Shown here: positions 1 to 31,345 of the stretch, piece after piece
Numbering within the stretch: position 1 is the first letter of the stretch
Layout of the letters: each line of letters begins with the position of its first letter
Sequence record: OM475426
Source of the DNA: Escherichia phage D8
Reading direction: 5' to 3' (one strand)
DNA length: 31,345 bases
Translations under genes and position numbers: made by a program
The notes under the pieces: model-generated
Databases searched by the model: none
What the model was told of the DNA's origin: nothing
Seen by the model: only the letters and a program-made list of their open reading frames with translations

Positions 1-92
1 AGTTTAGATCGTGCTCCGTCAGAATAGGCGCGACACCATGGTGGTCATGCACCTGCATTAAAACCGACCCATGAAGCGGGCGGGCGAGGCGG
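1..92. repeat. Terminal direct repeat: bases 1-92 are identical to 31129-31220 (circular/concatemer wrap of the phage genome)
   Basis: Direct comparison of the window start with 31129-31220; match breaks at base 93 vs 31221. Implies unit genome length 31,128 bp. Confidence 0.9.
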
Positions 93-102
93 GGGAAAGC
101 AC
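83..102. other. cos: Candidate cos (cohesive end / terminase cleavage) site, P2-type
   Basis: Sequence ggcgaggcgggggaaagcac closely resembles the P2 19-nt cohesive end as I recall it (GGCGAGGCGGGGAAAGCAC, from memory), and lies just outside the Q gene 3' end as in P2. Confidence 0.55.
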
Positions 103-244
103 TGCGCGCTGGCGGTGGTGCTGATTTTATTTTTTCAGCGTCTGAGCGCGTCGTGAAGGCGCTTAGTCTGCCCGTTGAGGCGTTGGTTTGCCTGCGGGCT
201 GTTTTGTGCGGTGGTGAGCGTGTGAGGGCGTGATGACGGGATGT

Positions 245-266
245 AAAAAAGCCGCCCGCAGGCGGC
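245..266 (-). terminator. Rho-independent terminator downstream of Q (minus strand)
   Basis: GC-rich hairpin gccgcc/cgca/ggcggc at 251-266 followed on the minus strand by a run of T (complement of aaaaaa 245-250), a few nt past the Q stop at 272. Confidence 0.6.
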
Positions 267-271
267 GATGT

Positions 272-1306
272 TCAGCCGTTGTCAGTGTCCAGTGAGTAGT
301 TTTTAAAGCGGATGACCTCCTGACCGAGCCAGCCGTTTATCTCGCGGATCCTGTCCTGTAGCGGGATAAGCTCATTGCGGACAAAGACCTTTGCCACTTT
401 CTCAATATCTCCCAGTGACCCGACGTTCTCCGGCTTGCCGCCCATCAACTGAAAGGGGATGCGGTGCGCGTCCAGCAGGTCTGCGGCACTGGCTTTTTTG
501 ATATTAAAAAAATCGTCCTTCGTTGCCACTTCACTGAGCGGGATAATTTTAATTCCGTCGGCTTTCCCCTGCGGGGCATAGAGAAACAGATTTTTAAAGT
601 TGTTGCGGCCTTTCGACTTCACCATGTTTTCGCGAAGCATTTCGATATCGTTGCGATCCTGCACGGCATCGGTAACGTACATGATGTATCCGGCATGAGC
701 GCCATTTTCGTAATACTTGCGGCGGAACAGCGTGGCCGACTCATTCAGCCAGGCAGAGTTAAGGGCGCTGAGATATTCCGGCAGGCCGTACAGCTCCTGA
801 TTAATATCCGGCTCCAGCAGGTGAAACACGGAGCCGGGCGCGAAAGGTGTCGGCTCATGGAAGGACGGCACCCACCAGTAAACATCCTCTTCCACGCCAC
901 GGCGGGTATATTTTGCCGGTGAGGTTTCCAGTCTGATGACCTTACCGGTGGTGCTGTAACGCTTTTCCAGAAACGCATTACCGAACACCAGAAAATCCAG
1001 CACAAAGCGGCTGAAATCCTGCTGGGAAAGCCACGGATGCGGGATAAATGTCGAGGCCAGAATATTGCGTTTGACGTAAATCGGGGAGCTGTGATGCACG
1101 GCAGCACGCAGGCTTTTTGCCAGACCGGTAAAGCTGACCGGTGGCTCATACCATCTGCCGTTACTGATGCACTCGACGTAATCCAGAATGTCACGGCGGT
1201 CGAGTACCGGCACCGGCTCACCAAAGGTGAATGCCTCCATTTTCGGGGCGCTGGCGGTCATTTTTTTTGCCGCAGGTTGCGGTGTTTTCCCTTTTTTCTT
1301 GCTCAT
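272..1306 (-). CDS. Q: Portal protein (P2 gpQ-like), 344 aa
   Basis: ORF length identical to P2 gpQ (344 aa), position next to cos and upstream of the large terminase, Lys-rich N-terminus; 1-nt overlap with the P stop suggests translational coupling. Confidence 0.9.
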   Translation of the reverse strand: MSKKKGKTPQPAAKKMTASAPKMEAFTFGEPVPVLDRRDILDYVECISNGRWYEPPVSFTGLAKSLRAAVHHSSPIYVKRNILASTFIPHPWLSQQDFSRFVLDFLVFGNAFLEKRYSTTGKVIRLETSPAKYTRRGVEEDVYWWVPSFHEPTPFAPGSVFHLLEPDINQELYGLPEYLSALNSAWLNESATLFRRKYYENGAHAGYIMYVTDAVQDRNDIEMLRENMVKSKGRNNFKNLFLYAPQGKADGIKIIPLSEVATKDDFFNIKKASAADLLDAHRIPFQLMGGKPENVGSLGDIEKVAKVFVRNELIPLQDRIREINGWLGQEVIRFKNYSLDTDNG

Positions 1307-3078
1307 CAGTAAAACTCCAGAATGGTGGATGTCAGCGGGGTGCTGATACCGGCGGTGAGTGGCTCATTTAACAGGGCGTGCATGGTCGCCCAGGCGAGGT
1401 CGGCGTGGCTGGCTTCCTCGCTGCGGCTGGCCTCATAGGTGGCGCTGCGTCCGCTGCTGGTCATGGTCTTGCGGATAGCCATAAACGAGCTGGTGATGTC
1501 GGTGGCGCTGACGTCATATTCCAGACAGCCACGGCGAATAACGTCTTTTGCCTTGAGCACCATTGCGGTTTTCATTTCCGGCGTGTAGCGGATATCGCGC
1601 GCGGCGGGATAGAACGAGCGCACGAGCTGGAACACGCCGACACCGAGGCCGGTGGCATCAATACCGATGTATTCGACGTTGTATTTTTCGGTGAGTTTGC
1701 GGATGGATTCCGCCTGAGTGGCAAAGTCCATGCCTTTCCACTGGTGACGCTCAAGTATTCTGAATTTGCCACCGGCCACCACCGGCGGTGCCAGCACCAC
1801 GCATCCGGCGCTGTCGCCACGGTGTGACGGGTCGTAACCAATCCATACCGGGCGGGAGCCGAACGGATTGGCGGCAAACGGCGCATAGTCTTCCCATTCT
1901 TCCAGCGTGTCGACCATGCAGCGTTGCAGCTCCTCAAACGGGAACACCGACGCCTTGTCGTCAACAAATTCACACATGAACAGGTTTTTAAAATCGTCGG
2001 CGCTGTTTTCGCGTTTGAGCTGCTCAATGTCGAACAGCGTGCAGCCGCCTTTCAGGGCATCCTCAATGGTGACAATCTGCCGCCACTGGCCGTCCGCACA
2101 GAGAAGCCCACCGGCAAGGGCGTTATGACTGACGTCGATTTCCACGCGTTCGGCGGCGCTGGCGCGTCCCCGGTTGAACAGTTCACCCGACCAGAACGGG
2201 TAGGCGTCGTGCGCCAGCGTGGACGGGGTGGAGAAATAGGTCGAACGCAGGTGACTCTGTGAGGCCATACCTGATGCCACCTTACGCAGTACCTGAAAAT
2301 TCGGGATCCAGAAAATCTCGTCGACGTACAGGTCGCCGTTATGGCTCTGTGCGGTGTTGGAGTTGGTGCCGAGAAAAATCAGTTTTGCGCCGTTATTGCC
2401 CAGGACAATCGGGTCACCGGTCAGGTCAACGTCAACCAGACGGGCAAAGGCGATGATGTATTCGCGGAACACATACGCCTGCGTTTTACTGGCCGACAGA
2501 AAAATCTGGTTATGGCCGGTTTTCAGGGCGCGCAGCAGCGCCTCGCGGGAAAAATAAAACGTCGCGCCAATCTGGCGGGATTTCAGGATATCGCGGATGC
2601 GGTGCTCAAGCCCGGCGCGATACCAGTGCAACTGATAGTCGAAAGACTGCTCAAAGAAAATCTGCTCCAGCTTTTCGATGGCCTCGTCACTGAAAAAATT
2701 CTTTTTCGGTTTGCGCCGCCCGCCTTTGTTGCGGTTAGCGACGTTCGGATTAAGGTCTGCCTCGTTGCCGGTCTGACTGTAACGGTTTACCCGTGCCAGT
2801 CGTTCAATCTGGCGTCCCAGCAGGTCAATTTCCTTGAAGTCACCGCCGGTTTTCTGCGGTTTGATAATGAGCTGGGTCAGCCGCGCTTCCAGGCTCATTT
2901 CGACACGGCTGATGGGGGCAACGCTGTCCCAGCCGTCGCGCTGTTTCCAGCTCTGCACCGTCGGGCGTTTCATCTGCAACATGGCGGCAATCTGCGGCAC
3001 GGAAAACCCCTGCCAGTACAGCAGCGCCGCCTGACGACGCGGGTCGTGCAAAAGAGTGGTGTCTGTGGTGATGGTCAT
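1306..3078 (-). CDS. P: Terminase large (ATPase) subunit (P2 gpP-like), about 590 aa
   Basis: 600-aa ORF; start placed at internal Met (MTITTD...) to give 590 aa as in P2 gpP; divergent from O as in P2. Confidence 0.88.
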   Translation of the reverse strand: MTITTDTTLLHDPRRQAALLYWQGFSVPQIAAMLQMKRPTVQSWKQRDGWDSVAPISRVEMSLEARLTQLIIKPQKTGGDFKEIDLLGRQIERLARVNRYSQTGNEADLNPNVANRNKGGRRKPKKNFFSDEAIEKLEQIFFEQSFDYQLHWYRAGLEHRIRDILKSRQIGATFYFSREALLRALKTGHNQIFLSASKTQAYVFREYIIAFARLVDVDLTGDPIVLGNNGAKLIFLGTNSNTAQSHNGDLYVDEIFWIPNFQVLRKVASGMASQSHLRSTYFSTPSTLAHDAYPFWSGELFNRGRASAAERVEIDVSHNALAGGLLCADGQWRQIVTIEDALKGGCTLFDIEQLKRENSADDFKNLFMCEFVDDKASVFPFEELQRCMVDTLEEWEDYAPFAANPFGSRPVWIGYDPSHRGDSAGCVVLAPPVVAGGKFRILERHQWKGMDFATQAESIRKLTEKYNVEYIGIDATGLGVGVFQLVRSFYPAARDIRYTPEMKTAMVLKAKDVIRRGCLEYDVSATDITSSFMAIRKTMTSSGRSATYEASRSEEASHADLAWATMHALLNEPLTAGISTPLTSTILEFY

Positions 3079-3251
3079 GAATACCTCGCCGTGATGAATA
3101 CACGGCAAGGCTACTGAGTCGCGCCCCGCGATTCGCTAAGGTGCTGTTGTGTCAGTGATAAGCCATCCGGGACTGATGGCGGAGGATGCGCATCGTCGGG
3201 AAACTGATGCCGACATGTGACTCCTCTAATCACTATTCAGGACTCCTGACA
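3079..3251. promoter_or_regulatory. Divergent late promoter region (PP leftward, PO rightward) expected to be Ogr-dependent
   Basis: Intergenic region between divergently transcribed P and O, which in P2 holds the PP and PO late promoters; I could not locate an exact TGT-N12-ACA activator site by eye. Confidence 0.4.
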
Positions 3252-4106
3252 ATGGCAAAAAAAGTCTCAAAATTCTTTCGTATCGGCGTTGAGGGTGACA
3301 CCTGTGACGGGCGTGTCATCAGTGCGCAGGATATTCAGGAAATGGCCGAAACCTTTGACCCGCGTGTCTATGGTTGCCGTATTAACCTGGAACATCTGCG
3401 CGGCATCCTGCCTGACGGTATTTTTAAACGTTATGGTGATGTGGCCGAACTGAAGGCCGAAAAGATTGACGATGATTCGGCGCTGAAAGGCAAATGGGCG
3501 CTGTTTGCGAAAATCACCCCGACCGATGACCTTATCGCGATGAACAAGGCCGCGCAGAAGGTCTATACCTCAATGGAAATTCAGCCGAACTTTGCCAATA
3601 CCGGCAAATGTTATCTGGTGGGTCTGGCCGTCACCGATGACCCGGCAAGCCTCGGCACGGAATACCTGGAATTCTGCCGCACGGCAAAACACAACCCCCT
3701 GAACCGCTTCAAATTAAGCCCTGAAAACCTGATTTCAGTGGCAACGCCCGTTGAGCTGGAATTTGAAGACCTGCCTGAAACCGTGTTCACCGCCCTGACC
3801 GAAAAGGTGAAGTCCATTTTTGGCCGCAAACAGGCCAGCGATGACGCCCGTCTGAATGACGTGCATGAAGCGGTGACCGCTGTTGCTGAACATGTGCAGG
3901 AAAAACTGAGCGCCACTGAGCAGCGCCTCGCTGAGATGGAAACCGCCTTTTCCGCTCTTAAGCAGGAGGTGACTGACAGGGCGGATGAAACCAGCCAGGC
4001 ATTCACCCGCCTGAAAAACAGTCTCGACCACACCGAAAGTCTGACCCAGCAGCGCCGCAGCAAGGCCACCGGTGGTGGCGGTGACGCCCTGATGACGAAC
4101 TGCTGA
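3252..4106 (+). CDS. O: Capsid scaffolding protein (P2 gpO-like), 284 aa
   Basis: Start placed at MAKKVSKFF giving 284 aa, the P2 gpO length; coiled-coil-like C-terminus; position before major capsid gene. Confidence 0.85.
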   Translation: MAKKVSKFFRIGVEGDTCDGRVISAQDIQEMAETFDPRVYGCRINLEHLRGILPDGIFKRYGDVAELKAEKIDDDSALKGKWALFAKITPTDDLIAMNKAAQKVYTSMEIQPNFANTGKCYLVGLAVTDDPASLGTEYLEFCRTAKHNPLNRFKLSPENLISVATPVELEFEDLPETVFTALTEKVKSIFGRKQASDDARLNDVHEAVTAVAEHVQEKLSATEQRLAEMETAFSALKQEVTDRADETSQAFTRLKNSLDHTESLTQQRRSKATGGGGDALMTNC

Positions 4107-4164
4107 CCGGCGTCAGTCAGTCCGGGAAAACCTTCACGATTAACCCTTAATTTCAGGAAAAACT

Positions 4165-5238
4165 ATGCGCCAGGAAACCCGCTTTAAATTTAATGCCTAC
4201 CTGTCCCGTGTTGCCGAACTGAACGGCATCGACGCCGGTGATGTGTCGAAAAAATTCACCGTTGAACCGTCGGTCACCCAGACCCTGATGAACACCATGC
4301 AGGAGTCCTCTGACTTTCTGACCCGCATCAACATTGTGCCGGTCAGCGAAATGAAAGGGGAAAAAATTGGCATCGGTGTCACCGGCTCCATCGCCAGCAC
4401 CACCGACACCGCCGGTGGCACCGAGCGTCAGCCGAAGGACTTCTCGAAGCTGGCGTCTAACAAGTACGAATGCGACCAGATTAACTTCGATTTTTATATC
4501 CGCTACAAAACGCTGGACCTGTGGGCGCGTTATCAGGATTTCCAGCTCCGTGTCCGTAACGCCATTATCAAACGCCAGTCCCTTGATTTAATCATGGCCG
4601 GTTTTAACGGTGTGAGGCGTGCCGAAACCTCTGACCGCAGCAGCAATCCGATGCTGCAGGATGTGGCGGTCGGCTGGCTGCAGAAATACCGCAATGAAGC
4701 CCCGGCGCGCGTGATGAGCAAGGTCACTGACGAGGAAGGGCACACCACCTCTGAGGTTATCCGCGTGGGTAAGGGCGGTGATTATGCCAGCCTTGACGCA
4801 CTGGTGATGGATGCGACCAACAACCTGATTGAGCCGTGGTATCAGGAAGACCCTGACCTTGTGGTGATTGTGGGACGTCAGCTACTGGCGGACAAGTATT
4901 TTCCCATCGTCAACAAGGAGCAGGACAACAGCGAAATACTGGCCGCTGACGTCATCATCAGCCAGAAACGCATCGGTAACCTGCCGGCGGTACGCGTCCC
5001 GTACTTCCCGGCGGATGCGATGCTCATCACAAAGCTGGAAAACCTGTCCATCTACTACATGGATGACAGCCATCGCCGCGTGATTGAGGAAAACCCGAAA
5101 CTCGACCGCGTGGAGAACTACGAGTCAATGAACATTGATTACGTAGTGGAAGACTACGCCGCCGGTTGTCTGGTGGAAAAAATTAAGGTCGGTGATTTCT
5201 CCACACTGGCTAAAGCGACCGCAGAGCCGGGAGCGTAA
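4165..5238 (+). CDS. N: Major capsid protein (P2 gpN-like), 357 aa
   Basis: 357 aa equals P2 gpN; RBS-like aggaaa upstream; position O-N-M. Confidence 0.9.
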   Translation: MRQETRFKFNAYLSRVAELNGIDAGDVSKKFTVEPSVTQTLMNTMQESSDFLTRINIVPVSEMKGEKIGIGVTGSIASTTDTAGGTERQPKDFSKLASNKYECDQINFDFYIRYKTLDLWARYQDFQLRVRNAIIKRQSLDLIMAGFNGVRRAETSDRSSNPMLQDVAVGWLQKYRNEAPARVMSKVTDEEGHTTSEVIRVGKGGDYASLDALVMDATNNLIEPWYQEDPDLVVIVGRQLLADKYFPIVNKEQDNSEILAADVIISQKRIGNLPAVRVPYFPADAMLITKLENLSIYYMDDSHRRVIEENPKLDRVENYESMNIDYVVEDYAAGCLVEKIKVGDFSTLAKATAEPGA

Positions 5239-5241
5239 CCG

Positions 5242-5985
5242 ATGACGAGTCCCGCACAGCGCCACATGATGCGGGTCTCGGCAGCGATGACCGCGCAGCG
5301 GGAAGCCGCCCCGCTGCGACATGCAACTGTCTATGAGCAGATGCTGGTTAAGCTCGCCGCAGACCAGCGCACACTGAAAGCGATTTATTCAAAAGAGCTG
5401 AAGGCCGCGAAAAAACGCGAACTGCTGCCGTTCTGGTTGCCGTGGGTGAACGGCGTGCTGGAGCAGGGCAAAGGTGCACAGGATGACATTCTGATGACGG
5501 TCATGCTGTGGCGTCTGGATACCGGCGATATTGCCGGTGCGCTGGAGATTGCCCGTTATGCCCTGAAGTACGGTCTGACCATGCCGGGTAAACACCGCCG
5601 TACCCCGCCGTACATGTTCACCGAGGAGGTAGCGCTTGCGGCCATGCGCGCTCACGCTGCCGGTGAGTCTGTGGATACCCGCCTGCTGACGGAGACCCTT
5701 GAACTGACCGCCACGGCTGACATGCCTGATGAAGTGCGCGCAAAGCTGCACAAAATCACCGGTCTGTTTCTGCGTGACGGTGGTGATGCCGCCGGTGCGC
5801 TGGCTCACCTGCAACGTGCGACACAGCTCGACTGTCAGGCAGGTGTCAAAAAAGAGATTGAACGACTGGAGCGGGAGCTGAAACCGAAGCCGGAGCCGCA
5901 GCCCAAAGCGGCCACCCGTACCCCGCGTAAGAGCCGGAGCGTGACACCGGCAAAACGTGGACGCCCGAAAAAGAAAGCCAGTTAA
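5242..5985 (+). CDS. M: Terminase small (endonuclease) subunit (P2 gpM-like), 247 aa
   Basis: 247 aa equals P2 gpM; basic Lys/Arg/Pro-rich C-terminal tail; gene order. Confidence 0.88.
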   Translation: MTSPAQRHMMRVSAAMTAQREAAPLRHATVYEQMLVKLAADQRTLKAIYSKELKAAKKRELLPFWLPWVNGVLEQGKGAQDDILMTVMLWRLDTGDIAGALEIARYALKYGLTMPGKHRRTPPYMFTEEVALAAMRAHAAGESVDTRLLTETLELTATADMPDEVRAKLHKITGLFLRDGGDAAGALAHLQRATQLDCQAGVKKEIERLERELKPKPEPQPKAATRTPRKSRSVTPAKRGRPKKKAS

Positions 5986-6084
5986 CAACCGAATGCGCCC
6001 CGCGCCAGGGCGGCACGCCGGTCAGTGAGGGTGAATCACCTGACGCTGTACCGGCGTCCACCGCCCGACTTTTCAGAGGTAGTC

Positions 6085-6594
6085 ATGATGACGCTGATTA
6101 TTCCGCGAAAGGAGGCTCCCGTGTCCGGTGAGGGTACGGTGGTCATCCCGCAACCGGCAGGCGACGAGCCGGTGATTAAAAACACGTTCTTTTTTCCCGA
6201 TATCGACCCGAAGCGCGTCCGGGAACGTATGCGCCTTGAGCAGACCGTCGCCCCCGCCCGTCTGCGTGAGGCCATCAAGTCAGGCATGGCGGAGACGAAT
6301 GCGGAGCTGTACGAGTACCGCGAACAGAAAATTGCCGCCGGTTTTACGCGTCTGGCGGACGTTCCGGCGGACGACATCGACGGTGAAAGCATCAAAGTTT
6401 TTTACTACGAGCGCGCCGTGTGTGCGATGGCGACCGCGTCGCTTTATGAGCGTTATCGCGGCGTGGATGCCAGTGCGAAAGGCGACAAGAAGGCCGACAG
6501 CATTGACAGCACCATTGATGAGCTGTGGCGGGATATGCGCTGGGCAGTGGCGCGCATCCAGGACAAGCCGCGCTGCATCGTGAGCCAAATCTGA
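6085..6594 (+). CDS. L: Head completion/stabilisation protein (P2 gpL-like), 169 aa
   Basis: ORF 6025-6594; start at MMTLIIP gives 169 aa as in P2 gpL. Confidence 0.8.
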   Translation: MMTLIIPRKEAPVSGEGTVVIPQPAGDEPVIKNTFFFPDIDPKRVRERMRLEQTVAPARLREAIKSGMAETNAELYEYREQKIAAGFTRLADVPADDIDGESIKVFYYERAVCAMATASLYERYRGVDASAKGDKKADSIDSTIDELWRDMRWAVARIQDKPRCIVSQI

Positions 6595-6797
6595 TGAAGA
6601 CCTTTGCGCTACAGGGCGACACGCTCGACGCCATTTGTGTCCGGTATTACGGGCGCACTGAGGGCGTGGTTGAGACCGTGCTCGCCGCAAATTCGGGACT
6701 GGCTGAACTGGGGGCGGTGCTGCCACATGGCACCGCCGTCGAACTGCCCGACGTTCAGACCGCGCCCGTGGCTGAAACTGTCAATCTGTGGGAGTAA
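6594..6797 (+). CDS. X: Tail protein X (P2 gpX-like, LysM-type), 67 aa
   Basis: Start at MKTFALQGDTLDAICVRYYG gives 67 aa as in P2 gpX; ATG overlaps the L stop. Confidence 0.75.
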   Translation: MKTFALQGDTLDAICVRYYGRTEGVVETVLAANSGLAELGAVLPHGTAVELPDVQTAPVAETVNLWE

Positions 6798-6800
6798 CGC

Positions 6801-7082
6801 ATGACAGCAGAAGAAAAAAGCGTCCTGTCGCTTTTCATGATTGGGGTGCTGATTGTTGTCGGCAAGGTGCTTGCCGGTGGTGAACCCATCACCCCGCGTC
6901 TGTTTATCGGGCGCATGTTGCTCGGTGGTTTTGTCTCGATGGTTGCCGGTGTTGTTCTGGTGCAGTTTCCTGACCTGTCACTGCCTGCGGTGTGCGGTAT
7001 CGGCTCCATGCTGGGTATCGCCGGTTATCAGGTGATTGAGATTGCCATTCAGCGCCGTTTTAAGGGCAGGGGGAAACCGTAA
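6801..7082 (+). CDS. Y: Holin (P2 gpY-like), 93 aa
   Basis: 93 aa as P2 Y; hydrophobic transmembrane segments (LSLFMIGVLIVVGKVLAGG; FVSMVAGVVLVQF); precedes endolysin. Confidence 0.8.
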   Translation: MTAEEKSVLSLFMIGVLIVVGKVLAGGEPITPRLFIGRMLLGGFVSMVAGVVLVQFPDLSLPAVCGIGSMLGIAGYQVIEIAIQRRFKGRGKP

Positions 7083-7579
7083 TGCCGGTAATTAACACGC
7101 ATCAGAATATCGCCGCCTTTCTCGACATGCTGGCCGTGTCCGAAGGGACGGCGAATCATCCGCTGACGAAAAACCGGGGCTATGACGTGATAGTCACCGG
7201 ACTGGACGGGAAGCCGGAAATTTTCACCGACTACAGTGACCACCCGTTCGCGCATGGCCGACCGGCGAAGGTGTTTAACCGTCGCGGTGAAAAATCCACG
7301 GCCTCCGGTCGCTATCAGCAGCTTTACCTGTTCTGGCCGCATTACCGCAAACAGCTTGCCCTGCCGGATTTCAGTCCGTTGTCACAGGACAGACTCGCCA
7401 TTCAGTTGATCCGCGAACGCGGTGCGCTGGATGACATCCGGGCGGGATGTATTGAGCGCGCCATTTCACGCTGTCGCAATATCTGGGCGTCCCTGCCGGG
7501 TGCCGGTTACGGTCAGCGTGAGCATTCACTGGAAAAACTGGTCACCGTCTGGCGTACCGCTGGCGGCGTACCGGCTTAA
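7082..7579 (+). CDS. K: Endolysin/lysozyme (P2 gpK-like), 165 aa
   Basis: 165 aa as P2 K; position after holin; start overlaps Y stop. Confidence 0.85.
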   Translation: MPVINTHQNIAAFLDMLAVSEGTANHPLTKNRGYDVIVTGLDGKPEIFTDYSDHPFAHGRPAKVFNRRGEKSTASGRYQQLYLFWPHYRKQLALPDFSPLSQDRLAIQLIRERGALDDIRAGCIERAISRCRNIWASLPGAGYGQREHSLEKLVTVWRTAGGVPA

Positions 7580-7593
7580 ACGGAGTAAACACC

Positions 7594-8019
7594 ATGAAGA
7601 AATTATCCCTTTCACTGATGCTGAACGTGTCGCTGGCGCTGATGCTGGCACTGTCCCTGATTTACCCGCAGAGCGTGGCCGTCAGTTTTGTCGCCGCATG
7701 GGCGATTCTGGCGATGGTTATCTGTGTGTTTGCCGGTGGTGTCGGCGTGTATGCCACTGAGTATGTGCTGGAACGCTACGGGCGGGAGCTGCCGCCGGAA
7801 TCGCTGGCCGTGAAGATTGTCACGTCGCTGTTTTTGCAGCCGGTGCCGTGGCGCAGACGGGCGGCGGCTCTGGTTGTGATGGTGGCGACATTTATCTCGC
7901 TGGTCGCTGCCGGGTGGATTTTTACCGCGCTGATTTATCTCGTGGCGTCGCTGTTTTTCCGGCTGATACGCACGGCCTGCCGTCAGCGTCTTGAGGGGCG
8001 GGAACCATGTCAAGGCTGA
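7594..8019 (+). CDS. lysA: Lysis regulatory membrane protein LysA-like, 141 aa
   Basis: 141 aa as P2 LysA; multiple predicted TM helices; position K-lysA-lysB. Confidence 0.75.
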   Translation: MKKLSLSLMLNVSLALMLALSLIYPQSVAVSFVAAWAILAMVICVFAGGVGVYATEYVLERYGRELPPESLAVKIVTSLFLQPVPWRRRAAALVVMVATFISLVAAGWIFTALIYLVASLFFRLIRTACRQRLEGREPCQG

Positions 8020-8450
8020 TGATTGTGATGGTTGTGTTGTTATCGCTGGCGGTGGCGGGGCTGTTTCTGGCGAAGCATGAAAACGCCAGCCTGCGCGCCT
8101 CGCTGGACAGGGCGAACAACGTCGCCAGCGGGCAGCAGACGACCATCACCATGCTGAAAAATCAGCTTCATGTTGCCCTCACCAGAGCAGACAAAAACGA
8201 GCTGGCGCAGGTGGTACTGCGTCAGGAACTGGAGAACGCCGCGAAGCGTGAAGCACAGCGCGAGAAAACCATCACGAGATTACTGAATGAAAACGAAGAT
8301 TTTCGCCGCTGGTACGGCGCTGACCTGCCTGATGCTGTGCGCCGGTTGCACCAGCGCCCCGCCTGCACCGATGCCAGTGATTGTCCACAACGCCTGCCCG
8401 AAAGTGAGTCTTTGCCCGATGCCGGGCAGCGACCCGGAGACGAACGGTGA
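8007..8450 (+). CDS. lysB: Inner-membrane spanin (Rz-like) LysB, up to 147 aa
   Basis: N-terminal TM helix then charged coiled-coil region; overlaps the lysA end; contains the embedded lysC frame. Confidence 0.75.
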   Translation: MSRLMIVMVVLLSLAVAGLFLAKHENASLRASLDRANNVASGQQTTITMLKNQLHVALTRADKNELAQVVLRQELENAAKREAQREKTITRLLNENEDFRRWYGADLPDAVRRLHQRPACTDASDCPQRLPESESLPDAGQRPGDER

Positions 8451-8577
8451 TTTAAGTGCCGATATCCGGCAGCTTGAGAACGCGCTGGCGCGCTGTGCCA
8501 GCCAGGTAAAAATGATTAAACACTGTCAGGACGAAAACGATGCTCAAACCCGACAGCCTGCGCAGGGCGCTGACTGA
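8287..8577 (+). CDS. lysC: Outer-membrane lipoprotein spanin (Rz1-like) LysC, 96 aa, embedded out of frame in lysB
   Basis: Signal peptide with lipobox-like LCAGC then Pro-rich sequence; 96 aa as P2 LysC; nested in the +1 frame of the lysB 3' half. Confidence 0.7.
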   Translation: MKTKIFAAGTALTCLMLCAGCTSAPPAPMPVIVHNACPKVSLCPMPGSDPETNGDLSADIRQLENALARCASQVKMIKHCQDENDAQTRQPAQGAD

Positions 8578-9007
8578 TGCCGTCACGGTGCTGAAAACTA
8601 ACCCCGATATGCTGCGGATATTCGTGGATAACGGGAGTATTGCCTCCACACTGGCGGCGTCGTTGTCATTCGAAAAGCGTTACACGCTCAATGTCATTGT
8701 GACCGACTTTACCGGTGATTTTGACCTGCTCATCGTGCCGGTGCTGGCGTGGCTGCGGGAAAATCAGCCCGACATCATGACCACCGACGAAGGTCAGAAA
8801 AAGGGCTTCACGTTTTATGCAGACATCAACAATGACAGCAGCTTTGATATCAGCATCAGCCTGATGCTGACCGAGCGCACGCTGGTCAGTGAGGTGGACG
8901 GCGCACTGCATGTGAAGAATATCCCGGAACCCCCGCCGCCGGAGCCGGTCACCCGCCCGATGGAGCTGTATATCAATGGCGAACTGGTGAGCAAGTGGGA
9001 TGAATGA
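8540..9007 (+). CDS. R: Tail completion protein (P2 gpR-like), 155 aa
   Basis: 155 aa as P2 gpR; gene order. Confidence 0.8.
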   Translation: MLKPDSLRRALTDAVTVLKTNPDMLRIFVDNGSIASTLAASLSFEKRYTLNVIVTDFTGDFDLLIVPVLAWLRENQPDIMTTDEGQKKGFTFYADINNDSSFDISISLMLTERTLVSEVDGALHVKNIPEPPPPEPVTRPMELYINGELVSKWDE

Positions 9008-9452
9008 GTTTAAGCGTTTTGAAGACCGGCTGACCGGACTGATTGAATCGCTGTCACCGTCAGGGCGTCGGCGACTGAGTGCCGAACTGGCGAAGCGTCT
9101 GCGGCAGAGTCAGCAGCGTCGGGTGATGGCACAGAAAGCCCCGGACGGCACACCCTACGCGCCACGTCAGCAGCAGAGCGCCAGAAAAAAGACCGGTCGC
9201 GTTAAGCGAAAAATGTTTGCGAAACTTATCACCAGTCGTTTTTTGCATATCCGCGCCAGCCCTGAACAGGCCTCAATGGAGTTTTACGGCGGAAAGTCAC
9301 CGAAAATCGCCAGTGTGCATCAGTTCGGTCTGTCGGAAGAAAACCGGAAAGACGGTAAGAAGATTGATTATCCGGCGCGTCCTCTGCTCGGCTTTACCGG
9401 TGAGGATGTGCAGATGATTGAAGAGATTATCCAGGCTCACCTTGACCGTTAG
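9000..9452 (+). CDS. S: Tail completion protein (P2 gpS-like), 150 aa
   Basis: 150 aa as P2 gpS; overlaps R stop. Confidence 0.8.
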   Translation: MNEFKRFEDRLTGLIESLSPSGRRRLSAELAKRLRQSQQRRVMAQKAPDGTPYAPRQQQSARKKTGRVKRKMFAKLITSRFLHIRASPEQASMEFYGGKSPKIASVHQFGLSEENRKDGKKIDYPARPLLGFTGEDVQMIEEIIQAHLDR

Positions 9453-9518
9453 TTGTGCCATTCCCGACACCTCATCGTCACATTGCCGACGGTATGACCC
9501 GGCGGCATCCTTCCCGTT

Positions 9519-10154
9519 ATGAACACTCTCGCAAATATTCAGGAACTCGCGCGCGCACTGCGCAACATGATTCGCACCGGCATTATCGTCGAAACCGACC
9601 TTAATGCCGGTCGCTGCCGTGTGCAGACCGGCGGCATGTGCACCGACTGGCTTCAGTGGCTGACTCATCGTGCCGGACGTTCACGCACATGGTGGGCACC
9701 TTCGGTGGGGGAGCAGGTGCTGATTCTGTCCGTGGGCGGCGAACTCGACACGGCGTTTGTTCTGCCGGGGATTTATTCCGGTGATAACCCCGCGCCGTCT
9801 GCGTCGGCGGATGCCCTGTACATCCGTTTCCCTGACGGGGCGGTGATTGAGTATGAACCTGAAACCAGTGCACTGACGGTAAGCGGAATTAAAACGGCCA
9901 GCGTGACGGCTTCTGATTCTGTTATCGCCACGGTGCCGGTGGTCATGGTGAAAGCGTCAACTCGCATCACCCTGGACACACCGGAGGTGGTCTGCACCAA
10001 CAGGCTGATTACCGGCACGCTGGAAGTACAGAAGGGCGGGACGATGCGCGGCAACATTGAACACACCGGCGGTGAACTCTCATCAAATGGTAAGGTACTG
10101 CATACCCATAAACACCCCGGCGACAGCGGCGGCACAACCGGGAGCCCTCTATGA
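9519..10154 (+). CDS. V: Baseplate central spike/assembly protein (P2 gpV-like), 211 aa
   Basis: 211 aa as P2 gpV; first gene of the baseplate/tail-fibre operon after an intergenic gap (candidate PV late promoter 9453-9518). Confidence 0.85.
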   Translation: MNTLANIQELARALRNMIRTGIIVETDLNAGRCRVQTGGMCTDWLQWLTHRAGRSRTWWAPSVGEQVLILSVGGELDTAFVLPGIYSGDNPAPSASADALYIRFPDGAVIEYEPETSALTVSGIKTASVTASDSVIATVPVVMVKASTRITLDTPEVVCTNRLITGTLEVQKGGTMRGNIEHTGGELSSNGKVLHTHKHPGDSGGTTGSPL

Positions 10155-10498
10155 CAGCGCGTTATCTCGGAATGAATTGCAGTGATGGCCTGACTGTCAC
10201 TGACCTTGAGCATATCAGCCAGAGTATCGGCGATATCCTGCGCACACCGGTCGGCTCGCGGGTGATGCGTCGTGATTACGGCTCGTTGCTGGCGTCAATG
10301 ATTGACCAGCCGCAGACCCCGGCGCTTGAGTTGCAGATTAAGGTCGCCTGTTACATGGCGGTGCTGAAATGGGAACCCCGCGTCACCCTGTCATCCGTCA
10401 CCACTGAGCGCAGTTTTGACGGGCGAATGACGGTCACGTTAACCGGCCAGCACAACGACACCGGCCAGCCACTTTCGTTAACCATCCCTGTGAGTTGA
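10151..10498 (+). CDS. W: Baseplate protein (P2 gpW-like), 115 aa
   Basis: 115 aa as P2 gpW; ATGA overlap with V. Confidence 0.85.
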   Translation: MTARYLGMNCSDGLTVTDLEHISQSIGDILRTPVGSRVMRRDYGSLLASMIDQPQTPALELQIKVACYMAVLKWEPRVTLSSVTTERSFDGRMTVTLTGQHNDTGQPLSLTIPVS

Positions 10499-10502
10499 AA
10501 CC

Positions 10503-11411
10503 ATGCCGATTATCGACCTGAACCAGCTACCCGCACCGGATGTGGTCGAGGAGCTGGACTTTGAAACCATTCTCGCCGAACGCAAGGCGACACTGATTTC
10601 CCTTTACCCGGAAGACCAGCAGGAGGCGGTCGCCCGTACCCTGACGCTGGAATCCGAGCCTCTCGTCAAATTGCTGGAGGAAAATGCTTATCGTGAGCTT
10701 ATCTGGCGTCAGCGTGTGAATGAGGCCGCACGGGCGGTGATGCTGGCCTGTGCCGCGGGTAATGACCTTGATGTGATTGGTGCCAATTACAACACCACGC
10801 GTCTGACTATCACCCCGGCAGATGATTCGACTATCCCGCCGACACCGGCAGTGATGGAATCTGATACCGATTATCGTCTGCGTATTCAGCAGGCGTTTGA
10901 AGGTTTAAGCGTCGCCGGGTCGGTGGGTGCCTATCAGTATCATGGCCGCAGTGCTGACGGGCGTGTCGCGGATATCTCTGTCACCAGTCCGTCTCCGGCC
11001 TGCGTCACCATCTCTGTGCTGTCACGTGAGAATAACGGTGTCGCATCCGAAGACCTGCTGGCGGTGGTGCGTAACGCCCTGAATGGCGAGGACGTCAGAC
11101 CGGTGGCCGACCGCGTGACCGTGCAGTCTGCCGCCATTGTTGAATACCAGATAAACGCCACGCTTTACCTTTACCCTGGTCCCGAAAGTGAACCCATCCG
11201 CGCGGCCGCCGTGAAAAAACTGGAAGCATACATCACGGCACAGCACCGGCTGGGGCGCGACATCCGTCTGTCTGCCATTTATGCCGCTTTGCATGTGGAA
11301 GGCGTGCAGCGTGTCGAACTGGCCGCACCACTGGCCGACATCGTGCTCAACAGTACGCAGGCGTCTTTCTGCACCGAATACCGCGTCGTGACCGGAGGCT
11401 CGGATGAGTGA
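10503..11411 (+). CDS. J: Baseplate assembly protein (P2 gpJ-like), 302 aa
   Basis: 302 aa as P2 gpJ; gene order. Confidence 0.85.
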   Translation: MPIIDLNQLPAPDVVEELDFETILAERKATLISLYPEDQQEAVARTLTLESEPLVKLLEENAYRELIWRQRVNEAARAVMLACAAGNDLDVIGANYNTTRLTITPADDSTIPPTPAVMESDTDYRLRIQQAFEGLSVAGSVGAYQYHGRSADGRVADISVTSPSPACVTISVLSRENNGVASEDLLAVVRNALNGEDVRPVADRVTVQSAAIVEYQINATLYLYPGPESEPIRAAAVKKLEAYITAQHRLGRDIRLSAIYAALHVEGVQRVELAAPLADIVLNSTQASFCTEYRVVTGGSDE

Positions 11412-11934
11412 TTCGCGACTGCTGCCGACCGGCTCATCACCGCTTGAAGTTGCTGCCGCAAAAGCCTGTGCGGAAATTGAAAAAACGCCGGTCAGGATTC
11501 GTGAGCTGTGGAACCCGGACACCTGCCCGGCAAATTTGCTGCCGTGGCTGGCATGGGCGTTTTCGGTCGACAGGTGGGATGAAAAGTGGCCGGAAGCGAC
11601 AAAACGCGCCGTTATTCGCGATGCCTATTTCATCCACTGTCATAAAGGCACTATAGGCGCAATCCGGCGTGTGGTGGAGCCGCTCGGCTATCTCATTAAC
11701 GTAAAGGAATGGTGGGAGACAAACGACCCGCCCGGCACCTTTCGCCTTGATATCGGTGTGCTGGAAAGCGGCATCACGGAGGAGATGTATCTGGAAATGG
11801 AACGGCTGATTGCCGATGCCAAACCCGCAAGTCGCCACCTTATCGGTCTGAACATTATCCAGGACATTCCCGGCTATCTGTATACAGGCGGTGTGGTCTG
11901 TGATGGTGATGTTATTACTGTTTATCCCGGATAA
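11404..11934 (+). CDS. I: Baseplate protein (P2 gpI-like), 176 aa
   Basis: 176 aa as P2 gpI; overlaps J stop. Confidence 0.85.
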   Translation: MSDSRLLPTGSSPLEVAAAKACAEIEKTPVRIRELWNPDTCPANLLPWLAWAFSVDRWDEKWPEATKRAVIRDAYFIHCHKGTIGAIRRVVEPLGYLINVKEWWETNDPPGTFRLDIGVLESGITEEMYLEMERLIADAKPASRHLIGLNIIQDIPGYLYTGGVVCDGDVITVYPG

Positions 11935-11944
11935 GTGAGAAACA

Positions 11945-14704
11945 ATGAGCACGAAATTTAAAACCGTTATCACTACTGCCGGAGCCGCAAAGCTGGCTGC
12001 CGCCACTGTCCCCGGCGGGAAAAAAGTAAACCTGTCTGCAATGGCCGTGGGTGACGGTAATGGCAAATTACCGGTGCCGGATGCCGGTCAGACGAAACTG
12101 GTGCATGAGGTCTGGCGTCACGCTCTGAATAAAGTCAGTGTGGATAATAAGAATAAAAACTATATTGTGGCTGAACTGGTTGTTCCGCCAGAAGTGGGCG
12201 GCTTCTGGATGCGTGAGCTTGGTCTGTATGACGATGCCGGAACACTGATTGCGGTATCCAACATGGCAGAAAGCTATAAGCCAGAACTGGCTGAAGGCTC
12301 CGGACGTGCGCAGACCTGCCGCATGGTTATTATTCTCAGCAACGTGGCGTCCGTTGAGCTGAGTATTGATGCCAGCACAGTGATGGCTACGCAGGATTAC
12401 GTCGATGACAAAATCGCAGAGCATGAGCAGTCCCGCCGCCATCCTGACGCCACGCTGACAGAAAAAGGTTTTACTCAGTTAAGCAGTGCAACAAACAGCA
12501 CCAGTGAAAAGCTGGCGGCAACGCCAAAAGCGGTCAAGGCTGCGAATGACAACGCAAATTCACGTCTGGCGAAAAATCAGAACGGTGCAGATATCCAGGA
12601 TAAATCAGCTTTTCTGGACAATGTTGGCGTTACCAGCCTGACGTTTATGAAAAACAATGGCGAAATGCCGCTTGATGCTGATCTGAATACGTTTGGTCCT
12701 GTTAAGGCTTATTCAGGTATCTGGTCTAAAGCAACATCCACCAACGCAACACTGGAGAAAAATTTCCCGGAAGATAATGCTGTCGGTGTGCTTGAGGTTT
12801 TTGCTGCCGGCAATTTTGCAGGTACGCAACGCTTTACCACGAGAGACGGCAATGTATACATGCGTAAACTCGCCAATAGGTGGAATGGCACTGATGGTCC
12901 GTGGGGCGTATGGCGTCACACTCAATCTGCTACCCGCCCTTTGAGTACGACTATAGACCTGAATACGCTTGGAGCCGCCGAGCATCTTGGTTTATGGCGT
13001 AACAGTAGCTCAGCTATAGCTTCATATGAACGCAATTATCCAGAGGAAGGCGGCTTTGCTCAGGGGATGCTTGAGATCCTCGAAGGCGGAAATTATGGAA
13101 GAACGCAACGTTATACCACTCGCCGTGGAAATATGTATGTCCGCTGTCTTGCGGCAAGCTGGGATGCATCAAATCCGCAGTGGGAACCGTGGTTAAGAGT
13201 CGGTCATCAGTCAGAGAGTCGTTATTACGAAGGTGATTTAAATGTTCTAACCGACCCCGGTATTTACAGTGTTACAGGAAAGGCAACAAACGGTCCGATG
13301 CTGGACACCGTTGGCGCGACACTACTTGGGATACTGGAAGTAATCAGACGTTTTGATGGTGTGTCTGTCTGGCAGCGTTACACAACCACAGGGAAATCAG
13401 AAACCACACAGGGACGCACTTTTGAGCGCGTCTACGCCGGGAGCAAATGGACCGAATGGCGAGAAGTATATAACTCCTTTTCGTTGCCTCTGAATCTGGG
13501 CATCGGTGGCGCAGTGGCAAAACTATCCAGTCTGGACTGGCAGACCTACGATTTTGTGCCGGGCAGTCTGATAACCGTGCGGCTTGATAACATGACCAAC
13601 ATTCCCGACGGTATGGACTGGGGCGTCATTGATGGCAACCTGATAAACATCGCAGTTGGTCCGAGTGATGATTCCGGTACGGGGCGCTCAATGCATGTAT
13701 GGCGCAGCACTGTAAGTAAAGCGAACTACCGCTTTTTTATGGTGCGTATTTCAGGAAATCCGGGAAGCCGCACGATCACGACAAGACGTGTGCCAATTAT
13801 CGACGAAGCTCAGACATGGGGCGCGAAACAGACATTCAGTGCTGGCCTTTCTGGTGAACTGTCCGGCAATGCGGCGACAGCAACAAAGCTGAAAACAGCC
13901 CGTAAAATTAATAACGTTTCGTTTGATGGAACATCAGATATTAACTTGACGCCGAAAAATATTGGTGCATTTGCTTCAGGAAAAACAGGAGACACCGTTG
14001 CGAATGATAAAGCCGTTGGGTGGAACTGGAGTAGCGGAGCCTATAACGCAACTACTGGTGGGGCATCAACGTTAATTCTTCATTTTAATATCGGTGAAGG
14101 AAGTTGTCCCGCCGCCCAGTTCCGCGTTAATTATAAGAACGGCGGTATTTTTTATCGTTCTGCTCGTGACGGTTACGGATTCGAGGCTGACTGGTCTGAG
14201 TTTTATACCACAACGCGAAAACCTACAGCGGGAGATGTCGGTGCACTGCCGTTATCTGGTGGTCAATTGAATGGTGCTCTGGGTATAGGAACATCCAGTG
14301 CTCTTGGCGGTAATTCGATTGTTTTGGGTGATAATGACACGGGCTTTAAACAAAATGGTGATGGTAATCTGGATGTTTATGCTAATAGCGTCCATATTAT
14401 GCGCTTTGTCTCGGGAAGTATTCAAAGTAATAAAACCATAAATATTACGGGGCGTGTTAATCCCTCGGATTACGGTAACTTTGATTCCCGCTATGTCCGG
14501 GATATCCGGCTTGGTGGTGCTGCCACATACAAACCTGCGAACAATGGCATGACATGGACACATCAGGCACCGTCCGGGTGTGTATATTCCGGCATTATTG
14601 TTCAGGATACCGGCTCAAACTCTGCCGATAACATTGGTGGTGTATATTACAGGCCGGTTCAGAAATACATTAACGGGACATGGTATAACGTGGCGCAGGT
14701 ATAA
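11945..14704 (+). CDS. H: Tail fibre protein (P2 gpH-like N-terminus with expanded mosaic C-terminal receptor-binding region), 919 aa
   Basis: N-terminal ~200 aa resemble P2 gpH as I recall it (MS.KF.TVITTAGAAKLAAA...); the ORF is 919 aa vs 669 in P2; the distal half has lower GC, three tandem ~70-aa modules and a C-terminal domain resembling those of P1/Mu S and lambda Stf. Confidence 0.85.
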   Translation: MSTKFKTVITTAGAAKLAAATVPGGKKVNLSAMAVGDGNGKLPVPDAGQTKLVHEVWRHALNKVSVDNKNKNYIVAELVVPPEVGGFWMRELGLYDDAGTLIAVSNMAESYKPELAEGSGRAQTCRMVIILSNVASVELSIDASTVMATQDYVDDKIAEHEQSRRHPDATLTEKGFTQLSSATNSTSEKLAATPKAVKAANDNANSRLAKNQNGADIQDKSAFLDNVGVTSLTFMKNNGEMPLDADLNTFGPVKAYSGIWSKATSTNATLEKNFPEDNAVGVLEVFAAGNFAGTQRFTTRDGNVYMRKLANRWNGTDGPWGVWRHTQSATRPLSTTIDLNTLGAAEHLGLWRNSSSAIASYERNYPEEGGFAQGMLEILEGGNYGRTQRYTTRRGNMYVRCLAASWDASNPQWEPWLRVGHQSESRYYEGDLNVLTDPGIYSVTGKATNGPMLDTVGATLLGILEVIRRFDGVSVWQRYTTTGKSETTQGRTFERVYAGSKWTEWREVYNSFSLPLNLGIGGAVAKLSSLDWQTYDFVPGSLITVRLDNMTNIPDGMDWGVIDGNLINIAVGPSDDSGTGRSMHVWRSTVSKANYRFFMVRISGNPGSRTITTRRVPIIDEAQTWGAKQTFSAGLSGELSGNAATATKLKTARKINNVSFDGTSDINLTPKNIGAFASGKTGDTVANDKAVGWNWSSGAYNATTGGASTLILHFNIGEGSCPAAQFRVNYKNGGIFYRSARDGYGFEADWSEFYTTTRKPTAGDVGALPLSGGQLNGALGIGTSSALGGNSIVLGDNDTGFKQNGDGNLDVYANSVHIMRFVSGSIQSNKTINITGRVNPSDYGNFDSRYVRDIRLGGAATYKPANNGMTWTHQAPSGCVYSGIIVQDTGSNSADNIGGVYYRPVQKYINGTWYNVAQV

Positions 14705-14707
14705 TTT

Positions 14708-15235
14708 ATGCAGCATTTAAAAAATATTACGGCGGGTAATCCAAAAACGGTTGAACAATATCAATTGACAAAGGGTTTTGATGTTGTCTGGTTTTTTTCA
14801 GAAGATGGTAAGAACTGGTACGAAGAACAAAAGTATTTTGCTGATGACACGATAAAAATAGCGTACGACAAAGATAATATTATCCGCTATGTGGAAAAGG
14901 ATGTGACAGCTATCAGACCGGATGGATTAAGTGTTGTTGAAGTGGCGGATATTACTGCTAACCGACGGGCGGACATTTCAGGGGGCTGGATGTTTAAGGA
15001 CGGCAAAGTGATTAAACGCATTTATACGGCAGAGGAATTGCTGCAGCAGGCAGAAAACCGGAAAGCCAGACTTCTTGCAGATGCTGAATCCGTGATTTTG
15101 CCGCTGGAGCGCGCGGTCAGACTGAACATGGCAACAGATGAGGAGCGTAGCCGACTGGATGCATGGGAGCGTTACAGCGTTCTGGTCAGTCGTGTGGATC
15201 CTGCAAATCCTGAATGGCCGGAAATGCCGCAATAA
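14708..15235 (+). CDS. G: Tail fibre assembly chaperone (P2 gpG-like), 175 aa
   Basis: 175 aa as P2 gpG; immediately downstream of H. Confidence 0.8.
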
Positions 15236-15456
15236 GTTGTATGATCTCTGGAGTGAGCAAACATATCTATGGCACAGAGTAAAGCCTAATCTGACAGGCC
15301 GCTCTGTGTCTGGAGTAGATTTTAGTAAAGCATTATTTTATTAGTGCAAATTCTAATCAATACATTTTATGTATATGATATCCTGCAGACTTTAATGACT
15401 TGGTTTAGGCTAACCAGATAACACTGAAGGAATATTTTTGATAATTAAGGTGCGGT

Positions 15457-16050
15457 ATGTTTACTAAGCGACGATTAAAAAATATTAACTGGGAGGCAAG
15501 TTCAGTGATTCTTGCCATGGTTCTCTTTGTTGGAAATATATTTTATACAAATCATCGTGATGATATAAGCATGGAGGCTGAGAGGGACAGTATCAGAACA
15601 ATGTTTGCATATGAAATCGCTAATAACCATCGCGCTCTCACTTTTCTTGATAAAACGAGATATATTGGCTTTGACGAAAATTCGGAGCATTTTGTTGGCG
15701 AGCCTTTTGCCATTAATGTCAAATCATTAGGGGGGCCTCGCTTACAGATTGCATTAAACCAGACTGATAAAGTGTTTAAATCCTACTTCAGCGAATTAAG
15801 TAAGCTTGATAAAGAGGATGTTACTCTTCTTATGGACTATTACCATGAGCAAAGCATCCTGCTGGAGCGTGTAAAATCTACGTTACAGAAGATGAAAAGT
15901 GGTAATGATATTAAAGTTGATATTGATGGTTACTTATTAGAAGAACACTTCATGAATGAGCTTAATCTTTCTAATATTTTGCTTAAACGCTATAGCCATT
16001 TGTTGTCACAACACGCCAAAGAACATAAAACAAAAGATTTACATAATTGA
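15457..16050 (+). CDS. Cargo (moron) ORF of unknown function, 197 aa, N-terminal transmembrane anchor; at the P2 Z/fun hotspot position
   Basis: AT-rich ORF in a low-GC island between G and FI; RBS aaggtg about 8 nt before ATG; N-terminal hydrophobic helix (SSVILAMVLFVGNIFY) followed by a charged soluble region; no family recognised. Confidence 0.6.
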   Translation: MFTKRRLKNINWEASSVILAMVLFVGNIFYTNHRDDISMEAERDSIRTMFAYEIANNHRALTFLDKTRYIGFDENSEHFVGEPFAINVKSLGGPRLQIALNQTDKVFKSYFSELSKLDKEDVTLLMDYYHEQSILLERVKSTLQKMKSGNDIKVDIDGYLLEEHFMNELNLSNILLKRYSHLLSQHAKEHKTKDLHN

Positions 16051-16256
16051 TAATCTGCTAATGGTTATTCATGGGGTAACTATGTTTTATATGTAATCCA
16101 ACTCAGATGAATTATTGATTCTGGATAATAACCGCAGAGCGGCATATACCCTGACAGGCAAATGTCCGCTTCTTGTTCAAAGCAGACCGTCAGATTTGAT
16201 AACTTTTGGGCTATGTAAATTGTCAGTCGGAAAATGAGTGAGTTCAAATCAGGACA

Positions 16257-16280
16257 GGCGGGCGAATTGCCCGCCTTTTC
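16257..16280 (+). terminator. Rho-independent terminator at the end of the G-FI cargo island
   Basis: Perfect hairpin ggcgggc/gaatt/gcccgcc followed by ttttcttt. Confidence 0.65.
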
Positions 16281-16379
16281 TTTATCTGTTGTTTCATCCA
16301 CTGACCAGCCAGGTCAAATAGCGTCTCATGCTCTGCACAACAGAAAATAGTTGCACCCATTAACCACGGAGTTAAACGG

Positions 16380-17570
16380 ATGAGTGACTATCATCACGGC
16401 GTGCAGGTGCTGGAGATTAACGACGGCACCCGCGTCATTTCCACCGTATCCACTGCCATTGTCGGCATGATCTGCACGGCCAGCGATGCGGATGCGGAAA
16501 CCTTCCCCCTCAATAAACCTGTGCTGATTACCAATGTGCAGAGCGCAATTGCAAAGGCCGGTAAAAAAGGCACGCTGGCGGCATCGTTGCAGGCCATCGC
16601 AGACCAGTCAAAACCGGTCACCGTTGTCGTGCGCGTGGAAGACGGCACCGGTGATGACGAGGAAACGAAACTCGCGCAGACCGTTTCCAATATCATCGGC
16701 ACCACCGACGAAAACGGTCAGTATACCGGACTGAAAGCCCTGCTGGCGGCAGAGTCGGTAACCGGTGTTAAACCGCGTATTCTCGGCGTGCCGGGACTGG
16801 ATACCAAAGAGGTGGCTGTTGCACTGGCATCAGTCTGTCAGAAGCTGCGCGCTTTCGGGTATATCAGCGCATGGGGCTGTAAAACCATTTCCGAGGTGAA
16901 AGCTTACCGCCAGAATTTCAGCCAGCGTGAGCTGATGGTCATCTGGCCGGATTTCCTCGCATGGGATACTGTCACCAGTACCACCGCCACCGCGTATGCC
17001 ACCGCCCGTGCGCTGGGGCTGCGCGCTAAAATCGACCAGGAGCAGGGCTGGCATAAAACGCTGTCCAATGTCGGGGTGAACGGTGTTACCGGCATCAGCG
17101 CATCTGTATTCTGGGATTTGCAGGAGTCCGGCACCGATGCTGACCTGCTTAACGAGTCAGGCGTCACAACGCTGATTCGCCGTGACGGTTTCCGGTTCTG
17201 GGGTAACCGTACCTGCTCTGATGACCCGCTGTTCCTCTTTGAAAACTACACCCGCACCGCGCAGGTGCTGGCCGACACGATGGCTGAGGCGCACATGTGG
17301 GCGGTGGACAAGCCCATCACCGCAACGCTGATTCGCGACATCGTTGACGGCATCAATGCCAAATTCCGTGAGCTGAAAACAAACGGCTATATCGTGGATG
17401 CGACCTGCTGGTTCAGCGAAGAATCCAACGATGCGGAAACCCTCAAGGCCGGAAAACTGTATATCGACTACGACTATACCCCGGTGCCTCCTCTCGAAAA
17501 CCTGACCCTGCGCCAGCGTATTACCGATAAATACCTGGCAAATCTGGTCACCTCGGTTAACAGCAATTAA
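16380..17570 (+). CDS. FI: Tail sheath protein (P2 gpFI-like), 396 aa
   Basis: 396 aa as P2 FI; RBS ggag upstream; followed by tube gene. Confidence 0.9.
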   Translation: MSDYHHGVQVLEINDGTRVISTVSTAIVGMICTASDADAETFPLNKPVLITNVQSAIAKAGKKGTLAASLQAIADQSKPVTVVVRVEDGTGDDEETKLAQTVSNIIGTTDENGQYTGLKALLAAESVTGVKPRILGVPGLDTKEVAVALASVCQKLRAFGYISAWGCKTISEVKAYRQNFSQRELMVIWPDFLAWDTVTSTTATAYATARALGLRAKIDQEQGWHKTLSNVGVNGVTGISASVFWDLQESGTDADLLNESGVTTLIRRDGFRFWGNRTCSDDPLFLFENYTRTAQVLADTMAEAHMWAVDKPITATLIRDIVDGINAKFRELKTNGYIVDATCWFSEESNDAETLKAGKLYIDYDYTPVPPLENLTLRQRITDKYLANLVTSVNSN

Positions 17571-17582
17571 GGAGCCTGACCG

Positions 17583-18101
17583 ATGGCAATGCCGCGCAAA
17601 CTCAAGTTAATGAACGTCTTTCTGAACGGCTACAGCTATCAGGGCGTTGCAAAGTCCGTCACGCTGCCAAAACTGACCCGTAAGCTTGAAAACTATCGCG
17701 GTGCGGGGATGAACGGCAGCGCACCGGTAGACCTCGGCCTTGATGACGATGCGCTGTCAATGGAGTGGTCGCTCGGGGGCTTCCCGGATTCGGTTATCTG
17801 GGAGCTTTACGCCGCAACCGGTGTGGATGCCGTGCCGATTCGTTTTGCCGGCTCTTACCAGCGCGACGATACCGGCGAAACGGTGGCCGTCGAGGTGGTC
17901 ATGCGTGGCCGTCAGAAAGAAATCGACACCGGCGAGGGTAAACAGGGAGAAGACACCGAGTCGAAAATCTCCGTGGTCTGCACCTATTTCCGGCTGACGA
18001 TGGACGGTAAGGAGCTGGTCGAAATCGACACCATCAACATGATTGAGAAGGTGAACGGCGTCGACCGGCTGGAGCAACACCGCCGAAATATCGGCCTGTG
18101 A
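17583..18101 (+). CDS. FII: Tail tube protein (P2 gpFII-like), 172 aa
   Basis: 172 aa as P2 FII; RBS aggag upstream. Confidence 0.9.
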   Translation: MAMPRKLKLMNVFLNGYSYQGVAKSVTLPKLTRKLENYRGAGMNGSAPVDLGLDDDALSMEWSLGGFPDSVIWELYAATGVDAVPIRFAGSYQRDDTGETVAVEVVMRGRQKEIDTGEGKQGEDTESKISVVCTYFRLTMDGKELVEIDTINMIEKVNGVDRLEQHRRNIGL

Positions 18102-18157
18102 TTTTCATCCGGTCAGCCTGGCTGACCGGTTAACCCTGATTCAGAAGTGAGAAAACC

Positions 18158-18433
18158 ATGAACAAAGAAAATGTCATTACCCTGGACAATCCGGTCAAGC
18201 GTGGTGAGCAGGTTATCGAACAGGTCACGCTGATGAAACCCAGTGCGGGGACGCTGCGCGGTGTCAGTCTGGCTGCGGTCGCAAACTCAGAAGTCGATGC
18301 ACTGATTAAGGTGCTGCCGCGCATGACGGCACCGATGCTGACCGAGCAGGAAGTCGCCGCGCTGGAACTGCCTGACCTTGTGGCGCTGGCCGGTAAGGTG
18401 GTCGGTTTTTTGTCGCCGAACTCGGTGCAGTAA
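18158..18433 (+). CDS. E: Tail assembly chaperone (P2 gpE-like), 91 aa
   Basis: 91 aa as P2 gpE; immediately upstream of tape measure gene. Confidence 0.85.
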   Translation: MNKENVITLDNPVKRGEQVIEQVTLMKPSAGTLRGVSLAAVANSEVDALIKVLPRMTAPMLTEQEVAALELPDLVALAGKVVGFLSPNSVQ

Positions 18434-18585
18434 CGTTCCCGAAAAATCTGTCGGTCGATGACCTGATGGCGGATGTGGCAGTGATATTTCACTGGCCGCC
18501 ATCAGAACTGTATCCCATGAGCCTGACCGAACTCATCACATGGCGCGAAAAGGCGCTCCGGCGAAGCGGAAACACGAATGAGTAA
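18158..18585 (+). CDS. E+E': Tail assembly chaperone frameshift product E+E' (programmed -1 frameshift), about 142 aa
   Basis: Slippery heptamer TTTTTTG at 18406-18412 inside E; reading the -1 frame from it stays open to TAA at 18583-18585 (...FFVAELGAVTFPKNLSVDDLMADVAVIFHWPPSELYPMSLTELITWREKALRRSGNTNE); conserved arrangement in P2 and other tailed phages. Confidence 0.75.
18406..18412 (+). other. Programmed -1 ribosomal frameshift slippery site (TTTTTTG)
   Basis: Heptamer read directly in sequence, in-phase with the E reading frame (G GTT TTT TG). Confidence 0.7.
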
Positions 18586-21025
18586 CAATGTAAAATTACA
18601 GGTATTGCTCAGGGCTGTTGACCAGGCATCCCGCCCGTTTAAATCCATCCGCACAGCGAGCAAGTCGCTGTCGGGGGATATCCGGGAAACACAAAAATCA
18701 CTGCGCGAGCTGAACGGTCACGCATCCCGTATTGAGGGATTTCGCAAGACCAGCGCACAGCTCGCCGTGACTGGTCATGCACTTGAAAAGGCACGGCAGG
18801 AGGCCGAAGCCCTTGCCACACAGTTTAAAAACACTGAACGTCCGACCCGTGCTCAGGCGAAAGTGCTGGAATCCGCAAAGCGTGCGGCGGAGGACTTACA
18901 GGCAAAATATAACCGCCTGACGGATTCCGTTAAACGCCAGCAGCGGGAACTGGCCGCTGTGGGAATTAATACCCGCAATCTTGCACATGATGAGCAGGGG
19001 CTGAAAAACCGTATCAGTGAAACCACCGCACAGCTTAACCGGCAGCGCGACGCGCTGGCGCGTGTCAGTGCGCAACAGGCAAAACTTAACGCAGTAAAAC
19101 AGCGTTATCAGGCAGGAAAGGAGCTGGCCGGAAATATGGCCTCAGTGGGCGCTGCCGGTGTGGGGATTGCTGCTGCGGGAACGATGGCCGGAGTTAAGTT
19201 GCTGATGCCCGGTTATGAGTTTGCGCAGAAAAACTCAGAATTACAGGCTGTGCTCGGTGTGGCAAAAGACTCCGCCGAAATGACCGCACTACGCAAACAG
19301 GCGCGCCAGCTCGGCGACAATACCGCCGCCTCGGCGGATGATGCGGCCGGTGCACAGATAATCATCGCGAAAGCGGGTGGGGATGTTGATGCCATTCAGG
19401 CGGCAACGCCGGTCACGCTGAATATGGCGCTGGCGAACCGTCGCACAATGGAAGAAAACGCCGCCCTGCTGATGGGGATGAAATCCGCCTTTCAGCTTTC
19501 AAACGATAAGGTCGCTCATATCGGGGATGTTCTCTCCATGACGATGAACAAAACCGCCGCTGATTTTGACGGCATGAGCGATGCGCTGACCTATGCCGCA
19601 CCAGTGGCAAAAAATGCCGGTGTCAGCATTGAAGAAACCGCCGCAATGGTCGGGGCGCTGCATGATGCAAAAATTACCGGTTCAATGGCGGGGACGGGAA
19701 GCCGTGCCGTGTTAAGTCGCCTGCAGGCACCGACGGGAAAAGCATGGGATGCACTCAAAGAGCTTGGCGTGAAAACCTCAGACAGTAAGGGGAATACCCG
19801 ACCAGTATTTACCATTCTGAAAGAAATGCAGGCCAGTTTTGAGAAAAACCGGCTCGGTACTGCCCAGCAGGCTGAATACATGAAAACTATTTTCGGGGAG
19901 GAGGCCAGCTCAGCCGCCGCCGTGCTGATGACTGCCGCCTCAACCGGAAAGCTGGACAAACTGACCGCTGCGTTTAAAGCCTCAGACGGGAAGACCGCCG
20001 AGCTGGTAAATATCATGCAGGACAACCTCGGCGGTGACTTTAAGGAGTTTCAGTCCGCTTATGAGGCGGTGGGGACTGACCTGTTTGACCAGCAGGAAGG
20101 CGCACTGCGTAAGCTCACGCAGACGGCCACAAAGTATGTGTTAAAACTCGACGGCTGGATCCAGAAAAACAAATCACTGGCGTCAACCATTGGCCTCATT
20201 GCCGGTGGCGCGCTGGCGCTTACTGGCATCATCGGTGCCATTGGTCTTGTAGCCTGGCCGGTTATCACCGGCATCAATGCCATCATCGCGGCAGCAGGCG
20301 CAATGGGGGCAATCTTCACGACGGTTGGTAGTGCCGTTATGACGGCCATCGGGGCGATTAGCTGGCCGGTTGTGGCCGTGGTGGCCGCCATTGTCGCCGG
20401 GGCGTTGCTTATCCGTAAATACTGGGAGCCTGTCAGCGCATTCTTTGGCGGTGTGGTGAAAGGGCTGAAAGCGGCATTTGCGCCGGTGGGGGAGCTGTTC
20501 ACGCCACTGAAACCGGTGTTTGACTGGCTGGGCGAAAAGTTACAGGCCGCGTGGCAGTGGTTTAAAAACCTGATTGCCCCCGTCAAAGCCACCCAGGACA
20601 CCCTGAACCGTTGTCGTGACACGGGTGTCATGTTCGGGCAGGCACTGGCTGACGCGCTGATGCTGCCGCTTAATGCGTTCAACAAACTGCGCGGCGGTAT
20701 TGACTGGGTACTGGAAAAACTTGGCGTCATCAACAAAGAGTCAGGCACGCTTGACCAGACCGCCGCCAGAACTCATGCCGCCACGTATGGCACCGGTGGT
20801 TATATTCCGGCGGCCAGCTCTTATGCAGGTTATCAGGCTTATCAGCCGGTCACGGCACCGGCTGGCCGCTCTTATGTGGACCAGAGTAAAAACGAATATC
20901 ACATCAACCTGACGGGCGGTACTGCGCCGGGGACACAGCTTGACCGCCAGTTACAGGATGCACTCGAAAAATACGAGCGGGATAAACGTGCGCGCGCCCG
21001 TGCCAGCATGATGCATGACGGTTAA
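18578..21025 (+). CDS. T: Tail tape measure protein (P2 gpT-like), 815 aa
   Basis: 815 aa as P2 gpT; Ala/Gly-rich with a hydrophobic central region; overlaps the E' end. Confidence 0.9.
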   Translation: MSNNVKLQVLLRAVDQASRPFKSIRTASKSLSGDIRETQKSLRELNGHASRIEGFRKTSAQLAVTGHALEKARQEAEALATQFKNTERPTRAQAKVLESAKRAAEDLQAKYNRLTDSVKRQQRELAAVGINTRNLAHDEQGLKNRISETTAQLNRQRDALARVSAQQAKLNAVKQRYQAGKELAGNMASVGAAGVGIAAAGTMAGVKLLMPGYEFAQKNSELQAVLGVAKDSAEMTALRKQARQLGDNTAASADDAAGAQIIIAKAGGDVDAIQAATPVTLNMALANRRTMEENAALLMGMKSAFQLSNDKVAHIGDVLSMTMNKTAADFDGMSDALTYAAPVAKNAGVSIEETAAMVGALHDAKITGSMAGTGSRAVLSRLQAPTGKAWDALKELGVKTSDSKGNTRPVFTILKEMQASFEKNRLGTAQQAEYMKTIFGEEASSAAAVLMTAASTGKLDKLTAAFKASDGKTAELVNIMQDNLGGDFKEFQSAYEAVGTDLFDQQEGALRKLTQTATKYVLKLDGWIQKNKSLASTIGLIAGGALALTGIIGAIGLVAWPVITGINAIIAAAGAMGAIFTTVGSAVMTAIGAISWPVVAVVAAIVAGALLIRKYWEPVSAFFGGVVKGLKAAFAPVGELFTPLKPVFDWLGEKLQAAWQWFKNLIAPVKATQDTLNRCRDTGVMFGQALADALMLPLNAFNKLRGGIDWVLEKLGVINKESGTLDQTAARTHAATYGTGGYIPAASSYAGYQAYQPVTAPAGRSYVDQSKNEYHINLTGGTAPGTQLDRQLQDALEKYERDKRARARASMMHDG

Positions 21026-21039
21026 GGAGGTGACGAAAA

Positions 21040-21519
21040 ATGATGCTCGCGTTAGGTATGTTTGTTTTTATGCGCCAGACGCTGCCACACCAGACCATGC
21101 AGCGTGAATCAGATTATCGCTGGCCGTCAAATTCCCGTATCGGCAAACGGGATGCCTTTCAGTTTCTCGGTGTGGGTGAGGAAAACATGACGCTTGCCGG
21201 TGTGCTTTATCCCGAACTGACCGGCGGAAAGCTGACGATGACCACGCTCAGGCTGATGGCAGAGGAAGGCCGGGCGTGGCCGTTGCTGGATGGCACCGGC
21301 ATGATTTACGGCATGTATGTCATCAGCAAGGTGAGTGAAACAGGGAGTATTTTCTTTGCAGACGGCACACCCCGGAAAATTGATTTTACGCTGTCGCTCA
21401 CCCGCGTTGATGAATCACTGGCCGCGCTTTATGGCGATATCGGTAAACAGGCGGAATCGCTCATCGGTAAGGCTGGCAGTATGGCGACTAAATTCACGGG
21501 TATGACGGGGGCGGGATAA
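21040..21519 (+). CDS. U: Tail protein (P2 gpU-like), 159 aa
   Basis: 159 aa as P2 gpU; RBS aggagg upstream. Confidence 0.85.
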   Translation: MMLALGMFVFMRQTLPHQTMQRESDYRWPSNSRIGKRDAFQFLGVGEENMTLAGVLYPELTGGKLTMTTLRLMAEEGRAWPLLDGTGMIYGMYVISKVSETGSIFFADGTPRKIDFTLSLTRVDESLAALYGDIGKQAESLIGKAGSMATKFTGMTGAG

Positions 21520-22682
21520 TGCTGGATGCACTGACATTTGATGCAGGCAGTACGCTGACGCCGGATTACATGCTGATACTCGACAGCAGGGATATTACCG
21601 GCAATATCAGCGACCGTCTGATGAGCATGACCCTGACGGATAACTGGGGCTTTGAGGCTGACCAGCTTGATATTGAACTGAACGATGCCGACGGGCAGGT
21701 CGGGCTGCCGGTTCGTGGCGCTGTCCTGACGGTGTATATCGGCTGGAAAGGTTTTGCCCTGGTATGCAAAGGGAAATTTACCGTTGATGAGGTTGAACAC
21801 CGGGGCGCGCCGGATGTGGTCACCATCCGCGCCCGGAGTGCAGATTTTCGCGGGACGCTCAATTCCCGCCGGGAAGGCTCCTGGCATGACACCACGCTCG
21901 GTGCGATTGTTGAGGCAATAGCCTACCGTAACAGGCTGGAAGCCAGTGTCGCGCCGTCACTGGCCGGAATTAAAATCCCGCACATCGACCAGTCGCAGGA
22001 GTCTGATGCGAAATTCCTGACCCGTCTTGCAGAACGCAACGGCGGAGAGGTGTCGGTAAAAATGGGAAAACTGTTGTTTCTCAAAGCGGGGCAGGGGGTG
22101 ACGGCCAGCGGTAAAACAATCCCGCAGATTACCATCACCCGCAGTGACGGCGACCGCCATCATTTTGCGATTGCTGACCGTGGAGCCTATACCGGCGTAA
22201 CAGCAAAGTGGTTACACACCAAAGACCCGAAACCGCAAAAGCAGAAGGTAAAACTGAAACGCAAAAAGAAAGAAAAACACCTGCGCGCACTGGAGCACCC
22301 GAAAGCGAAACCGGTCAGGCAGAAGAAAGCGCCAAAAGTACCGGAAGCGCGCGAAGGTGAATACATGGCCGGTGAGGCTGACAACGTTTTTGCCCTGACC
22401 ACGGTATATGCCACGAAAGCGCAGGCCATGCGCGCCGCTCAGGCGAAGTGGGACAAACTGCAACGGGGTGTGGCGGAGTTCTCCATCAGCCTGGCTACCG
22501 GTCGGGCAGATATTTACACGGAAACGCCGGTCAAAGTGTCAGGCTTTAAGCGCGTCATAGACGAGCAGGACTGGACCATCACTAAGGTGACACATTTTCT
22601 GAATAATAGCGGCTTCACGACGTCCTTAGAGCTTGAGGTCAGGCTTTCTGATGTGGAGTACGAAACAGAAGATGATGAATGA
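21519..22682 (+). CDS. D: Tail protein / late gene D (P2 gpD-like), 387 aa
   Basis: 387 aa as P2 gpD; ATGCTGGATG overlap with the U stop. Confidence 0.85.
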   Translation: MLDALTFDAGSTLTPDYMLILDSRDITGNISDRLMSMTLTDNWGFEADQLDIELNDADGQVGLPVRGAVLTVYIGWKGFALVCKGKFTVDEVEHRGAPDVVTIRARSADFRGTLNSRREGSWHDTTLGAIVEAIAYRNRLEASVAPSLAGIKIPHIDQSQESDAKFLTRLAERNGGEVSVKMGKLLFLKAGQGVTASGKTIPQITITRSDGDRHHFAIADRGAYTGVTAKWLHTKDPKPQKQKVKLKRKKKEKHLRALEHPKAKPVRQKKAPKVPEAREGEYMAGEADNVFALTTVYATKAQAMRAAQAKWDKLQRGVAEFSISLATGRADIYTETPVKVSGFKRVIDEQDWTITKVTHFLNNSGFTTSLELEVRLSDVEYETEDDE

Positions 22683-22763
22683 TGTTTTTATTTTATCTGT
22701 TTGTTTTATAAGGATAAATTAACTAAAATGGCACCATCAACAAAACCGGAAGAGGTGCTCGCG

Positions 22764-22982
22764 ATGTTTCATTGTCCTTTATGCCAGCATGCCGCACATG
22801 CGCGTACAAGCCGCTATATCACTGACACGACAAAAGAGCGTTATCACCAGTGTCAGAACGTGAATTGCAGTGCCACGTTCATCACTTATGAGTCGGTACA
22901 GCGATACATCGTGAAGCCGGGAGAAGTCCACGCCGTAAGGCCGCACCCGTTGCCATCAGGGCAGCAAATTATGTGGATGTAA
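22764..22982 (+). CDS. ogr: Late transcription activator Ogr (zinc-finger), 72 aa
   Basis: Start at MFHCPLCQHAAHARTSRYI... gives 72 aa with Cys-x2-Cys ... Cys-x4-Cys zinc-binding pattern, matching P2 Ogr as I recall it. Confidence 0.85.
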   Translation: MFHCPLCQHAAHARTSRYITDTTKERYHQCQNVNCSATFITYESVQRYIVKPGEVHAVRPHPLPSGQQIMWM

Positions 22983-22993
22983 TTACAAACAGA

Positions 22994-23018
22994 AAGCCCC
23001 TCAGTCGAGGGGCTTTTT
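22994..23018 (+). terminator. Rho-independent terminator after ogr
   Basis: Hairpin aagcccctc/agtcg/aggggctt followed by tttttt. Confidence 0.7.
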
Positions 23019-23197
23019 TGTCGATGTGGTCAATGTGTGGACGTAACCAGAAATAAATCCTTTTATTTCACGTGATTAGATATCAAAAAATGTCACCAAT
23101 AACTGACTTGGTAGCCCCCGCCGTAGCGGTATTTTCTGTTGTATTACAATTAGTTAAATTACTCATATCGCTTCAATTGGCTCTAGTTAACTCTGGT
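23019..23197. other. attP: Probable attP region (phage attachment site) between ogr and int
   Basis: Position equivalent to P2 attP; AT-rich; contains an inverted repeat gaaataaa/tttatttc (23050-23069). I did not recognise the P2 attP core, so the core cannot be pinpointed. Confidence 0.35.
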
Positions 23198-24193
23198 TTA
23201 TGGACGCATTATGGACATTCCTGACACCGGGTTAAGAGTCACAGCATCTTGTAAGAAATCCGGTGCAAAGTGTGCGTAGGTCATAGTTTGCTGAATGTTA
23301 GAATGACCCAGGATGCGCTGCAATGTGATTATGTTACCTCCATTCATTATAAAATGTGTGGCAAATGTATGCCTCAAAACATGTACTGCTTGTCCGTCAG
23401 GTAAATCGGGTTTTACTTCCCTGAGAGCGTTACGCACTTTGTAGTAACTGGCATTAAAAAGCCTGCCTGAATTTTTGGTCTTGATCCGTTTAATCAGGTC
23501 CTGCGAAACGGGAATTGTCCTGCGTTTTCCGTTTTTAGTTTTCATAAACGTAACCATCTGGTTAATGATGTGTTCAGCTTTTAAATTAGACACTTCACTC
23601 CAGCGTCCACCAGTAGAAAGGCAGACCAGAGTTGCATTTAATTCATCACCATCAAGCATGGATAACAGCCGCGTAATCTCTTCACTGGACAAAAAAGCCA
23701 TTTCCGTAACAGCTTCACGTAACCGTTTAATCTCACGGAACGGGTTGTGGGAGTGGTATTCACCGGCGTCAATTAACTTGGTGAACATCCCGCTCATTAT
23801 TGCCAGATGTCGATTTACGCTGGCTGGTTTTAGACCATCGTTCATCATTACAACGCGATAATCAGTTATCGTTTTCTTTGTTAGCTGGTCAGCTCTGGAC
23901 ACTCCCATTTCTGCAAATTTGGCGATTATTGTCGTTAAACGCCCCCGTTCAATATCTCCACGCTCATGTGATTTTCCGTGATATATCCACCATCTACCTA
24001 ACAACTCTGTAAGAGTTCGGCGGTCGGCTGGTTTCTCCAACCACTCTTTGTTGTGGTAGTTAACCAATACATGACGTTCGAATGCCTGAGCTTCACCTTT
24101 AGTTTTAAATTTCCGCCTGATACGTTTTCCATCTGCACCCTGCGGTCTGACGTCCACTTCATAACGACCATCATCGAGCTTTTTAATAGACAT
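23198..24193 (-). CDS. int: Tyrosine integrase (P2-family), 331 aa
   Basis: Tyrosine recombinase hallmarks in the C-terminal half (HVLRHTFATH ... MTYAHF); RBS ggaggg before ATG; location next to attP and the immunity region. Confidence 0.85.
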   Translation of the reverse strand: MSIKKLDDGRYEVDVRPQGADGKRIRRKFKTKGEAQAFERHVLVNYHNKEWLEKPADRRTLTELLGRWWIYHGKSHERGDIERGRLTTIIAKFAEMGVSRADQLTKKTITDYRVVMMNDGLKPASVNRHLAIMSGMFTKLIDAGEYHSHNPFREIKRLREAVTEMAFLSSEEITRLLSMLDGDELNATLVCLSTGGRWSEVSNLKAEHIINQMVTFMKTKNGKRRTIPVSQDLIKRIKTKNSGRLFNASYYKVRNALREVKPDLPDGQAVHVLRHTFATHFIMNGGNIITLQRILGHSNIQQTMTYAHFAPDFLQDAVTLNPVSGMSIMRP

Positions 24194-24286
24194 AAAGCCC
24201 TCCGATGACGCTGTTTACTTCTACTACTTGAAAATTAATGCAATTTTCTTTCGTACATTTACTACACACATATGCTGAATAAATCG

Positions 24287-24586
24287 TCAGCCAGTCTTCT
24301 GGTCTGAGTGGTGCAAGGTTGTTGAGTCTTGCCCAATGTGTGCGAGAGCCGGGGCTATTTGTCCAGCTGCTGGATCTGTTTCATCAAACATGAACCAGTC
24401 ACGATACTTGCGAAAGCGTGGATGCTTAAACAGCTTCATACCTGCTTCCATAGGCATTTTTGATTTTCCTGATTCATATCCATGATATGTGTAGTAATTA
24501 ATTCCAATTAATTCAGCAAGTTCCTTAGTTTTAAGGCGTTCGGATTCACGGATGAGCTTTAGTTTCTCACTTTGTTCACTTGACAT
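24287..24586 (-). CDS. C: Immunity repressor (P2 C-like), 99 aa
   Basis: Start at MSSEQSEKLKLIRES... gives 99 aa as P2 C; helix-turn-helix-like segment (TKELAELIGINYYTYHGYESG); divergent from cox. Confidence 0.75.
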   Translation of the reverse strand: MSSEQSEKLKLIRESERLKTKELAELIGINYYTYHGYESGKSKMPMEAGMKLFKHPRFRKYRDWFMFDETDPAAGQIAPALAHIGQDSTTLHHSDQKTG

Positions 24587-24679
24587 AATTTTGCTAATCT
24601 CCAATTATATTGCTACTTGGCAATTTGTGATTCACTCAAAAAGGCTCTAGATGGCTCCAGTTGGTGAATCGCAAATCTT
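24587..24679. promoter_or_regulatory. Immunity switch region: divergent Pc/Pe promoters with candidate operator repeats
   Basis: 93-bp intergenic region between divergent C and cox; partial inverted repeat tgtgattcac (24626-24635) and tggtgaatcgc (24662-24672) flanking GGCTC-tagat-GGCTC (24643-24657). Confidence 0.45.
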
Positions 24680-25051
24680 ATGGAGGATAGCAAAGTGACG
24701 ACAAATGTAGAAATTTCTTGTCCAACTAGCGATGAGGCAAGTTTCGAAAATGAAGCCAAACGTAAAAGCATTCAGATTTCAGAGCGCCCATCTGATTTGC
24801 TGTCGAAAGAAGGTTTTGCTCTTTACATCGGTAAGACACCACGCGCGGTGGCTGAAATGGCTAAAGCAGGAAAGCTGCCAGCCTTCTACATGACAGACCC
24901 ATTAAAACCAAGAGGGAAAGCTGAATTATGGATTAATCGCCGTGAGTGGGACAAGTACGCAGCCCAACTGGTTGATGAAGCTCCGACAGAATGGCATGAC
25001 TGGAAAAATCGCATTAGTTACAGCAAATCAAGACATGGCCGTGCGGCTTAA
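24680..25051 (+). CDS. cox: Cox-like excisionase/early repressor (DNA-binding), up to 123 aa
   Basis: First rightward gene opposite C; central segment FALYIGKTPRAVAEMAKAGKLPAFYMTDP resembles a Cox/AlpA-type HTH; start codon uncertain (ATG 24680 or later GTG). Confidence 0.6.
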   Translation: MEDSKVTTNVEISCPTSDEASFENEAKRKSIQISERPSDLLSKEGFALYIGKTPRAVAEMAKAGKLPAFYMTDPLKPRGKAELWINRREWDKYAAQLVDEAPTEWHDWKNRISYSKSRHGRAA

Positions 25052-25232
25052 GGTGGAAAGGATGAACGAGCCTCGTTGTATTGCTCAGTTATTGCGTAAC
25101 GAAAGCCCCAGGGCGATTGACTTCACCATCACCCACGGTAAGGGGCGTAAGGGAATCATTATCCGCACCAAAAAACAGAGTCCGTTAAAAAAGGCTCTGA
25201 CCTTTCTGAAAAGCCGGAGGGTATGGAAATGA
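24996..25232 (+). CDS. Small early ORF (P2 orf78-like), 78 aa
   Basis: ORF 24942-25232 with internal start MTGKIALVTANQD... giving 78 aa; overlaps the cox 3' end out of frame; positional equivalence to P2 orf78. Confidence 0.5.
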   Translation: MTGKIALVTANQDMAVRLKVERMNEPRCIAQLLRNESPRAIDFTITHGKGRKGIIIRTKKQSPLKKALTFLKSRRVWK

Positions 25233-25729
25233 CAGTGATGACGCTCAATCTCGTTGAAAAACAGCCAGCAGCTATGCGCCGGATAATTGGCAAGCATCTT
25301 GCCGTCCCTCGCTGGCAGGATACATGTGATTATTATAATCAGATGATGGAGCGCGAACGGCTAACGGTTTGCTTTCATGCACAGTTAAAACAGCGTCACG
25401 CAACGATGCGTTTTGAAGAAATGAACGACGTCGAACGTGAACGACTGGTATGTGCAATTGATGAATTGCGTGGGGCATTCTCAAAACGCCGTCAGGTCGG
25501 TGCAAGTGAGTATGCATATATTAGCTTTTTAACTGTCAGTCAGCGCCGTACTTTATTTATGCATGCCGGATTGACTGAAAAAGAATTCAACCAGCCATAC
25601 TGGCGAATTAATGAAGAGTCATGTTACTGGCGTGATGCTTTATTCCGTGCATTACGTGAATTATTCAGTCTGTTTGAGTATGCACCGACAATTCTGACGT
25701 CGGTAAAACCAGAGCAATATCTGCATTAA
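25223..25729 (+). CDS. B: Replication protein B (P2 gpB-like), 168 aa
   Basis: Length close to P2 B (166 aa as I recall) and position between cox and the A gene cluster. Confidence 0.75.
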   Translation: MEMTVMTLNLVEKQPAAMRRIIGKHLAVPRWQDTCDYYNQMMERERLTVCFHAQLKQRHATMRFEEMNDVERERLVCAIDELRGAFSKRRQVGASEYAYISFLTVSQRRTLFMHAGLTEKEFNQPYWRINEESCYWRDALFRALRELFSLFEYAPTILTSVKPEQYLH

Positions 25730-25792
25730 GTAATTAACCAGAGTTTTTAACGCACTTAATTGTGCGGGGCTTCTTTTTGCCTGGAGAAAGTC

Positions 25793-26017
25793 ATGCATAC
25801 AGTTTCTGAAAATGAGTGCGGTAAATACGCATTACTGCTGCAACAGGCCAGAACCGAAGCACAGGCCGATGCAGCGACGCGCTTTTCTTCTCATCTTGAC
25901 GCCATGATTCGCCACATCACAAAGGCGGAGTTATCCCGCGTGGAGATAGTCGAGCTGCTCAGTCAGGAGTCGGAAAAATTTCACAACATCGGATTGTCTC
26001 GCGGGGAGGTGCTTTGA
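25793..26017 (+). CDS. Small early ORF (P2 orf80-83 cluster, first member), about 74 aa
   Basis: RBS ggaga before ATG at 25793 ([12 protein letters not shown]...); positional equivalence to P2 small ORFs between B and A. Confidence 0.5.
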
Positions 26018-26316
26018 TGTCCTGTTCTCGTTCAGTTGTTTTACTGAACAATGCCTTAAAAATCGCCGTTATGAAAAATGGCGATTTGTCTCTTATTCAA
26101 CTTGGTCTTGATAAAGAAAAACGCGAAATAACTGAATCTGTTATCGCGATTTATCAGAGTGAATTAAACCTCCTGTCTGATGTGGTCAATTTACTTGTTA
26201 AACGCGCTGTATTTCACAAGCAAATTTCCTCAGTGGATGAACTGACAAAATTAACGACAGAACTTGCCAGTTATTGCGCTGATGTATCCAGGAAACTTAA
26301 CGATAAAAGGAGCTGA
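26014..26316 (+). CDS. Small early ORF, 100 aa, unknown function
   Basis: ATGA overlap with preceding ORF; consistent codon usage; part of early operon. Confidence 0.5.
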
Positions 26317-26318
26317 TA

Positions 26319-26543
26319 ATGCCGGACAACGTAGATTTTATTCAGGAACAACAGGCTGAATTACTGGAGCGCCAGATTAACGCGGCAAGGGTAAAACATT
26401 GCGGTGTTTCTGCGCTGGTTTGCGAAGAGTGTGACGCACCAATACCTGCTGCCCGTCGTGCGGCTTATCCGTCAGCCACGCGTTGTGTTTCCTGTCAGTC
26501 AGTCTTTGAAGCAAAAAACAAACATTACCGGAGAACGGCATGA
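26319..26543 (+). CDS. TraR/DksA-family C4 zinc-finger protein, 74 aa
   Basis: Cys-x2-Cys (CEEC) and Cys-x2-Cys (CVSC) pairs about 20 residues apart at the C-terminus with preceding helical region, typical of phage TraR-like proteins. Confidence 0.65.
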   Translation: MPDNVDFIQEQQAELLERQINAARVKHCGVSALVCEECDAPIPAARRAAYPSATRCVSCQSVFEAKNKHYRRTA

Positions 26544-26815
26544 GTATTCGTATTGAAATTGGCGAACGTTATGTCGTTACCAGTGACAGCTTTCAGTTTA
26601 TTCTCCACGAGAAAAAGAGAGCGGAAAGCGGTAAAAACGCCGGTCAGGAATGGCTGGCGGTGGTTGGTTATTACCCGAAATTAAGCCAGCTCGTTTCCGG
26701 CCTGATGCATCACGATATTCTGACCGGAAGCGCAAAATCTTTTGCTGATTTAAACGCGCAGGTTGAGCAACTCAGCAAGCGTTGTTCAGAGGCTTTTGGC
26801 TCATATGGCCGTTAA
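26540..26815 (+). CDS. Small early ORF, 91 aa, unknown function
   Basis: ATGA overlap with previous ORF; overlaps the A start by about 11 nt. Confidence 0.45.
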   Translation: MSIRIEIGERYVVTSDSFQFILHEKKRAESGKNAGQEWLAVVGYYPKLSQLVSGLMHHDILTGSAKSFADLNAQVEQLSKRCSEAFGSYGR

Positions 26816-29084
26816 AGCCTCCGGGCGTTTTGTCCCTCCGTCAGCATTTGCCGCAGGCACCGGTAAGACATTTACCGGTGCTTATGCATGGAACGCGCCA
26901 CGCGAGGCCGTCGGGCGCGAAAGACCCCTTACACGTGACGAGATGCGTCAGGTGCAAGGTGTTTTATCCACGATTAACCGCCTGCCTTACTTTTTGCGTT
27001 CGCTGTTTACTTCACGCTATGACTACATCCGGCGCAATAAAAGCCCGGTGCACGGGTTTTATTTCCTCACATCCACTTTTCAGCGTCGTTTATGGCCGCG
27101 CATTGAGCGTGTGAATCAGCGCCATGAAATGAACACCGACGCGTCGATGCTGTTTCTGGCTGAGCGTGACCACTATGCGCGCCTGCCGGGAATGAATGAC
27201 AAGGAGCTGAAAAAGTTTGCCGCCCGTATCTCATCGCAGCTTTTCATGATGTATGAGGAACTCAGCGATGCCTGGGTGGATGCGCATGGCGAGAAAGAAT
27301 CGCTGTTTACGGATGAGGCGCAGGCTCACCTCTATGGTCATGTTGCTGGCGCTGCACGTGCTTTCAATATTTCCCCGCTTTACTGGAAAAAATACCGTAA
27401 AGGACAGATGACCACGAGGCAGGCATATTCTGCCATTGCCCGTCTGTTTAACGATGAGTGGTGGACTCATCAGCTTAAAGGCCAGCGTATGCGCTGGCAT
27501 GAAGCGTTACTGATAGCTGTCGGGGAGGTCAATAAAGACCGTTCTCCTTATGCCAGTAAACACGCCATTCGTGATGTGCGTGCGCGCCGCCAGGCAAATC
27601 TGGAATTTCTTAAATCGTGTGACCTTGAAAACAGGGAAACCGGCGAGCGCATCGACCTTATCAGTAAGGTGATGGGCAGTATTTCTAATCCTGAAGTTCG
27701 CCGGATGGAGCTGATGAACACCATTGCCGGTATTGAGCGTTACGCCGCCGCAGAGGGTGATGTGGGGATGTTTATCACGCTGACCGCGCCGTCAAAGTAT
27801 CACCCGACACGTCAGGTCAGAAAAGGCGAAAGTAAAACCGTTCAGCTAAATCACGGCTGGAACGATGAGGCATTTAATCCAAAGGATGCGCAGCGTTATC
27901 TCTGCCGCATCTGGAGCCTGATGCGCACGGCATTCAAGGATAATGATTTACAGGTCTACGGTTTGCGTGTCGTCGAGCCACACCACGACGGAACGCCGCA
28001 CTGGCATATGATGCTTTTTTGTAATCCACGCCAGCGTAACCAGATTATCGAAATCATGCGTCGCTACGCGCTCAAAGAGGATGGAGACGAAAGAGGAGCT
28101 GCGCGAAACCGTTTTCAGGCAAAGCACCTTAACCGGGGCGGTGCTGCGGGATATATCGCGAAATACATTTCAAAAAATATCGACGGCTATGCACTGGATG
28201 GTCAGCTCGATAACGATACCGGTAAGCCGCTTAAAGATACTGCCGCGGCTGTTACCGCATGGGCGTCAACGTGGCGCATCCCGCAATTTAAAACGGTTGG
28301 CCTGCCGACAATGGGGGCTTACCGTGAACTACGCAAATTGCCTCGCGGCGTCAGCATTGCTGATGAGTTTGACGAGCGCGTCGAGGCTGCACGCGCCGCC
28401 GCAGACAGTGGTGATTTTGCGTTGTATATCAGCGCGCAGGGTGGGGCAAATGTCCCGCGCGATTGTCAGACTGTCAGGGTCGCCCGTAGCCCGTCGGATG
28501 ACGTTAACGAGTATGAGGAAGAAGTCGAGAGAGTGGTCGGCATTTACGCGCCGCATCTCGGCGCGCGTCATATTCATATCACCAGAACGACGGACTGGCG
28601 CATTGTGCCGAAAGTTCCGGTCGTTGAGCCCTTGACTTTAAAAAGCGGCATCGCCGCGCCTCGGAGTCCTGTCAATAACTGTGGAAAGCTCACCGGTGGT
28701 GATACTTCGTTACCGGCTCCCACGCCTTCTGAGCACGCCGCAGCAGTGCTTAATCTGGTTGATGACGGTGTTATCGAATGGAATGACCCGGAGGTCGTGA
28801 GGGCGCTCAGAAGCGCATTAAAACACGGCCTGAGAAGACCAAACCGTCAGCAAAGAAACGGAAGCCCGTTAAAACCGCATGAAATAGCGCCATCGGCCAG
28901 ACTGACCCGGTCGGAACGAATGCAAATTACCCGTATCCGCGTTGACCTTGCTCAGAACGGTATCAGGCCGCAGCGATGGGAGCTTGAGGCGCTGGCGCGA
29001 GGGGCTACCATAACATATGGCAGGAAGACGTTTATATATCCTACAATCGATGTGTGTTTGGGATATTCTGCTTTTACAAAATGA
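26805..29084 (+). CDS. A: Replication initiation protein A (rolling-circle nickase, P2 gpA-like), about 759 aa
   Basis: Start at MAVKASGRF...; length about 760 aa as P2 gpA (761 aa); HUH-like motif (PHWHMMLF) and Tyr-containing motif (AGYIAKYISKN) consistent with a rolling-circle initiator. Confidence 0.85.
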   Translation: MAVKASGRFVPPSAFAAGTGKTFTGAYAWNAPREAVGRERPLTRDEMRQVQGVLSTINRLPYFLRSLFTSRYDYIRRNKSPVHGFYFLTSTFQRRLWPRIERVNQRHEMNTDASMLFLAERDHYARLPGMNDKELKKFAARISSQLFMMYEELSDAWVDAHGEKESLFTDEAQAHLYGHVAGAARAFNISPLYWKKYRKGQMTTRQAYSAIARLFNDEWWTHQLKGQRMRWHEALLIAVGEVNKDRSPYASKHAIRDVRARRQANLEFLKSCDLENRETGERIDLISKVMGSISNPEVRRMELMNTIAGIERYAAAEGDVGMFITLTAPSKYHPTRQVRKGESKTVQLNHGWNDEAFNPKDAQRYLCRIWSLMRTAFKDNDLQVYGLRVVEPHHDGTPHWHMMLFCNPRQRNQIIEIMRRYALKEDGDERGAARNRFQAKHLNRGGAAGYIAKYISKNIDGYALDGQLDNDTGKPLKDTAAAVTAWASTWRIPQFKTVGLPTMGAYRELRKLPRGVSIADEFDERVEAARAAADSGDFALYISAQGGANVPRDCQTVRVARSPSDDVNEYEEEVERVVGIYAPHLGARHIHITRTTDWRIVPKVPVVEPLTLKSGIAAPRSPVNNCGKLTGGDTSLPAPTPSEHAAAVLNLVDDGVIEWNDPEVVRALRSALKHGLRRPNRQQRNGSPLKPHEIAPSARLTRSERMQITRIRVDLAQNGIRPQRWELEALARGATITYGRKTFIYPTIDVCLGYSAFTK

Positions 29085-29199
29085 ATGGTGTCGGAACATA
29101 ATATTTTCAGGTGTTCAAAGAGTTTGTTCTGATGTTCTTGCTATTTTTGTTTCTTTTGATGAAAATGGCGTCTTTAAAATTGGTTAAAAGGTGTGTTGT

Positions 29200-29688
29200 A
29201 TGGATGGTTTATGGGAAAAAATATCGTCTTATAATATATTTAACAATCTCTTTCCCGGTGCTTTGTTTATTTATTTGTTTGAGCGGGCAACCAATGTGAT
29301 ATTATCCACAGATGATGTTGTTAAGAATGTGGTACTTTACTATTTTACGGGGATAATTATCGGAAGGATTGGGTCTATTGTTTTTGAGCCTGTGTTGAAA
29401 TTTTTGGGGCTGGTAAAATTTGTTCCATATGAGGAATATATCTCAGCATGTAGAAAGGATAATAAAATAGAGCTTCTTCAAGAAACTGCAAATATGTATA
29501 GGACGTTATTCTCTATGTCCTTGGTTTTTTTGTTTTCTTTGTTTTTTGTTTCGTTTGTAGTTGGTGGTGATTACATGGCGTCGAAATGGATTTCATTGTT
29601 TTTGATTTTTGTTTTTATTGTGTCGTACGTTAAGCAAATTAAGTTTATTACATTAAGAGTGAGTAAGGCTAATAATAAGCTGCCCTAA
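29200..29688 (+). CDS. Cargo ORF: small polytopic membrane protein (about 4 TM helices), about 162 aa, unknown function
   Basis: AT-rich; RBS aaggtg before ATG at 29200; hydrophobic segments FPGALFIYLF, VVLYYFTGIIIGRIGSIVF, LFSMSLVFLFSLFFVSFVVGG, WISLFLIFVFIVSYV. Confidence 0.55.
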   Translation: MDGLWEKISSYNIFNNLFPGALFIYLFERATNVILSTDDVVKNVVLYYFTGIIIGRIGSIVFEPVLKFLGLVKFVPYEEYISACRKDNKIELLQETANMYRTLFSMSLVFLFSLFFVSFVVGGDYMASKWISLFLIFVFIVSYVKQIKFITLRVSKANNKLP

Positions 29689-29696
29689 GGCAGCTT
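29677..29696. terminator. Bidirectional hairpin terminator between the convergent cargo genes
   Basis: Perfect 8-bp stem aagctgcc/ctaa/ggcagctt spanning the stop codon of the plus-strand ORF and lying 7 nt from the minus-strand ORF stop; T/A-rich flank on the minus-strand side. Confidence 0.55.
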
Positions 29697-29702
29697 AACG
29701 AA

Positions 29703-30788
29703 TTATTCTTCAGTCTTATAACTCCTTGCGTATGAGCGTGGGGTGACTGCAGTCCAGCCATCTCTGGCGGGGGCATTACTAGAATGGCGTTTATTGGTGC
29801 CTTCTGTGGCGACTACTTTGGCTCCACGCCTTGTAAAAGCATTAATGACCGCTTGATGAGGGTGTTTATCGGAATCCGGTGCGCATGATATAAATGCACA
29901 AACACCACTTCTTCCTCCTTCGCTTACAATATTTCCAACGAGCTTATTTAGCACCGCTGGACCGATGTTTCTCCTGCTTCCATGGTGGGGCACTTGAATA
30001 AATGATAATGAGTTATTATTTATATGATCAGCAGCCATATCTAATGCAGTTATTCCTGCATCACCTGTAAATACTAGTGTTTTATTGTCAATTTCAATTT
30101 TTAATATAACGCTTGAATTGTTTTGTGCAGTAGTTGTGTCCTTGTCATCAATTCCCTCATCAGAGAACCAATCAGCAATATACTCGACTTGTTCTTTGGC
30201 TTTCTCAAAAAAGTAGTTATATGCATCTGTACCACTGGTTGCAGTTGTTTCTGCTTTTTCAGGCATTCTTGCAAAATCGGGGATTAATGTTTCATAGTAT
30301 GCTTGTGTTGGTCCAATAACAACCAGTTTAGAATTGTCCCAAGTCCTGCCTTGAAAAGGCTCCTTAATTTCTATTCCTTTTTTTTTCGCTGATTTGACGG
30401 CATCATAGGCTTTTTGTAGATTATCTTGTATACGTCTGGCAATACTTGCATCTGTTATCCTTCCATCAGCAAATTCCTGCGCGAGATTTTCATTATGCTC
30501 CCAAGGCTGGTGAATCCAGAACTCTTTGACTTCCGCATTCTCAATCACATGCTCAAGGCCGCCAGCATGGTCGCTATCTGGATGCGTGGATATGAGTAAG
30601 TCAATAGTATTTGTATGATAGTATTTCTGTAAATGTTCAATTATTTGTGGACCAGTGCTTGCGTACCCCGCATCAATTACGACAACTTTTTGCTCTGCTC
30701 TTGTTCCGTGGAGGTTGCCCCATCTTATGCAGATAGCATCTCCACTTTTTTTTTCTCCAACTGCTAAGAAATCAACTTCGTAACCCAT
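29703..30788 (-). CDS. Cargo ORF: metallo-beta-lactamase-fold hydrolase (possible nuclease), 361 aa
   Basis: All five MBL-fold motifs in order: VVVIDAG (Asp), STHPDSDHAGG (HxDxDH variant of HxHxDH), FWIHQ (His), VFTGDAG (Asp), VPHHGS (His); AT-rich; RBS-like aaggg before ATG; located where P2 carries tin/old. Confidence 0.75.
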   Translation of the reverse strand: MGYEVDFLAVGEKKSGDAICIRWGNLHGTRAEQKVVVIDAGYASTGPQIIEHLQKYYHTNTIDLLISTHPDSDHAGGLEHVIENAEVKEFWIHQPWEHNENLAQEFADGRITDASIARRIQDNLQKAYDAVKSAKKKGIEIKEPFQGRTWDNSKLVVIGPTQAYYETLIPDFARMPEKAETTATSGTDAYNYFFEKAKEQVEYIADWFSDEGIDDKDTTTAQNNSSVILKIEIDNKTLVFTGDAGITALDMAADHINNNSLSFIQVPHHGSRRNIGPAVLNKLVGNIVSEGGRSGVCAFISCAPDSDKHPHQAVINAFTRRGAKVVATEGTNKRHSSNAPARDGWTAVTPRSYARSYKTEE

Positions 30789-31128
30789 TCTTGTGCCCTT
30801 CTGTAGTTTTCAACTTTATGTAAGTGTTGTACGCCAAAGTAGTGCAGGACTTGATTAGGCAATCAAAGACCTTTAAAACAATATCAGGATGCATAAATAT
30901 TCGTGTCTAGATCAATAGATTAGATCGAGTTTTTGATAATCAATTTGCGCCTGCTTCTTGATAACCGTTGTTAGTGTAAATTTTGCGCAATGTAATTGGC
31001 AAATCACTGCGATATGAGTTGCGTGCCAGCCAGCTTTAATATGCAGACTTTGCTATATCTTTCTACACGATTTTTATTTTCAGATGTGCAAGCATTAGGC
31101 GCATTGTTTTGCATGCGTTGGAGCTGCT

Positions 31129-31220
31129 AGTTTAGATCGTGCTCCGTCAGAATAGGCGCGACACCATGGTGGTCATGCACCTGCATTAAAACCGACCCAT
31201 GAAGCGGGCGGGCGAGGCGG
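31129..31220. repeat. Second copy of the 92-bp terminal direct repeat (identical to window bases 1-92), includes the first half of the cos-like sequence
   Basis: Exact match read from sequence; divergence begins at 31221. Confidence 0.9.
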
Positions 31221-31345
31221 CATTAGATATGGCTGCTGATCATATAAATAATAACTCATTATCATTTATTCAAGTGCCCCACCATGGAAGCAGGAGAAAC
31301 ATCGGTCCAGCGGTGCTAAATAAGCTCGTTGGAAATATTGTAAGC
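31221..31345. repeat. 125-bp inverted duplication: reverse complement of 29922-30046 (internal to the MBL-fold gene)
   Basis: Reverse complement of gcttacaatatttccaacgagc...cagccatatctaatg (29922-30046) equals 31221-31345 exactly as far as I can read. Confidence 0.85.

Follow-up and report, generated by a model that had tools for sequence, protein, structure and literature searches.

Gene H of Escherichia phage D8 (sequence record OM475426) encodes a tail fibre protein of 919 aa, compared with 669 aa for H of P2 (NC_001895; NP_046775), lengths that an earlier note on this DNA had given and that the ORF and the P2 record bear out. The question raised by this locus is what the additional residues are and whether they imply a receptor specificity different from that of P2. 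The window in which the gene was analysed is the whole stretch of 31,345 nucleotides. ORF order, matches to Tail_P2_I and Caudo_TAP, and the annotation of the identical phage 12W place H in the late operon order V-W-J-I-H-G, an order that P2 shares. H and G together are 100% identical to those of phages 12W and P24E6b, the D8 ORF is 99.7% identical to that of PhiR44_1 (recorded on E. coli C), and comparison with deposited phage genomes reveals an intact H ORF. D8 H is the gpH of a peduovirus (P2-like coliphage). None of the NCBIfam models matched H; the name that NCBI gives to its close relatives is 'pyocin knob domain-containing protein'. The chaperone gene G starts 4 nt past H, and its product is 74% identical to P2 G. 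Between G and FI there is one ORF of 197 aa, for which no PADLOC or Pfam match was found, leaving a defence role unsupported.

Table 1. Features of the D8 H-G region, with positions in the window
Feature	Residues of H	Positions	Strand	Basis
Gene H, tail fibre protein, 919 aa		11945..14704	+	ORF
N-terminal tail-collar / baseplate-attachment domain	1-151	11945..12397	+	Pfam PF12571, E 3.1e-57
Shaft repeats, common to Mu S constant part	167-233	12443..12643	+	PF03406 at aa 170-211, E 1.1e-20
Knob 1, pyocin-type knob domain	236-329	12650..12931	+	Independent HMM, 3.8e-18
Knob 2	330-424	12932..13216	+	Independent HMM, 1.1e-17; z = 29.7 vs Knob 1
Knob 3, most diverged copy	430-510	13232..13474	+	Independent HMM, 1.2e-16
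X domain	513-625	13481..13819	+	Knob-like predicted fold
Linker with fibre repeat, ...ATKLKTARKINNVSFDGTSDINLT...	626-670	13820..13954	+	Read from sequence
Mu/P1 S'-type block	671-768	13955..14248	+	8ju3 residues 320-417, i-Evalue 3.2e-48
gp37-like glycine-rich neck, also in P2 H	769-840	14249..14464	+	61% to P2 H over first 70 residues
Variable tip block, 'window-type' allele	841-900	14465..14644	+	Allele comparison, nine phages
Conserved C-terminal end, ...RPVQKYINGTWYNVAQV, plus stop	901-919	14645..14704	+	84% to P2 and L-413C H
Gene G, tail fibre assembly chaperone, 175 aa		14708..15235	+	Caudo_TAP (PF02413), E 3.1e-34

Parts of tail fibres have been exchanged horizontally among P2, Mu, P1 and T-even phages, and D8 H is likewise a mosaic, as the earlier note had proposed. 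Its first 207 residues, a P2-like stretch that ends at nt 12565, are 84% identical to P2 H, confirming the conserved N-terminus claimed for it; nothing in P2 H corresponds to aa 208-769. A full-length alignment of the C-terminus with P2 H, which the earlier note had named as evidence against its reading, was found in part, since the final 150 aa can be aligned with the C-terminal end of P2 H (39% identity), and a 68-residue stretch of the P2 H tip region is absent from D8 H. D8 H thus lacks the full-length collinearity with P2 H that characterizes the P2-type gpH class. A distal domain of the P1/Mu type is not what sets D8 apart from P2, as a domain of this class also forms the end of P2 H. 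The shaft repeats match Mu S chains 5yvq and 8ju3 at residues 110-176.

The region without a counterpart in P2 H contains three modules that the earlier note had described as a tandem series sharing one pattern. We searched H with a hidden Markov model of 245 distant domains, none of which reaches 40% identity with the three modules, and observed matches at exactly three places, aa 236-329, 330-424 and 430-510. Each of the three intervals first proposed falls inside one of these domains, and the motifs first noticed correspond to columns that are conserved and collinear in all three (D-L-N, G-hydrophobic-Y/W, G-x-L-E-V, Q-R-Y-T-T and W-x-x-W); the proposed module length of about 70 aa has to be corrected, the HMM-defined unit being about 85-95 aa. 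Internal repetition was not apparent in a self-BLASTP of whole H, which returned the identity match alone, and was evident in module-by-module alignment against shuffled sequences: the Smith-Waterman score of module 1 against module 2 is 180, compared with a shuffle mean of 26.8 (sd 5.2), corresponding to z = 29.7. Module 3 is marginal in pairwise comparison (z about 2.3) and in a shallow profile-profile comparison (E about 1e-3 over 32 columns), and its membership was settled by the 245-domain HMM. A word-indexed search with the module profile yielded nothing beyond E. coli fragments. No tandem or direct DNA repeats were found across the modules, which rules out a recent DNA duplication; the duplication is therefore old.

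The modules are real tandem homologous domains of the R-type-pyocin knob type. A profile of 51 distant relatives matches 6cl6_A at residues 134-209, within Knob2, at 4.5e-18, 6ct8 at 7.1e-16 and 6cl5 at 5.1e-15. This profile and the 245-domain profile are related and come from the same pool, such that the link to pyocin knobs is a transitive one; a profile of the D8 knob family alone matches 6cl5 marginally (E 0.049). In an AlphaFold2 (AF2) monomer model, in which the three domains are modelled confidently and Knob 1 has a pLDDT of about 78-89, the fold of Knob 1 matches R1 and R2 pyocin fibres and other knob-bearing receptor-binding proteins. The predicted fold is an antiparallel sheet of 5-6 strands with variable connecting loops, repeated in tandem domains, which agrees with the pyocin-knob fold. 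Pyocin knobs are homotrimeric, their sheets packed around the three-fold axis and their loops facing outward.

Following the three knobs is a recurrent domain of about 100 aa, which we call X. It is absent from family libraries and has no detectable sequence relation to knobs, and an assignment as a fourth knob by sequence was rejected, the support lying at the level of the predicted fold. Judged from that predicted fold, X may be a fourth, sequence-divergent knob-like domain. The K-K-K-X arrangement of three knobs and X recurs in many fibre proteins; it is present in H of phage L-413C, absent from P2 H, and found duplicated, for example in P0050, as K-K-K-X-K-K-K-X.

The distal part of D8 H consists of blocks common to otherwise unrelated phages, as the earlier note had proposed, with matches to Mu, P1, T-even, phiTE and rV5-like fibres. 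Its description of a P1/Mu/lambda-type distal domain holds for Mu and P1, as tblastn over about aa 675-768 gives 84% identity to Mu S', 78% to P1 Sv' and 82% to D6; it does not hold for lambda, which gave no match among the matches listed. The S'-type block also matches Pfam gp37_C (E 4e-5). T-even gp37 shares about 43% identity with H over about aa 775-880, and the neck matches 6f45 and, below the cut-off of that model, Pfam gp37_trimer. The tip block resembles residues 483-552 of the short tail fibre of phiTE (9cuy_c; 2.5e-18) and 426-503 of Mu S; rV5-like and PBES 02 fibres match it at 44-60%. The phiTE paper does not describe the C-terminal domain of the short fibre. The linker that precedes these blocks contains a motif that serves as the junction point in three recombinant relatives (P0018, P0030 and P0003). 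In Mu and P1, alternative fibre ends lie on a segment between inverted repeats that a Gin/Cin invertase flips, and this arrangement was rejected for D8: no significant inverted repeats were found flanking H-G, no gix-like site was found using a consensus of that site, and no second, inverted fibre end was present among the ORFs of the window.

Complete E. coli genomes contain roughly 163 H alleles of nearly full length. We compared nine H alleles from phages by the mean and minimum identity of each segment. Variation is confined to the knobs (means of 0.69-0.83) and the tip (mean 0.64), the flanking parts being 0.98-1.00 identical; the N-terminal domain has a mean identity of 0.99 and the linker of 1.00. 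Knob 1 has a mean of 0.77 and a minimum of 0.45, Knob 2 a mean of 0.83, and Knob 3 a mean of 0.69 and a minimum of 0.40. The tip exists as two discrete alleles that are about 0.36 identical to each other, and which of them a phage carries goes together with the N-terminal half of G: this half is 0.97 identical to that of phages with the same tip and 0.66-0.69 identical to that of phages carrying the other one. Among alleles, the C-terminal half of G is 0.80-1.00 identical. Tfa chaperones have been reported to bind the fibre through their non-conserved N-terminal domain (PMC9608196). Knobs and tips are combined independently of each other: the knobs of YpM_50 are at least 0.96 identical to those of D8, and its tip is the other allele. 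P2SIDE7 and P22H1, for example, have the same tip as 12W. Within the knobs, variation is weakly enriched in predicted loops (61% versus 49% of positions; Fisher p = 0.047), which gives weak support to a restriction to surface loops. This bias is as compatible with replacement of whole domains as with selection on a binding surface.

These results bear on the receptor as follows. The additional length of D8 H does not in itself imply a receptor different from that of P2; the tip makes such a difference a plausible candidate reading at the level of sequence. Being 31-38% identical to the tips of P2 and L-413C, the block at aa 841-900 would be a stronger pointer to a receptor difference than length is. 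As a whole, the observations are probably best explained by a mosaic gpH of the L-413C type in which both tip and knobs bind and are exchanged as independent units. In such a fibre, gpH would act as a homotrimer, the downstream chaperone G would fold the variable tip, and the tip, matched to its own G N-terminal domain, would make the main contact with the LPS core. Higher on the fibre, by analogy with what has been proposed for R-type pyocin fibres, the knob array may supply second, lateral surfaces that bind saccharides or orient the fibre. Host range would evolve by recombination, the knob cassette and the tip-plus-chaperone unit being exchanged separately. [quoted passage not shown] Tentatively, host range may even be carried by two independently recombining units, one being K-K-K-X, binding saccharides laterally, and the other the tip together with the G N-terminal domain. 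If this is true, K-K-K-X would itself be a mobile unit that many unrelated fibres have taken up, with duplication in some cases.

The alternative that survives best, which we nevertheless consider doubtful, is that specificity lies in the tip alone and that the knob cassette serves as a structural spacer and nucleates folding, determining how long and how stiff the fibre is, with neutral variation brought in by recombination. Both L-413C and P2 vir1 need the GlcNAc at the end of the LPS outer core in Y. pestis (PMC3182234); because knobless P2 and three-knob L-413C share this critical residue, knobs are not required for the choice of the GlcNAc receptor. Likewise, for P88 and pro147, both of them P2-like, host range has been mapped to a hypervariable block of 31 aa near the C-terminus (PMC5285337), a folding role for knob domains has also been suggested (Buth et al.), and the bias of knob variation toward loops is weak. 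However, neutral drift alone would hardly confine variation so sharply to the knobs while their neighbours stay 98-100% identical. Moreover, Knob 2 diversity tracks the killing spectrum in R pyocins (Buth et al.), Knob 2 similarity tracks the host spectrum in Litunavirus (PMC12625404), and the K1F endosialidase has a knob-like domain that binds sialic acid (Buth et al.). The converse arrangement, with the knob array as the primary receptor-binding site and the tip as a generic, chaperone-dependent cap for trimerisation and folding, appears quite improbable. Although Knobs 1 and 3 rank among the least conserved segments of H and Buth et al. rate Knob 2 above the C-terminal domain for the R-pyocin spectrum, there are two discrete tip alleles, both paired with a matching N-terminal domain of G, C-terminal residues set the host range of P88 and pro147, and P2 H needs no knobs to bind its receptor. 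Finally, that the modules reflect chance or compositional similarity, or that the ORF is a decayed prophage gene, is improbable in the extreme, as we found no support for it beyond a third module that is marginal in pairwise comparison only, and chance is ruled out by the shuffled alignment of modules 1 and 2, three HMM matches of 1e-16 to 1e-18 and the confident three-domain model, and decay by an intact ORF found unchanged in 12W and P24E6b.

H has identical counterparts among deposited and annotated phage genes and as such has little discovery value. The domain map of knobs, X, S' block, tip and chaperone half supplies well-defined joints at which P2-type phages or retargeted pyocins can be engineered.

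Besides P2 H, three known systems resemble D8 H. Mu S/S' and P1 S/S' (5YVQ, 8JU3) share with it the shaft repeats, the S' block, a related tip and a Caudo_TAP chaperone (U/U'); no array of pyocin-type knobs is detectable in the sequence of Mu S. R-type pyocin fibres (P. aeruginosa PA0620; PDB 6CL5, 6CL6) resemble D8 H in their tandem knobs of ~84 aa, in motif order and in the P2-type contractile-tail context. They carry two knobs, compared with three plus X in D8 H, and, beyond a shaft that contains iron, terminate in a lectin-like 'foot', whereas D8 H ends in S'/gp37-type domains. The closest likeness is to gpH of Yersinia phage L-413C (NP_839867, 913 aa), which has the K-K-K-X architecture followed by a G chaperone and is 100% identical to D8 H over aa 1-210 and 96-100% identical over aa 631-840. 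Its knobs have diverged from those of D8 (0.45, 0.71 and 0.44 identity), as have its X domain (0.72) and the N-terminal half of its G (0.68). At the C-terminus, the neck and the extreme end are conserved, and the D8 tip is a different allele, 0.37 identical to the tip of L-413C, which is P2-like, and 0.31 identical to that of P2. According to the account of Garcia et al. 2008 given in PMC7460101, L-413C gpH is a hybrid of four regions whose first 207 aa and last 137 aa are P2-like, the latter at 59%, and a fusion protein of L-413C gpH binds Y. pestis cells (PMC7460101). The architecture of D8 H is this published mosaic type of L-413C gpH.

The window holds the genome of a peduovirus, whose tail fibre gene H encodes a protein of 919 aa, against 669 aa for canonical P2 gpH (NC_001895), as the earlier note had said. 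Gene order around it is V-W-J-I-H-G, with a Tail_P2_I protein before H and the tail fibre assembly chaperone gene G after it. The H and G stretch (11945-15235) is 100% identical to those of Escherichia phage 12W (OM475434) and Peduovirus P24E6b and to a prophage copy in several E. coli chromosomes, and 99.7% identical to that of PhiR44_1. The RefSeq record NC_070906.1 (locus L004; P2SIDE7), labelled 'Peduovirus P2', carries a 919-aa H of the L-413C type and not the canonical 669-aa protein, so 'P2' in record names is unsafe as a proxy for the classical P2 fibre.

BLASTP comparison of H with P2 H gave 84% identity over aa 1-207, in keeping with the P2-like N-terminus described earlier, no P2 H match for aa 208-769, and 39% identity between aa 770-919 and P2 aa 472-669, with 68 residues found only in P2. 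The P2-like N-terminal domain is followed by shaft repeats and then by three tandem modules. Alignment of module 1 with module 2 scores 180, compared with 26.8 ± 5.2 for shuffles (z = 29.7). Module 3 is marginal both pairwise (z about 2.3) and in a shallow profile-profile comparison (E about 1e-3), and it retains every conserved motif column, in unchanged order (DLN, G-hydrophobic-Y/W, GxLEV, QRYTT and WxxW). A module profile was searched against 1.84 billion cluster representatives, yielding 895 matches at E ≤ 1e-3, and 245 distant domains from those matches, each <40% identical to the three modules, were used to build an HMM for scanning H. This HMM matched exactly three places. The intervals proposed earlier for the three modules fall inside these domains, whose length is about 85-95 aa and not the ~70 aa given earlier. 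No DNA-level repeat of the three modules was found in the window sequence, indicating that the triplication is ancient.

Features of H and G. Identity is the mean pairwise value among nine alleles.
Feature	H residues	Window position	Identity	Details
H		11945-14704 (+)		ORF, 919 aa
N-terminal domain			0.99	
Shaft repeats	167-233		0.92	common to Mu S
Knob 1 (module 1)	236-329	12650-12931	0.77	245-domain HMM, E 3.8e-18
Knob 2 (module 2)	330-424	12932-13216	0.83	245-domain HMM, E 1.1e-17
Knob 3 (module 3)	430-510	13232-13474	0.69	245-domain HMM, E 1.2e-16
X domain	513-625	13481-13819	0.91	motif DWQ(T/Q)xDF ... TNxP ... GxxGSRT(F/I)xxR(Q/R)
Fibre repeat			1.00	
S' block	671-768		0.99	84% Mu S', 78% P1 Sv', 82% D6
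Neck, glycine-rich	769-840		0.98	like T-even gp37, about 43%
Variable tip	841-900		0.64	resembles phiTE short fibre, Mu S, rV5-like fibres
G		14708-15235		Caudo_TAP chaperone, directly after H

The modules are pyocin-type knobs. Close relatives of H are named 'pyocin knob domain-containing protein' by NCBI, and a profile built from 51 distant members of the family matched residues 134-209 of the R2 pyocin fibre 6cl6_A, inside Knob2, with an E of 4.5e-18, as well as 6ct8, 6cl5, the phage P68 fibre, the F2-pyocin side fibre and the phi812 receptor-binding protein. The profile of the window-type module family alone reached an E of 0.049 against 6cl5. Buth et al. (PMC6116203) list the same protein set as having a common knob fold and place pyocin Knob1 at residues 357-439 and Knob2 at 445-528. 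An AlphaFold2 model of aa 226-625 has three separate domains of ~6 strands each (pLDDT 75-89, with dips at linkers). Judged by profile matches, knobs often stand in tandem. The 150 best representatives include 18 proteins with a single knob, 54 with two, 51 with three, 19 with four, 5 with five and 1 with six, and the copies are spaced at a median of 96 aa. Some fibre proteins in the 895-match table have up to seven knob-profile matches each.

The X domain represents a recurrent family, ~100 aa in length, that lacks a Pfam model and matches no solved structure by sequence; the fold of X is predicted to be knob-like. X domains accompany knobs in many fibre proteins, sometimes two per protein. 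In some, such as P0050 (1300 aa), the whole cassette of three knobs and X (K-K-K-X) occurs twice in tandem. Three other related fibre proteins (P0018, P0030 and P0035) have the same knobs followed by distal ends that differ widely; the join is in every case at a '...ATKL(K/Q)TAR.I..V.FDG...' repeat, which may be a preferred recombination junction.

The S' block confirms the expected kinship of the distal part with Mu/P1-type fibres, and is 40-55% identical to Felixounavirus-type fibres. P2 itself also ends in a distal domain of this general class, although it has no counterpart of the S' block: the neck is 61% identical to that of P2 H, and conservation extends to the final 19 residues (84% identity to P2).

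We aligned nine alleles (window, L-413C, P2SIDE7, P22H1, PhiR44_2, YpM_50, P24B2, 569R9 and phage 899). The tip block takes two forms among these phages, with an identity of about 0.36 between them. The N-terminal half of G tracks the tip (identity 0.97 where the tip is the same and 0.66-0.69 where it is the other form) and its C-terminal half is 0.80-1.00 identical across alleles, which fits the modular chaperone model (PMC9608196), where binding to the fibre is the task of a variable N-terminal domain. In YpM_50, knobs that match those of the window at 0.96 identity or more go with the other tip; P2SIDE7 has the window's tip and a Knob 3 that is 0.75 identical. Knobs and tip assort independently, with sharp breaks in identity that are the hallmark of recombination.

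To the architecture, homologies, allele pattern and tip-chaperone co-variation established here we add a proposed mechanism, in which the fibre would be a trimer, the tip would be the main point of contact with the LPS core, and the knob array may form a lateral second site for binding or orientation, an idea put forward for R pyocins (PMC6116203). Indirect support comes from Litunavirus, where host spectrum is tracked by Knob 2 similarity (PMC12625404), and from P88 and pro147, where a 31-aa C-terminal block determines host range (PMC5285337). The alternative that specificity resides in the tip alone keeps substantial weight, since L-413C and P2 vir1 both require the terminal GlcNAc in the LPS outer core of Y. 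pestis (PMC3182234) and variable knob positions are only weakly enriched in predicted loops (61% versus 49%; p = 0.047). Given the shared GlcNAc requirement, a new receptor cannot be predicted from the knob cassette alone. The receptor difference from P2 predicted in the earlier note would have its basis in the tip allele rather than in the added length of H.

A 197-aa ORF (15457-16050, +) separates G from the sheath gene FI; it lies in a region of about 36% GC, at a position occupied by fun(Z) in P2 and by a different hypothetical gene in L-413C. It matches phrog_3829 (unknown function), had no match in Pfam, NCBIfam or PADLOC, and has the look of a cargo ('moron') gene, the spot being known to vary. 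Two more low-GC stretches (about 22500-26500 and 29000-31345; GC 0.34-0.48 versus about 0.56 elsewhere) are probably other accessory or regulatory phage regions.

The observation in the earlier note is confirmed, and its interpretation is supported in part. The fibre is a real recombinational mosaic of an already known kind, and H is an allele of the L-413C gpH type. Garcia et al. 2008, as cited in PMC7460101, described L-413C gpH as a four-region hybrid whose N-terminal 207 aa are ≥91% P2-like, compared with 59% for the C-terminal 137 aa. K-K-K-X is the architecture of both L-413C gpH (913 aa) and the window H, whereas P2 H has neither K nor X domains.

Follow-up and report, generated by a model that had tools for sequence, protein, structure and literature searches.

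Envelope-level exclusion proteins, among them T4 Sp and Imm, HK97 gp15, lactococcal Sie2009, T5 Llp and phi80/N15 Cor, are small and non-enzymatic, lie in the membrane or periplasm, and are often encoded by morons. The SieA protein of P22 is the product of a single prophage gene; it resides in the inner membrane, works on its own and keeps a narrow group of phages from injecting their DNA, so that a general phage panel does not reveal exclusion of this type (PMC10883804).

In P2-like phages the fun locus has been described as a second defence-enriched locus, with three experimentally validated systems (PMC9519451), and the tail-gene hotspot holds 16% of the P2 defence systems (PMC13586616). 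P2 hotspots also bear non-defence cargo, including a cytolethal distending toxin and partition systems (PMC9122126). In P2 itself, the slot between the tail-fibre assembly gene G and the sheath gene FI is filled by fun(Z), a non-essential, foreign single-gene cargo annotated as a lysogenic-conversion gene blocking T5. Fun(Z) is a 528-aa cytoplasmic P-loop ATPase of the Sll1717 type (RefSeq name), encoded on the opposite strand, 3' of its own V-operon terminator.

We analyzed the G-FI slot of Escherichia phage D8 (record OM475426), for which the window, meaning the whole stretch of DNA under analysis, comprises 31,345 nucleotides. Here the slot of this Peduovirus holds an AT-rich insert encoding a 197-aa protein. 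Like fun(Z) it is foreign single-gene cargo in the same slot; the two proteins differ in size, strand and predicted location, and share no sequence similarity (BLASTP E = 3.3). The analogy with Fun and T5 that had been drawn from the sequence is thus one of position only.

Results

Extent and composition of the cassette

When the window was compared to P2 by blastn, backbone homology ended at 15308 and restarted at 16165, leaving 15309-16164 unmatched. This cassette, a unit of 0.9 kb, has a GC content of 34.6%, compared to 52.0% over the window as a whole; G has 45% and FI 56%. The GC3 of its 197-aa ORF is 0.35 (FI, 0.68). As the initial annotation had it, the cargo that fills the G-FI (Z/fun) hotspot is foreign, rich in AT and not structural. 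The extent given there, 15236-16379, was too generous: 15309-16164 is inserted, whereas 16165-16379 is conserved backbone, present in about 1018 E. coli genomes, 201 of which also have the cassette. The sequence of the region is identical to that of phage 12W/P24E6b.

Comparison of the G-FI locus across prophages, which the annotation had suggested, showed a slot filled by differing cargos; those sampled include an HNH endonuclease, a SMEK-domain protein and the P-loop ATPase Fun(Z) of P2. Differing cargos in other prophages and a deviant base composition are both marks of a moron. As for signals of its own, the strong terminator belongs to the backbone and the promoter-like sites are weak, but an AT-rich box travels with the gene. 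The island is a self-contained, foreign, single-gene moron that is mobile alone with its non-coding flanks.

A stem-loop at 15266-15314 on the plus strand (dG -24.2 kcal/mol, z -4.6) directly follows the stop codon of G. It is part of the conserved backbone, being kept in P2 as well as in prophages whose cargo differs, and the cargo begins at or just past its 3' arm.

The ORF and its upstream signals

The coding sequence runs from an ATG at 15457 to 16050 on the plus strand, stop codon included, and is preceded by an RBS, AAGGTG (15447-15452), 4 nt 5' of the start. The copies from Pantoea, the Enterobacter plasmid, Salmonella and Kosakonia have AAGGAG or GAGGA at the equivalent position. Residues N11, W12, E13, A14 and S16, which lie before the transmembrane (TM) helix, are invariant in 20 homologs, and the ATG at 15457 is therefore the true start. 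The GTG start used in the SIDE7 and AC1 records, which gives a 181-aa protein, was rejected because it would cut off these five residues. The AT-rich ORF island, the RBS, the start and the single N-terminal TM segment were all present where they had originally been placed.

Upstream, an AT-rich box at 15349-15384 (plus strand) is 83% identical over 36 nt to the sequence 5' of the Pantoea island copy and contains a candidate -10 element, TATGAT, at 15374-15379. It is possible that this box is the ORF's own promoter. A consensus scan predicted no convincing sigma-70 promoter upstream of the ORF; the only sigma-70-like site that it returned, at 15418-15445, is weak, and a transcript starting there would miss the RBS. 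No canonical intrinsic terminator was predicted between the G stop codon and the ORF, the first strong one lying downstream at 16256-16285.

The 3' tail, terminator and late promoter

A non-coding 3' tail (16051-16193, plus strand) travels with the gene. Homology to the Pantoea island extends up to 16193 and to the Enterobacter plasmid up to about 16187, and the last ~29 nt of the tail (16165-16193) overlap the P2 backbone. We considered a hidden small ORF in this tail and rejected it, as there is no codon periodicity: substitutions by codon position number 18/21/18 in the tail, compared to 47/21/84 in the ORF. The lengths of the indels in the tail are not multiples of 3, and a search of Rfam for known RNAs gave no family (best E = 0.44). 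Also probably spurious is a CDS of 38 aa that the 12W and PhiR44_1 records place on the minus strand; it overlaps the terminator and the late promoter P_F.

The intrinsic terminator at 16256-16285 (plus strand) consists of a 9-bp G+C-rich stem with a 3-nt loop (16256-16276) followed by a T-run. Its folding energy is -20.1 kcal/mol (z = -4.4), and 0 of 200 shuffled sequences folded as well. It is kept beside HNH (plus-strand), SMEK (minus-strand) and hypothetical (plus-strand) cargos, and is degenerate in P2 itself. We assign the terminator to the backbone because the cassette DNA is limited to approximately 15309-16164 and the hairpin is conserved beside other cargos. This backbone element would end both the V-operon and the cargo transcripts and insulate P_F. 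The idea that the integrity of the terminator tracks the orientation of the cargo was rejected, since the hairpin is intact beside the minus-strand SMEK cargo.

The region of P_F, the late promoter of the F operon, occupies 16287-16356 on the plus strand and is likewise backbone rather than cargo. Pairwise alignment with the annotated P2 record transfers the activator-binding site to about 16287-16312 and the transcription start to about 16354-16356. Two features that the initial annotation had credited to the moron therefore have to be divided. The strong terminator is real but belongs to the conserved P2 backbone, just 5' of P_F; of the long 3' untranslated stretch, some 114-143 nt are a non-coding cassette tail, and the rest is the backbone terminator and the P_F region.

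A conserved family with no assigned function

The 197-aa protein matched the phrog_3829 HMM with E = 2e-137, residues 1-197 aligning to profile positions 1-197. This PHROG family, which has no assigned function, was also matched by all 17 diverse members of our alignment (A3). Pfam returned no match for the protein and no family common to more than one of the 17 members; PADLOC-DB v2.0.0 returned no family at E <= 10; the best NCBIfam match had E = 0.03 (13.8 bits, against a cutoff of 300), and the best match in a PDB profile search had E = 0.23. When six distant members were searched against PADLOC at E <= 1, only a chance-level Cas8b match was found (P0082, E = 0.006, 14 bits). The early impression that the protein belongs to no recognized family thus held for Pfam, PADLOC and NCBIfam. 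Of the 1.84 billion representatives covered by a profile search, only 27 proved to be family members, and a tblastn search of 50,697 phage records turned up Peduovirus copies only. The accessions WP_000494502 and WP_032142943 were found neither in the literature searched nor in the DefensePredictor supplements. Some NCBI records use the name “lysogenic conversion protein”, and RefSeq now has “hypothetical protein”. We did not accept the former name as evidence, because it is a positional label with no NCBIfam model behind it.

The ORF is real, conserved and under purifying selection. Compared to copies 61-70% identical, its dN/dS is 0.10-0.16, with synonymous divergence saturated, and 62 residues are invariant among homologs down to 53% identity. 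The gene is present in 201 of 5426 complete E. coli genomes (3.7%) and is intact in 201 of the 203 that have it. At the level of the slot, about 20% of P2-like G-FI junctions hold it (201/1018 genomes), while fun(Z), present in 13 E. coli genomes versus 201, is approximately 15 times rarer; the cassette ranks among the most frequent cargos that the P2 Z/fun hotspot has in this species. Isolated phages that bear the gene are 12W, SIDE7, AC1 and PhiR44_1. Many of the carrier genomes are those of urinary, blood or ESBL isolates. Six genomes contain two copies, and the gene therefore does not bring about absolute exclusion of phages that bear it.

A predicted membrane-anchored helical bundle

The product is predicted to be a bitopic inner-membrane protein with about 12 basic cytoplasmic residues, one TM helix and a periplasmic bundle. 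The K/R-rich, 12-residue N-terminus precedes a single TM helix at residues ~13-32 (15493-15552, plus strand; Kyte-Doolittle hydropathy 1.54), and the hydropathy profile contains no second hydrophobic segment. The soluble domain of ~165 aa (15553-16047, plus strand) is an up-down four-helix bundle, predicted to be periplasmic, within which residues ~67-91 form a conserved loop, GEPFA...LG..RL. In the AF2 model, a confident helical bundle, one unbroken helix extends from residue 12 to residue 66. No catalytic domain was detectable in the protein. In four distant members the predicted external domain contains a C-x4-C pair.

The N-in/C-out topology is predicted from the positive-inside rule as its single basis: in 16 of the 16 family members with a TM helix, K+R exceeds D+E in the N-terminal flank and the C-terminal flank is neutral or acidic. 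With only ~12 residues in the cytoplasm, there would be no room for an intracellular sensor.

Genomic contexts of the homologs

The homologs occupy diverse mobile elements. The Kosakonia copy lies just 3' of a P4-type alpha primase-helicase in a P4-like satellite, and the P4 primase-to-att region is a minor defence hotspot (PMC13586616). The Pantoea copy is in an AlpA island, the Salmonella copy at a prophage end adjoining a methylase plus DUF4928, and the Enterobacter copy on an IncFII plasmid beside VapC. Distant members adjoin a ThsB-like TIR protein (PADLOC PDC-S66) or a Cap4-nuclease protein, or lie amid tra genes, and family members also occur in integrase-shufflon-PilS-TraD islands. Defence genes are thus often neighbors of the homologs, but no neighboring gene is conserved over the seven or more different genomic contexts. 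It is for this reason that we regard the gene as a single-gene unit, in agreement with the initial annotation.

On the other hand, neither conservation in all members nor a purely morphogenetic context, as would befit a virion structural or assembly protein, was found. Because a plasmid, islands and a P4-like satellite also have the gene, and because ~80% of P2-like prophages are without it, the gene does not encode a virion component, and the homologs speak against the one structural role that had been named as a danger to the cargo interpretation.

We also asked whether two specific partnerships could account for the gene. One is a receptor mask suited to the tail fibre of the phage that bears it. 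The cassette (at least 94% identical protein) pairs with H C-termini of 46-100% identity and with G alleles of 70-100%; it is unlinked to any tail-fibre allele, and this candidate was rejected. The other is that the protein serves a TIR system as its TM partner. The family member P0073 has a TIR neighbor; P0093, which is 73% identical and in the same slot, has none, and there is none in the window. The four proteins of the “2TM-1TM-TIR” hotspot of AC1 gave negative scores against the family profile (best E = 0.27) and are unrelated. This candidate was rejected as well.

Discussion

Proposed role at the envelope

We tentatively propose, at somewhat less than an even chance, that the role of the gene is superinfection exclusion at the envelope. 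The protein would be made in the lysogen from the prophage gene. Its periplasmic bundle may bind part of the DNA-delivery apparatus of an incoming phage, or else a host factor of the inner membrane or periplasm on which the phage depends; entry of DNA would then be blocked, probably for a narrow set of phages, and the cell would not be killed. An envelope-level mode is favored because the predicted topology is N-in/C-out. We infer that the protein is expressed from the prophage and acts against phages by blocking entry. In favor of the proposal are also the defence-enriched slot, the movement of the gene by itself between accessory slots of many mobile elements, the helical bundle joined to the TM helix, and the purifying selection on a widespread gene that is almost never disrupted. 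Against it, searches of PADLOC, PHROGs and the 50,697 phage records gave no homology to a characterized exclusion or defence protein, no convincing sigma-70 promoter for expression in the lysogen was predicted, and six genomes have two copies.

Two sets of data from lysogens bear on this proposal. Of 60 carrier genomes sampled, 8 had a second P2-like G-FI junction, compared to 9 of the 24 P2 lysogens sampled that are not carriers (Fisher p = 0.018). This weak trend runs in the direction expected, but clonality confounds it heavily. E. coli C lysogens of AC1 and SIDE7, whose gene products are 95% and 99.5% identical to that of the window, respectively, have been challenged with lambda, T4, P1, 186cIts, CLB_P2, LF82_P8, AL505_P2 and T7 (PMC9122126). 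The sole protection reported was that of AC1 against lambda and LF82_P8, and it was reproduced by the cloned TIR system of AC1 (PMC9122126). As we read this work, neither lysogen showed a phenotype attributable to the gene with the eight phages, and T5 and P2-like phages were not in the test for it; for SIDE7, the negative result is our reading of the wording that AC1 protected, and is not stated in the paper itself (PMC9122126). Given the narrow range of the precedent, a negative result on a general panel is to be expected for proteins of this kind.

Alternative explanations

The same absence of an attributable phage-resistance phenotype would also suit a lysogenic-conversion or fitness factor unrelated to defence, a periplasm-facing protein that alters the envelope, with effects on stress tolerance, colonization or surface properties, or limits the entry of conjugative DNA; mobile elements would then keep it for the good of the host or of the element. 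Inner-membrane entry-exclusion proteins are typical of conjugative elements, and members of this family are found on a plasmid, in a tra region and in the integrase-shufflon-PilS-TraD islands. P2 hotspots do bear non-defence cargo (PMC9122126), and some NCBI records carry the lysogenic-conversion name, although neither model nor experiment stands behind that name. We consider this explanation somewhat unlikely, as the protein has no similarity to a virulence, transport or envelope family and both the slot and the neighborhoods of the homologs are rich in defence genes. It could also be speculated that the gene is a single-gene abortive-infection effector whose TM helix oligomerizes on sensing infection and permeabilizes the inner membrane, so that the cell dies before phage release. 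The location in a defence hotspot, the frequency with which membrane proteins of known systems are suicide effectors (PMC9122126), and the one branch directly 3' of a ThsB-like TIR gene are in keeping with this. One TM helix and ~12 cytoplasmic residues with no cytoplasmic sensor are not, and a TIR gene is not a constant neighbor, being missing beside a relative that is 73% identical and in the same slot. The protein is, moreover, unrelated to the 2TM, 1TM and TIR proteins of the validated AC1 system, and is carried intact and stably in about 200 genomes with no partner gene. This makes an abortive-infection effector quite unlikely.

The gene is on the same strand as the late genes, which raises the question of a lytic-cycle accessory expressed by read-through from the late V-W-J-I-H-G operon and acting while virions are produced, for example by barring progeny or competitors from injection into cells already infected. 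The lack of a canonical predicted terminator between the G stop codon and the ORF fits such read-through, and in P2 the V-operon terminator is annotated between G and fun(Z), the V-operon transcript normally ending within the slot. Against it, the 15266-15314 stem-loop could stop or process the late transcript, the gene is missing from ~80% of P2-like prophages, the composition is foreign and AT-rich, and non-phage elements have the gene with its own upstream region; we judge an accessory of this kind improbable. Finally, the ORF could be a hitch-hiker with no current function, since it has no phenotype, recognizable domain or proven promoter. This is hardly credible for a gene with a dN/dS of 0.10-0.16 and 62 residues invariant down to 53% identity that is kept intact across genera and types of element.

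Significance

Whatever its role, the cassette fills about one-fifth of P2-like G-FI junctions and is far commoner than fun(Z), yet it is uncharacterized and is missed by defence-finding tools. If it encodes an exclusion factor, it would represent a new, non-enzymatic, periplasm-facing family among the few known entry blockers of Gram-negative bacteria, and it would affect the prediction of host range for phage therapy in clinical E. coli. If it is not anti-phage, it would usefully show that “guilt by location” can mislead at defence hotspots.

A bolder version of the exclusion proposal, which we hold to be doubtful, is that phrog_3829 is a new stand-alone entry-exclusion family of the phages, satellites, islands and plasmids of Enterobacterales, with a periplasmic bundle, set directly on the TM helix, that intercepts DNA delivery by contractile-tailed phages, other P2-like phages among them. 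Were this true, phrog_3829 would be the chief means, over and above repressor immunity, by which a P2-like prophage keeps out phages of its own type, and the apparent scarcity of second P2-like prophages in carriers would be accounted for.

Comparison with known systems

The moron protein has no detectable homology to any annotated PHROG. Like the moron gene, Llp and Cor adjoin tail or receptor-binding genes. The protein is not, however, a lipoprotein of the Llp/Cor type, because it contains no cysteine and hence no lipobox. It differs also from receptor masks, which match the receptor of their own phage, whereas the cassette is unlinked to the tail-fibre allele.

The nearest structural neighbors, although non-significant, are extracytoplasmic bundles: the ligand-binding domains of Tsr and Tar, and OspC. 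The ligand-binding domains of chemoreceptors (Tsr, Tar, PilJ and PcaY) are alike in architecture only, and what they have in common with the moron protein is a TM helix running into helix 1 of an extracytoplasmic four-helix bundle. P22 SieA comes from a different phage family and a different genomic position and shows no sequence relationship to the moron protein, for which the PHROG and tblastn searches gave only phrog_3829 and Peduovirus copies. By analogy, it offers the way of working that we propose for the moron protein.

The G-FI cassette and its borders

The window is a P2-like phage of the genus Peduovirus (31.3 kb) in which gene H (11945-14704), gene G (14708-15235), the AT-rich island, FI (16380-17570) and FII follow in that order. 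In P2 the G-FI slot is occupied by fun(Z), so the initial annotation was right to place the island at the Z/fun position. The region 15236-16379 was 100% identical in Escherichia phage 12W and Peduovirus P24E6b and 99.6-99.9% identical in PhiR44_1, P24B2, SIDE7 and P22H1. The AT-richness was also confirmed: the GC content of the island is 33-39% versus 52% for the whole window, and GC3 is 0.35 for its ORF versus 0.68 for FI.

Homology to P2 covered 15008-15308 and 16165-16500. The inserted DNA, unmatched in P2, is therefore approximately 15309-16164 (856 bp, 34.6% GC), while 16165-16379 is backbone, present in about 1018 E. coli genomes as compared to only 201 for the cassette. The left junction coincides with the 3' arm of a strong stem-loop (15266-15314, dG -24.2, z -4.6) located directly 3' of the G stop codon. 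P2 and every P2-like prophage sampled retain this structure, also those with other cargos, and it may serve as a late-transcript 3' end, a processing site or a recombination anchor.

On the right, the hairpin at 16256-16276 and the T-run after it form, as judged from sequence, a strong intrinsic-terminator motif (dG -20.1 kcal/mol, z -4.4). The strong terminator described before FI is thus real, but it is not the moron's own: it lies in the backbone and is intact beside an HNH-endonuclease cargo (plus strand), a SMEK-domain cargo (minus strand) and a hypothetical cargo (plus strand), being degenerate only in P2. Because it accompanies varied cargos of either strand, we infer that it is a general insulator between the slot and PF, the late promoter of the F operon. 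The PF activator-binding site (~16287-16312) and the F-operon transcription start (~16354-16356), positions transferred from the P2 annotation, are also in the backbone. Reference P2 is itself an outlier among the sampled Peduoviruses here (L003, its locus, 3515-3584 versus window 16246-16312); its activator-site region departs from the sequence common to the six others, and its hairpin has become degenerate (dG -11.3, z -0.1). In the annotations of 12W and PhiR44_1, 16244-16360 is assigned to a 38-aa minus-strand CDS, 'FIG00643520'. It overlaps both the activator site and the terminator, has no RefSeq/PGAP call and is probably spurious.

The long 3' untranslated stretch reduces to a tail of ~114-143 nt, the remainder being regulatory backbone. 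Compared to the Pantoea and plasmid copies, substitutions by codon position were 18/21/18 in the tail and 47/21/84 in the ORF, and tail indels were not multiples of three; with no codon periodicity, the tail is non-coding. Rfam gave no family match for it.

Island geometry between G and FI was identical in 29 of 30 IMG/VR loci while the adjoining tail-fibre alleles varied widely (H C-terminus 46-100% identity, G 70-100%), and the cassette is therefore not tied to the receptor-binding module. The heavy swapping of the H C-terminus and G (window 11945-15235) beside a near-constant cassette and FI in loci L029-L057 illustrates modular exchange of that module at one locus. At the other hotspot, the old/tin slot, which separates replication gene A from portal gene Q, the window carries a two-gene candidate defence system (29191-29688, plus strand; 29703-30788, minus strand) with PADLOC matches to PDC-M48A (E = 7e-49) and PDC-M48B (E = 9e-99); its second protein is also similar to LmuA.

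A conserved gene for a predicted membrane-anchored protein

The 197-aa ORF (15457-16050) has its own RBS, AAGGTG, 4 nt upstream of the start, as first described. The true start is the ATG at 15457, since 20 homologs all have the same residues 11-16 (NWEAxS), and not the GTG from which the SIDE7 and AC1 records derive a 181-aa product. Comparative data indicate a real gene: dN/dS was 0.10-0.16 against copies 61-70% identical (synonymous sites saturated), 62 positions are invariant in homologs down to 53% identity, and of the 203 complete E. coli genomes with the ORF, 201 have it intact. An IS1 transposase splits the cassette region in E. coli EECO1006 (NZ_CP090319.1, 1937241-1939161, match H135), one of very few disrupted copies.

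The initial annotation recognized no family and proposed remote-homology searching and structure prediction. Pfam, PADLOC and NCBIfam indeed gave no match for the protein, and the PHROG family that it matches end to end, phrog_3829 (E = 2e-137), is of unknown function. A profile search over 1.84 billion representatives found only 27 relatives. Diverse full-length relatives (18-38% identity) all match phrog_3829 and have the same layout, with a basic N-terminus, a single TM helix and a helical domain of ~165 aa; the 17-sequence alignment has R47, N57 and L117 as invariant residues and A51, E53, I54 and Y129 as nearly invariant ones. The label 'lysogenic conversion protein', which some NCBI records use, is backed by no model; the current RefSeq name is 'hypothetical protein'.

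Consistent with the single N-terminal TM helix noted originally, residues ~13-32 are hydrophobic and no second such segment was found in the protein. AlphaFold2, run with a 33-sequence alignment, gave five concordant models of good confidence (pLDDT 83.2, pTM 0.72). A single helix spans residues 12-66, crossing the membrane, and is followed by a conserved loop (67-91, GEPFA...LG..RL) and further helices that complete an up-down bundle continuous with the TM helix. As K+R exceeds D+E in the N-flank of 16/16 family members with a TM helix, we predict an N-in/C-out topology. The protein is not a lipoprotein, since it has no cysteine; in four distant members the predicted external domain contains a C-x4-C pair.

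The cassette in other mobile elements

No neighbour is common to the different contexts of the family, and the cassette gene is thus a single-gene unit. About 145 bp 5' and 140 bp 3' of the ORF are also kept beside homologs in a Pantoea AlpA island and on an Enterobacter cloacae IncFII plasmid (CP033467), where the gene adjoins IS91 and VapC. Within the upstream flank are the T-rich/RBS segment and an AT-rich box (15349-15384) that has TATGAT as a candidate -10. The plasmid copy retains ~25-30 nt of P2-type backbone on each side (L008 ~5770-5830 and ~6598-6629; window counterparts 15300-15320 and 16156-16193), and the Pantoea copy ~29 nt on the right. This suggests that the plasmid copy was captured from a P2-like G-FI slot; alternatively, the short conserved ends suggest recombination anchors. 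The cassette is a mobile unit.

A 62% identical copy lies in a P4-like satellite in Kosakonia (L011 2158-8591; L058), just downstream of a 777-aa P4-type alpha primase-helicase and with Ash, DUF5375 and Ogr/Delta-like genes upstream. P2-like phages and a P4-like satellite therefore share the family, although defence genes are reported to have rarely passed between P2 and P4 in recent times (PMC13586616). The same source lists the primase-to-att region of P4 as a minor defence hotspot. In Salmonella (L005) the homolog is at a lambdoid prophage end, adjoining a DNA methylase and DUF4928, and this group adjoins fieF-pfkA-sbp. These same chromosomal genes in E. coli 20-16 (L028) are next to the decayed remains of a P2-like element, with partial V, G, cargo, partial FI and ogrK, so the Salmonella copy may belong to what is left of such an element and not to the lambdoid prophage beside it.

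Some distant members occur 3' of an island integrase, in one variant separated from it by a ThsB-like TIR gene; others are found beside a Cap4-nuclease protein on a plasmid-like contig, among tra genes, and on a small resolvase/ParB contig. In the E. coli integrase-shufflon-PilS-TraD islands the TIR gene separates integrase and distant member in L014 (6090-7657; PADLOC PDC-S66, E = 2e-112) and is missing from the counterpart L059 (4609-6678), which looks like a small cargo hotspot beside the integrase. The neighbours of the family are typical of defence and accessory hotspots.

Possible functions

The P2 G-FI locus is a defence-enriched hotspot with three validated systems (PMC9519451), and the other cargos sampled there look like conflict genes. 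Exclusion at the envelope is our tentative proposal for the 197-aa protein. With ~12 cytoplasmic residues and a non-enzymatic periplasmic bundle predicted, it is the most economical mechanism, and the bundle would be the part that excludes. A second P2-like G-FI junction was present in 8/60 sampled carrier genomes versus 9/24 sampled non-carrier P2 lysogens (p = 0.018), a weak trend in the direction that exclusion would predict and one confounded by clonality; the gene occurs twice in six genomes. The main evidence against exclusion is indirect and comes from the E. coli C lysogens that Rousset et al. made with four P2-like isolates (PMC9122126), two of which carry the gene: AC1 (95.4% identical protein) and SIDE7 (99.5%). 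The challenge panel was lambda, T4, P1, 186cIts, CLB_P2, LF82_P8, AL505_P2 and T7, without T5, and the only protection reported was that of AC1 against lambda and LF82_P8, reproduced by its cloned TIR system (PMC9122126).

Given these challenges, a conversion or fitness role apart from defence is conceivable, if rather unlikely. Abortive infection, the other activity first suggested, is improbable for a protein of the predicted topology. A role late in the lytic cycle is more doubtful still. No canonical terminator was found between G and the ORF, so late read-through is possible, but the stem-loop at 15266-15314 might stop or process the late transcript. Only weak sigma-70-like sites were found. 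That so conserved an ORF has no function is very improbable.

Comparison with known systems

A single-gene AT-rich moron in the P2 cargo/defence hotspot is a well-known kind of element. The phrog_3829 family is uncharacterised and missed by current defence-annotation tools, and the cassette gene is a sound, prevalent and easily testable candidate. P2 Fun(Z) fills the same slot; kinship with it was ruled out, the 197-aa protein being unrelated in sequence (E = 3.3), and the cassette gene is about 15 times commoner in E. coli (201 of 5426 complete genomes versus 13 of 5426 for fun(Z)).

Follow-up and report, generated by a model that had tools for sequence, protein, structure and literature searches.

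A small membrane protein of Escherichia phage D8, very probably of the Csx27 superfamily, and its ComEC-like MBL-fold partner in a P2 cargo hotspot

Analysis of a stretch of 31,345 nucleotides from Escherichia phage D8 (sequence record OM475426; hereafter the window) showed that a small, AT-rich open reading frame within it is a real, conserved gene. Judging from sequence and profile comparisons, its product is very probably a membrane protein of the Csx27 superfamily that works in partnership with the ComEC-like MBL-fold enzyme encoded beside it. The pair is already catalogued in PADLOC, as the computational candidate defence system PDC-M48, and its role is probably anti-phage; for the membrane protein, a contribution to phage exclusion or abortive infection is the most sensible interpretation. 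The literature searched yielded no mention of PDC-M48, WP_021533448 or WP_021533447, and no experimental work on these two genes or on another PDC-M48 locus of two genes.

The membrane-protein gene and its location

The open reading frame is present at 29191/29200..29688 on the plus strand and, read from ATG 29200 to TAA 29688, specifies 162 aa, the same product that PGAP gives for WP_021533448, likewise starting at ATG 29200 (Table 1). Both the ATG and the AGGTG of the Shine-Dalgarno sequence are kept, at equal spacing, in two relatives that are 64% and 60% identical (L002 and L003, respectively). The preliminary description had left the true start ambiguous on account of an overlapping 62-aa frame (29111-29299). 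Since this frame is interrupted by four stops in L002 and one in L003, it was rejected as a gene or leader peptide, and the start at ATG 29200 is unambiguous. The dN/dS of the membrane-protein frame is 0.17 against L002 and 0.12 against L003; homologues numbered 176 in a word-indexed search, and a search of 1.84 billion representatives gave 1221 clusters at 50% identity (E<=1e-3). GC content is 32-33% over the frame versus 51-59% in gene A, and composition, PGAP call and homologues together bear out the AT-rich frame of about 162 aa that had been proposed to begin at ATG 29200.

No Pfam or NCBIfam family reached its threshold with the membrane protein (the holin, ABC_membrane and DUF matches had E 0.05-0.35), and PHROGs returned only the unnamed family phrog_11864. 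The name "phosphohistidine phosphatase", which this family carries at NCBI, is almost certainly wrong.

Table 1. Features of the membrane-protein/MBL region (window coordinates)
Feature	Position	Strand	Remarks
Sigma-70-like promoter candidate, membrane gene	29073..29102	+	TTTACA, 18-nt spacer, CATAAT; consensus match only
Shine-Dalgarno AAGGTG	29188..29193	+	6 nt 5' of ATG 29200; read from sequence
Gene for predicted four-helix inner-membrane protein, 162 aa	29200..29688	+	PDC-M48A; very probably Csx27 superfamily; WP_021533448
Hairpin, 9 perfect bp, 4-nt loop	29676..29697	.	Between convergent genes
Gene for ComEC-like MBL-fold metallo-hydrolase, 361 aa	29703..30788	-	PDC-M48B; WP_021533447
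Two promoter-like sites 5' of MBL gene	31002-30973, 30909-30880	-	9/12 each, weak consensus only

The location had been described as a prophage hotspot, and it proved to be the gpA-gpQ "old/tin" cargo hotspot of a P2-like phage, where the region between gene A and cos holds these two genes only. The P2 gpA-gpQ hotspot is an established reservoir of defence systems, and Table S5 of Rousset et al. lists WP_021533448 plus WP_021533447 at this site as "hypothetical + Lactamase_B"; the pair is absent from the set of systems that they assayed. An identical copy is carried by the isolated Peduoviruses P24E6b, 11W and 12W, and two plasmids have the same pair, one of 5.5 kb from Citrobacter, in which ccdAB adjoins it, and one of 13.7 kb from C. 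perfringens. Other copies reside in islands beside type I restriction-modification systems and Tn7-like cargo. Neither a CRISPR array nor a large HEPN protein was found in the window.

Linkage to the MBL gene and relationship to Csx27 and 6A-MBL systems

Of 82 loci of the membrane-gene family (hereafter the A family), drawn from about 15 phyla, 79 have an MBL gene no more than 2.4 kb away. Among the 63 adjacent pairs, 42 have the A-family gene followed by the MBL gene, 17 have the reverse order on the same strand, and 4 are convergent. As 59 of the 63 are co-directional, with genes abutting or overlapping, the convergent layout seen in the window is peculiar to enterobacteria. Both genes are present in every E. 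coli genome that gave a match (45/45), in two alleles about 72% identical. The preliminary description had argued from convergence to two independent morons, a view that these figures contradict, while the co-occurrence it had proposed to look for is evident both across the family and within E. coli.

Both window proteins match the PDC-M48 profiles from end to end: residues 1-159 of the membrane protein align with positions 1-162 of 164 in PDLC04670 (PDC-M48A; E 6.4e-49), and residues 3-355 of the MBL protein with positions 5-353 of 357 in PDLC04676 (PDC-M48B; E 6.4e-99). The genes are adjacent, as in that system, but convergent, whereas those of most members are co-directional. MBL proteins 50% identical to that of the window were also seen paired with a different four-TM family of about 210 aa (L083-85 and L113); comparison of the latter with the A family by hhalign was not significant (probability 0.1), and we regard it as a partner that is analogous or else only very distantly related.

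Csx27 reportedly designates a family of four-TM accessory proteins of type VI-B1 CRISPR systems, described by Smargon in 2017 and by Makarova, Gao, Zhang and Koonin in 2019 (FEMS Microbiol Lett 366:fnz088); the 2019 study is said to have associated the family with ComEC-like MBL, E2-E1-JAB and WYL proteins. Profile comparison of the A family with a set of Csx27-like proteins gave an hhalign probability of 96.2% (E 2.2e-9, 121 columns). All 30 members of this set match the PADLOC Csx27 model (best E 6e-18) and 15 of them also match PDC-M48A, while 15 of 32 A-family members themselves match Csx27 (best E 1.7e-4); for the window protein by itself the score is no better than E 0.26. As no protein named Csx27 was among the matches when the Csx27-like operon proteins were used as queries, the link rests on the PADLOC model together with the profile comparison. 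This indirect but consistent evidence points to a remote Csx27 homologue rather than an orphan.

Several likenesses accompany these scores. Members of the Csx27 family and the window protein share four predicted membrane helices (the first being marginally hydrophobic here) in about 160-250 aa, an N-terminal motif (aromatic, N/D, four variable residues, L, x, P, G), and a YYFxG or GY(V)xG motif followed by a Y/F-R motif before helix 3. They also share genomic partners, namely the ComEC-like MBL, E2-E1-JAB (about 12 loci) and WYL (L004). In contrast to Csx27 sensu stricto, the window protein has neither Cas13b nor a CRISPR array beside it, and it falls into a distinct, shorter subfamily (about 162 aa) with invariant residues of its own.

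The gene order MBL, E2_A/ThiF/JAB fusion, A-family gene occurs in about 12 genome loci, and an A-family gene proper also comes after Cap2_3 in 4 metagenome loci. At one of the genome loci (L010), both leading genes score above the equivalog cut-offs of the NCBIfam "anti-phage 6A-MBL system" (359 vs 220 and 513 vs 320 bits); these two were the only 6A-MBL models matched at the locus, and the membrane protein matched none. As described by Iyer et al. in 2006 (PMC1779556), operon type "6a" is likewise a two-gene system, so that the membrane gene stands outside the 6A-MBL definitions checked. An unbiased scan of Cap2_3 loci revealed a Csx27-like membrane gene in 49 of 80, four of these belonging to the A family proper. 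Several membrane-protein families replace one another in the slot behind Cap2_3, which in at least three loci (L105, L122 and L124; L132 by motif only) holds a patatin-like phospholipase; because a second MBL gene follows the patatin gene in L122, that patatin may belong to a neighbouring module. The 6A-linked MBLs bear Ubl-like C-terminal tails (...TYG, ...HG or ...NG, plus 0-5 further residues), and these Gly-ending tails would put the MBL at the position of the CD-NTase in type II CBASS (PMC11601596).

The window shares with 6A-MBL systems a homologous class of MBL and, as in most of the loci examined, a Csx27-superfamily membrane protein. It differs in that no ORF of the window encodes an E2-E1-JAB protein (NF058523, 6A-MBL_cap2_3), in that NF058524, with a cut-off of 220 bits, matches its MBL at 33.8 bits and over residues 48-88 only, and in that this MBL ends in ...SYKTEE, an acidic terminus without the Gly-ending conjugation tail. 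Since A-family genes come third in about 12 bona fide 6A-MBL operons, the window may be said to hold the minimal, Cap2/3-less form of the 6A-MBL module, and the membrane gene should be annotated within both PDC-M48 and 6A-MBL loci. The 6A-MBL system itself has reportedly been validated as anti-phage by van den Berg et al. in 2024 (Cell Host Microbe 32:1427).

The two proteins and their possible role

The AlphaFold2 model of the membrane protein (pLDDT 88.7) places helices at residues 10-31, 40-68, 77-86, 89-122 and 126-157. By Kyte-Doolittle hydropathy, helices 3 and 4 are clear, helix 2 is probable and helix 1 marginal, the median of the best 19-aa window over helix 1 being 1.32 across the family. 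Net charge is +2.6 in each of loop 2 and the C-terminus, and negative in loops 1 and 3; the topology is most likely four-TM, N-in/C-in. The four helices announced in the preliminary description thus stand, while its "almost entirely hydrophobic" is an overstatement, as residues 67-103 form a polar loop of about 35 aa. The invariant polar motifs are EKISSYNIFNNLxPG, YYFxGxIISRIGS, LSETNNxYRT and SYxKQ. Most of the invariant polar residues lie in predicted cytoplasmic segments, namely the N-terminus, loop 2 and the C-terminal end of helix 4. A structure search with the protein returned generic helical-hairpin matches only, and no ligand-binding domain was recognisable in it.

Two other identities were considered for this protein, and neither is likely. 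As a holin, it matched Phage_holin_2 at E 0.049 and 14.3 bits against a cut-off of 32; its gene lies about 20 kb from the lysis ORFs near 6.8-8.5 kb, which were assigned by P2 gene order alone. S10, S59, K7 and K145 are invariant, and an intramembrane protease activating the MBL was also considered; this would be a remote reading, the protein having no catalytic His/Asp/Cys and being unlike the rhomboid, signal-peptidase and CPBP families.

The MBL protein matches Pfam Lactamase_B (E 2.4e-13), its closest solved structure is the ComEC MBL domain 9ic4 (E 8e-15), and NCBI names it "ComEC/Rec2 family". In PADLOC it matches models filed under LmuA (5.6e-28; residues 13-283 covered without large gaps), RTasMBL (3.9e-21) and Avs1a (1.3e-15); NCBIfam Avs1a gives E 2.5e-17, yet 62.7 bits against a cut-off of 420. 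Its invariant residues include D39, H69, D71, D73, H74, H93, D243, H268 and H269, and the metal-binding and catalytic motifs are retained. Relatives of the MBLs in these PADLOC entries are Zn-dependent DNases (PMC12799240, PMC12642450), and the activity of the window MBL is likely that of a metal-dependent DNase. The enzyme is probably cytoplasmic, because it has no signal peptide and its N-terminus reads MGYEVDFLAVGEKK.

Its known counterparts include the gated MBL pro-nucleases paired with proteases (Tuck 2025, PMC12799240; Evans 2025, PMC12642450), among them HamM/HamMAB, Avs1a and other Avs-associated MBLs, the Lamassu- and DRT-MBLs and CanC/Canu. They have in common with the window a homologous ComEC-like MBL with inserts. 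Unlike them, the window has no trypsin- or caspase-like protease in the hotspot, the partner being a small membrane protein; and whereas the protease-gated MBLs contain two disordered inserts, which occlude the active site and bear conserved cleavage residues, the window MBL has a single predicted disordered loop (182-195, inside the variable insert 177-206), its other insert being modelled as two helices (113-136).

With respect to overall architecture, RexAB, Csx28 (type VI-B2) and Kiwa likewise combine a multi-TM inner-membrane protein of about 140-200 aa with a cytoplasmic partner and exclude phages, and RexAB, of phage lambda, is prophage-borne like the window pair. They differ in having no meaningful sequence similarity to the membrane protein, and RexA, Cas13b and KwaB are unrelated to MBL enzymes. 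The KwaA model picked up 2 of 32 A-family members (best E 0.0017), the window protein not being one of them; no KwaB (DUF4868) was found in the window, which hence does not qualify as Kiwa. The CBASS 4TM effector model was matched by 1 of the 32 (E 0.014). PMC11662929 cites Csx28 as a pore.

Our best explanation of the whole, mechanism included, is that the gene encodes the membrane subunit of a two-gene anti-phage module carried by mobile elements, a proposal that we advance tentatively and at slightly less than even confidence. In a lysogen, both genes would be expressed from their own promoters and the products would associate, in a latent state, on the cytoplasmic side of the inner membrane. 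When a second phage infects, the MBL enzyme, a DNase by homology to ComEC and HamM/Avs1a, would be switched on; the membrane protein might then act as executioner or gate, through ion leak or depolarisation as in RexB or Csx28, and the infected cell or the infecting genome would be disabled before progeny appear, that is, by abortive infection or exclusion. The executioner or gate step, taken specifically, is somewhat less likely than not. The interchangeable membrane families after Cap2_3, and the occurrence of patatin, a classic defence effector, in that position, suggest an effector-like slot, as do the pairing of related MBLs with another four-TM family and the CD-NTase-like position of the 6A-linked MBLs. 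Against this, patatin occupies the slot in few loci only, the membrane protein has no recognisable ligand-binding domain, and its conserved polar motifs would resemble a specific binding or regulatory surface more than a generic pore. A second, membrane effector is also less necessary because the best-characterised MBL relatives, being DNases, are terminal effectors themselves. Finally, to judge by the citation in PMC11662929, down-regulation of the partner nuclease Cas13b is the one experimental result reported for a Csx27 protein, and it fits a regulator better than an effector.

The main rival explanation, in our estimate a less likely one, is that the membrane protein keeps the MBL DNase in check at the inner membrane, as a sensor or safety catch, until envelope perturbation or DNA injection frees or activates the nuclease and phage DNA, or all DNA, is degraded; KwaA in Kiwa, ZorAB in Zorya and Csx27 as a repressor of Cas13b would be the analogues. 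The MBL relatives are latent DNases requiring an activating partner, and the window enzyme would seem to share their inserts, the LmuA-filed model spanning the region, and has one predicted disordered loop; as the hotspot encodes no protease, another activator or restraint would be needed. The predicted cytoplasmic position of most invariant polar residues agrees with such a contact, as do the two weak KwaA matches, except that these may reflect transmembrane composition alone. What tells against a restraint is that patatin and unrelated membrane families in one slot are typical of effectors, not sensors, and that in 6A systems the Cap2/3-like enzyme conjugates the MBL and not the membrane protein, which corresponds to the signal side of CBASS. 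The latter point would suit a self-sufficient Csx27-like/MBL sensor-effector pair with an undescribed coupling, in which the MBL lies upstream, like the CD-NTase of CBASS, and opens a membrane gate. The gate would be opened by direct contact with the MBL or by a nucleic-acid-derived product, 6A systems priming the MBL through ubiquitin-like conjugation; we consider this version of events quite unlikely.

The remaining explanations are less probable again. Makarova, Gao, Zhang and Koonin reportedly proposed in 2019 (as cited in PMC7642515) that the Csx27 family forms an inner-membrane ssDNA channel at which a ComEC-like MBL degrades DNA; the pair would then be a device for DNA uptake and degradation, in the present case directed at phage DNA as it enters. 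ComEC consists of a membrane channel domain fused to an MBL domain, the nearest solved fold and the NCBI name of the window MBL both lead back to it, and the associations found here (MBL, E2-E1-JAB and WYL) are those reported for the family. We nevertheless hold a DNA conduit to be improbable: the MBL of ComEC acts outside the membrane and that of the window is probably cytoplasmic; 162 aa in four helices, two of them poorly conserved, make a small scaffold for a channel unless it oligomerises; and patatin, which can take up that slot, is a phospholipase and could not serve as a channel for DNA. A toxin-antitoxin-like cassette, with a toxic nuclease or membrane protein and its neutraliser stabilising the carrier, would account for the tight linkage of two genes in variable order and for carriage by prophages and by very small plasmids such as that of Citrobacter, next to ccdAB. 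The P2 hotspot, the copies beside restriction-modification systems and Tn7-like cargo, and the treatment of 6A-MBL as anti-phage by NCBIfam, in line with its reported validation against phages, make such a role very improbable, and it would not be an exclusive one, since many defence systems are also toxin-antitoxin-like. Least of all do we credit a stand-alone superinfection-exclusion or holin-like protein that happens to neighbour an unrelated MBL gene. Convergent orientation, separate promoter-like sites and the weak Phage_holin_2 match are in its favour, and they are outweighed by a near-universal and mostly operonic MBL linkage across phyla, by the invariable presence of both genes in E. 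coli, and by a holin score far below threshold for a gene far from the lysis genes.

Csx27-family membrane proteins are found with Cas13b, with 6A-MBL systems and, on the present evidence, in about a thousand MBL modules of two genes, and to our knowledge no mechanism has been established for any of them. The window copy is a convenient system, because it comprises two genes in 1.6 kb on a cultivable P2-like phage of E. coli. It would allow one to ask how a small membrane protein cooperates with a ComEC-like nuclease, whether MBL "pro-nucleases" have non-proteolytic activators, and what E2-E1-JAB contributes to 6A-MBL. If the sensor-effector reading were true, the P2-borne pair would be a minimal model, native to E. 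coli, for a superfamily that includes the CRISPR-associated Csx27, and would explain the function of Csx27, in question since 2017.

The intergenic hairpin and promoter-like sites

The stop codons of the two genes are only 14 nt apart. As the preliminary description had noted, a single perfect hairpin separates the convergent genes, its stem (29676-29684 / 29689-29697) closing on a CTAA loop that contains the TAA of the membrane gene, with a dG of about -14 kcal/mol (z = -3.2), or -14 to -17 kcal/mol when both strands are considered. It was missed by the terminator scan because it has no T-run, and is likely a bidirectional terminator or 3'-end stabiliser. An Rfam search over 28800-31345 gave no RNA family at E<=0.1. 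Upstream, the promoter candidate of the membrane gene agrees with the consensus at 10 of 12 positions, the best in the region, and shares nucleotides with the stop codon of gene A. Both L002 and L003 retain the hairpin, the latter with another sequence in the stem.

Phage setting and definition of the membrane gene

The window spans the whole genome of a P2-like phage (Peduovirus), arranged in phage gene order: portal and terminase genes (Table) come first, then those for capsid, lysis, tail, integrase and regulators, and replication gene A ends at 29084. The membrane gene and the MBL gene are located between gene A and cos, that is, in the 'old/tin' locus, shown by Rousset et al. to be a hotspot where the P2-like prophages of E. 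coli carry anti-phage cargo (PMC9122126). Their Table S5 contains the same arrangement, 'hypothetical + Lactamase_B' (WP_021533448 + WP_021533447), and this pair is absent from their table of tested systems (PMC9122126). A 100% identical membrane protein was found at the same position in the isolated Peduovirus P24E6b and in Escherichia phages 11W and 12W, and 22 complete E. coli genomes carry the whole two-gene segment with at least 99% identity.

The proposal that the AT-rich ORF is a real gene was upheld by its PGAP call, by dN/dS values of 0.17 and 0.12 relative to two diverged loci, L002 (64% amino acid identity) and L003 (60%), respectively, and by a GC content of 32-33% vs 51-59% for gene A. 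Its start, which the preliminary description had left ambiguous, could be settled at ATG 29200, the start called by PGAP: a Shine-Dalgarno sequence (AAGGTG) lies 6 nt 5' of it, the ATG and AGGTG are kept in both L002 and L003, and the N-terminal motif at this position is common to all aligned homologues, from many phyla. The overlapping 62-aa frame (29111-29299) was ruled out as a gene, since it is broken by 4 stops in L002 and 1 in L003.

The convergent stop codons of the two genes are only 14 nt apart, and the single perfect hairpin reported between them is indeed present, with 9 perfect pairs (29676-29684 with 29689-29697) and the TAA stop of the membrane gene in its loop; it is kept in L002 and, with a changed stem sequence, in L003. 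Its left arm and loop (29676-29688) encode the end of the protein, three codons plus the stop (K-L-P-*), and a C-terminal ...KLP or ...ELP is kept in most enterobacterial homologues (7 of the 8 aligned); the selection that keeps this end may act on the structure of the RNA or DNA rather than on the protein.

The roughly 430 nt from the MBL start to cos (30789-31219) are AT-rich and non-coding, with ORFs of only 40-44 aa, no Rfam match, and two weak promoter-like sites directed toward the MBL gene. The last 126 nt (31220-31345) duplicate 29922-30047, internal to the MBL gene, perfectly and in inverted orientation; complete genomes continue differently, their match to the window ending at 31220, and the break interrupts the cos sequence between GGCGAGGCGG and GGAAAGCAC. 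Positions 1-92 repeat 31129-31219. Together these features suggest an artefact, fold-back or chimeric, at the physical cos end of the virion DNA, in addition to a terminal assembly overlap.

Fold and relatives of the two proteins

An AlphaFold2 model of the membrane protein, built from 32 homologues (pLDDT 88.7), is all-helical, with helices at 10-31, 40-68, 77-86, 89-122 and 126-157; hydropathy leaves no doubt about helices 3 and 4, supports helix 2 well and is borderline for helix 1. The charge bias across the family (+2.6 each for loop 2 and the C-terminus, negative for loops 1 and 3) fits a predicted N-in/C-in topology with four TM segments. The earlier wording 'almost entirely hydrophobic helices' therefore stands as to a helical, membrane-embedded protein and is somewhat overstated otherwise, loop 67-103 being polar; it is a membrane protein sitting within a hotspot of defence genes (PMC9122126), and to this extent the earlier interpretation was right.

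Pfam and NCBIfam contained no family for this protein and structure searches returned nothing informative; its placement rests on genomic context and profile comparison. The membrane proteins of 6A loci match the PADLOC Csx27 and tm_4 models, both of type VI-B CRISPR accessory proteins. A 30-member alignment of these 6A-locus proteins showed a Csx27 match for 30/30 (best E 6e-18) and a PDC-M48A match for 15/30, and its hhalign comparison with the homologues of the window protein (the A family) gave a probability of 96.2% (E 2.2e-9; 121 columns over helices 1-3), while 15 of 32 A-family members match Csx27 directly. These model matches, the hhalign result and the operon context place the membrane protein in the Csx27 superfamily, as a short subfamily. 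The family comprises 1221 clusters at 50% identity, and the best 150 of these consist entirely of stand-alone proteins (about 160-216 aa). Makarova, Gao, Zhang and Koonin reportedly tied the superfamily computationally, in 2019, to ComEC-like competence components, ubiquitin-like E1/E2/JAB proteins and WYL regulators. A WYL-domain gene lying between divergent MBL and membrane genes in a Nitrospirales MAG (L004:4873-5763) agrees with that association. Many A-family members carry the NCBI/UniRef name 'phosphohistidine phosphatase'; neither Pfam nor NCBIfam finds a phosphatase domain in this four-helix protein, and the name almost certainly spread as an annotation error.

The 361-aa partner is a ComEC-like MBL-fold hydrolase (Pfam match Lactamase_B), whose closest solved structure is the ComEC MBL domain 9ic4 (E 8e-15) and whose invariant residues include D39, H69, D71, D73, H74, H93, D243, H268 and H269. 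It is homologous to the MBLs of Lamassu, DRT and Avs1 systems (PADLOC E 6e-28 to 1e-15), which are DNase zymogens released from gating by a partner protease that cuts two inserted loops (PMC12799240, PMC12642450). The window MBL appears to have the inserts of these zymogens; its model (pLDDT 88.7) has a single disordered loop, 182-195, within the variable segment 177-206. No protease is encoded in the hotspot. In PHROGs, the MBL matches phrog_7043, labelled 'tail protein' (E 8.5e-156), over positions 619-901 only of the 1077-position profile, and this label probably stems from fused or chimeric members.

Gene linkage and the 6A-MBL operons

A scan with the A-family alignment of one genome per species (185,579 species) yielded 80 loci, spread over about 15 bacterial phyla plus one archaeon. 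Using an iterated MBL profile on six-frame ORFs, we found an MBL gene within 2.4 kb of the membrane gene in 79 of 82 loci, this number including the E. coli loci L001 and L002. Adjacent pairs (<300 nt; 63 loci) were mainly on the same strand, in the order membrane gene to MBL (n = 42) or the reverse (n = 17), and mostly abutting or overlapping; 4 were convergent, three of them the enterobacterial L001-L003. One more convergent pair was seen on a 5.5-kb Citrobacter plasmid and one more co-directional pair on a 13.7-kb C. perfringens plasmid. As adjacent pairs are mostly co-directional and convergent cases mainly enterobacterial, the convergent layout is a local rearrangement of a usual operon. 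Among complete E. coli genomes, 45 of 5426 harbor the segment, as two alleles of about 72% DNA identity, and all 45 harbor both genes. The co-occurrence check against the MBL gene thus came out positive, and the idea of two independent morons was not sustained. PADLOC assigns the two proteins to components A and B of the candidate system PDC-M48 (E 6e-49 and 6e-99), 'PDC-M' denoting a multi-gene phage-defence candidate. The 72%-identity allele, carried by other E. coli P2-like prophages, has an extra gene after the MBL gene (L002:6826-7263), encoding a 145-aa hypothetical protein (WP_001752367) that is entered together with another small gene, WP_023908566, in the table of Rousset et al. (PMC9122126).

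About 12 of the 80 loci have an extra gene between an upstream MBL gene and the membrane gene; its product, some 770 aa long, is a fusion of Prok-E2_A, ThiF and Prok-JAB. The 6A-MBL system was reportedly validated as a defence system by van den Berg et al. in 2024. At one such locus (L010), the first two genes score above the NCBIfam equivalog cut-offs for 'anti-phage 6A-MBL system', 6A being operon type 6a, a two-gene system in Iyer et al. 2006 (PMC1779556). An unbiased search of metagenomes for the E2-E1-JAB protein gave 80 loci, with MBL upstream in 67. The gene directly after the fusion usually encodes a multi-TM protein of 200-260 aa from any of several families, the A family proper in 4 of the 80; a Csx27-like gene was detected in 49 of 80 with the 30-member profile, and a patatin-like phospholipase gene, in place of a Csx27-like one, directly follows the fusion in at least 3 loci. 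One metagenomic clade (L133-L153) has the order membrane gene, MBL, E2-E1-JAB, with the Csx27-like gene upstream; this differs from the usual downstream position, and the membrane gene therefore stays linked while gene order varies. A second four-TM family of about 210 aa (motifs LVFLRxRxxLPGxR, WYxxIY and HKxFLLxRD) is paired with MBLs 50% identical to the window MBL and, in L113, is the third gene of a 6A-MBL operon. It has no detectable relation to the A family and no match in PADLOC, Pfam (one member scanned) or precomputed Pfam records.

Locations of genes in the window and in loci (L-numbers) from other genomes and metagenomes
Feature	Location	Strand	Remark
Portal and terminase genes	window, 0.27-3.1 kb	minus	
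Patatin-like gene in 6A-MBL operon	L105:2475-3629		no predicted TM segments
Patatin-like gene in 6A-MBL operon	L122:4324-5619		predicted TM segments; second MBL gene then follows
Patatin-like gene in 6A-MBL operon	L124:6135-7439		predicted TM segments
Patatin-like gene in 6A-MBL operon	L132:~6270-7508 (patatin by motif only)		predicted TM segments
Second ~210-aa four-TM family	L083:5102-5725		
Second ~210-aa four-TM family	L084:5095-5760		
Second ~210-aa four-TM family	L085:5107-5739		
Second ~210-aa four-TM family	L113:6159-6788		

The MBLs linked to E2-E1-JAB (among L088-L167 and L006-L061) have Gly/Ala/Ser-rich C-terminal tails ending in ...TYG, ...HG or ...NG plus 0-5 residues. Such tails resemble ubiquitin-like precursors, as would be expected for JAB trimming and then E1 adenylation, the comparison case being the CD-NTases of type II CBASS (PMC11601596). 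In contrast, the window pair is devoid of the defining features of 6A-MBL and has the same core minus the conjugation add-on: a Gly-ending tail is missing in two-gene MBLs, and the window MBL, as most of its class, ends acidic (...KTEE). On this basis the pair stands, by analogy, to 6A-MBL as type I to type II CBASS. Overall, the pair is a phage-borne example of a known combination, a Csx27-like protein plus a ComEC-like MBL, which is filed as PDC-M48 and makes up the core of 6A-MBL.

Possible workings of the pair

On phages, plasmids and islands alike, a membrane protein and an MBL that appears catalytically intact are inherited together as one unit; examples at L084 and L085, both with the second four-TM family, adjoin type I restriction-modification systems and Tn7-like cargo. 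We infer an anti-phage module expressed from the lysogen. Within it, the membrane protein would act on the membrane, as a gate or effector placed downstream of the MBL, a reading we favor tentatively because the membrane-gene slot is swappable between several membrane families and occasionally patatin, because MBLs 50% identical to that of the window pair with a different four-TM family, and because the conjugation target in 6A systems would be the MBL, like the upstream enzyme in CBASS. Its main rival, a sensor of envelope events or a restraint on the nuclease, is only somewhat less probable, and draws on the MBL relatives being terminal DNases that need an activator, on the missing protease, and on the dampening of Cas13b by Csx27, as cited in PMC11662929.

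The DNA-channel idea of 2019 is improbable, as the MBL is apparently cytoplasmic, without signal peptide, and patatin is found in the same operon slot. A pure addiction role and independent morons, the latter at odds with the linkage counts, are minor readings. The locus itself will hardly surprise a specialist, but its two-gene E. coli version offers a convenient handle on what Csx27-family proteins do.

Follow-up and report, generated by a model that had tools for sequence, protein, structure and literature searches.

The DNA between the end of replication gene A and the cos site of Escherichia phage D8 (sequence record OM475426) differs in composition from the rest of the phage, which raises the question of whether it is an acquired element and what its genes could do for the phage or its host. 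An initial annotation had described it as an AT-rich island of about 2 kb in place of the tin/old region and had put it forward as a candidate for an undescribed system at a site of exchangeable defence cassettes. We analyzed a window of 31,345 nucleotides (the whole stretch of DNA considered here), in which the features collected in Table 1 were located.

A two-gene accessory cassette between gene A and cos

The compositional contrast is confirmed by computation: positions 29085-31128 have a GC content of 0.382 as compared to 0.530 for positions 1-29084, and no other 2044-bp window is as GC-poor (mean 0.528, sd 0.053, minimum 0.406). In windows of 200 bp, the GC content falls from 0.50-0.57 to 0.31-0.35 just past position ~29000 and returns to ~0.46-0.49 past ~31000. 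Codon usage was compared with a reference of 15 backbone genes, a check proposed in the initial annotation, and both cargo genes deviate by 5-6 sd: GC3 is 0.356 (z = -5.6) in the membrane-protein gene and 0.309 (z = -6.5) in the gene of the metallo-beta-lactamase (MBL)-fold enzyme vs. 0.648 ± 0.052 in the backbone genes, and the synonymous-codon log-likelihoods under the backbone table have z-scores of -5.6 and -5.2, respectively. Milder GC-poor regions are also present at 12.5-16.5 kb and 22.5-26.5 kb of the window.

To map the limits of the island, the circularised junction was compared by blastn with P2 (L005) and with the prophage of E. coli strain 144 (L004). On the left, homology to P2 and to this second prophage type stops at 29026/29027, inside the 3' end of A, so that the last 19 codons of A fall within the variable segment, while the right boundary depends on the relative compared and lies at 31074/31075 (variant-2 prophage) or at 31181/31182 (P2). 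The island proposed initially is therefore real, but its edges differ from the A stop and the terminal repeat that had been taken as its limits; the repeat itself exists, window positions 1-92 being identical to 31129-31220. With P2 homology stopping at 29026 and resuming at 31182, the view that acquired DNA replaces tin/old holds. The site is the one where P2 carries orf91/tin/old (between A and cos/portal gene Q), and the layout is similar, i.e., A is followed by a small gene pointing rightward, and cargo is read leftward from the cos side. Homology of the cassette to old, tin, or orf91 was rejected, as no sequence similarity was found by blastn against P2. The gpA-cos locus of P2-like prophages has been described as a reservoir of defence systems that holds non-defence cargo too, e.g., partition systems and cytolethal distending toxin (Rousset et al. 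2022, PMC9122126).

The island is not core among P2-like phages: across 5426 complete E. coli genomes, the A-gene backbone occurs in 2009 places (1714 genomes) and the cassette, in either variant, in 46 places (45 genomes), which means that ~2% of P2-type A loci carry the cassette or its variant with 73% identity. The genomes listed, which belong to a set of 22 unrelated E. coli genomes with at least 99% identity, share an island that is ~99.9-100% identical. The variant with 73% DNA identity has kept the convergent layout of the two genes and holds a third gene (145 aa, phrog_2266), which matched nothing in Pfam, NCBIfam, or PADLOC and is without a counterpart in the D8 window. In a P2-like prophage of Yersinia, a 55%-identical copy, again convergent, is located between A and ogr/portal. 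We conclude that the AT-rich 2 kb is a real, horizontally acquired two-gene accessory cassette at the gpA-cos hotspot of a P2-like phage.

Exactly two credible genes are present in 29085-31128, followed by ~340 bp of AT-rich DNA upstream of the MBL gene (30789-31128), in line with the initial annotation, in which neither a convincing ORF nor an Rfam match was found; the Rfam scan of 28900-31345 returned a single sub-threshold sRNA match (E 0.69). The two genes are convergent, lie 14 bp apart, and do not form an operon. This layout had been missed initially, as had a terminal artefact of 126 nt (see below). The P2 old-tin promoter makes an autonomous promoter in 30789-31128 plausible by analogy. 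Promoter-like sites before the MBL gene are weak (31002-30973 and 30909-30880, at best 9/12 consensus matches), the number of sites in a consensus scan of the region is not above that in shuffled sequence, and alignment of the MBL upstream region with the mapped P2 old-tin promoter gave no convincing equivalent. An SD-like GAAGG is located ~8 nt ahead of the ATG of the MBL gene. The hairpin between the genes, a candidate bidirectional terminator, folds at -17.9 kcal/mol (z = -4.1) on the + strand and at -17.3 kcal/mol (z = -2.7) on the - strand.

At the right end, the window continues past the cassette flank into cos, the full sequence of which (GGCGAGGCGGGGAAAGCAC) is found at window positions 85-103. 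The terminal 126 nt are an assembly or chimeric-read artefact; in a prophage of E. coli 118UI, position 31220 leads directly into window position 93 onward (99.98% identity), and the 126-nt query has 2 places in the public record OM475434.

Table 1. Features located at the right end of the window, with the evidence used for each
Feature	Position	Strand	Evidence
Left junction in replication gene A (its variable last 19 codons)	29027..29084	+	blastn of junction, GC drop
Best promoter-like site, TTTACA-18-CATAAT (10/12), overlapping the A stop, upstream of the membrane-protein gene	29073..29102	+	consensus match only
Gene of a 162-aa four-helix inner-membrane protein, PDC-M48A family	29200..29688	+	PADLOC, phrog, alignment, AF2 model, hydropathy
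GC-rich hairpin, AAGCUGCC-loop-GGCAGCUU, between the convergent genes, overlapping the membrane-gene stop	29679..29698		folding
Gene of a 361-aa ComEC-type metallo-beta-lactamase-fold hydrolase, PDC-M48B family	29703..30788	-	Pfam, PADLOC, PDB profiles, AF2, Foldseek
AT-rich, cassette-specific non-coding DNA preceding the MBL gene, whose promoter is expected here	30789..31074	-	blastn, ORF and promoter scans
Right flank common to other P2-like prophages (variant-2 from 31075, P2 from 31182), into cos	31075..31219		blastn
126-nt perfect inverted copy of 29922-30047 (a part of the MBL gene), fused within cos behind GGCGAGGCGG; not phage	31220..31345		repeat search, 100% complementary

Two linked protein families

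For the membrane-protein gene, the ATG at 29200 is backed by homologues and public annotation as the start codon, the GTG at 29191 being a mechanical ORF start. The protein matches PADLOC PDC-M48A (PDLC04670; E 6.8e-49, 164 bits; residues 4-162 vs. 1-162 of 164) and phrog_11864 (E 5.7e-98), and no Pfam or NCBIfam family was found for it. Its AF2 model (pLDDT 88.9) has helices at residues 10-31, 40-68, 89-121, and 126-157, and the soluble part amounts to only ~35-50 residues. In the alignment of the family, which comprises 1225 clusters at 50% identity, 19 residues are invariant, mostly polar, and grouped on one face, and the conserved polar residues are all on the face predicted to be cytoplasmic. 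A fold search against the PDB gave helical-bundle noise (best E 0.26) and no match to a known pore-former or effector. No natural fusions of the family with an enzyme were detected (Rosetta-stone test), the best 150 of the 1225 representatives all being stand-alone proteins of 158-216 aa.

The second protein is a hydrolase with Lactamase_B as the sole Pfam domain detected (E 2.4e-13), and it matches PADLOC PDC-M48B almost over its whole length (PDLC04676; E 6.4e-99, 329 bits; residues 3-355 vs. 5-353 of 357). Further PADLOC matches are the LmuA-type MBL model (E 5.6e-28, residues 13-283 vs. 10-278 of 345), RTasMBL, and Avs1a, and by these profiles the enzyme is colinear with the MBL partners of Lamassu, DRT, and AVAST systems. 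PDB profile searches identified the MBL domain of ComEC (9ic4/30bt), with which the motifs THPDxDH and PHHGSR are shared identically, and the AF2 model (pLDDT 90.4) has 9ic4 as its best Foldseek match (E 3.2e-14). The homologue search recovered 2401 relatives. In an alignment of 46 homologues, residues H69, D71, D73, H74, D243, H268, and H269 are invariant, and the C-terminus carries a conserved acidic motif. Compared to ComEC, ~68 extra residues are inserted between profile positions 89 and 215, including a low-pLDDT loop at ~176-199 whose sequence is not conserved and has no conserved cleavage residue in the 46-homologue alignment. Going by sequence and model, the enzyme is probably a DNase. 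The public annotations of both genes are misleading, as they include 'tail protein', 'phosphohistidine phosphatase', and, as the RefSeq name of the enzyme, 'ComEC/Rec2 family competence protein'.

The membrane and MBL families show near-obligate linkage across phyla. We compared 80 loci of different species: in 61 of them, an MBL gene lies no more than 500 bp from the gene of the membrane protein; most others combine the MBL and membrane genes with a Cap2/Cap3 fusion; and only one is devoid of an MBL gene within 5 kb. The Cap2/Cap3 fusion is found between or beside the two genes in ~15 of the 80 species, which corresponds to the 6A-MBL architecture. A co-directional and often overlapping operon is the usual layout (60 of the 61 adjacent pairs in other species), and convergent copies are restricted to enterobacterial loci (L013, L004, and L095, including the 73% variant, Huaxiibacter, and Yersinia). 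The pair is flanked in other genomes by genes that typically occur in defence islands and mobile elements (ResIII, Fic, SNF2, integrase, PLDc_2, Mrr_cat, NERD, Schlafen, TIR_2, WYL), and individual loci adjoin type I R-M or McrBC.

The two families differ in how conserved they are: in loci chosen by membrane-protein similarity, identity among the membrane proteins stays at ~50%, and the MBL proteins paired with them form at least 10 clusters with less than ~28% identity. A mirror-tree comparison of membrane-protein and MBL identities gave a significant yet weak correlation (rho 0.19, Mantel 0/999) in loci selected in this same way. Other MBLs, of the type in the window as well as the 6A type, are paired with unrelated proteins of the same 2TM-loop-2TM layout, and a short-MBL pair of Faecalibacillus matches another PDC-M48B sub-model.

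Relationship to known systems

Both D8 proteins match the family HMMs of the PADLOC candidate system PDC-M48 end to end and their genes are adjacent, which sustains the proposal of a candidate defence system; they are convergent, whereas PDC-M48 usually forms a co-directional operon, and PDC-M48 is itself a computational candidate. The description as an undescribed system has to be withdrawn, as the pair is already contained in PADLOC-DB v2 (2023) as PDC-M48, and the exact pair (WP_021533448 + WP_021533447) is given as 'hypothetical + Lactamase_B' in Table S5 of Rousset et al. 2022 (PMC9122126). The term 'lactamase' is absent from the table of tested systems in that study, 'PDC-M48' was not found in the searchable literature, and no published phage-protection assay of the pair was found. 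The cassette is thus catalogued (PADLOC, Rousset et al. 2022) and experimentally uncharacterised. Rst_Hydrolase-3TM, the 'hydrolase + TM' system of Rousset et al. 2022, was rejected as a relative, as its hydrolase is HAD-like and located in P4 satellites, whereas the D8 enzyme has an MBL fold and is unrelated.

The 6A-MBL system consists of an MBL enzyme (NF058524) and a Cap2/Cap3 fusion (NF058523) and is named an anti-phage system by NCBI (NCBIfam). Many of its loci encode the D8-type membrane-protein family next to Cap2/3, while other 6A loci have a different membrane protein. Reportedly, 6A-MBL is also a validated anti-phage system, a result attributed to van den Berg et al. 2024. In two bona fide loci (L020 and L098), the D8-family membrane protein follows directly after cap2_3; both the MBL enzyme (433.6 bits) and cap2_3 (575 bits) of L020 exceed the NCBIfam cut-offs, and the third gene of L098 matches the membrane-protein family with an hhalign value of 2.9e-55. 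The MBL enzymes are distant relatives, that of D8 scoring only 33.8 bits against the NF058524 cut-off of 220, and unlike in 6A-MBL no ORF for a Cap2/Cap3 (E2-E1-JAB) fusion is present in 29027-31181. Moreover, 6A-type MBLs carry a low-complexity tail with Gly near the C-terminus, like Cap2 substrates, which D8-type MBLs lack. 'Type II CBASS/Pycsar/MBL' have been grouped as pathways in which an E2-E1 fusion conjugates the signalling enzyme (PMC11601596).

The ComEC-like fold of the D8 enzyme is homologous to that of protease-gated MBL pro-nucleases (HamM of HamMAB, Avs1a, and the Lamassu- and DRT-associated MBLs), which have active-site-blocking insertions in the segment where the D8 MBL has its ~68 extra residues; MBLs of the Lamassu/DRT/AVAST group include DNases that act as defence effectors (PMC12799240, bioRxiv 2025.09.03.673762). 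The partner in these modules is a trypsin-like or caspase protease fused to a sensor, whereas that of D8 is a membrane protein, and no protease domain was detected in either island gene (Pfam). The score against the Avs1a equivalog is 62.7 vs. a cut-off of 420. With ComEC/Rec2, the C-terminal MBL nuclease domain of which is the best sequence and fold match, the cassette has in common the combination of a membrane part and a nuclease, but the enzyme lacks competence, OB, and DUF4131 domains, and its membrane partner is a separate and unrelated protein of 162 aa. An assignment as ComEC/Rec2 competence protein was rejected (TIGR00361, 50.9 bits vs. a cut-off of 190, C-terminal MBL part only).

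Possible modes of action

Our best explanation, held with moderate confidence, is a lysogen-expressed anti-phage module of the PDC-M48 type in which an MBL DNase executes and the membrane partner controls. Expressed in the lysogen, the cassette would exclude other phages, the role of old and tin in P2. The cytoplasmic ComEC-type phosphodiesterase of 361 aa, which has a complete metal site and is most likely a DNase, would be the executing enzyme; the four-helix inner-membrane partner of 162 aa would restrain or position the nuclease, perhaps in direct contact with it, and relay an infection cue from the membrane; and the nuclease, once released or activated, would degrade the DNA of the invader or all DNA (abortive infection). 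In favour are the position of the cassette at the P2 defence hotspot and its presence at few A loci, the full-length matches to PDC-M48, the motifs and invariant residues of a ComEC-type nuclease, the kinship with DNases that serve as defence effectors, the extra segment placed as in the pro-nucleases, the near-obligate linkage of the two families, and their defence-island surroundings. Other points weigh against it. Small multi-pass membrane proteins of known defence systems are usually effectors and not sensors, and the Gly-containing MBL tail of the 6A-MBL relatives resembles that of the signalling enzymes that are conjugated in type II CBASS. Since the membrane protein remains ~50% identical despite divergent MBL partners, a common ligand for it is easier to envisage than docking on each nuclease. 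The only demonstrated activation route of the related pro-nucleases is unavailable because the cassette encodes no protease, and co-regulation of the two D8 genes cannot be assumed because they are convergent, unlike nearly all other pairs. The lack of sequence conservation in the 177-199 loop and the weak promoter evidence count against it as well.

The roles could also be reversed, which we regard as possible but rather unlikely: the MBL enzyme would sense the phage and signal, by a small hydrolysis product or otherwise, and the membrane protein would kill by depolarising the inner membrane, leading to abortive infection. The cassette would then be a minimal 'type I' form and 6A-MBL the Cap2/Cap3-primed 'type II' form, in parallel to CBASS and Pycsar. 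MBL-fold enzymes, however, are hydrolases, and we know of none that produces a second messenger; likewise, the membrane protein offers only a small soluble part for binding a ligand, and its fold search recovered no pore-former or effector. The closest characterised relatives of the enzyme are, in addition, DNases and themselves effectors (PMC12799240, bioRxiv 2025.09.03.673762). Such a reversal is favoured by the presence of the membrane family as third gene in bona fide 6A-MBL loci, by the Gly-containing tails present on 6A-type and absent from window-type MBLs together with the PMC11601596 grouping of conjugated signalling enzymes, and by the one-sided arrangement of the 19 invariant residues. 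Conservation of the membrane protein despite very different MBL partners also speaks for it, as do the unrelated 2TM-loop-2TM partners of other MBLs, which is the behaviour of an exchangeable effector. In a more far-reaching and decidedly less probable form, the pair may be the minimal core of a third CBASS/Pycsar-like pathway, in which an infection-responsive MBL hydrolase, and not a nucleotide cyclase, would drive a dedicated membrane effector via a diffusible product or a direct hand-off, with 6A-MBL as its 'type II' and the P2-phage cassette as its 'type I', used by E. coli prophages against competitors.

We consider it similarly doubtful that the cassette serves a purpose other than defence, such as DNA uptake or processing (a split ComEC-like channel plus nuclease), a prophage-stabilising addiction module, or a moron for host fitness or virulence. 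The RefSeq name of the enzyme, the fact that ComEC likewise combines a membrane domain with an MBL nuclease, and the non-defence cargo known from this hotspot (Rousset et al. 2022, PMC9122126) are consistent with it, but the ComEC equivalog score is far below its cut-off, the enzyme contains neither a competence nor a DUF4131 domain, no similarity of the membrane protein to a Pfam family was detected, relatives occur in defence-island-like contexts across phyla, and the sister architecture 6A-MBL is named an anti-phage system by NCBI. An inert or decaying hitch-hiker in a recombination-prone site, of no use to phage or host, is very improbable: the gene order is inverted relative to nearly all other pairs and could reflect an operon-breaking rearrangement, but both ORFs are intact and have SD-like sequences, all conserved residues are present in both proteins, the island is near-identical among the unrelated E. 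coli genomes listed, and purifying selection is indicated because the convergent layout is kept in the 73% variant, in Huaxiibacter, and in Yersinia (55% protein identity).

The pair is small (1.6 kb coding), its E. coli phage is experimentally tractable, and its families are distributed over many bacterial phyla. To our knowledge, each of the MBL-nuclease defence modules characterised to date depends on a partner protease for its activation; the D8 cassette is without one, and a membrane protein that controls, or is controlled by, an MBL enzyme would add a new regulatory logic. Solving this cassette would also clarify the reportedly validated and mechanistically open 6A-MBL system, which has the same membrane protein.

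Composition, boundaries and distribution of the island

The window belongs to a P2-like phage (genus Peduovirus), and the AT-rich region at its right end matched Escherichia phages 12W and 11W as well as Peduovirus P24E6b with 100% identity. The initial annotation had described this region as a compositional island, and the computed values bore this out, as GC content was 38.2% in 29085–31128 vs. 53.0% in the remainder of the window and no other 2044-bp window was as low (minimum 40.6%). In 200-bp windows, GC fell steeply from 0.50–0.57 to 0.31–0.35 just past ~29000 and returned to ~0.46–0.49 past ~31000. GC3 was 0.356 in the membrane-protein gene and 0.309 in the MBL (metallo-beta-lactamase fold) gene vs. 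0.648 ± 0.052 in 15 backbone genes, and the synonymous-codon likelihood of both genes (backbone table) lay 5.2–5.6 sd under leave-one-out backbone values, deviations that exclude a composition indistinguishable from the backbone.

Similarity to P2 and to the prophage carrying a ~73%-identity variant of the island ended at 29026, so the last 19 codons of gene A lie in the exchanged segment; on the right side it returned at 31075 (variant prophage) and 31182 (P2). At this position, P2 showed no similarity to the island and carries orf91, tin and old instead. While the adjoining part of gene A had 2009 occurrences, spread over 1714 of 5426 complete E. coli genomes, the island occupied 46 places in 45 of them (22 records with at least 99% identity, 23 with the variant). 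It is thus not core in P2-like phages, and its earlier reading as acquired cargo at an exchangeable hotspot was right.

The proposed terminal repeat is real, and its 92 bp leave a unique genome length of 31128 bp; the P24E6b record is likewise 31128 bp long. The terminal 126 nt are joined mid-cos, after GGCGAGGCGG, while the E. coli 118UI prophage, 99.98% identical across the cos junction, reads straight through cos without them; this tail appears to be an artefact of assembly or of a chimeric read. The same tail is apparently also present in public record OM475434 (12W, "partial genome"). A second, strongly AT-rich gene occupies the site of P2's other variable locus (Z/fun), flanked by the tail-fibre genes and the sheath gene; its product matched phrog_3829 (function unknown) and nothing in Pfam or PADLOC, and it is a candidate for a further cargo gene.

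Features of the window and of loci from other genomes
Feature	Position	Strand	Details
Direct terminal redundancy	1–92 = 31129–31220		92 bp
cos	85–103		GGCGAGGCGGGGAAAGCAC
AT-rich gene	15457–16050	+	197 aa; GC 0.354, GC3 0.343, codon-usage z −3.4
Gene A	26763–29084		Pfam Phage_GPA, E 4e−122
Membrane-protein gene	29200–29688	+	162 aa; phrog_11864, PADLOC PDC-M48A
Strong hairpin	between 3' ends of the two convergent genes		
MBL-fold enzyme gene	29703–30788	−	361 aa; Pfam Lactamase_B
Terminal piece of the window	31220–31345		126 nt; perfect inverted copy of 29922–30047 (within MBL gene)
Unrelated 2TM-soluble loop-2TM partners (207–254 aa)	L093 5102–5725; L094 5095–5760; L097 8467–9231; L099 8477–9238		
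6A-MBL loci with the membrane family	L020, L028, L038, L044, L050, L051, L068, L072, L082, L088, L098, others		

The two cassette genes and their products

The island consists of two convergent genes that form no operon, and the 340 bp upstream of the MBL gene contained no credible ORF and matched nothing in Rfam, in agreement with the earlier description of only two cargo genes and ~340 bp of AT-rich upstream DNA. Shine-Dalgarno-like sequences precede both gene starts. The top promoter-like match of the region (10/12) lies over the A stop codon, ahead of the membrane gene; upstream of the MBL gene, matches reached only 9/12 and, in the consensus scan, the number of sites was not above chance. 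At the position equivalent to this non-coding DNA, the 73%-identical variant (L004, a prophage of E. coli strain 144) has a third gene upstream of its MBL gene (6826–7263, 145 aa, WP_001752367), which belongs to phrog_2266 (function unknown) and had no Pfam, NCBIfam or PADLOC match.

The initial annotation had proposed an undescribed system, a claim that does not hold: the pair is present in PADLOC-DB v2 as the phage defence candidate PDC-M48 (MBL vs. PDC-M48B, E 6e−99), and exactly these proteins are among the P2 hotspot arrangements of Rousset et al. 2022 (PMC9122126). The table of tested systems in that study has no lactamase-type entry, and "PDC-M48" is not mentioned in the searchable literature.

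The membrane gene starts at ATG 29200, as in homologues and public annotations. Its product matched no Pfam or NCBIfam family, phrog_11864 is of unknown function, and a fold search against PDB retrieved no similar solved structure. The AlphaFold2 model (pLDDT 88.9) has four long helices, with which the hydropathy peaks concur, and by the positive-inside rule the N terminus, the 66–100 loop and the basic C terminus would be cytoplasmic. Nearly all of the 19 residues invariant in the homologue alignment (including the motifs EKISSYNIFNN-LFPG, SRIGS, NMYRT and SY-KQ) fall on these predicted cytoplasmic parts. The family is large and old, with 1225 clusters at 50% identity (the best 150 representatives all stand-alone, 158–216 aa) and 246 relatives in a one-genome-per-species collection, and ranges over Proteobacteria, Bacteroidota, Firmicutes, Nitrospirota, Spirochaetes, Chlamydiae and Patescibacteria.

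For the MBL enzyme, a profile from 46 homologues, in which the metal-binding residues are invariant, identified the ComEC nuclease domain as the nearest solved protein, and the model (pLDDT 90.4) superposed best on the same domain (9ic4, E 3e−14, target-normalised TM 0.75). Both share the motifs THPDxDH and PHHGSR, whereas the cassette enzyme is longer by ~68 residues in the segment from the first motif to the NNSS strand, which includes a disordered, non-conserved loop (176–199). PADLOC models for the MBL proteins that accompany Lamassu, DRT and AVAST systems also match it nearly colinearly. Public names of both genes are misleading: several records call the membrane protein "phosphohistidine phosphatase", a name backed by no NCBIfam or Pfam model, and the MBL protein is "ComEC/Rec2 family competence protein" in RefSeq and "tail protein" in NC_049389; the latter name can be traced to phrog_7043, a composite family of which positions 619–901 (of 1077) match the protein.

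Gene neighbourhoods and the 6A-MBL link

Among the 80 best loci of the membrane family, an MBL relative lay within 500 bp of the membrane gene in 61 (co-directional in 60 of these, often overlapping), and a single locus had no MBL within 5 kb. In ~15 of the 80, an MBL enzyme and a 750–800-aa protein stand beside the membrane gene, usually with the MBL enzyme first, the large protein second and the membrane gene last; in one of the sampled loci (L020), genes 1 and 2 scored above the NCBIfam thresholds for the enzyme and the Cap2/Cap3 fusion of the "anti-phage 6A-MBL system", the only components that these models cover. The cassette's membrane family lies directly downstream of the fusion in many 6A-MBL loci. 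When 6A-MBL loci were also sampled starting from the enzyme, one had the same membrane family as its third gene (hhalign E 3e−55) and two had a membrane protein that is unrelated but shares the 2TM-loop-2TM layout. In Chromobacterium and Microbulbifer, window-type MBLs (50–53% identical) were likewise paired with an unrelated 2TM-loop-2TM protein, which suggests that the membrane component is exchangeable, as both MBL types have unrelated partners of the same layout. From these pairings, the general architecture comprises an MBL enzyme and a small membrane protein with four passes, to which Cap2/Cap3 may be added, and the window cassette is its minimal form.

In Acidithiobacillus ferrivorans (L058), both MBL types adjoin one membrane gene, in the row 6A-type MBL, Cap2/3-sized gene, window-type MBL, membrane gene. 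The membrane-protein/short-MBL operon of the gut Firmicute Faecalibacillus intestinalis, which has been sampled widely (267 index blocks), has immediately upstream of it a gene (L006–L009, 4916–5962) for a DUF4365 protein that weakly matched "Aga_REase" in PADLOC. By raw counts without background control, the 127 flanking ORFs were rich in integrases and in domains of the ResIII, SNF2, Fic, PLD, Mrr, NERD, Schlafen, TIR and WYL types, and single loci adjoin type I R-M or McrBC.

Possible roles of the cassette

Related MBL proteins have been shown to be DNase pro-enzymes with inhibitory loops that a trypsin-like protease, encoded as their partner, cuts (PMC12799240; bioRxiv 2025.09.03.673762), whereas the two-gene island encodes no protease and, unlike 6A-MBL, no Cap2/Cap3 fusion. 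The cassette fits best among MBL-based defence modules, as an uncharacterised variant that lacks both the protease and Cap2/3. With evenly balanced confidence, we read it as an anti-phage module that would be expressed in the lysogen, with the MBL DNase as the executing enzyme and the four-helix partner controlling it at the inner membrane; this assignment of roles, taken separately, is tentative. Reversed roles, with the MBL as sensor or signaller and the membrane protein as effector, are a serious if rather unlikely rival, supported by four findings: the low-complexity C-terminal tails of 6A-type MBLs (Gly close to the end), which resemble Cap2 substrates; the placing of "MBL pathways" together with type II CBASS and Pycsar (PMC11601596); a membrane protein that stays highly conserved while its MBL partners diverge strongly; and the apparent exchangeability of this membrane component. 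A non-defence role is less probable still, and inert DNA very improbable. A Yersinia P2-like prophage has a 55%-identical copy at the same site, likewise convergent, which argues that the cassette has long been resident and under selection in the P2-like phage family.

Follow-up and report, generated by a model that had tools for sequence, protein, structure and literature searches.

Closest described systems

The nearest catalogued match to the locus described here is PDC-M48, a multi-gene phage-defence candidate of PADLOC (the 'M' in PDC-M stands for multi-gene), and one of 145 candidates predicted by Payne et al. (2024, bioRxiv 10.1101/2024.01.29.577857). The grounds for proposing PDC-M48 were homologous cassettes lying within BREX, DISARM or type I restriction-modification (RM) operons, and it stands as a prediction without phenotype or mechanism. 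The exact protein pair found here, WP_021533448 and WP_021533447, is also recorded among P2 hotspot loci as 'hypothetical + Lactamase_B' in Table S5 of Rousset et al. (PMC9122126), and is missing from the table of tested systems in the same work. The pair is thus already known as an entry in two catalogues. Millman et al. list no metallo-beta-lactamase (MBL) candidate in their paper, and among the papers searched none names PDC-M48 or WP_021533447.

Among functionally characterised proteins, the MBL pro-nucleases are the most instructive comparison. Described in 2025, these immune effectors have been acquired repeatedly by different sensors, always together with an activating protease (PMC12799240; PMC12642450). 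The pro-nucleases of HamMAB (HamM), AVAST, Lamassu/ABC-3C, DRT UG9 and canu (CanC) are DNases that depend on Zn and whose gates are two linkers (PMC12799240; PMC12642450), and the isoleucines at their known cut sites are highly conserved (PMC12799240). A further point of reference comes from Kiwa, Zorya and SNIPE, in which a membrane component is combined with a DNA-targeting effector that acts at the site of phage entry (PMC12904381; PMC11785009).

A two-gene cassette at the P2 hotspot

The window (the whole stretch of Escherichia phage D8 DNA analysed here, 31,345 nucleotides of record OM475426) has a P2-like right end, and the interval between gpA and cos in P2 is a documented hotspot of anti-phage genes (Rousset et al., PMC9122126), as the first-pass annotation had it. 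The left boundary is the P2-type replication gene A (gpA) at 26763..29084 on the plus strand (Phage_GPA, E=4.2e-122; 'replication endonuclease' in PGAP, which starts the gene at about 26805). A truncated cos core (GGCGAGGCGG) at 31211..31220 on the plus strand forms the right boundary, and the full core (GGCGAGGCGGGGGAAAGCAC) lies at 85-104, with the portal gene beyond it on the minus strand (272-1306). The exact P2 cos 19-mer has no match in this phage because the phage carries one extra G. Open reading frames and PGAP annotation place two genes, and no others, between gpA and cos. They sit in a low-GC island (34-42% GC, against about 55% elsewhere). The P2 genes old, tin and orf91 occupy the same gpA-cos locus and have the same expected role, that of protecting the lysogen from other phages; a PADLOC scan gave no Old or Tin match, and these genes have no homology to the cassette.

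Gene B (29703..30788, minus strand, ATG start, stop codon included) encodes a 361-aa protein, exactly as it had been described from the sequence. It had also been described as a lone cargo gene between gpA and cos and as not recognisably a member of a named defence system. The position is right, but the gene is not alone, and the system it belongs to has a name, if as a prediction. A conserved membrane protein of 162 aa is encoded convergently by cassette gene A (29200..29688, plus strand, PGAP start 29200; a GTG at 29191 is an alternative start), with 14 bp between the two stop codons. Protein B matches PADLOC PDC-M48B (PDLC04676) with E=6.4e-99, residues 3-355 aligning to positions 5-353 of 357, and protein A matches both PDC-M48A models (PDLC04670, 6.8e-49; PDLC04671, 7.3e-45). 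The cassette and PDC-M48 are the same thing. PDC-M48 elsewhere typically has A followed by B on one strand, whereas the P2 version is convergent, so that A and B cannot be co-transcribed in this phage, unlike in most relatives. In PGAP/RefSeq, gene B is named 'ComEC/Rec2 family competence protein'. Existing annotations of the two cassette genes ('competence protein', 'tail protein' and 'phosphohistidine phosphatase') are misleading.

Among complete E. coli genomes, about 0.4% contain the cassette, carried by P2-like prophages, and it could for this reason influence host range in phage therapy. A role in defence, proposed when the gene was first noticed, is plausible.

A predicted MBL-fold nuclease related to protease-activated pro-nucleases

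Protein B is an MBL-fold protein with an intact catalytic site. The full motif set reported for it is present and in order: VVVIDAG (residues 35-41), STHPDSDHAGG (67-77), H93, VFTGDAG (239-245) and VPHHGS (266-271). Pfam Lactamase_B matches above its gathering cutoff (E=2.4e-13), and the catalytic residues (D39, H69-x-D71-x-D73-H74, H93, D243 and H268-H269) are invariant in an alignment of 44 diverse homologues; together these results argue that the motifs are not a chance match and that they fall, as had been supposed, at MBL catalytic positions. When ComEC and two pro-nuclease-type MBLs are added to the alignment, D39, H69, D71, D73, H74, D243, H268 and H269 remain invariant, leaving H93 as the sole member of the set that does not. 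The AlphaFold2 model of the protein is confident (pLDDT 89.5, pTM 0.89). Sequence prediction found neither a signal peptide nor a transmembrane (TM) segment, and the protein is predicted to be a cytoplasmic, ComEC-like DNase. A substrate other than DNA is conceivable: the second-best structural relative in a fold search is Pce, a phosphorylcholine esterase.

The first-pass annotation had found motifs of the protein reminiscent of the ComEC/Rec2-type branch of the fold. The ComEC-like nuclease branch holds, but PADLOC, BLASTP and hhalign comparisons indicate that the closest functionally characterised relatives are the protease-activated MBL pro-nucleases, not ComEC. Residues 13-283 are colinear with positions 10-278 of 345 in the PADLOC Lamassu-MBL (LmuA-MBL) model (E=5.6e-28), and the PADLOC DRT and Avs1a MBL models also match. 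The direct comparison used two plasmid-encoded MBLs whose annotation marks them as Lamassu-type and canu-type (L082 and L083): BLASTP gave 5e-11 against the Lamassu/ABC-3C-linked MBL, and hhalign gave 97.6% probability against the caspase-linked (canu-type) MBL. Relative to ComEC, protein B has two insertions, at about residues 94-128 and 166-218, with a flexible loop at 182-194. Both insertions are present in protein B and in the two plasmid-borne MBLs, and neither is present in ComEC (L080) or in two short MBLs (L050, L055). Protein B therefore has the ComEC-like MBL core of the pro-nucleases, identical catalytic motifs, both insertions, a length within their range of about 320-390 aa and a similar occurrence in defence contexts.

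Protein B also has features that set it apart from these relatives. Additional to the pro-nuclease plan are a loop (284-296) and, at the C-terminus, a conserved tail (AP-R-GW...PE-Y...EE), and the curated Avs1a model (NCBIfam NF041809) scores 62.7 bits, far below its cutoff of 420. An MBL-fold effector is likewise common to the cassette and to the 6A-MBL anti-jumbo-phage system, which pairs an E2-E1-JAB 'Cap2/3' protein with an MBL enzyme; protein B scores 33.8 bits with the model of that enzyme (cutoff 220), and no E2, E1 or JAB gene is encoded in the window. A 6A-MBL-like pair in Aeromonas does have an A-type membrane protein beside it.

The membrane partner and its counterparts

Hydropathy gives protein A three or four membrane helices, three of them strongly hydrophobic and one, at the N-terminus, weaker. 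The protein matches phrog_11864 (5.7e-98) and is modelled as all-helical by AlphaFold2 (pLDDT 89.9). Eight polar residues are invariant in its alignment (K7, Y11, R56, S59, R101, Y143, K145 and Q146), and the conserved residues gather at three places: the N-terminus, the loop of residues 69-102 and the C-terminal end, which is basic. The polar ones among them seem to be on the cytoplasmic side. A PDB fold search returned no match for protein A (the best hit, E=0.14, was a generic helical bundle), and at E<0.1 nothing in PADLOC besides PDC-M48A was found.

A small multi-TM gene adjoins gene B in 29 of 40 distant full-length loci, usually 0-13 bp downstream of gene B or overlapping it. The usual partner is a protein of ∼250 aa, here called D-type, that is in neither PADLOC nor Pfam. 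This D-type partner, the commoner of the two, is not recognised by the PADLOC PDC-M48A models, so the PDC-M48 rules presumably miss those loci. Across D-type proteins only one Arg and one Ala are invariant, and one Pro is conserved in at least 90%. A-type proteins are also paired with MBLs in a cyanobacterium, in a Firmicute and, in one case, beside a type I RM operon.

Direct homology between A-type and D-type proteins was considered and is not claimed, because hhalign gives it a probability of 0.2%. The sole link seen between them is one bridging protein (L006), which matches the D profile at 3e-14 and the A profile at 4e-07. Gene B of this phage is 50-52% identical to D-partnered B proteins and 33-36% identical to other A-partnered ones, and this closer kinship was recovered in 1000 of 1000 replicates of a distance-based bootstrap. 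Judging by these identities and by the bridging protein, the two partner types are probably interchangeable.

A proposed membrane-held, gated nuclease

The reading we favour, with moderate confidence, is that the cassette is a two-gene accessory of P2-like phages that shields the lysogen from other phages or from mobile DNA by means of a membrane-held, gated DNase. Protein B would be a cytoplasmic, metal-dependent MBL nuclease of the ComEC-like kind, its active site gated by the two insertions; in the related Hachiman, AVAST, Lamassu and canu pro-nucleases, these insertions prevent activity before triggering. Protein A would dock it at the inner membrane and keep it in the gated state. A membrane event induced by an infecting phage, either genome injection or envelope perturbation, would be sensed by A, which would then open B without proteolysis. 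The freed nuclease would cut the incoming genome first and, if activation persists, possibly host DNA. What the analysis establishes is the MBL fold with its intact active site, the kinship with the pro-nucleases (both insertions included), the lack of a protease gene, the pairing with a multi-TM protein in different phyla and the neighbourhoods of defence and mobile-element genes. We infer that B cuts DNA and is gated by its insertions, that it binds A, that a membrane event is the trigger and that the cassette acts against phages. Against the proposal, AlphaFold2 models insertion 1 as well-ordered helices (pLDDT above 90) and not as a floppy gate, the cassette genes are convergent in this phage, and some gene B loci have no TM partner next to them.

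In architecture and logic, such a cassette would resemble Kiwa (KwaA/KwaB), Zorya (ZorAB with ZorC/D) and SNIPE. The resemblance is one of analogy: those systems have DUF4868, ZorD or GIY-YIG/PD-(D/E)xK effectors and this cassette an MBL nuclease, and PADLOC and PDB fold searches found no sequence or fold similarity between protein A and KwaA or ZorAB. As protein A is unlike these proteins or any solved fold, its putative sensor role is drawn by analogy alone.

A broader version of this proposal is possible but doubtful. It would make the cassette part of a large and previously unnoticed branch of the MBL pro-nucleases in which an inner-membrane protein has replaced the protease, the gates open reversibly upon membrane-sensed genome entry, and A-type and D-type proteins form a single sensor superfamily. 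If true, this would amount to 'ComEC in reverse', a membrane-stationed nuclease by which entering DNA is destroyed rather than imported. The sensor superfamily would then also serve further MBL effectors, those of 6A-MBL-like systems among them.

Activation with or without a protease

Pro-nucleases are partnered with a neighbouring, co-evolving protease of the trypsin-like, caspase or subtilisin type, usually fused to a sensor, whereas protein B is partnered with a small multi-TM protein. No protease is encoded between gpA and cos by open reading frames or domain search, and no protease domain was found in protein A or in the scanned D-type partners. In this respect the cassette looks like a relative of the pro-nuclease immune effectors without their protease.

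Alternatively, protein B may still be a zymogen that needs to be cut, either by an unlinked protease of the host or the incoming phage, or by protein A itself as an unrecognised membrane protease, in which S59 might form a Ser-Lys dyad together with K145 or K7. We consider this improbable, although the nuclease-protease pairing is recurrent in the superfamily (PMC12799240; PMC12642450) and protein B retains both insertions of the protease-gated clade. Hydrophobic residues occupy its candidate gates (I/V at 111, I/L/V at 116 and I/L at 213), and protein A has an invariant G58-S59 along with invariant lysines. At the candidate P1 positions, however, I, V and L all occur, in contrast to the highly conserved isoleucines of the known cut sites, which were mapped experimentally at I118 in HamM and at I133 and I232 in VcMBL. 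The lack of a protease domain in the cassette and in partner proteins speaks against cleavage as well, as does the dissimilarity of protein A to any solved protease fold. A Ser-Lys membrane protease was rejected as the main model for protein A because the far commoner D-type partners conserve no such Ser/Lys pair.

If the cassette defends, two questions follow. How a gated nuclease is switched on without proteolysis becomes directly testable, and so does whether membrane tethering confers discrimination between self and non-self. The gene B family comprises ∼700 clusters at 50% identity, and the predicted gated-nuclease architecture, with a membrane protein in the place of the protease, is kept by this cassette and by roughly 700 diverse relatives.

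Neighbourhoods and conserved pairing

Neighbourhoods of gene B relatives are rich in defence and mobile elements, including type I RM, PARIS, MADS, Tn7-like elements, plasmids and P2 prophages. The flanking genes are mainly defence genes, among them PARIS AriA, MADS, HEC-01, AbiL and JetD, with methyltransferases. One locus is flanked by a type I RM system on one side and a Tn7-like element on the other; others are on plasmids, and one adjoins BrnTA.

This association with P2 prophages, plasmids and Tn7-like elements, and in one case with BrnTA, would also fit an addiction or toxin-immunity module in which protein B is toxic, protein A neutralises it, and the pair stabilises a prophage, plasmid or transposon with no dedicated anti-phage role. 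Related MBL nucleases do kill cells when activated (PMC12799240; PMC12642450). Membrane proteins are nonetheless unusual antitoxins for cytoplasmic nucleases, and an addiction module would sit oddly with a neighbourhood made up mainly of defence genes, with a P2 locus documented as an anti-phage hotspot and with the choice of family candidates, which were picked for lying inside operons of BREX, DISARM or type I RM systems. We rate this reading as improbable as cleavage of a zymogen. It overlaps with the membrane-held nuclease favoured here, as many toxin-antitoxin modules are abortive-infection systems.

Conservation of the pairing bears on a still less likely alternative, in which protein B acts alone as a cargo effector and its neighbour is unrelated. 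Two observations favour it: 11 of the 40 gene B loci yielded no TM partner next door, and in this phage A and B are convergent with separate promoter-like sites. Against this, pairing of B with a multi-TM protein spans phyla and occurs in three gene orders, most lineages show tight coupling of start and stop codons between B and its partner, and PADLOC models A and B as one system. A Yersinia P2-like prophage carries the same convergent A/B pair at 54% identity, so the pair has been kept in these phages through about 46% divergence. The membrane partner of gene B is not incidental.

Other roles for the MBL-fold protein

Quite unlikely, in our estimate, is a role that benefits the phage itself, for example in counter-defence as a cyclic-nucleotide phosphodiesterase comparable to Apyc1, an anti-Pycsar protein with an MBL fold, or in lytic growth as a nuclease that would recycle host DNA.

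A DNA-uptake (competence) role is effectively refuted by domain content: the PGAP name reflects a true structural similarity to the C-terminal nuclease domain of ComEC/Rec2 (PDB 9ic4, 30bt), but Pfam finds neither the competence channel nor the OB-fold domain, the TIGR00361 score is 50.9 bits (cutoff 190) from an alignment confined to profile positions 558-660 (the C-terminal motifs), and protein B is a cytoplasmic, stand-alone protein of 361 aa in a prophage hotspot, with about 120 residues (the two insertions and the tail) that ComEC/Rec2 lacks.

Regulatory leads and the right end of the window

Each cassette gene is preceded by a sigma-70-like promoter match. TTTACA-18-CATAAT (10/12) lies at 29073..29102 on the plus strand, ∼100 bp upstream of cassette gene A and overlapping the end of gpA (stop at 29084), and TAGACA-18-GATATT (9/12) lies at 30880..30909 on the minus strand, ∼90 bp upstream of gene B. 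Promoter and terminator scans of the region gave counts not above shuffled expectation, and the two promoter-like sites are therefore offered as leads. An inverted repeat read directly from the sequence, CTGCC-CTAA-GGCAG at 29680..29693, spans the stop codon of cassette gene A at the 14-bp gap and might, with some uncertainty, be a weak bidirectional terminator; it was not among the terminators predicted by the scan. Rfam gave no match to the cassette.

Outside the system, after the truncated cos core, positions 31220..31345 on the plus strand are a 126-nt perfect inverted copy of the gene B segment 29922-30047. The copy is missing from the prophage versions of the locus and from P24E6b, whose record ends at window position 31210, and it is most likely an assembly artefact.

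A convergent gene pair between gene A of P2 and cos

The first-pass annotation described a metallo-beta-lactamase (MBL) ORF, with its motifs in the correct order, as cargo between gene A of P2 and cos. The ORF is present as described: gene B (29703-30788, minus strand) encodes 361 aa and carries all of the quoted motifs. Its position also stands, as gene A of P2 (Phage_GPA, 4e-122) stops at 29084 and cos cores are found at 31211-31220 (truncated, on the right side of the island) and at 85-104 (complete, with the portal gene next). The cargo, however, comprises two genes. Gene A of the cassette (29200-29688, plus strand), distinct from gene A of P2, encodes a 162-aa protein and converges on gene B with 14 bp between the stop codons. 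The island is flanked by gene A of P2 at one side and cos at the other, and has a GC content of 34-42% versus about 55%. The window is 100% identical to Escherichia phage 12W / Peduovirus P24E6b, which is essentially the same phage, and the identical cassette occurs inside P2-like prophages in 22 of 5,426 complete E. coli genomes.

The MBL protein had not been recognised as a member of a named defence system, but the cassette fits the PADLOC definition of the candidate PDC-M48: A matches PDC-M48A (6.8e-49) and B matches PDC-M48B over its full length (6.4e-99). PDC denotes a PADLOC phage-defence candidate and M a multi-gene one; the 145 predicted candidates were found through ‘guilt-by-embedding’ within BREX, DISARM or type I RM systems (bioRxiv 10.1101/2024.01.29.577857). 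The pair WP_021533448 and WP_021533447 is also listed as ‘hypothetical + Lactamase_B’ among the P2 gpA-gpQ hotspot loci of Rousset et al., and is missing from their table of tested systems (PMC9122126). A literature search found no paper naming PDC-M48 or the accession. The cassette is thus a catalogued but uncharacterised candidate.

Protein B resembles the MBL pro-nucleases

B is an intact ComEC-like metallo-hydrolase. It matches Pfam Lactamase_B above the gathering threshold (2.4e-13), and none of D39, H69, D71, D73, H74, H93, D243, H268 and H269 varies among 44 homologues with identity down to 48%. In a wider alignment with ComEC and pro-nuclease-type MBLs, H93 is the only one of them that ceases to be invariant. 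AlphaFold2 models B with confidence (pLDDT 89.5, pTM 0.89), leaving a single disordered loop at 182-194. The earlier remark that B resembles the ComEC branch is correct, since ComEC tops the PDB sequence search with STHPDxDHxGG and VPHHGS aligned. B is nevertheless not ComEC: Pfam and TM/signal prediction found no channel, OB domain, TM segment or signal peptide, and B scores 50.9 bits against TIGR00361, whose cutoff is 190. The protein is cytoplasmic.

By sequence, the MBLs of defence systems are nearer to B than ComEC is. The PADLOC Lamassu MBL model is colinear with B residues 13-283 (5.6e-28), and the DRT MBL (3.9e-21) and Avs1a (1.3e-15) models match as well. Work from 2025 showed such MBLs to be zymogens of DNases: a pair of insertions keeps the active site blocked, and a partner protease (trypsin-like, caspase or subtilisin) frees it by cutting each insertion after a conserved Ile, which yields a Zn-dependent, non-specific DNase (PMC12799240, PMC12642450). 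Two comparators were taken from annotated plasmids. In Shewanella (L082:5001-10837), the MBL lies directly upstream of a Lamassu-like ABC-three-component/AAA ATPase operon; in Rhizobium (L083:2580-6062), it lies within a canu-like operon of caspase, hypothetical and MBL genes.

B matches the Lamassu-like comparator by BLASTP (5e-11) and the canu-like one by hhalign (97.6% probability). Two insertions, at about 94-128 and 166-218 of B, are common to all three proteins, and both are missing from true ComEC and short secreted MBLs in the same alignment. B is therefore homologous to proven defence DNases, with both insertions in common. Insertion 1 is highly conserved (F106, D108-G109-R110, T112-D113, S115) and forms ordered helices in the model. 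In insertion 2, residues 177-206 are variable and disordered, and W207, D210 and I/L213 come after them. The B family also has an additional loop at 284-296 and an acidic, conserved C-terminal tail. Its candidate cut-site positions hold I, V or L and are not fixed, and no protease gene is encoded alongside B. On balance, B is probably a DNase.

Two types of membrane partner

A conserved small membrane protein accompanies B. A has three strongly hydrophobic helices and a weaker N-terminal one, and its AlphaFold2 model is all-helical and confident (pLDDT 89.9). The invariant polar residues K7, Y11, R56, S59, R101, Y143, K145 and Q146 are grouped at the N-terminus, in the loop at 69-102 and at the basic C-terminal end. 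The positive-inside rule would make these regions cytoplasmic, consistent with a surface for docking or regulation.

Counted as representatives of 50%-identity clusters, the B family has 692 members at E<=1e-30, spanning Proteobacteria, Actinobacteria, Bacteroidota, Cyanobacteria, Planctomycetes, Acidobacteria and CPR bacteria, and extending to plasmids. Among 40 loci with full-length B, 26 carry a D-type gene (roughly 210-260 aa, four TM), usually directly downstream on the same strand with a 0-13 bp gap or an overlap. An A-type partner was found in two, a third has a partial A-type gene at a contig edge, one has a different multi-TM gene, and no multi-TM partner was detected in 11. The D-type partner was noted across the set L002-L035, L084 and L089 (for example, at L010:9091-9846). 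D-type proteins match nothing in PADLOC or Pfam and are ‘hypothetical’ in every source; because the PDC-M48A models miss them, PADLOC would presumably fail to call their loci as PDC-M48.

A-type genes keep varied company. One lies upstream of B in a cyanobacterium, another overlaps a 297-aa MBL in a Firmicute, and a third directly follows an hsdMSR operon and precedes a 358-aa MBL. In Aeromonas enteropelogenes (L091:296-3790), an A-type gene is convergent to a 6A-MBL-like pair (Cap2/3-like E2-E1-JAB, 6.5e-85; 6A-MBL enzyme, 2e-41), both members falling under curated cutoffs. This hints at a role for the A-type membrane protein with several lineages of MBL effectors. In a Yersinia P2-like prophage, A and B are likewise convergent and lie between gpA and the portal gene, with 54% identity for B, so the P2 arrangement is old and maintained.

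The A and D profiles have no direct similarity by hhalign (0.2%). Both types nonetheless have in common an aromatic...Pro motif at helix 1 and Tyr...Arg ahead of the third hydrophobic helix, and they are probably distant homologues. In Melainabacteria (L006:736-3420), B is followed by a weakly MBL-like 274-aa gene and a 244-aa four-TM protein that matches the D profile (3e-14), the N-terminal half of the A profile (4e-07) and PDC-M48A (2.5e-5); it may represent an evolutionary intermediate. Identity of the window's B to D-partnered Bs of Vibrio, Rheinheimera, Alishewanella and Aeromonas is 50-52%, against 33-36% to other A-partnered Bs, a difference upheld in 1000/1000 bootstraps. Partner type does not track B phylogeny, which indicates that the partners have been exchanged and would thus be functionally equivalent. 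Functional coupling of A and B is very likely.

Defence context and a possible mechanism

Among 93 neighbouring proteins at 22 of the loci were PARIS AriA (three times), MADS components, HEC-01A, AbiL, NsnB, PtuA/GajA-like ATPases, Wadjet JetD, type II methyltransferases and ResIII/UvrD helicases. Some housekeeping genes were also present. An Aeromonas locus has a type I RM system at one side and Tn7-like tniQ/tniB at the other, and an Acinetobacter plasmid copy adjoins BrnTA. These flanks, the location in the P2 hotspot and the embedding in BREX/DISARM/RM by which PDC-M48 was defined together make up what usually marks a defence system, and a defence role for the cassette is likely.

The cassette is neither ComEC nor a 6A-MBL system. 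Nor does it belong to the protease-gated pro-nuclease systems, since it lacks their defining protease and falls under curated cutoffs, although pro-nucleases offer the closest likeness for its enzyme. For its architecture, the closest likeness is the class of Kiwa, Zorya and SNIPE, in which membrane components place DNA-targeting effectors where the genome enters (PMC12904381, PMC11785009). We infer that B is a gated DNase that A, and likewise D, would tether and control. On the model of Kiwa, Zorya and SNIPE, an infection cue near the membrane might activate it. This specific membrane-sensing, non-proteolytic un-gating is a tentative proposal, judged less likely than not; the combined reading we judge to be evenly balanced.

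A specialist will find nothing surprising in an MBL defence candidate at this hotspot, and the gene pair itself is known and listed. What is new is a predicted gated nuclease with a membrane-protein partner and no protease. Both this protease-less gating and the large D-type clade outside all libraries merit experiment.

Database names and record ends

Profile searches back none of the current names of these proteins. RefSeq NC_049389 calls the B region ‘tail protein’; B matches phrog_7043 ‘tail protein’ (8.5e-156) only at positions 619-901 of a 1077-position profile that appears chimeric, and the name is probably an error. The PGAP name ‘ComEC/Rec2 family competence protein’ is misleading. 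NCBI sources label A and its homologues ‘phosphohistidine phosphatase’, which no Pfam or NCBIfam model supports and which is unlike the small helical membrane bundle that A forms.

The cos core in the window is GGCGAGGCGGGGGAAAGCAC, which has one G more than the P2 19-mer; because of this G, an ungapped search of the window with the P2 cos sequence gave no match. The opening ~90 bases of the record (within 1-104) repeat bases 31131-31220 as a terminal overlap. The final 126 nt (31220-31345) are a 100% inverted copy of the interior of gene B (29922-30047), joined directly to the truncated cos core. This copy was not found in prophage copies, and prophage and P24E6b matches end at 31210-31220; its likeliest source is an assembly error in the phage 12W record as deposited. 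Two more low-GC stretches, 14000-16500 (36-46%) and 22500-26500 (41-48%) versus about 55-60%, may be other accessory or variable regions, such as a tail-fibre or Z/fun-type locus and the immunity/early region.

Follow-up and report, generated by a model that had tools for sequence, protein, structure and literature searches.

Altogether our analysis indicates that the inverted tail at the right-hand end of the window (the whole stretch of 31,345 nt analysed here) is very probably a technical chimera that arose at the cohesive end of a phage genome and is not a biological feature. The right half of a second cos site is replaced in this record by a fragment of a gene that lies a little over 1 kb away, read from the opposite strand. 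The features on which the argument rests are the following.

1..92, + strand: first copy of the direct repeat, consisting of the 82 nt that precede cos on the circular map and the first 10 nt of cos; bases 1-82 are the last 82 nt of the Peduovirus P24E6b record
83..102, + strand: the complete cos, GGCGAGGCGGGGGAAAGCAC, which is the canonical 19-nt P2 cos with one additional G in the G-run
29191..29688, + strand: open reading frame of 165 aa (162 aa as called in genomes), partner of the gene that follows; PADLOC candidate PDC-M48A (E 6.8e-49)
29703..30788, - strand: metallo-beta-lactamase-fold (MBL-fold) gene of 361 aa; Pfam Lactamase_B (E 2.4e-13) and PADLOC candidate PDC-M48B (E 6.4e-99)
29922..30047, - strand: genuine source of the tail, within the MBL-fold gene; single copy and in its normal context in the related genomes fetched
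31129..31220, + strand: second copy of the direct repeat, reached after the assembly has completed one turn of the genome
31211..31220, + strand: partial second cos, GGCGAGGCGG only, with the junction after cos base 9 or 10
31221..31345, + strand: the tail, very probably chimeric, an exact reverse complement of 29922-30046

The original prediction described a direct repeat of bases 1-92 at 31129-31220 that stops 10 nt into a cos-like sequence and is followed by 125 bp copied in inverse orientation from a segment about 1.2 kb upstream, inside an MBL-fold gene, and all of this holds. The two copies of the repeat are identical at 92/92 positions and the identity stops exactly at 31220; the cos-like sequence is a P2-type cos; and the 125 nt of the tail match their source without a mismatch, in the gene at 29703-30788 (-). 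The G at 31220 is compatible with both the direct and the inverted match, which amounts to 1 nt of microhomology at the junction, and once this shared base is counted the inverted match is 126 nt long (29922-30047 against 31220-31345). Across the break the sequence reads GGCGAGGCG(G) and then CATTAG. A chance match can be excluded because the next-best inverted repeat within the window is only 36 nt long at 75% identity. The two inverted arms are separated by a spacer of 1,172 nt, with the donor lying ~1.17 kb upstream of the junction. The window contradicts itself here, since after the same 92 nt the first copy goes on with GGGAAAGCAC and the second with CATTAGAT. From there the tail runs for 125 nt to the final base of the window, with no independent continuation. 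An open reading frame of 30 aa (31173-31265, -) spans the chimeric junction as a product of the join, and this junction-crossing frame has no entry in the gene collection.

P2 gene order and near-identity to classified Peduovirus genomes place the window in that genus, as a cos-type, P2-like phage of E. coli. Escherichia phage 12W (OM475434.1, 38-31257) is 100% identical to it over window 1-31220 (31,220 nt), and Peduovirus P24E6b (LR595885.1 / NC_049389.1; 31,128 bp), whose linear record starts at window base 83, is 99.987% identical with four mismatches, all of them in cos. The identical records carry the full P2 set (Q, P, O, N, M, L, the tail genes, ogr, int, C, cox, B and A), and the annotation counts 43 P2-type genes. 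They are arranged in the P2 order: Q and P come first, A is reached at the far end, and a two-gene cargo separates A from cos. The P2 reference NC_001895 annotates cosL as bases 1-19, GGCGAGGCGGGGAAAGCAC. Window 83-102 matches this P2 cos with one G extra, and its neighbours are the portal gene Q (272-1306, -) on one side and the gpA cargo region on the other; a normal crossing of the site reads GGCGAGGCGG followed directly by GGAAAGCAC. Because the window is that of a cos phage and the repeat is made of 82 nt from the left of cos and 10 nt of cos itself, the 92-nt repeat is the wrap-around of a cohesive-end genome during assembly and not packaged terminal redundancy.

The extra base in cos bears on the length of the genome. 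The G-run of the window cos (91-95) has five G's, giving a site of 20 nt, whereas 15/15 prophage copies have four and a site of 19 nt. The four-G form is also that of the P2 reference, of 11W and of the right-hand copy of cos in 12W, and the five-G form is shared only with the left-hand copy in 12W. A search of IMG/VR for the five-G form gave 0 matches, so the window cos is unlike the prophage copies. The additional G is probably an error in the reads that span cos, in which case the true unit would probably be 31,127 bp and not 31,128 bp. The original prediction had proposed a circular or concatemeric genome of 31,128 bp. Its closed form stands, in that the spacing of the repeat equals the length of P24E6b (31,128 bp) and the phage is of the cos type, and its figure is probably one base too high.

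We searched for the fold-back in other records with a query of 246 nt across the junction and a threshold of at least 80% coverage of the query. Of the 50,697 phage records, the 72,556 plasmids and the 5,426 complete E. coli genomes, none reached this coverage, and the two halves of the query always match separate places. The junction is likewise absent from the records of 12W, P24E6b and 11W. The complete E. coli genomes are the well-powered comparison: 32 of them have the normal path of 246 nt over cos in one piece, and the fold-back is found in 0. The canonical 19-nt cos is read straight through in all 15 of the prophage copies fetched, none of which has the junction, and the prophage of E. 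coli 118UI aligns to the window over 2,928 nt that take in the MBL gene, cos and gene Q without a mismatch, the only gap being one base long and due to the extra G. Exact junction patterns had 0 matches in IMG/VR and in the JGI metagenomes, and 0 matches in the GTDB species genomes. As a control, the wild-type acceptor pattern was found in four IMG/VR contigs, in two JGI metagenome contigs and in no GTDB representative, so that the GTDB result has no value as a negative and that from the metagenomes is a weak one.

Virion-derived assemblies of P2-like phages break repeatedly in the middle of the 19-nt cos. P22H4 (LR595869.1) opens with 30 nt (bases 1-30) that match the end of the Nextera read-2 adapter exactly, and these run directly into GGGAAAGCAC, so that the adapter is joined to G10 of cos. 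The cos of P24E6b reads GGCGAGGCG-GAGACAG-GCAC, with GAGACAG at 10-16 instead of GGGAAA. The motif GAGACAG is the end of the Tn5 mosaic end and resembles an adapter remnant; for both the Nextera and the Tn5 identities the comparison is with the Illumina reagent sequences. In P24B2 (LR595873.1, 1-17) two G's of the cos G-run (G11-G12) are missing. P24A7b, 11W and P2 have the canonical cos. The nucleotide at which the window junction falls is also the one at which the adapter is joined in P22H4, and because the same break is joined there to a sequencing adapter, the break in the window is best understood as technical. The window shares with P22H4 and P24B2 a break in the G-run in the middle of cos, but differs from them in what follows from it: adapter or missing bases there, another part of the phage genome without any adapter remnant here. 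P22H4 belongs to the same Danish series as P24E6b.

The two closest relatives make the comparison sharper. Both 12W and P24E6b have the same genome as the window, P2-like and with 19-nt cohesive ends. The record of P24E6b is cut at cos and is without the 125-nt inverted tail. That of 12W overruns cos as the window does, but its N-riddled tail has a different origin and it too lacks the inverted copy. The 12W record starts 119 nt to the left of cos, crosses cos again at its other end and, after GGCGAGGCGGGGAAAGC, turns mostly to N. This tail (OM475434.1 31265-31347) comprises 83 positions, mostly N, from cos +18 onwards, past cos base 17. Its 24 called bases have their best match at window 18904 (+), at 21/24 positions (~1e-5 expected by chance), and the tail also contains five bases (TAGTC) of the true continuation. 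Because its called bases match the region at 18904 and include TAGTC, the 12W tail looks like a mixture of conflicting continuations of which at least one would be chimeric. A strict consensus of just two continuations, from 18904 and 30638, gave only a partial fit. A partial CDS is annotated over the N-rich tail (31164-31347, -).

The original prediction regarded the fold-back as most simply an artefact of assembly or of a chimeric read. That reading is supported by the uniqueness of the junction to the window, the normal structure of its relatives and the damaged cos in other virion-derived records. Two non-adjacent loci are joined without a shared repeat, and the junction is missing from independent assemblies, as is characteristic of a chimera. 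One component of the prediction has to be narrowed, in that an artefact is upheld but a pure mis-assembly of the graph is not. Between the donor context, which lies to the left of 31220, and the acceptor context, which is what normally precedes the tail, the longest shared word is 7 nt, and the same is true of the two continuations. A mis-join in the graph through a shared repeat is thus ruled out, whether the assembler was of the de Bruijn or of the overlap type, since at most 7 nt are common to donor and acceptor. The join therefore goes back to one or more chimeric molecules or reads, or else to manual editing. Adapter sequences of the Nextera, TruSeq, Ion and 454 types were not found in the window at up to two mismatches. 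A single de Bruijn k (for example k=127) does not fit the lengths of 92 nt and 126 nt, so that these lengths point to no particular assembler.

We picture the following course of events. The virion DNA is linear and ends at cos, and rare reads probably extended the contig slightly past each of its physical ends. On the left, a genuine cos-joined molecule would add 82 nt and so give rise to the direct repeat of 92 nt. The extension on the right would come from a chimeric molecule or read whose top strand is interrupted after 9-10 nt of cos and resumes 1.17 kb upstream on the other strand, in the MBL-fold gene, yielding the 125-nt inverted tail. The end of the tail would simply be where the read or the graph edge ended. 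We infer that the join was made in vitro, and several steps of a sequencing workflow could have made it. In library PCR or strand-displacement amplification the cause would be a template switch or a mispriming event; the other candidates are blunt-end ligation and a tagmentation-related break halfway along a nicked, annealed cos.

Among these candidates, strand-displacement amplification has a published signature. The chimeras that it forms are inverted in 85% of cases and mostly join points less than 10 kb apart (Lasken and Stockwell 2007, PMC1855051), and the join in the window, inverted and with a gap of 1,172 nt, is of the class predominant in that study. In 93.5% of the published inverted chimeras spanning less than 10 kb the microhomology was at least 2 bp (PMC1855051), whereas the window join has 1 nt and is in this respect atypical of amplification chimeras. 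Blunt-end ligation or PCR mispriming could equally well have produced it. The position of the break also counts against a simple account: it lies at cos +9/+10 and not at the filled-in end (+19) that a simple ligation of an end to a fragment would be expected to produce. Tn5 cuts the two strands of its target 9 bp apart. The nicks in an annealed cos would be 19 nt apart, and a Tn5 insertion that used either nick would land at +9 to +11, within the G-run. This account of the junction position is a testable idea, with a geometry that is off by one for P22H4.

A rare rearrangement in vivo, in which a subpopulation of phage genomes carries the fold-back as an inverted duplication and the assembler has picked it up, seems to us very unlikely. 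It would require the 3' end at a terminase-nicked cos, or a rolling-circle fork, to switch to the opposite strand 1.2 kb upstream, and several observations agree with such a route: cos is nicked in vivo by terminase and the junction lies there, the joined points are near to each other and in inverse orientation, which intramolecular strand switching would be expected to give, and the sequence itself forbids nothing. But the path is normal in 32 complete genomes and folded back in none, identical phage records lack the structure, and even the first copy of the repeat in the same contig continues normally. Moreover, the tail stops after 125 nt without continuing independently, a palindromic continuation could not close or be packaged from cos to cos, and the joining of the very same nucleotide to a sequencing adapter in P22H4 argues for a technical break. 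We give slightly less credence still to the specific proposal that the fold-back formed in infected cells when a 3' end inside cos, left by terminase or rolling-circle replication, invaded the opposite strand in the MBL gene; were it true, there would be a recurrent class of defective genomes with inverted duplications. That the junction was made after assembly, by hand or by software, through editing or concatenation of the record or as a deliberate test junction, is more improbable again. The window itself is in none of the collections searched while identical genomes are present in them, the 30-aa frame across the junction is without a record and the copy in the tail is exact and free of errors, all of which would suit a constructed sequence. 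Against this, the same cos nucleotide is damaged in independent virion-derived records, a place where an arbitrary edit would be unlikely to fall, and 12W has a similar shape, starting ~120 nt to the left of cos and carrying ~85 nt of non-genomic tail beyond it, so that such a shape is typical of genuine assemblies of this phage.

The perfect 126-nt inverted repeat, one arm of which lies inside a defence-candidate gene, also invites a functional interpretation, namely that it is genuine and flanks an invertible segment of 1.17 kb (30048-31219) that would act as a switch for the MBL-fold gene. Inversion switches occur in other phages. We nevertheless consider this extremely unlikely here: the identical genome is annotated with no invertase or extra recombinase, only with a P2-type integrase; the second arm takes the place of the right half of cos, a site that the genome has intact, and beyond cos the genome runs on normally in the first copy and in all relatives; and neither the second arm nor the inverted orientation is present in any relative. 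Known structural classes fare no better. A site-specific invertible segment of the Gin/Cin/Hin or shufflon type is set aside by the lack of an annotated invertase and by the absence of the second arm from the relatives. Terminal inverted repeats like those of protein-primed phages and transposons do not apply, one arm being terminal (31220-31345) and the other internal (29922-30047) and not at the left end. A hairpin-telomere prophage of the N15 type is rejected on the spacer of 1,172 nt between the arms and on the lack of a protelomerase among the 43 annotated genes. Direct terminal repeats, which serve as a signal of completeness for viral contigs, come closest, for the window has an exact 92-nt repeat one genome length apart. 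Here, however, the right-hand copy is not terminal, as 125 bases lie beyond it, and the repeat is the wrap-around of a cos phage; the direct terminal repeat of a complete contig is thus also rejected, its spacing of 31,128 notwithstanding, with the right copy ending 125 nt before the contig does.

The reading of the tail as a technical chimera has consequences for the record that are mainly a matter of data hygiene. We recommend trimming 217 bases from the end of the window, 92 of them redundant and 125 chimeric. Left in place, they simulate an inverted repeat of 126 nt and a second, partial copy of the MBL-fold gene, neither of which is real, and the simple terminal-repeat test for completeness no longer works. 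More generally, the cos of virion-derived P2-like records should be compared with prophage copies, as several of those deposited carry adapter or damaged bases.

The gene from which the tail was copied is part of the cargo next to cos. Together with its partner, the 165-aa protein, for which no Pfam match was found, it matches both components of the candidate defence system PDC-M48 of PADLOC. The two genes occur together in 10/10 chromosomal loci, and the exact MBL-fold protein is very widespread, with 1,414 blocks in the assembly collection that contain it. P2-like phages have a hotspot for anti-phage systems beside cos, where P2 carries old and tin (PMC9122126), and the candidate PDC-M48 pair, located between gpA and cos, sits in that hotspot. 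The pair is accordingly a known candidate system in a known location, with no visible link to the artefact, and is not part of an inversion system. The MBL-fold gene bears a variety of names, being a 'tail protein' in the RefSeq record NC_049389.1 (29621-30706), a 'ComEC/Rec2 family competence protein' in RefSeq E. coli (NZ_CP032515.1, 2260-3345) and a 'hypothetical protein' in GenBank; the first of these labels looks like a mis-annotation.
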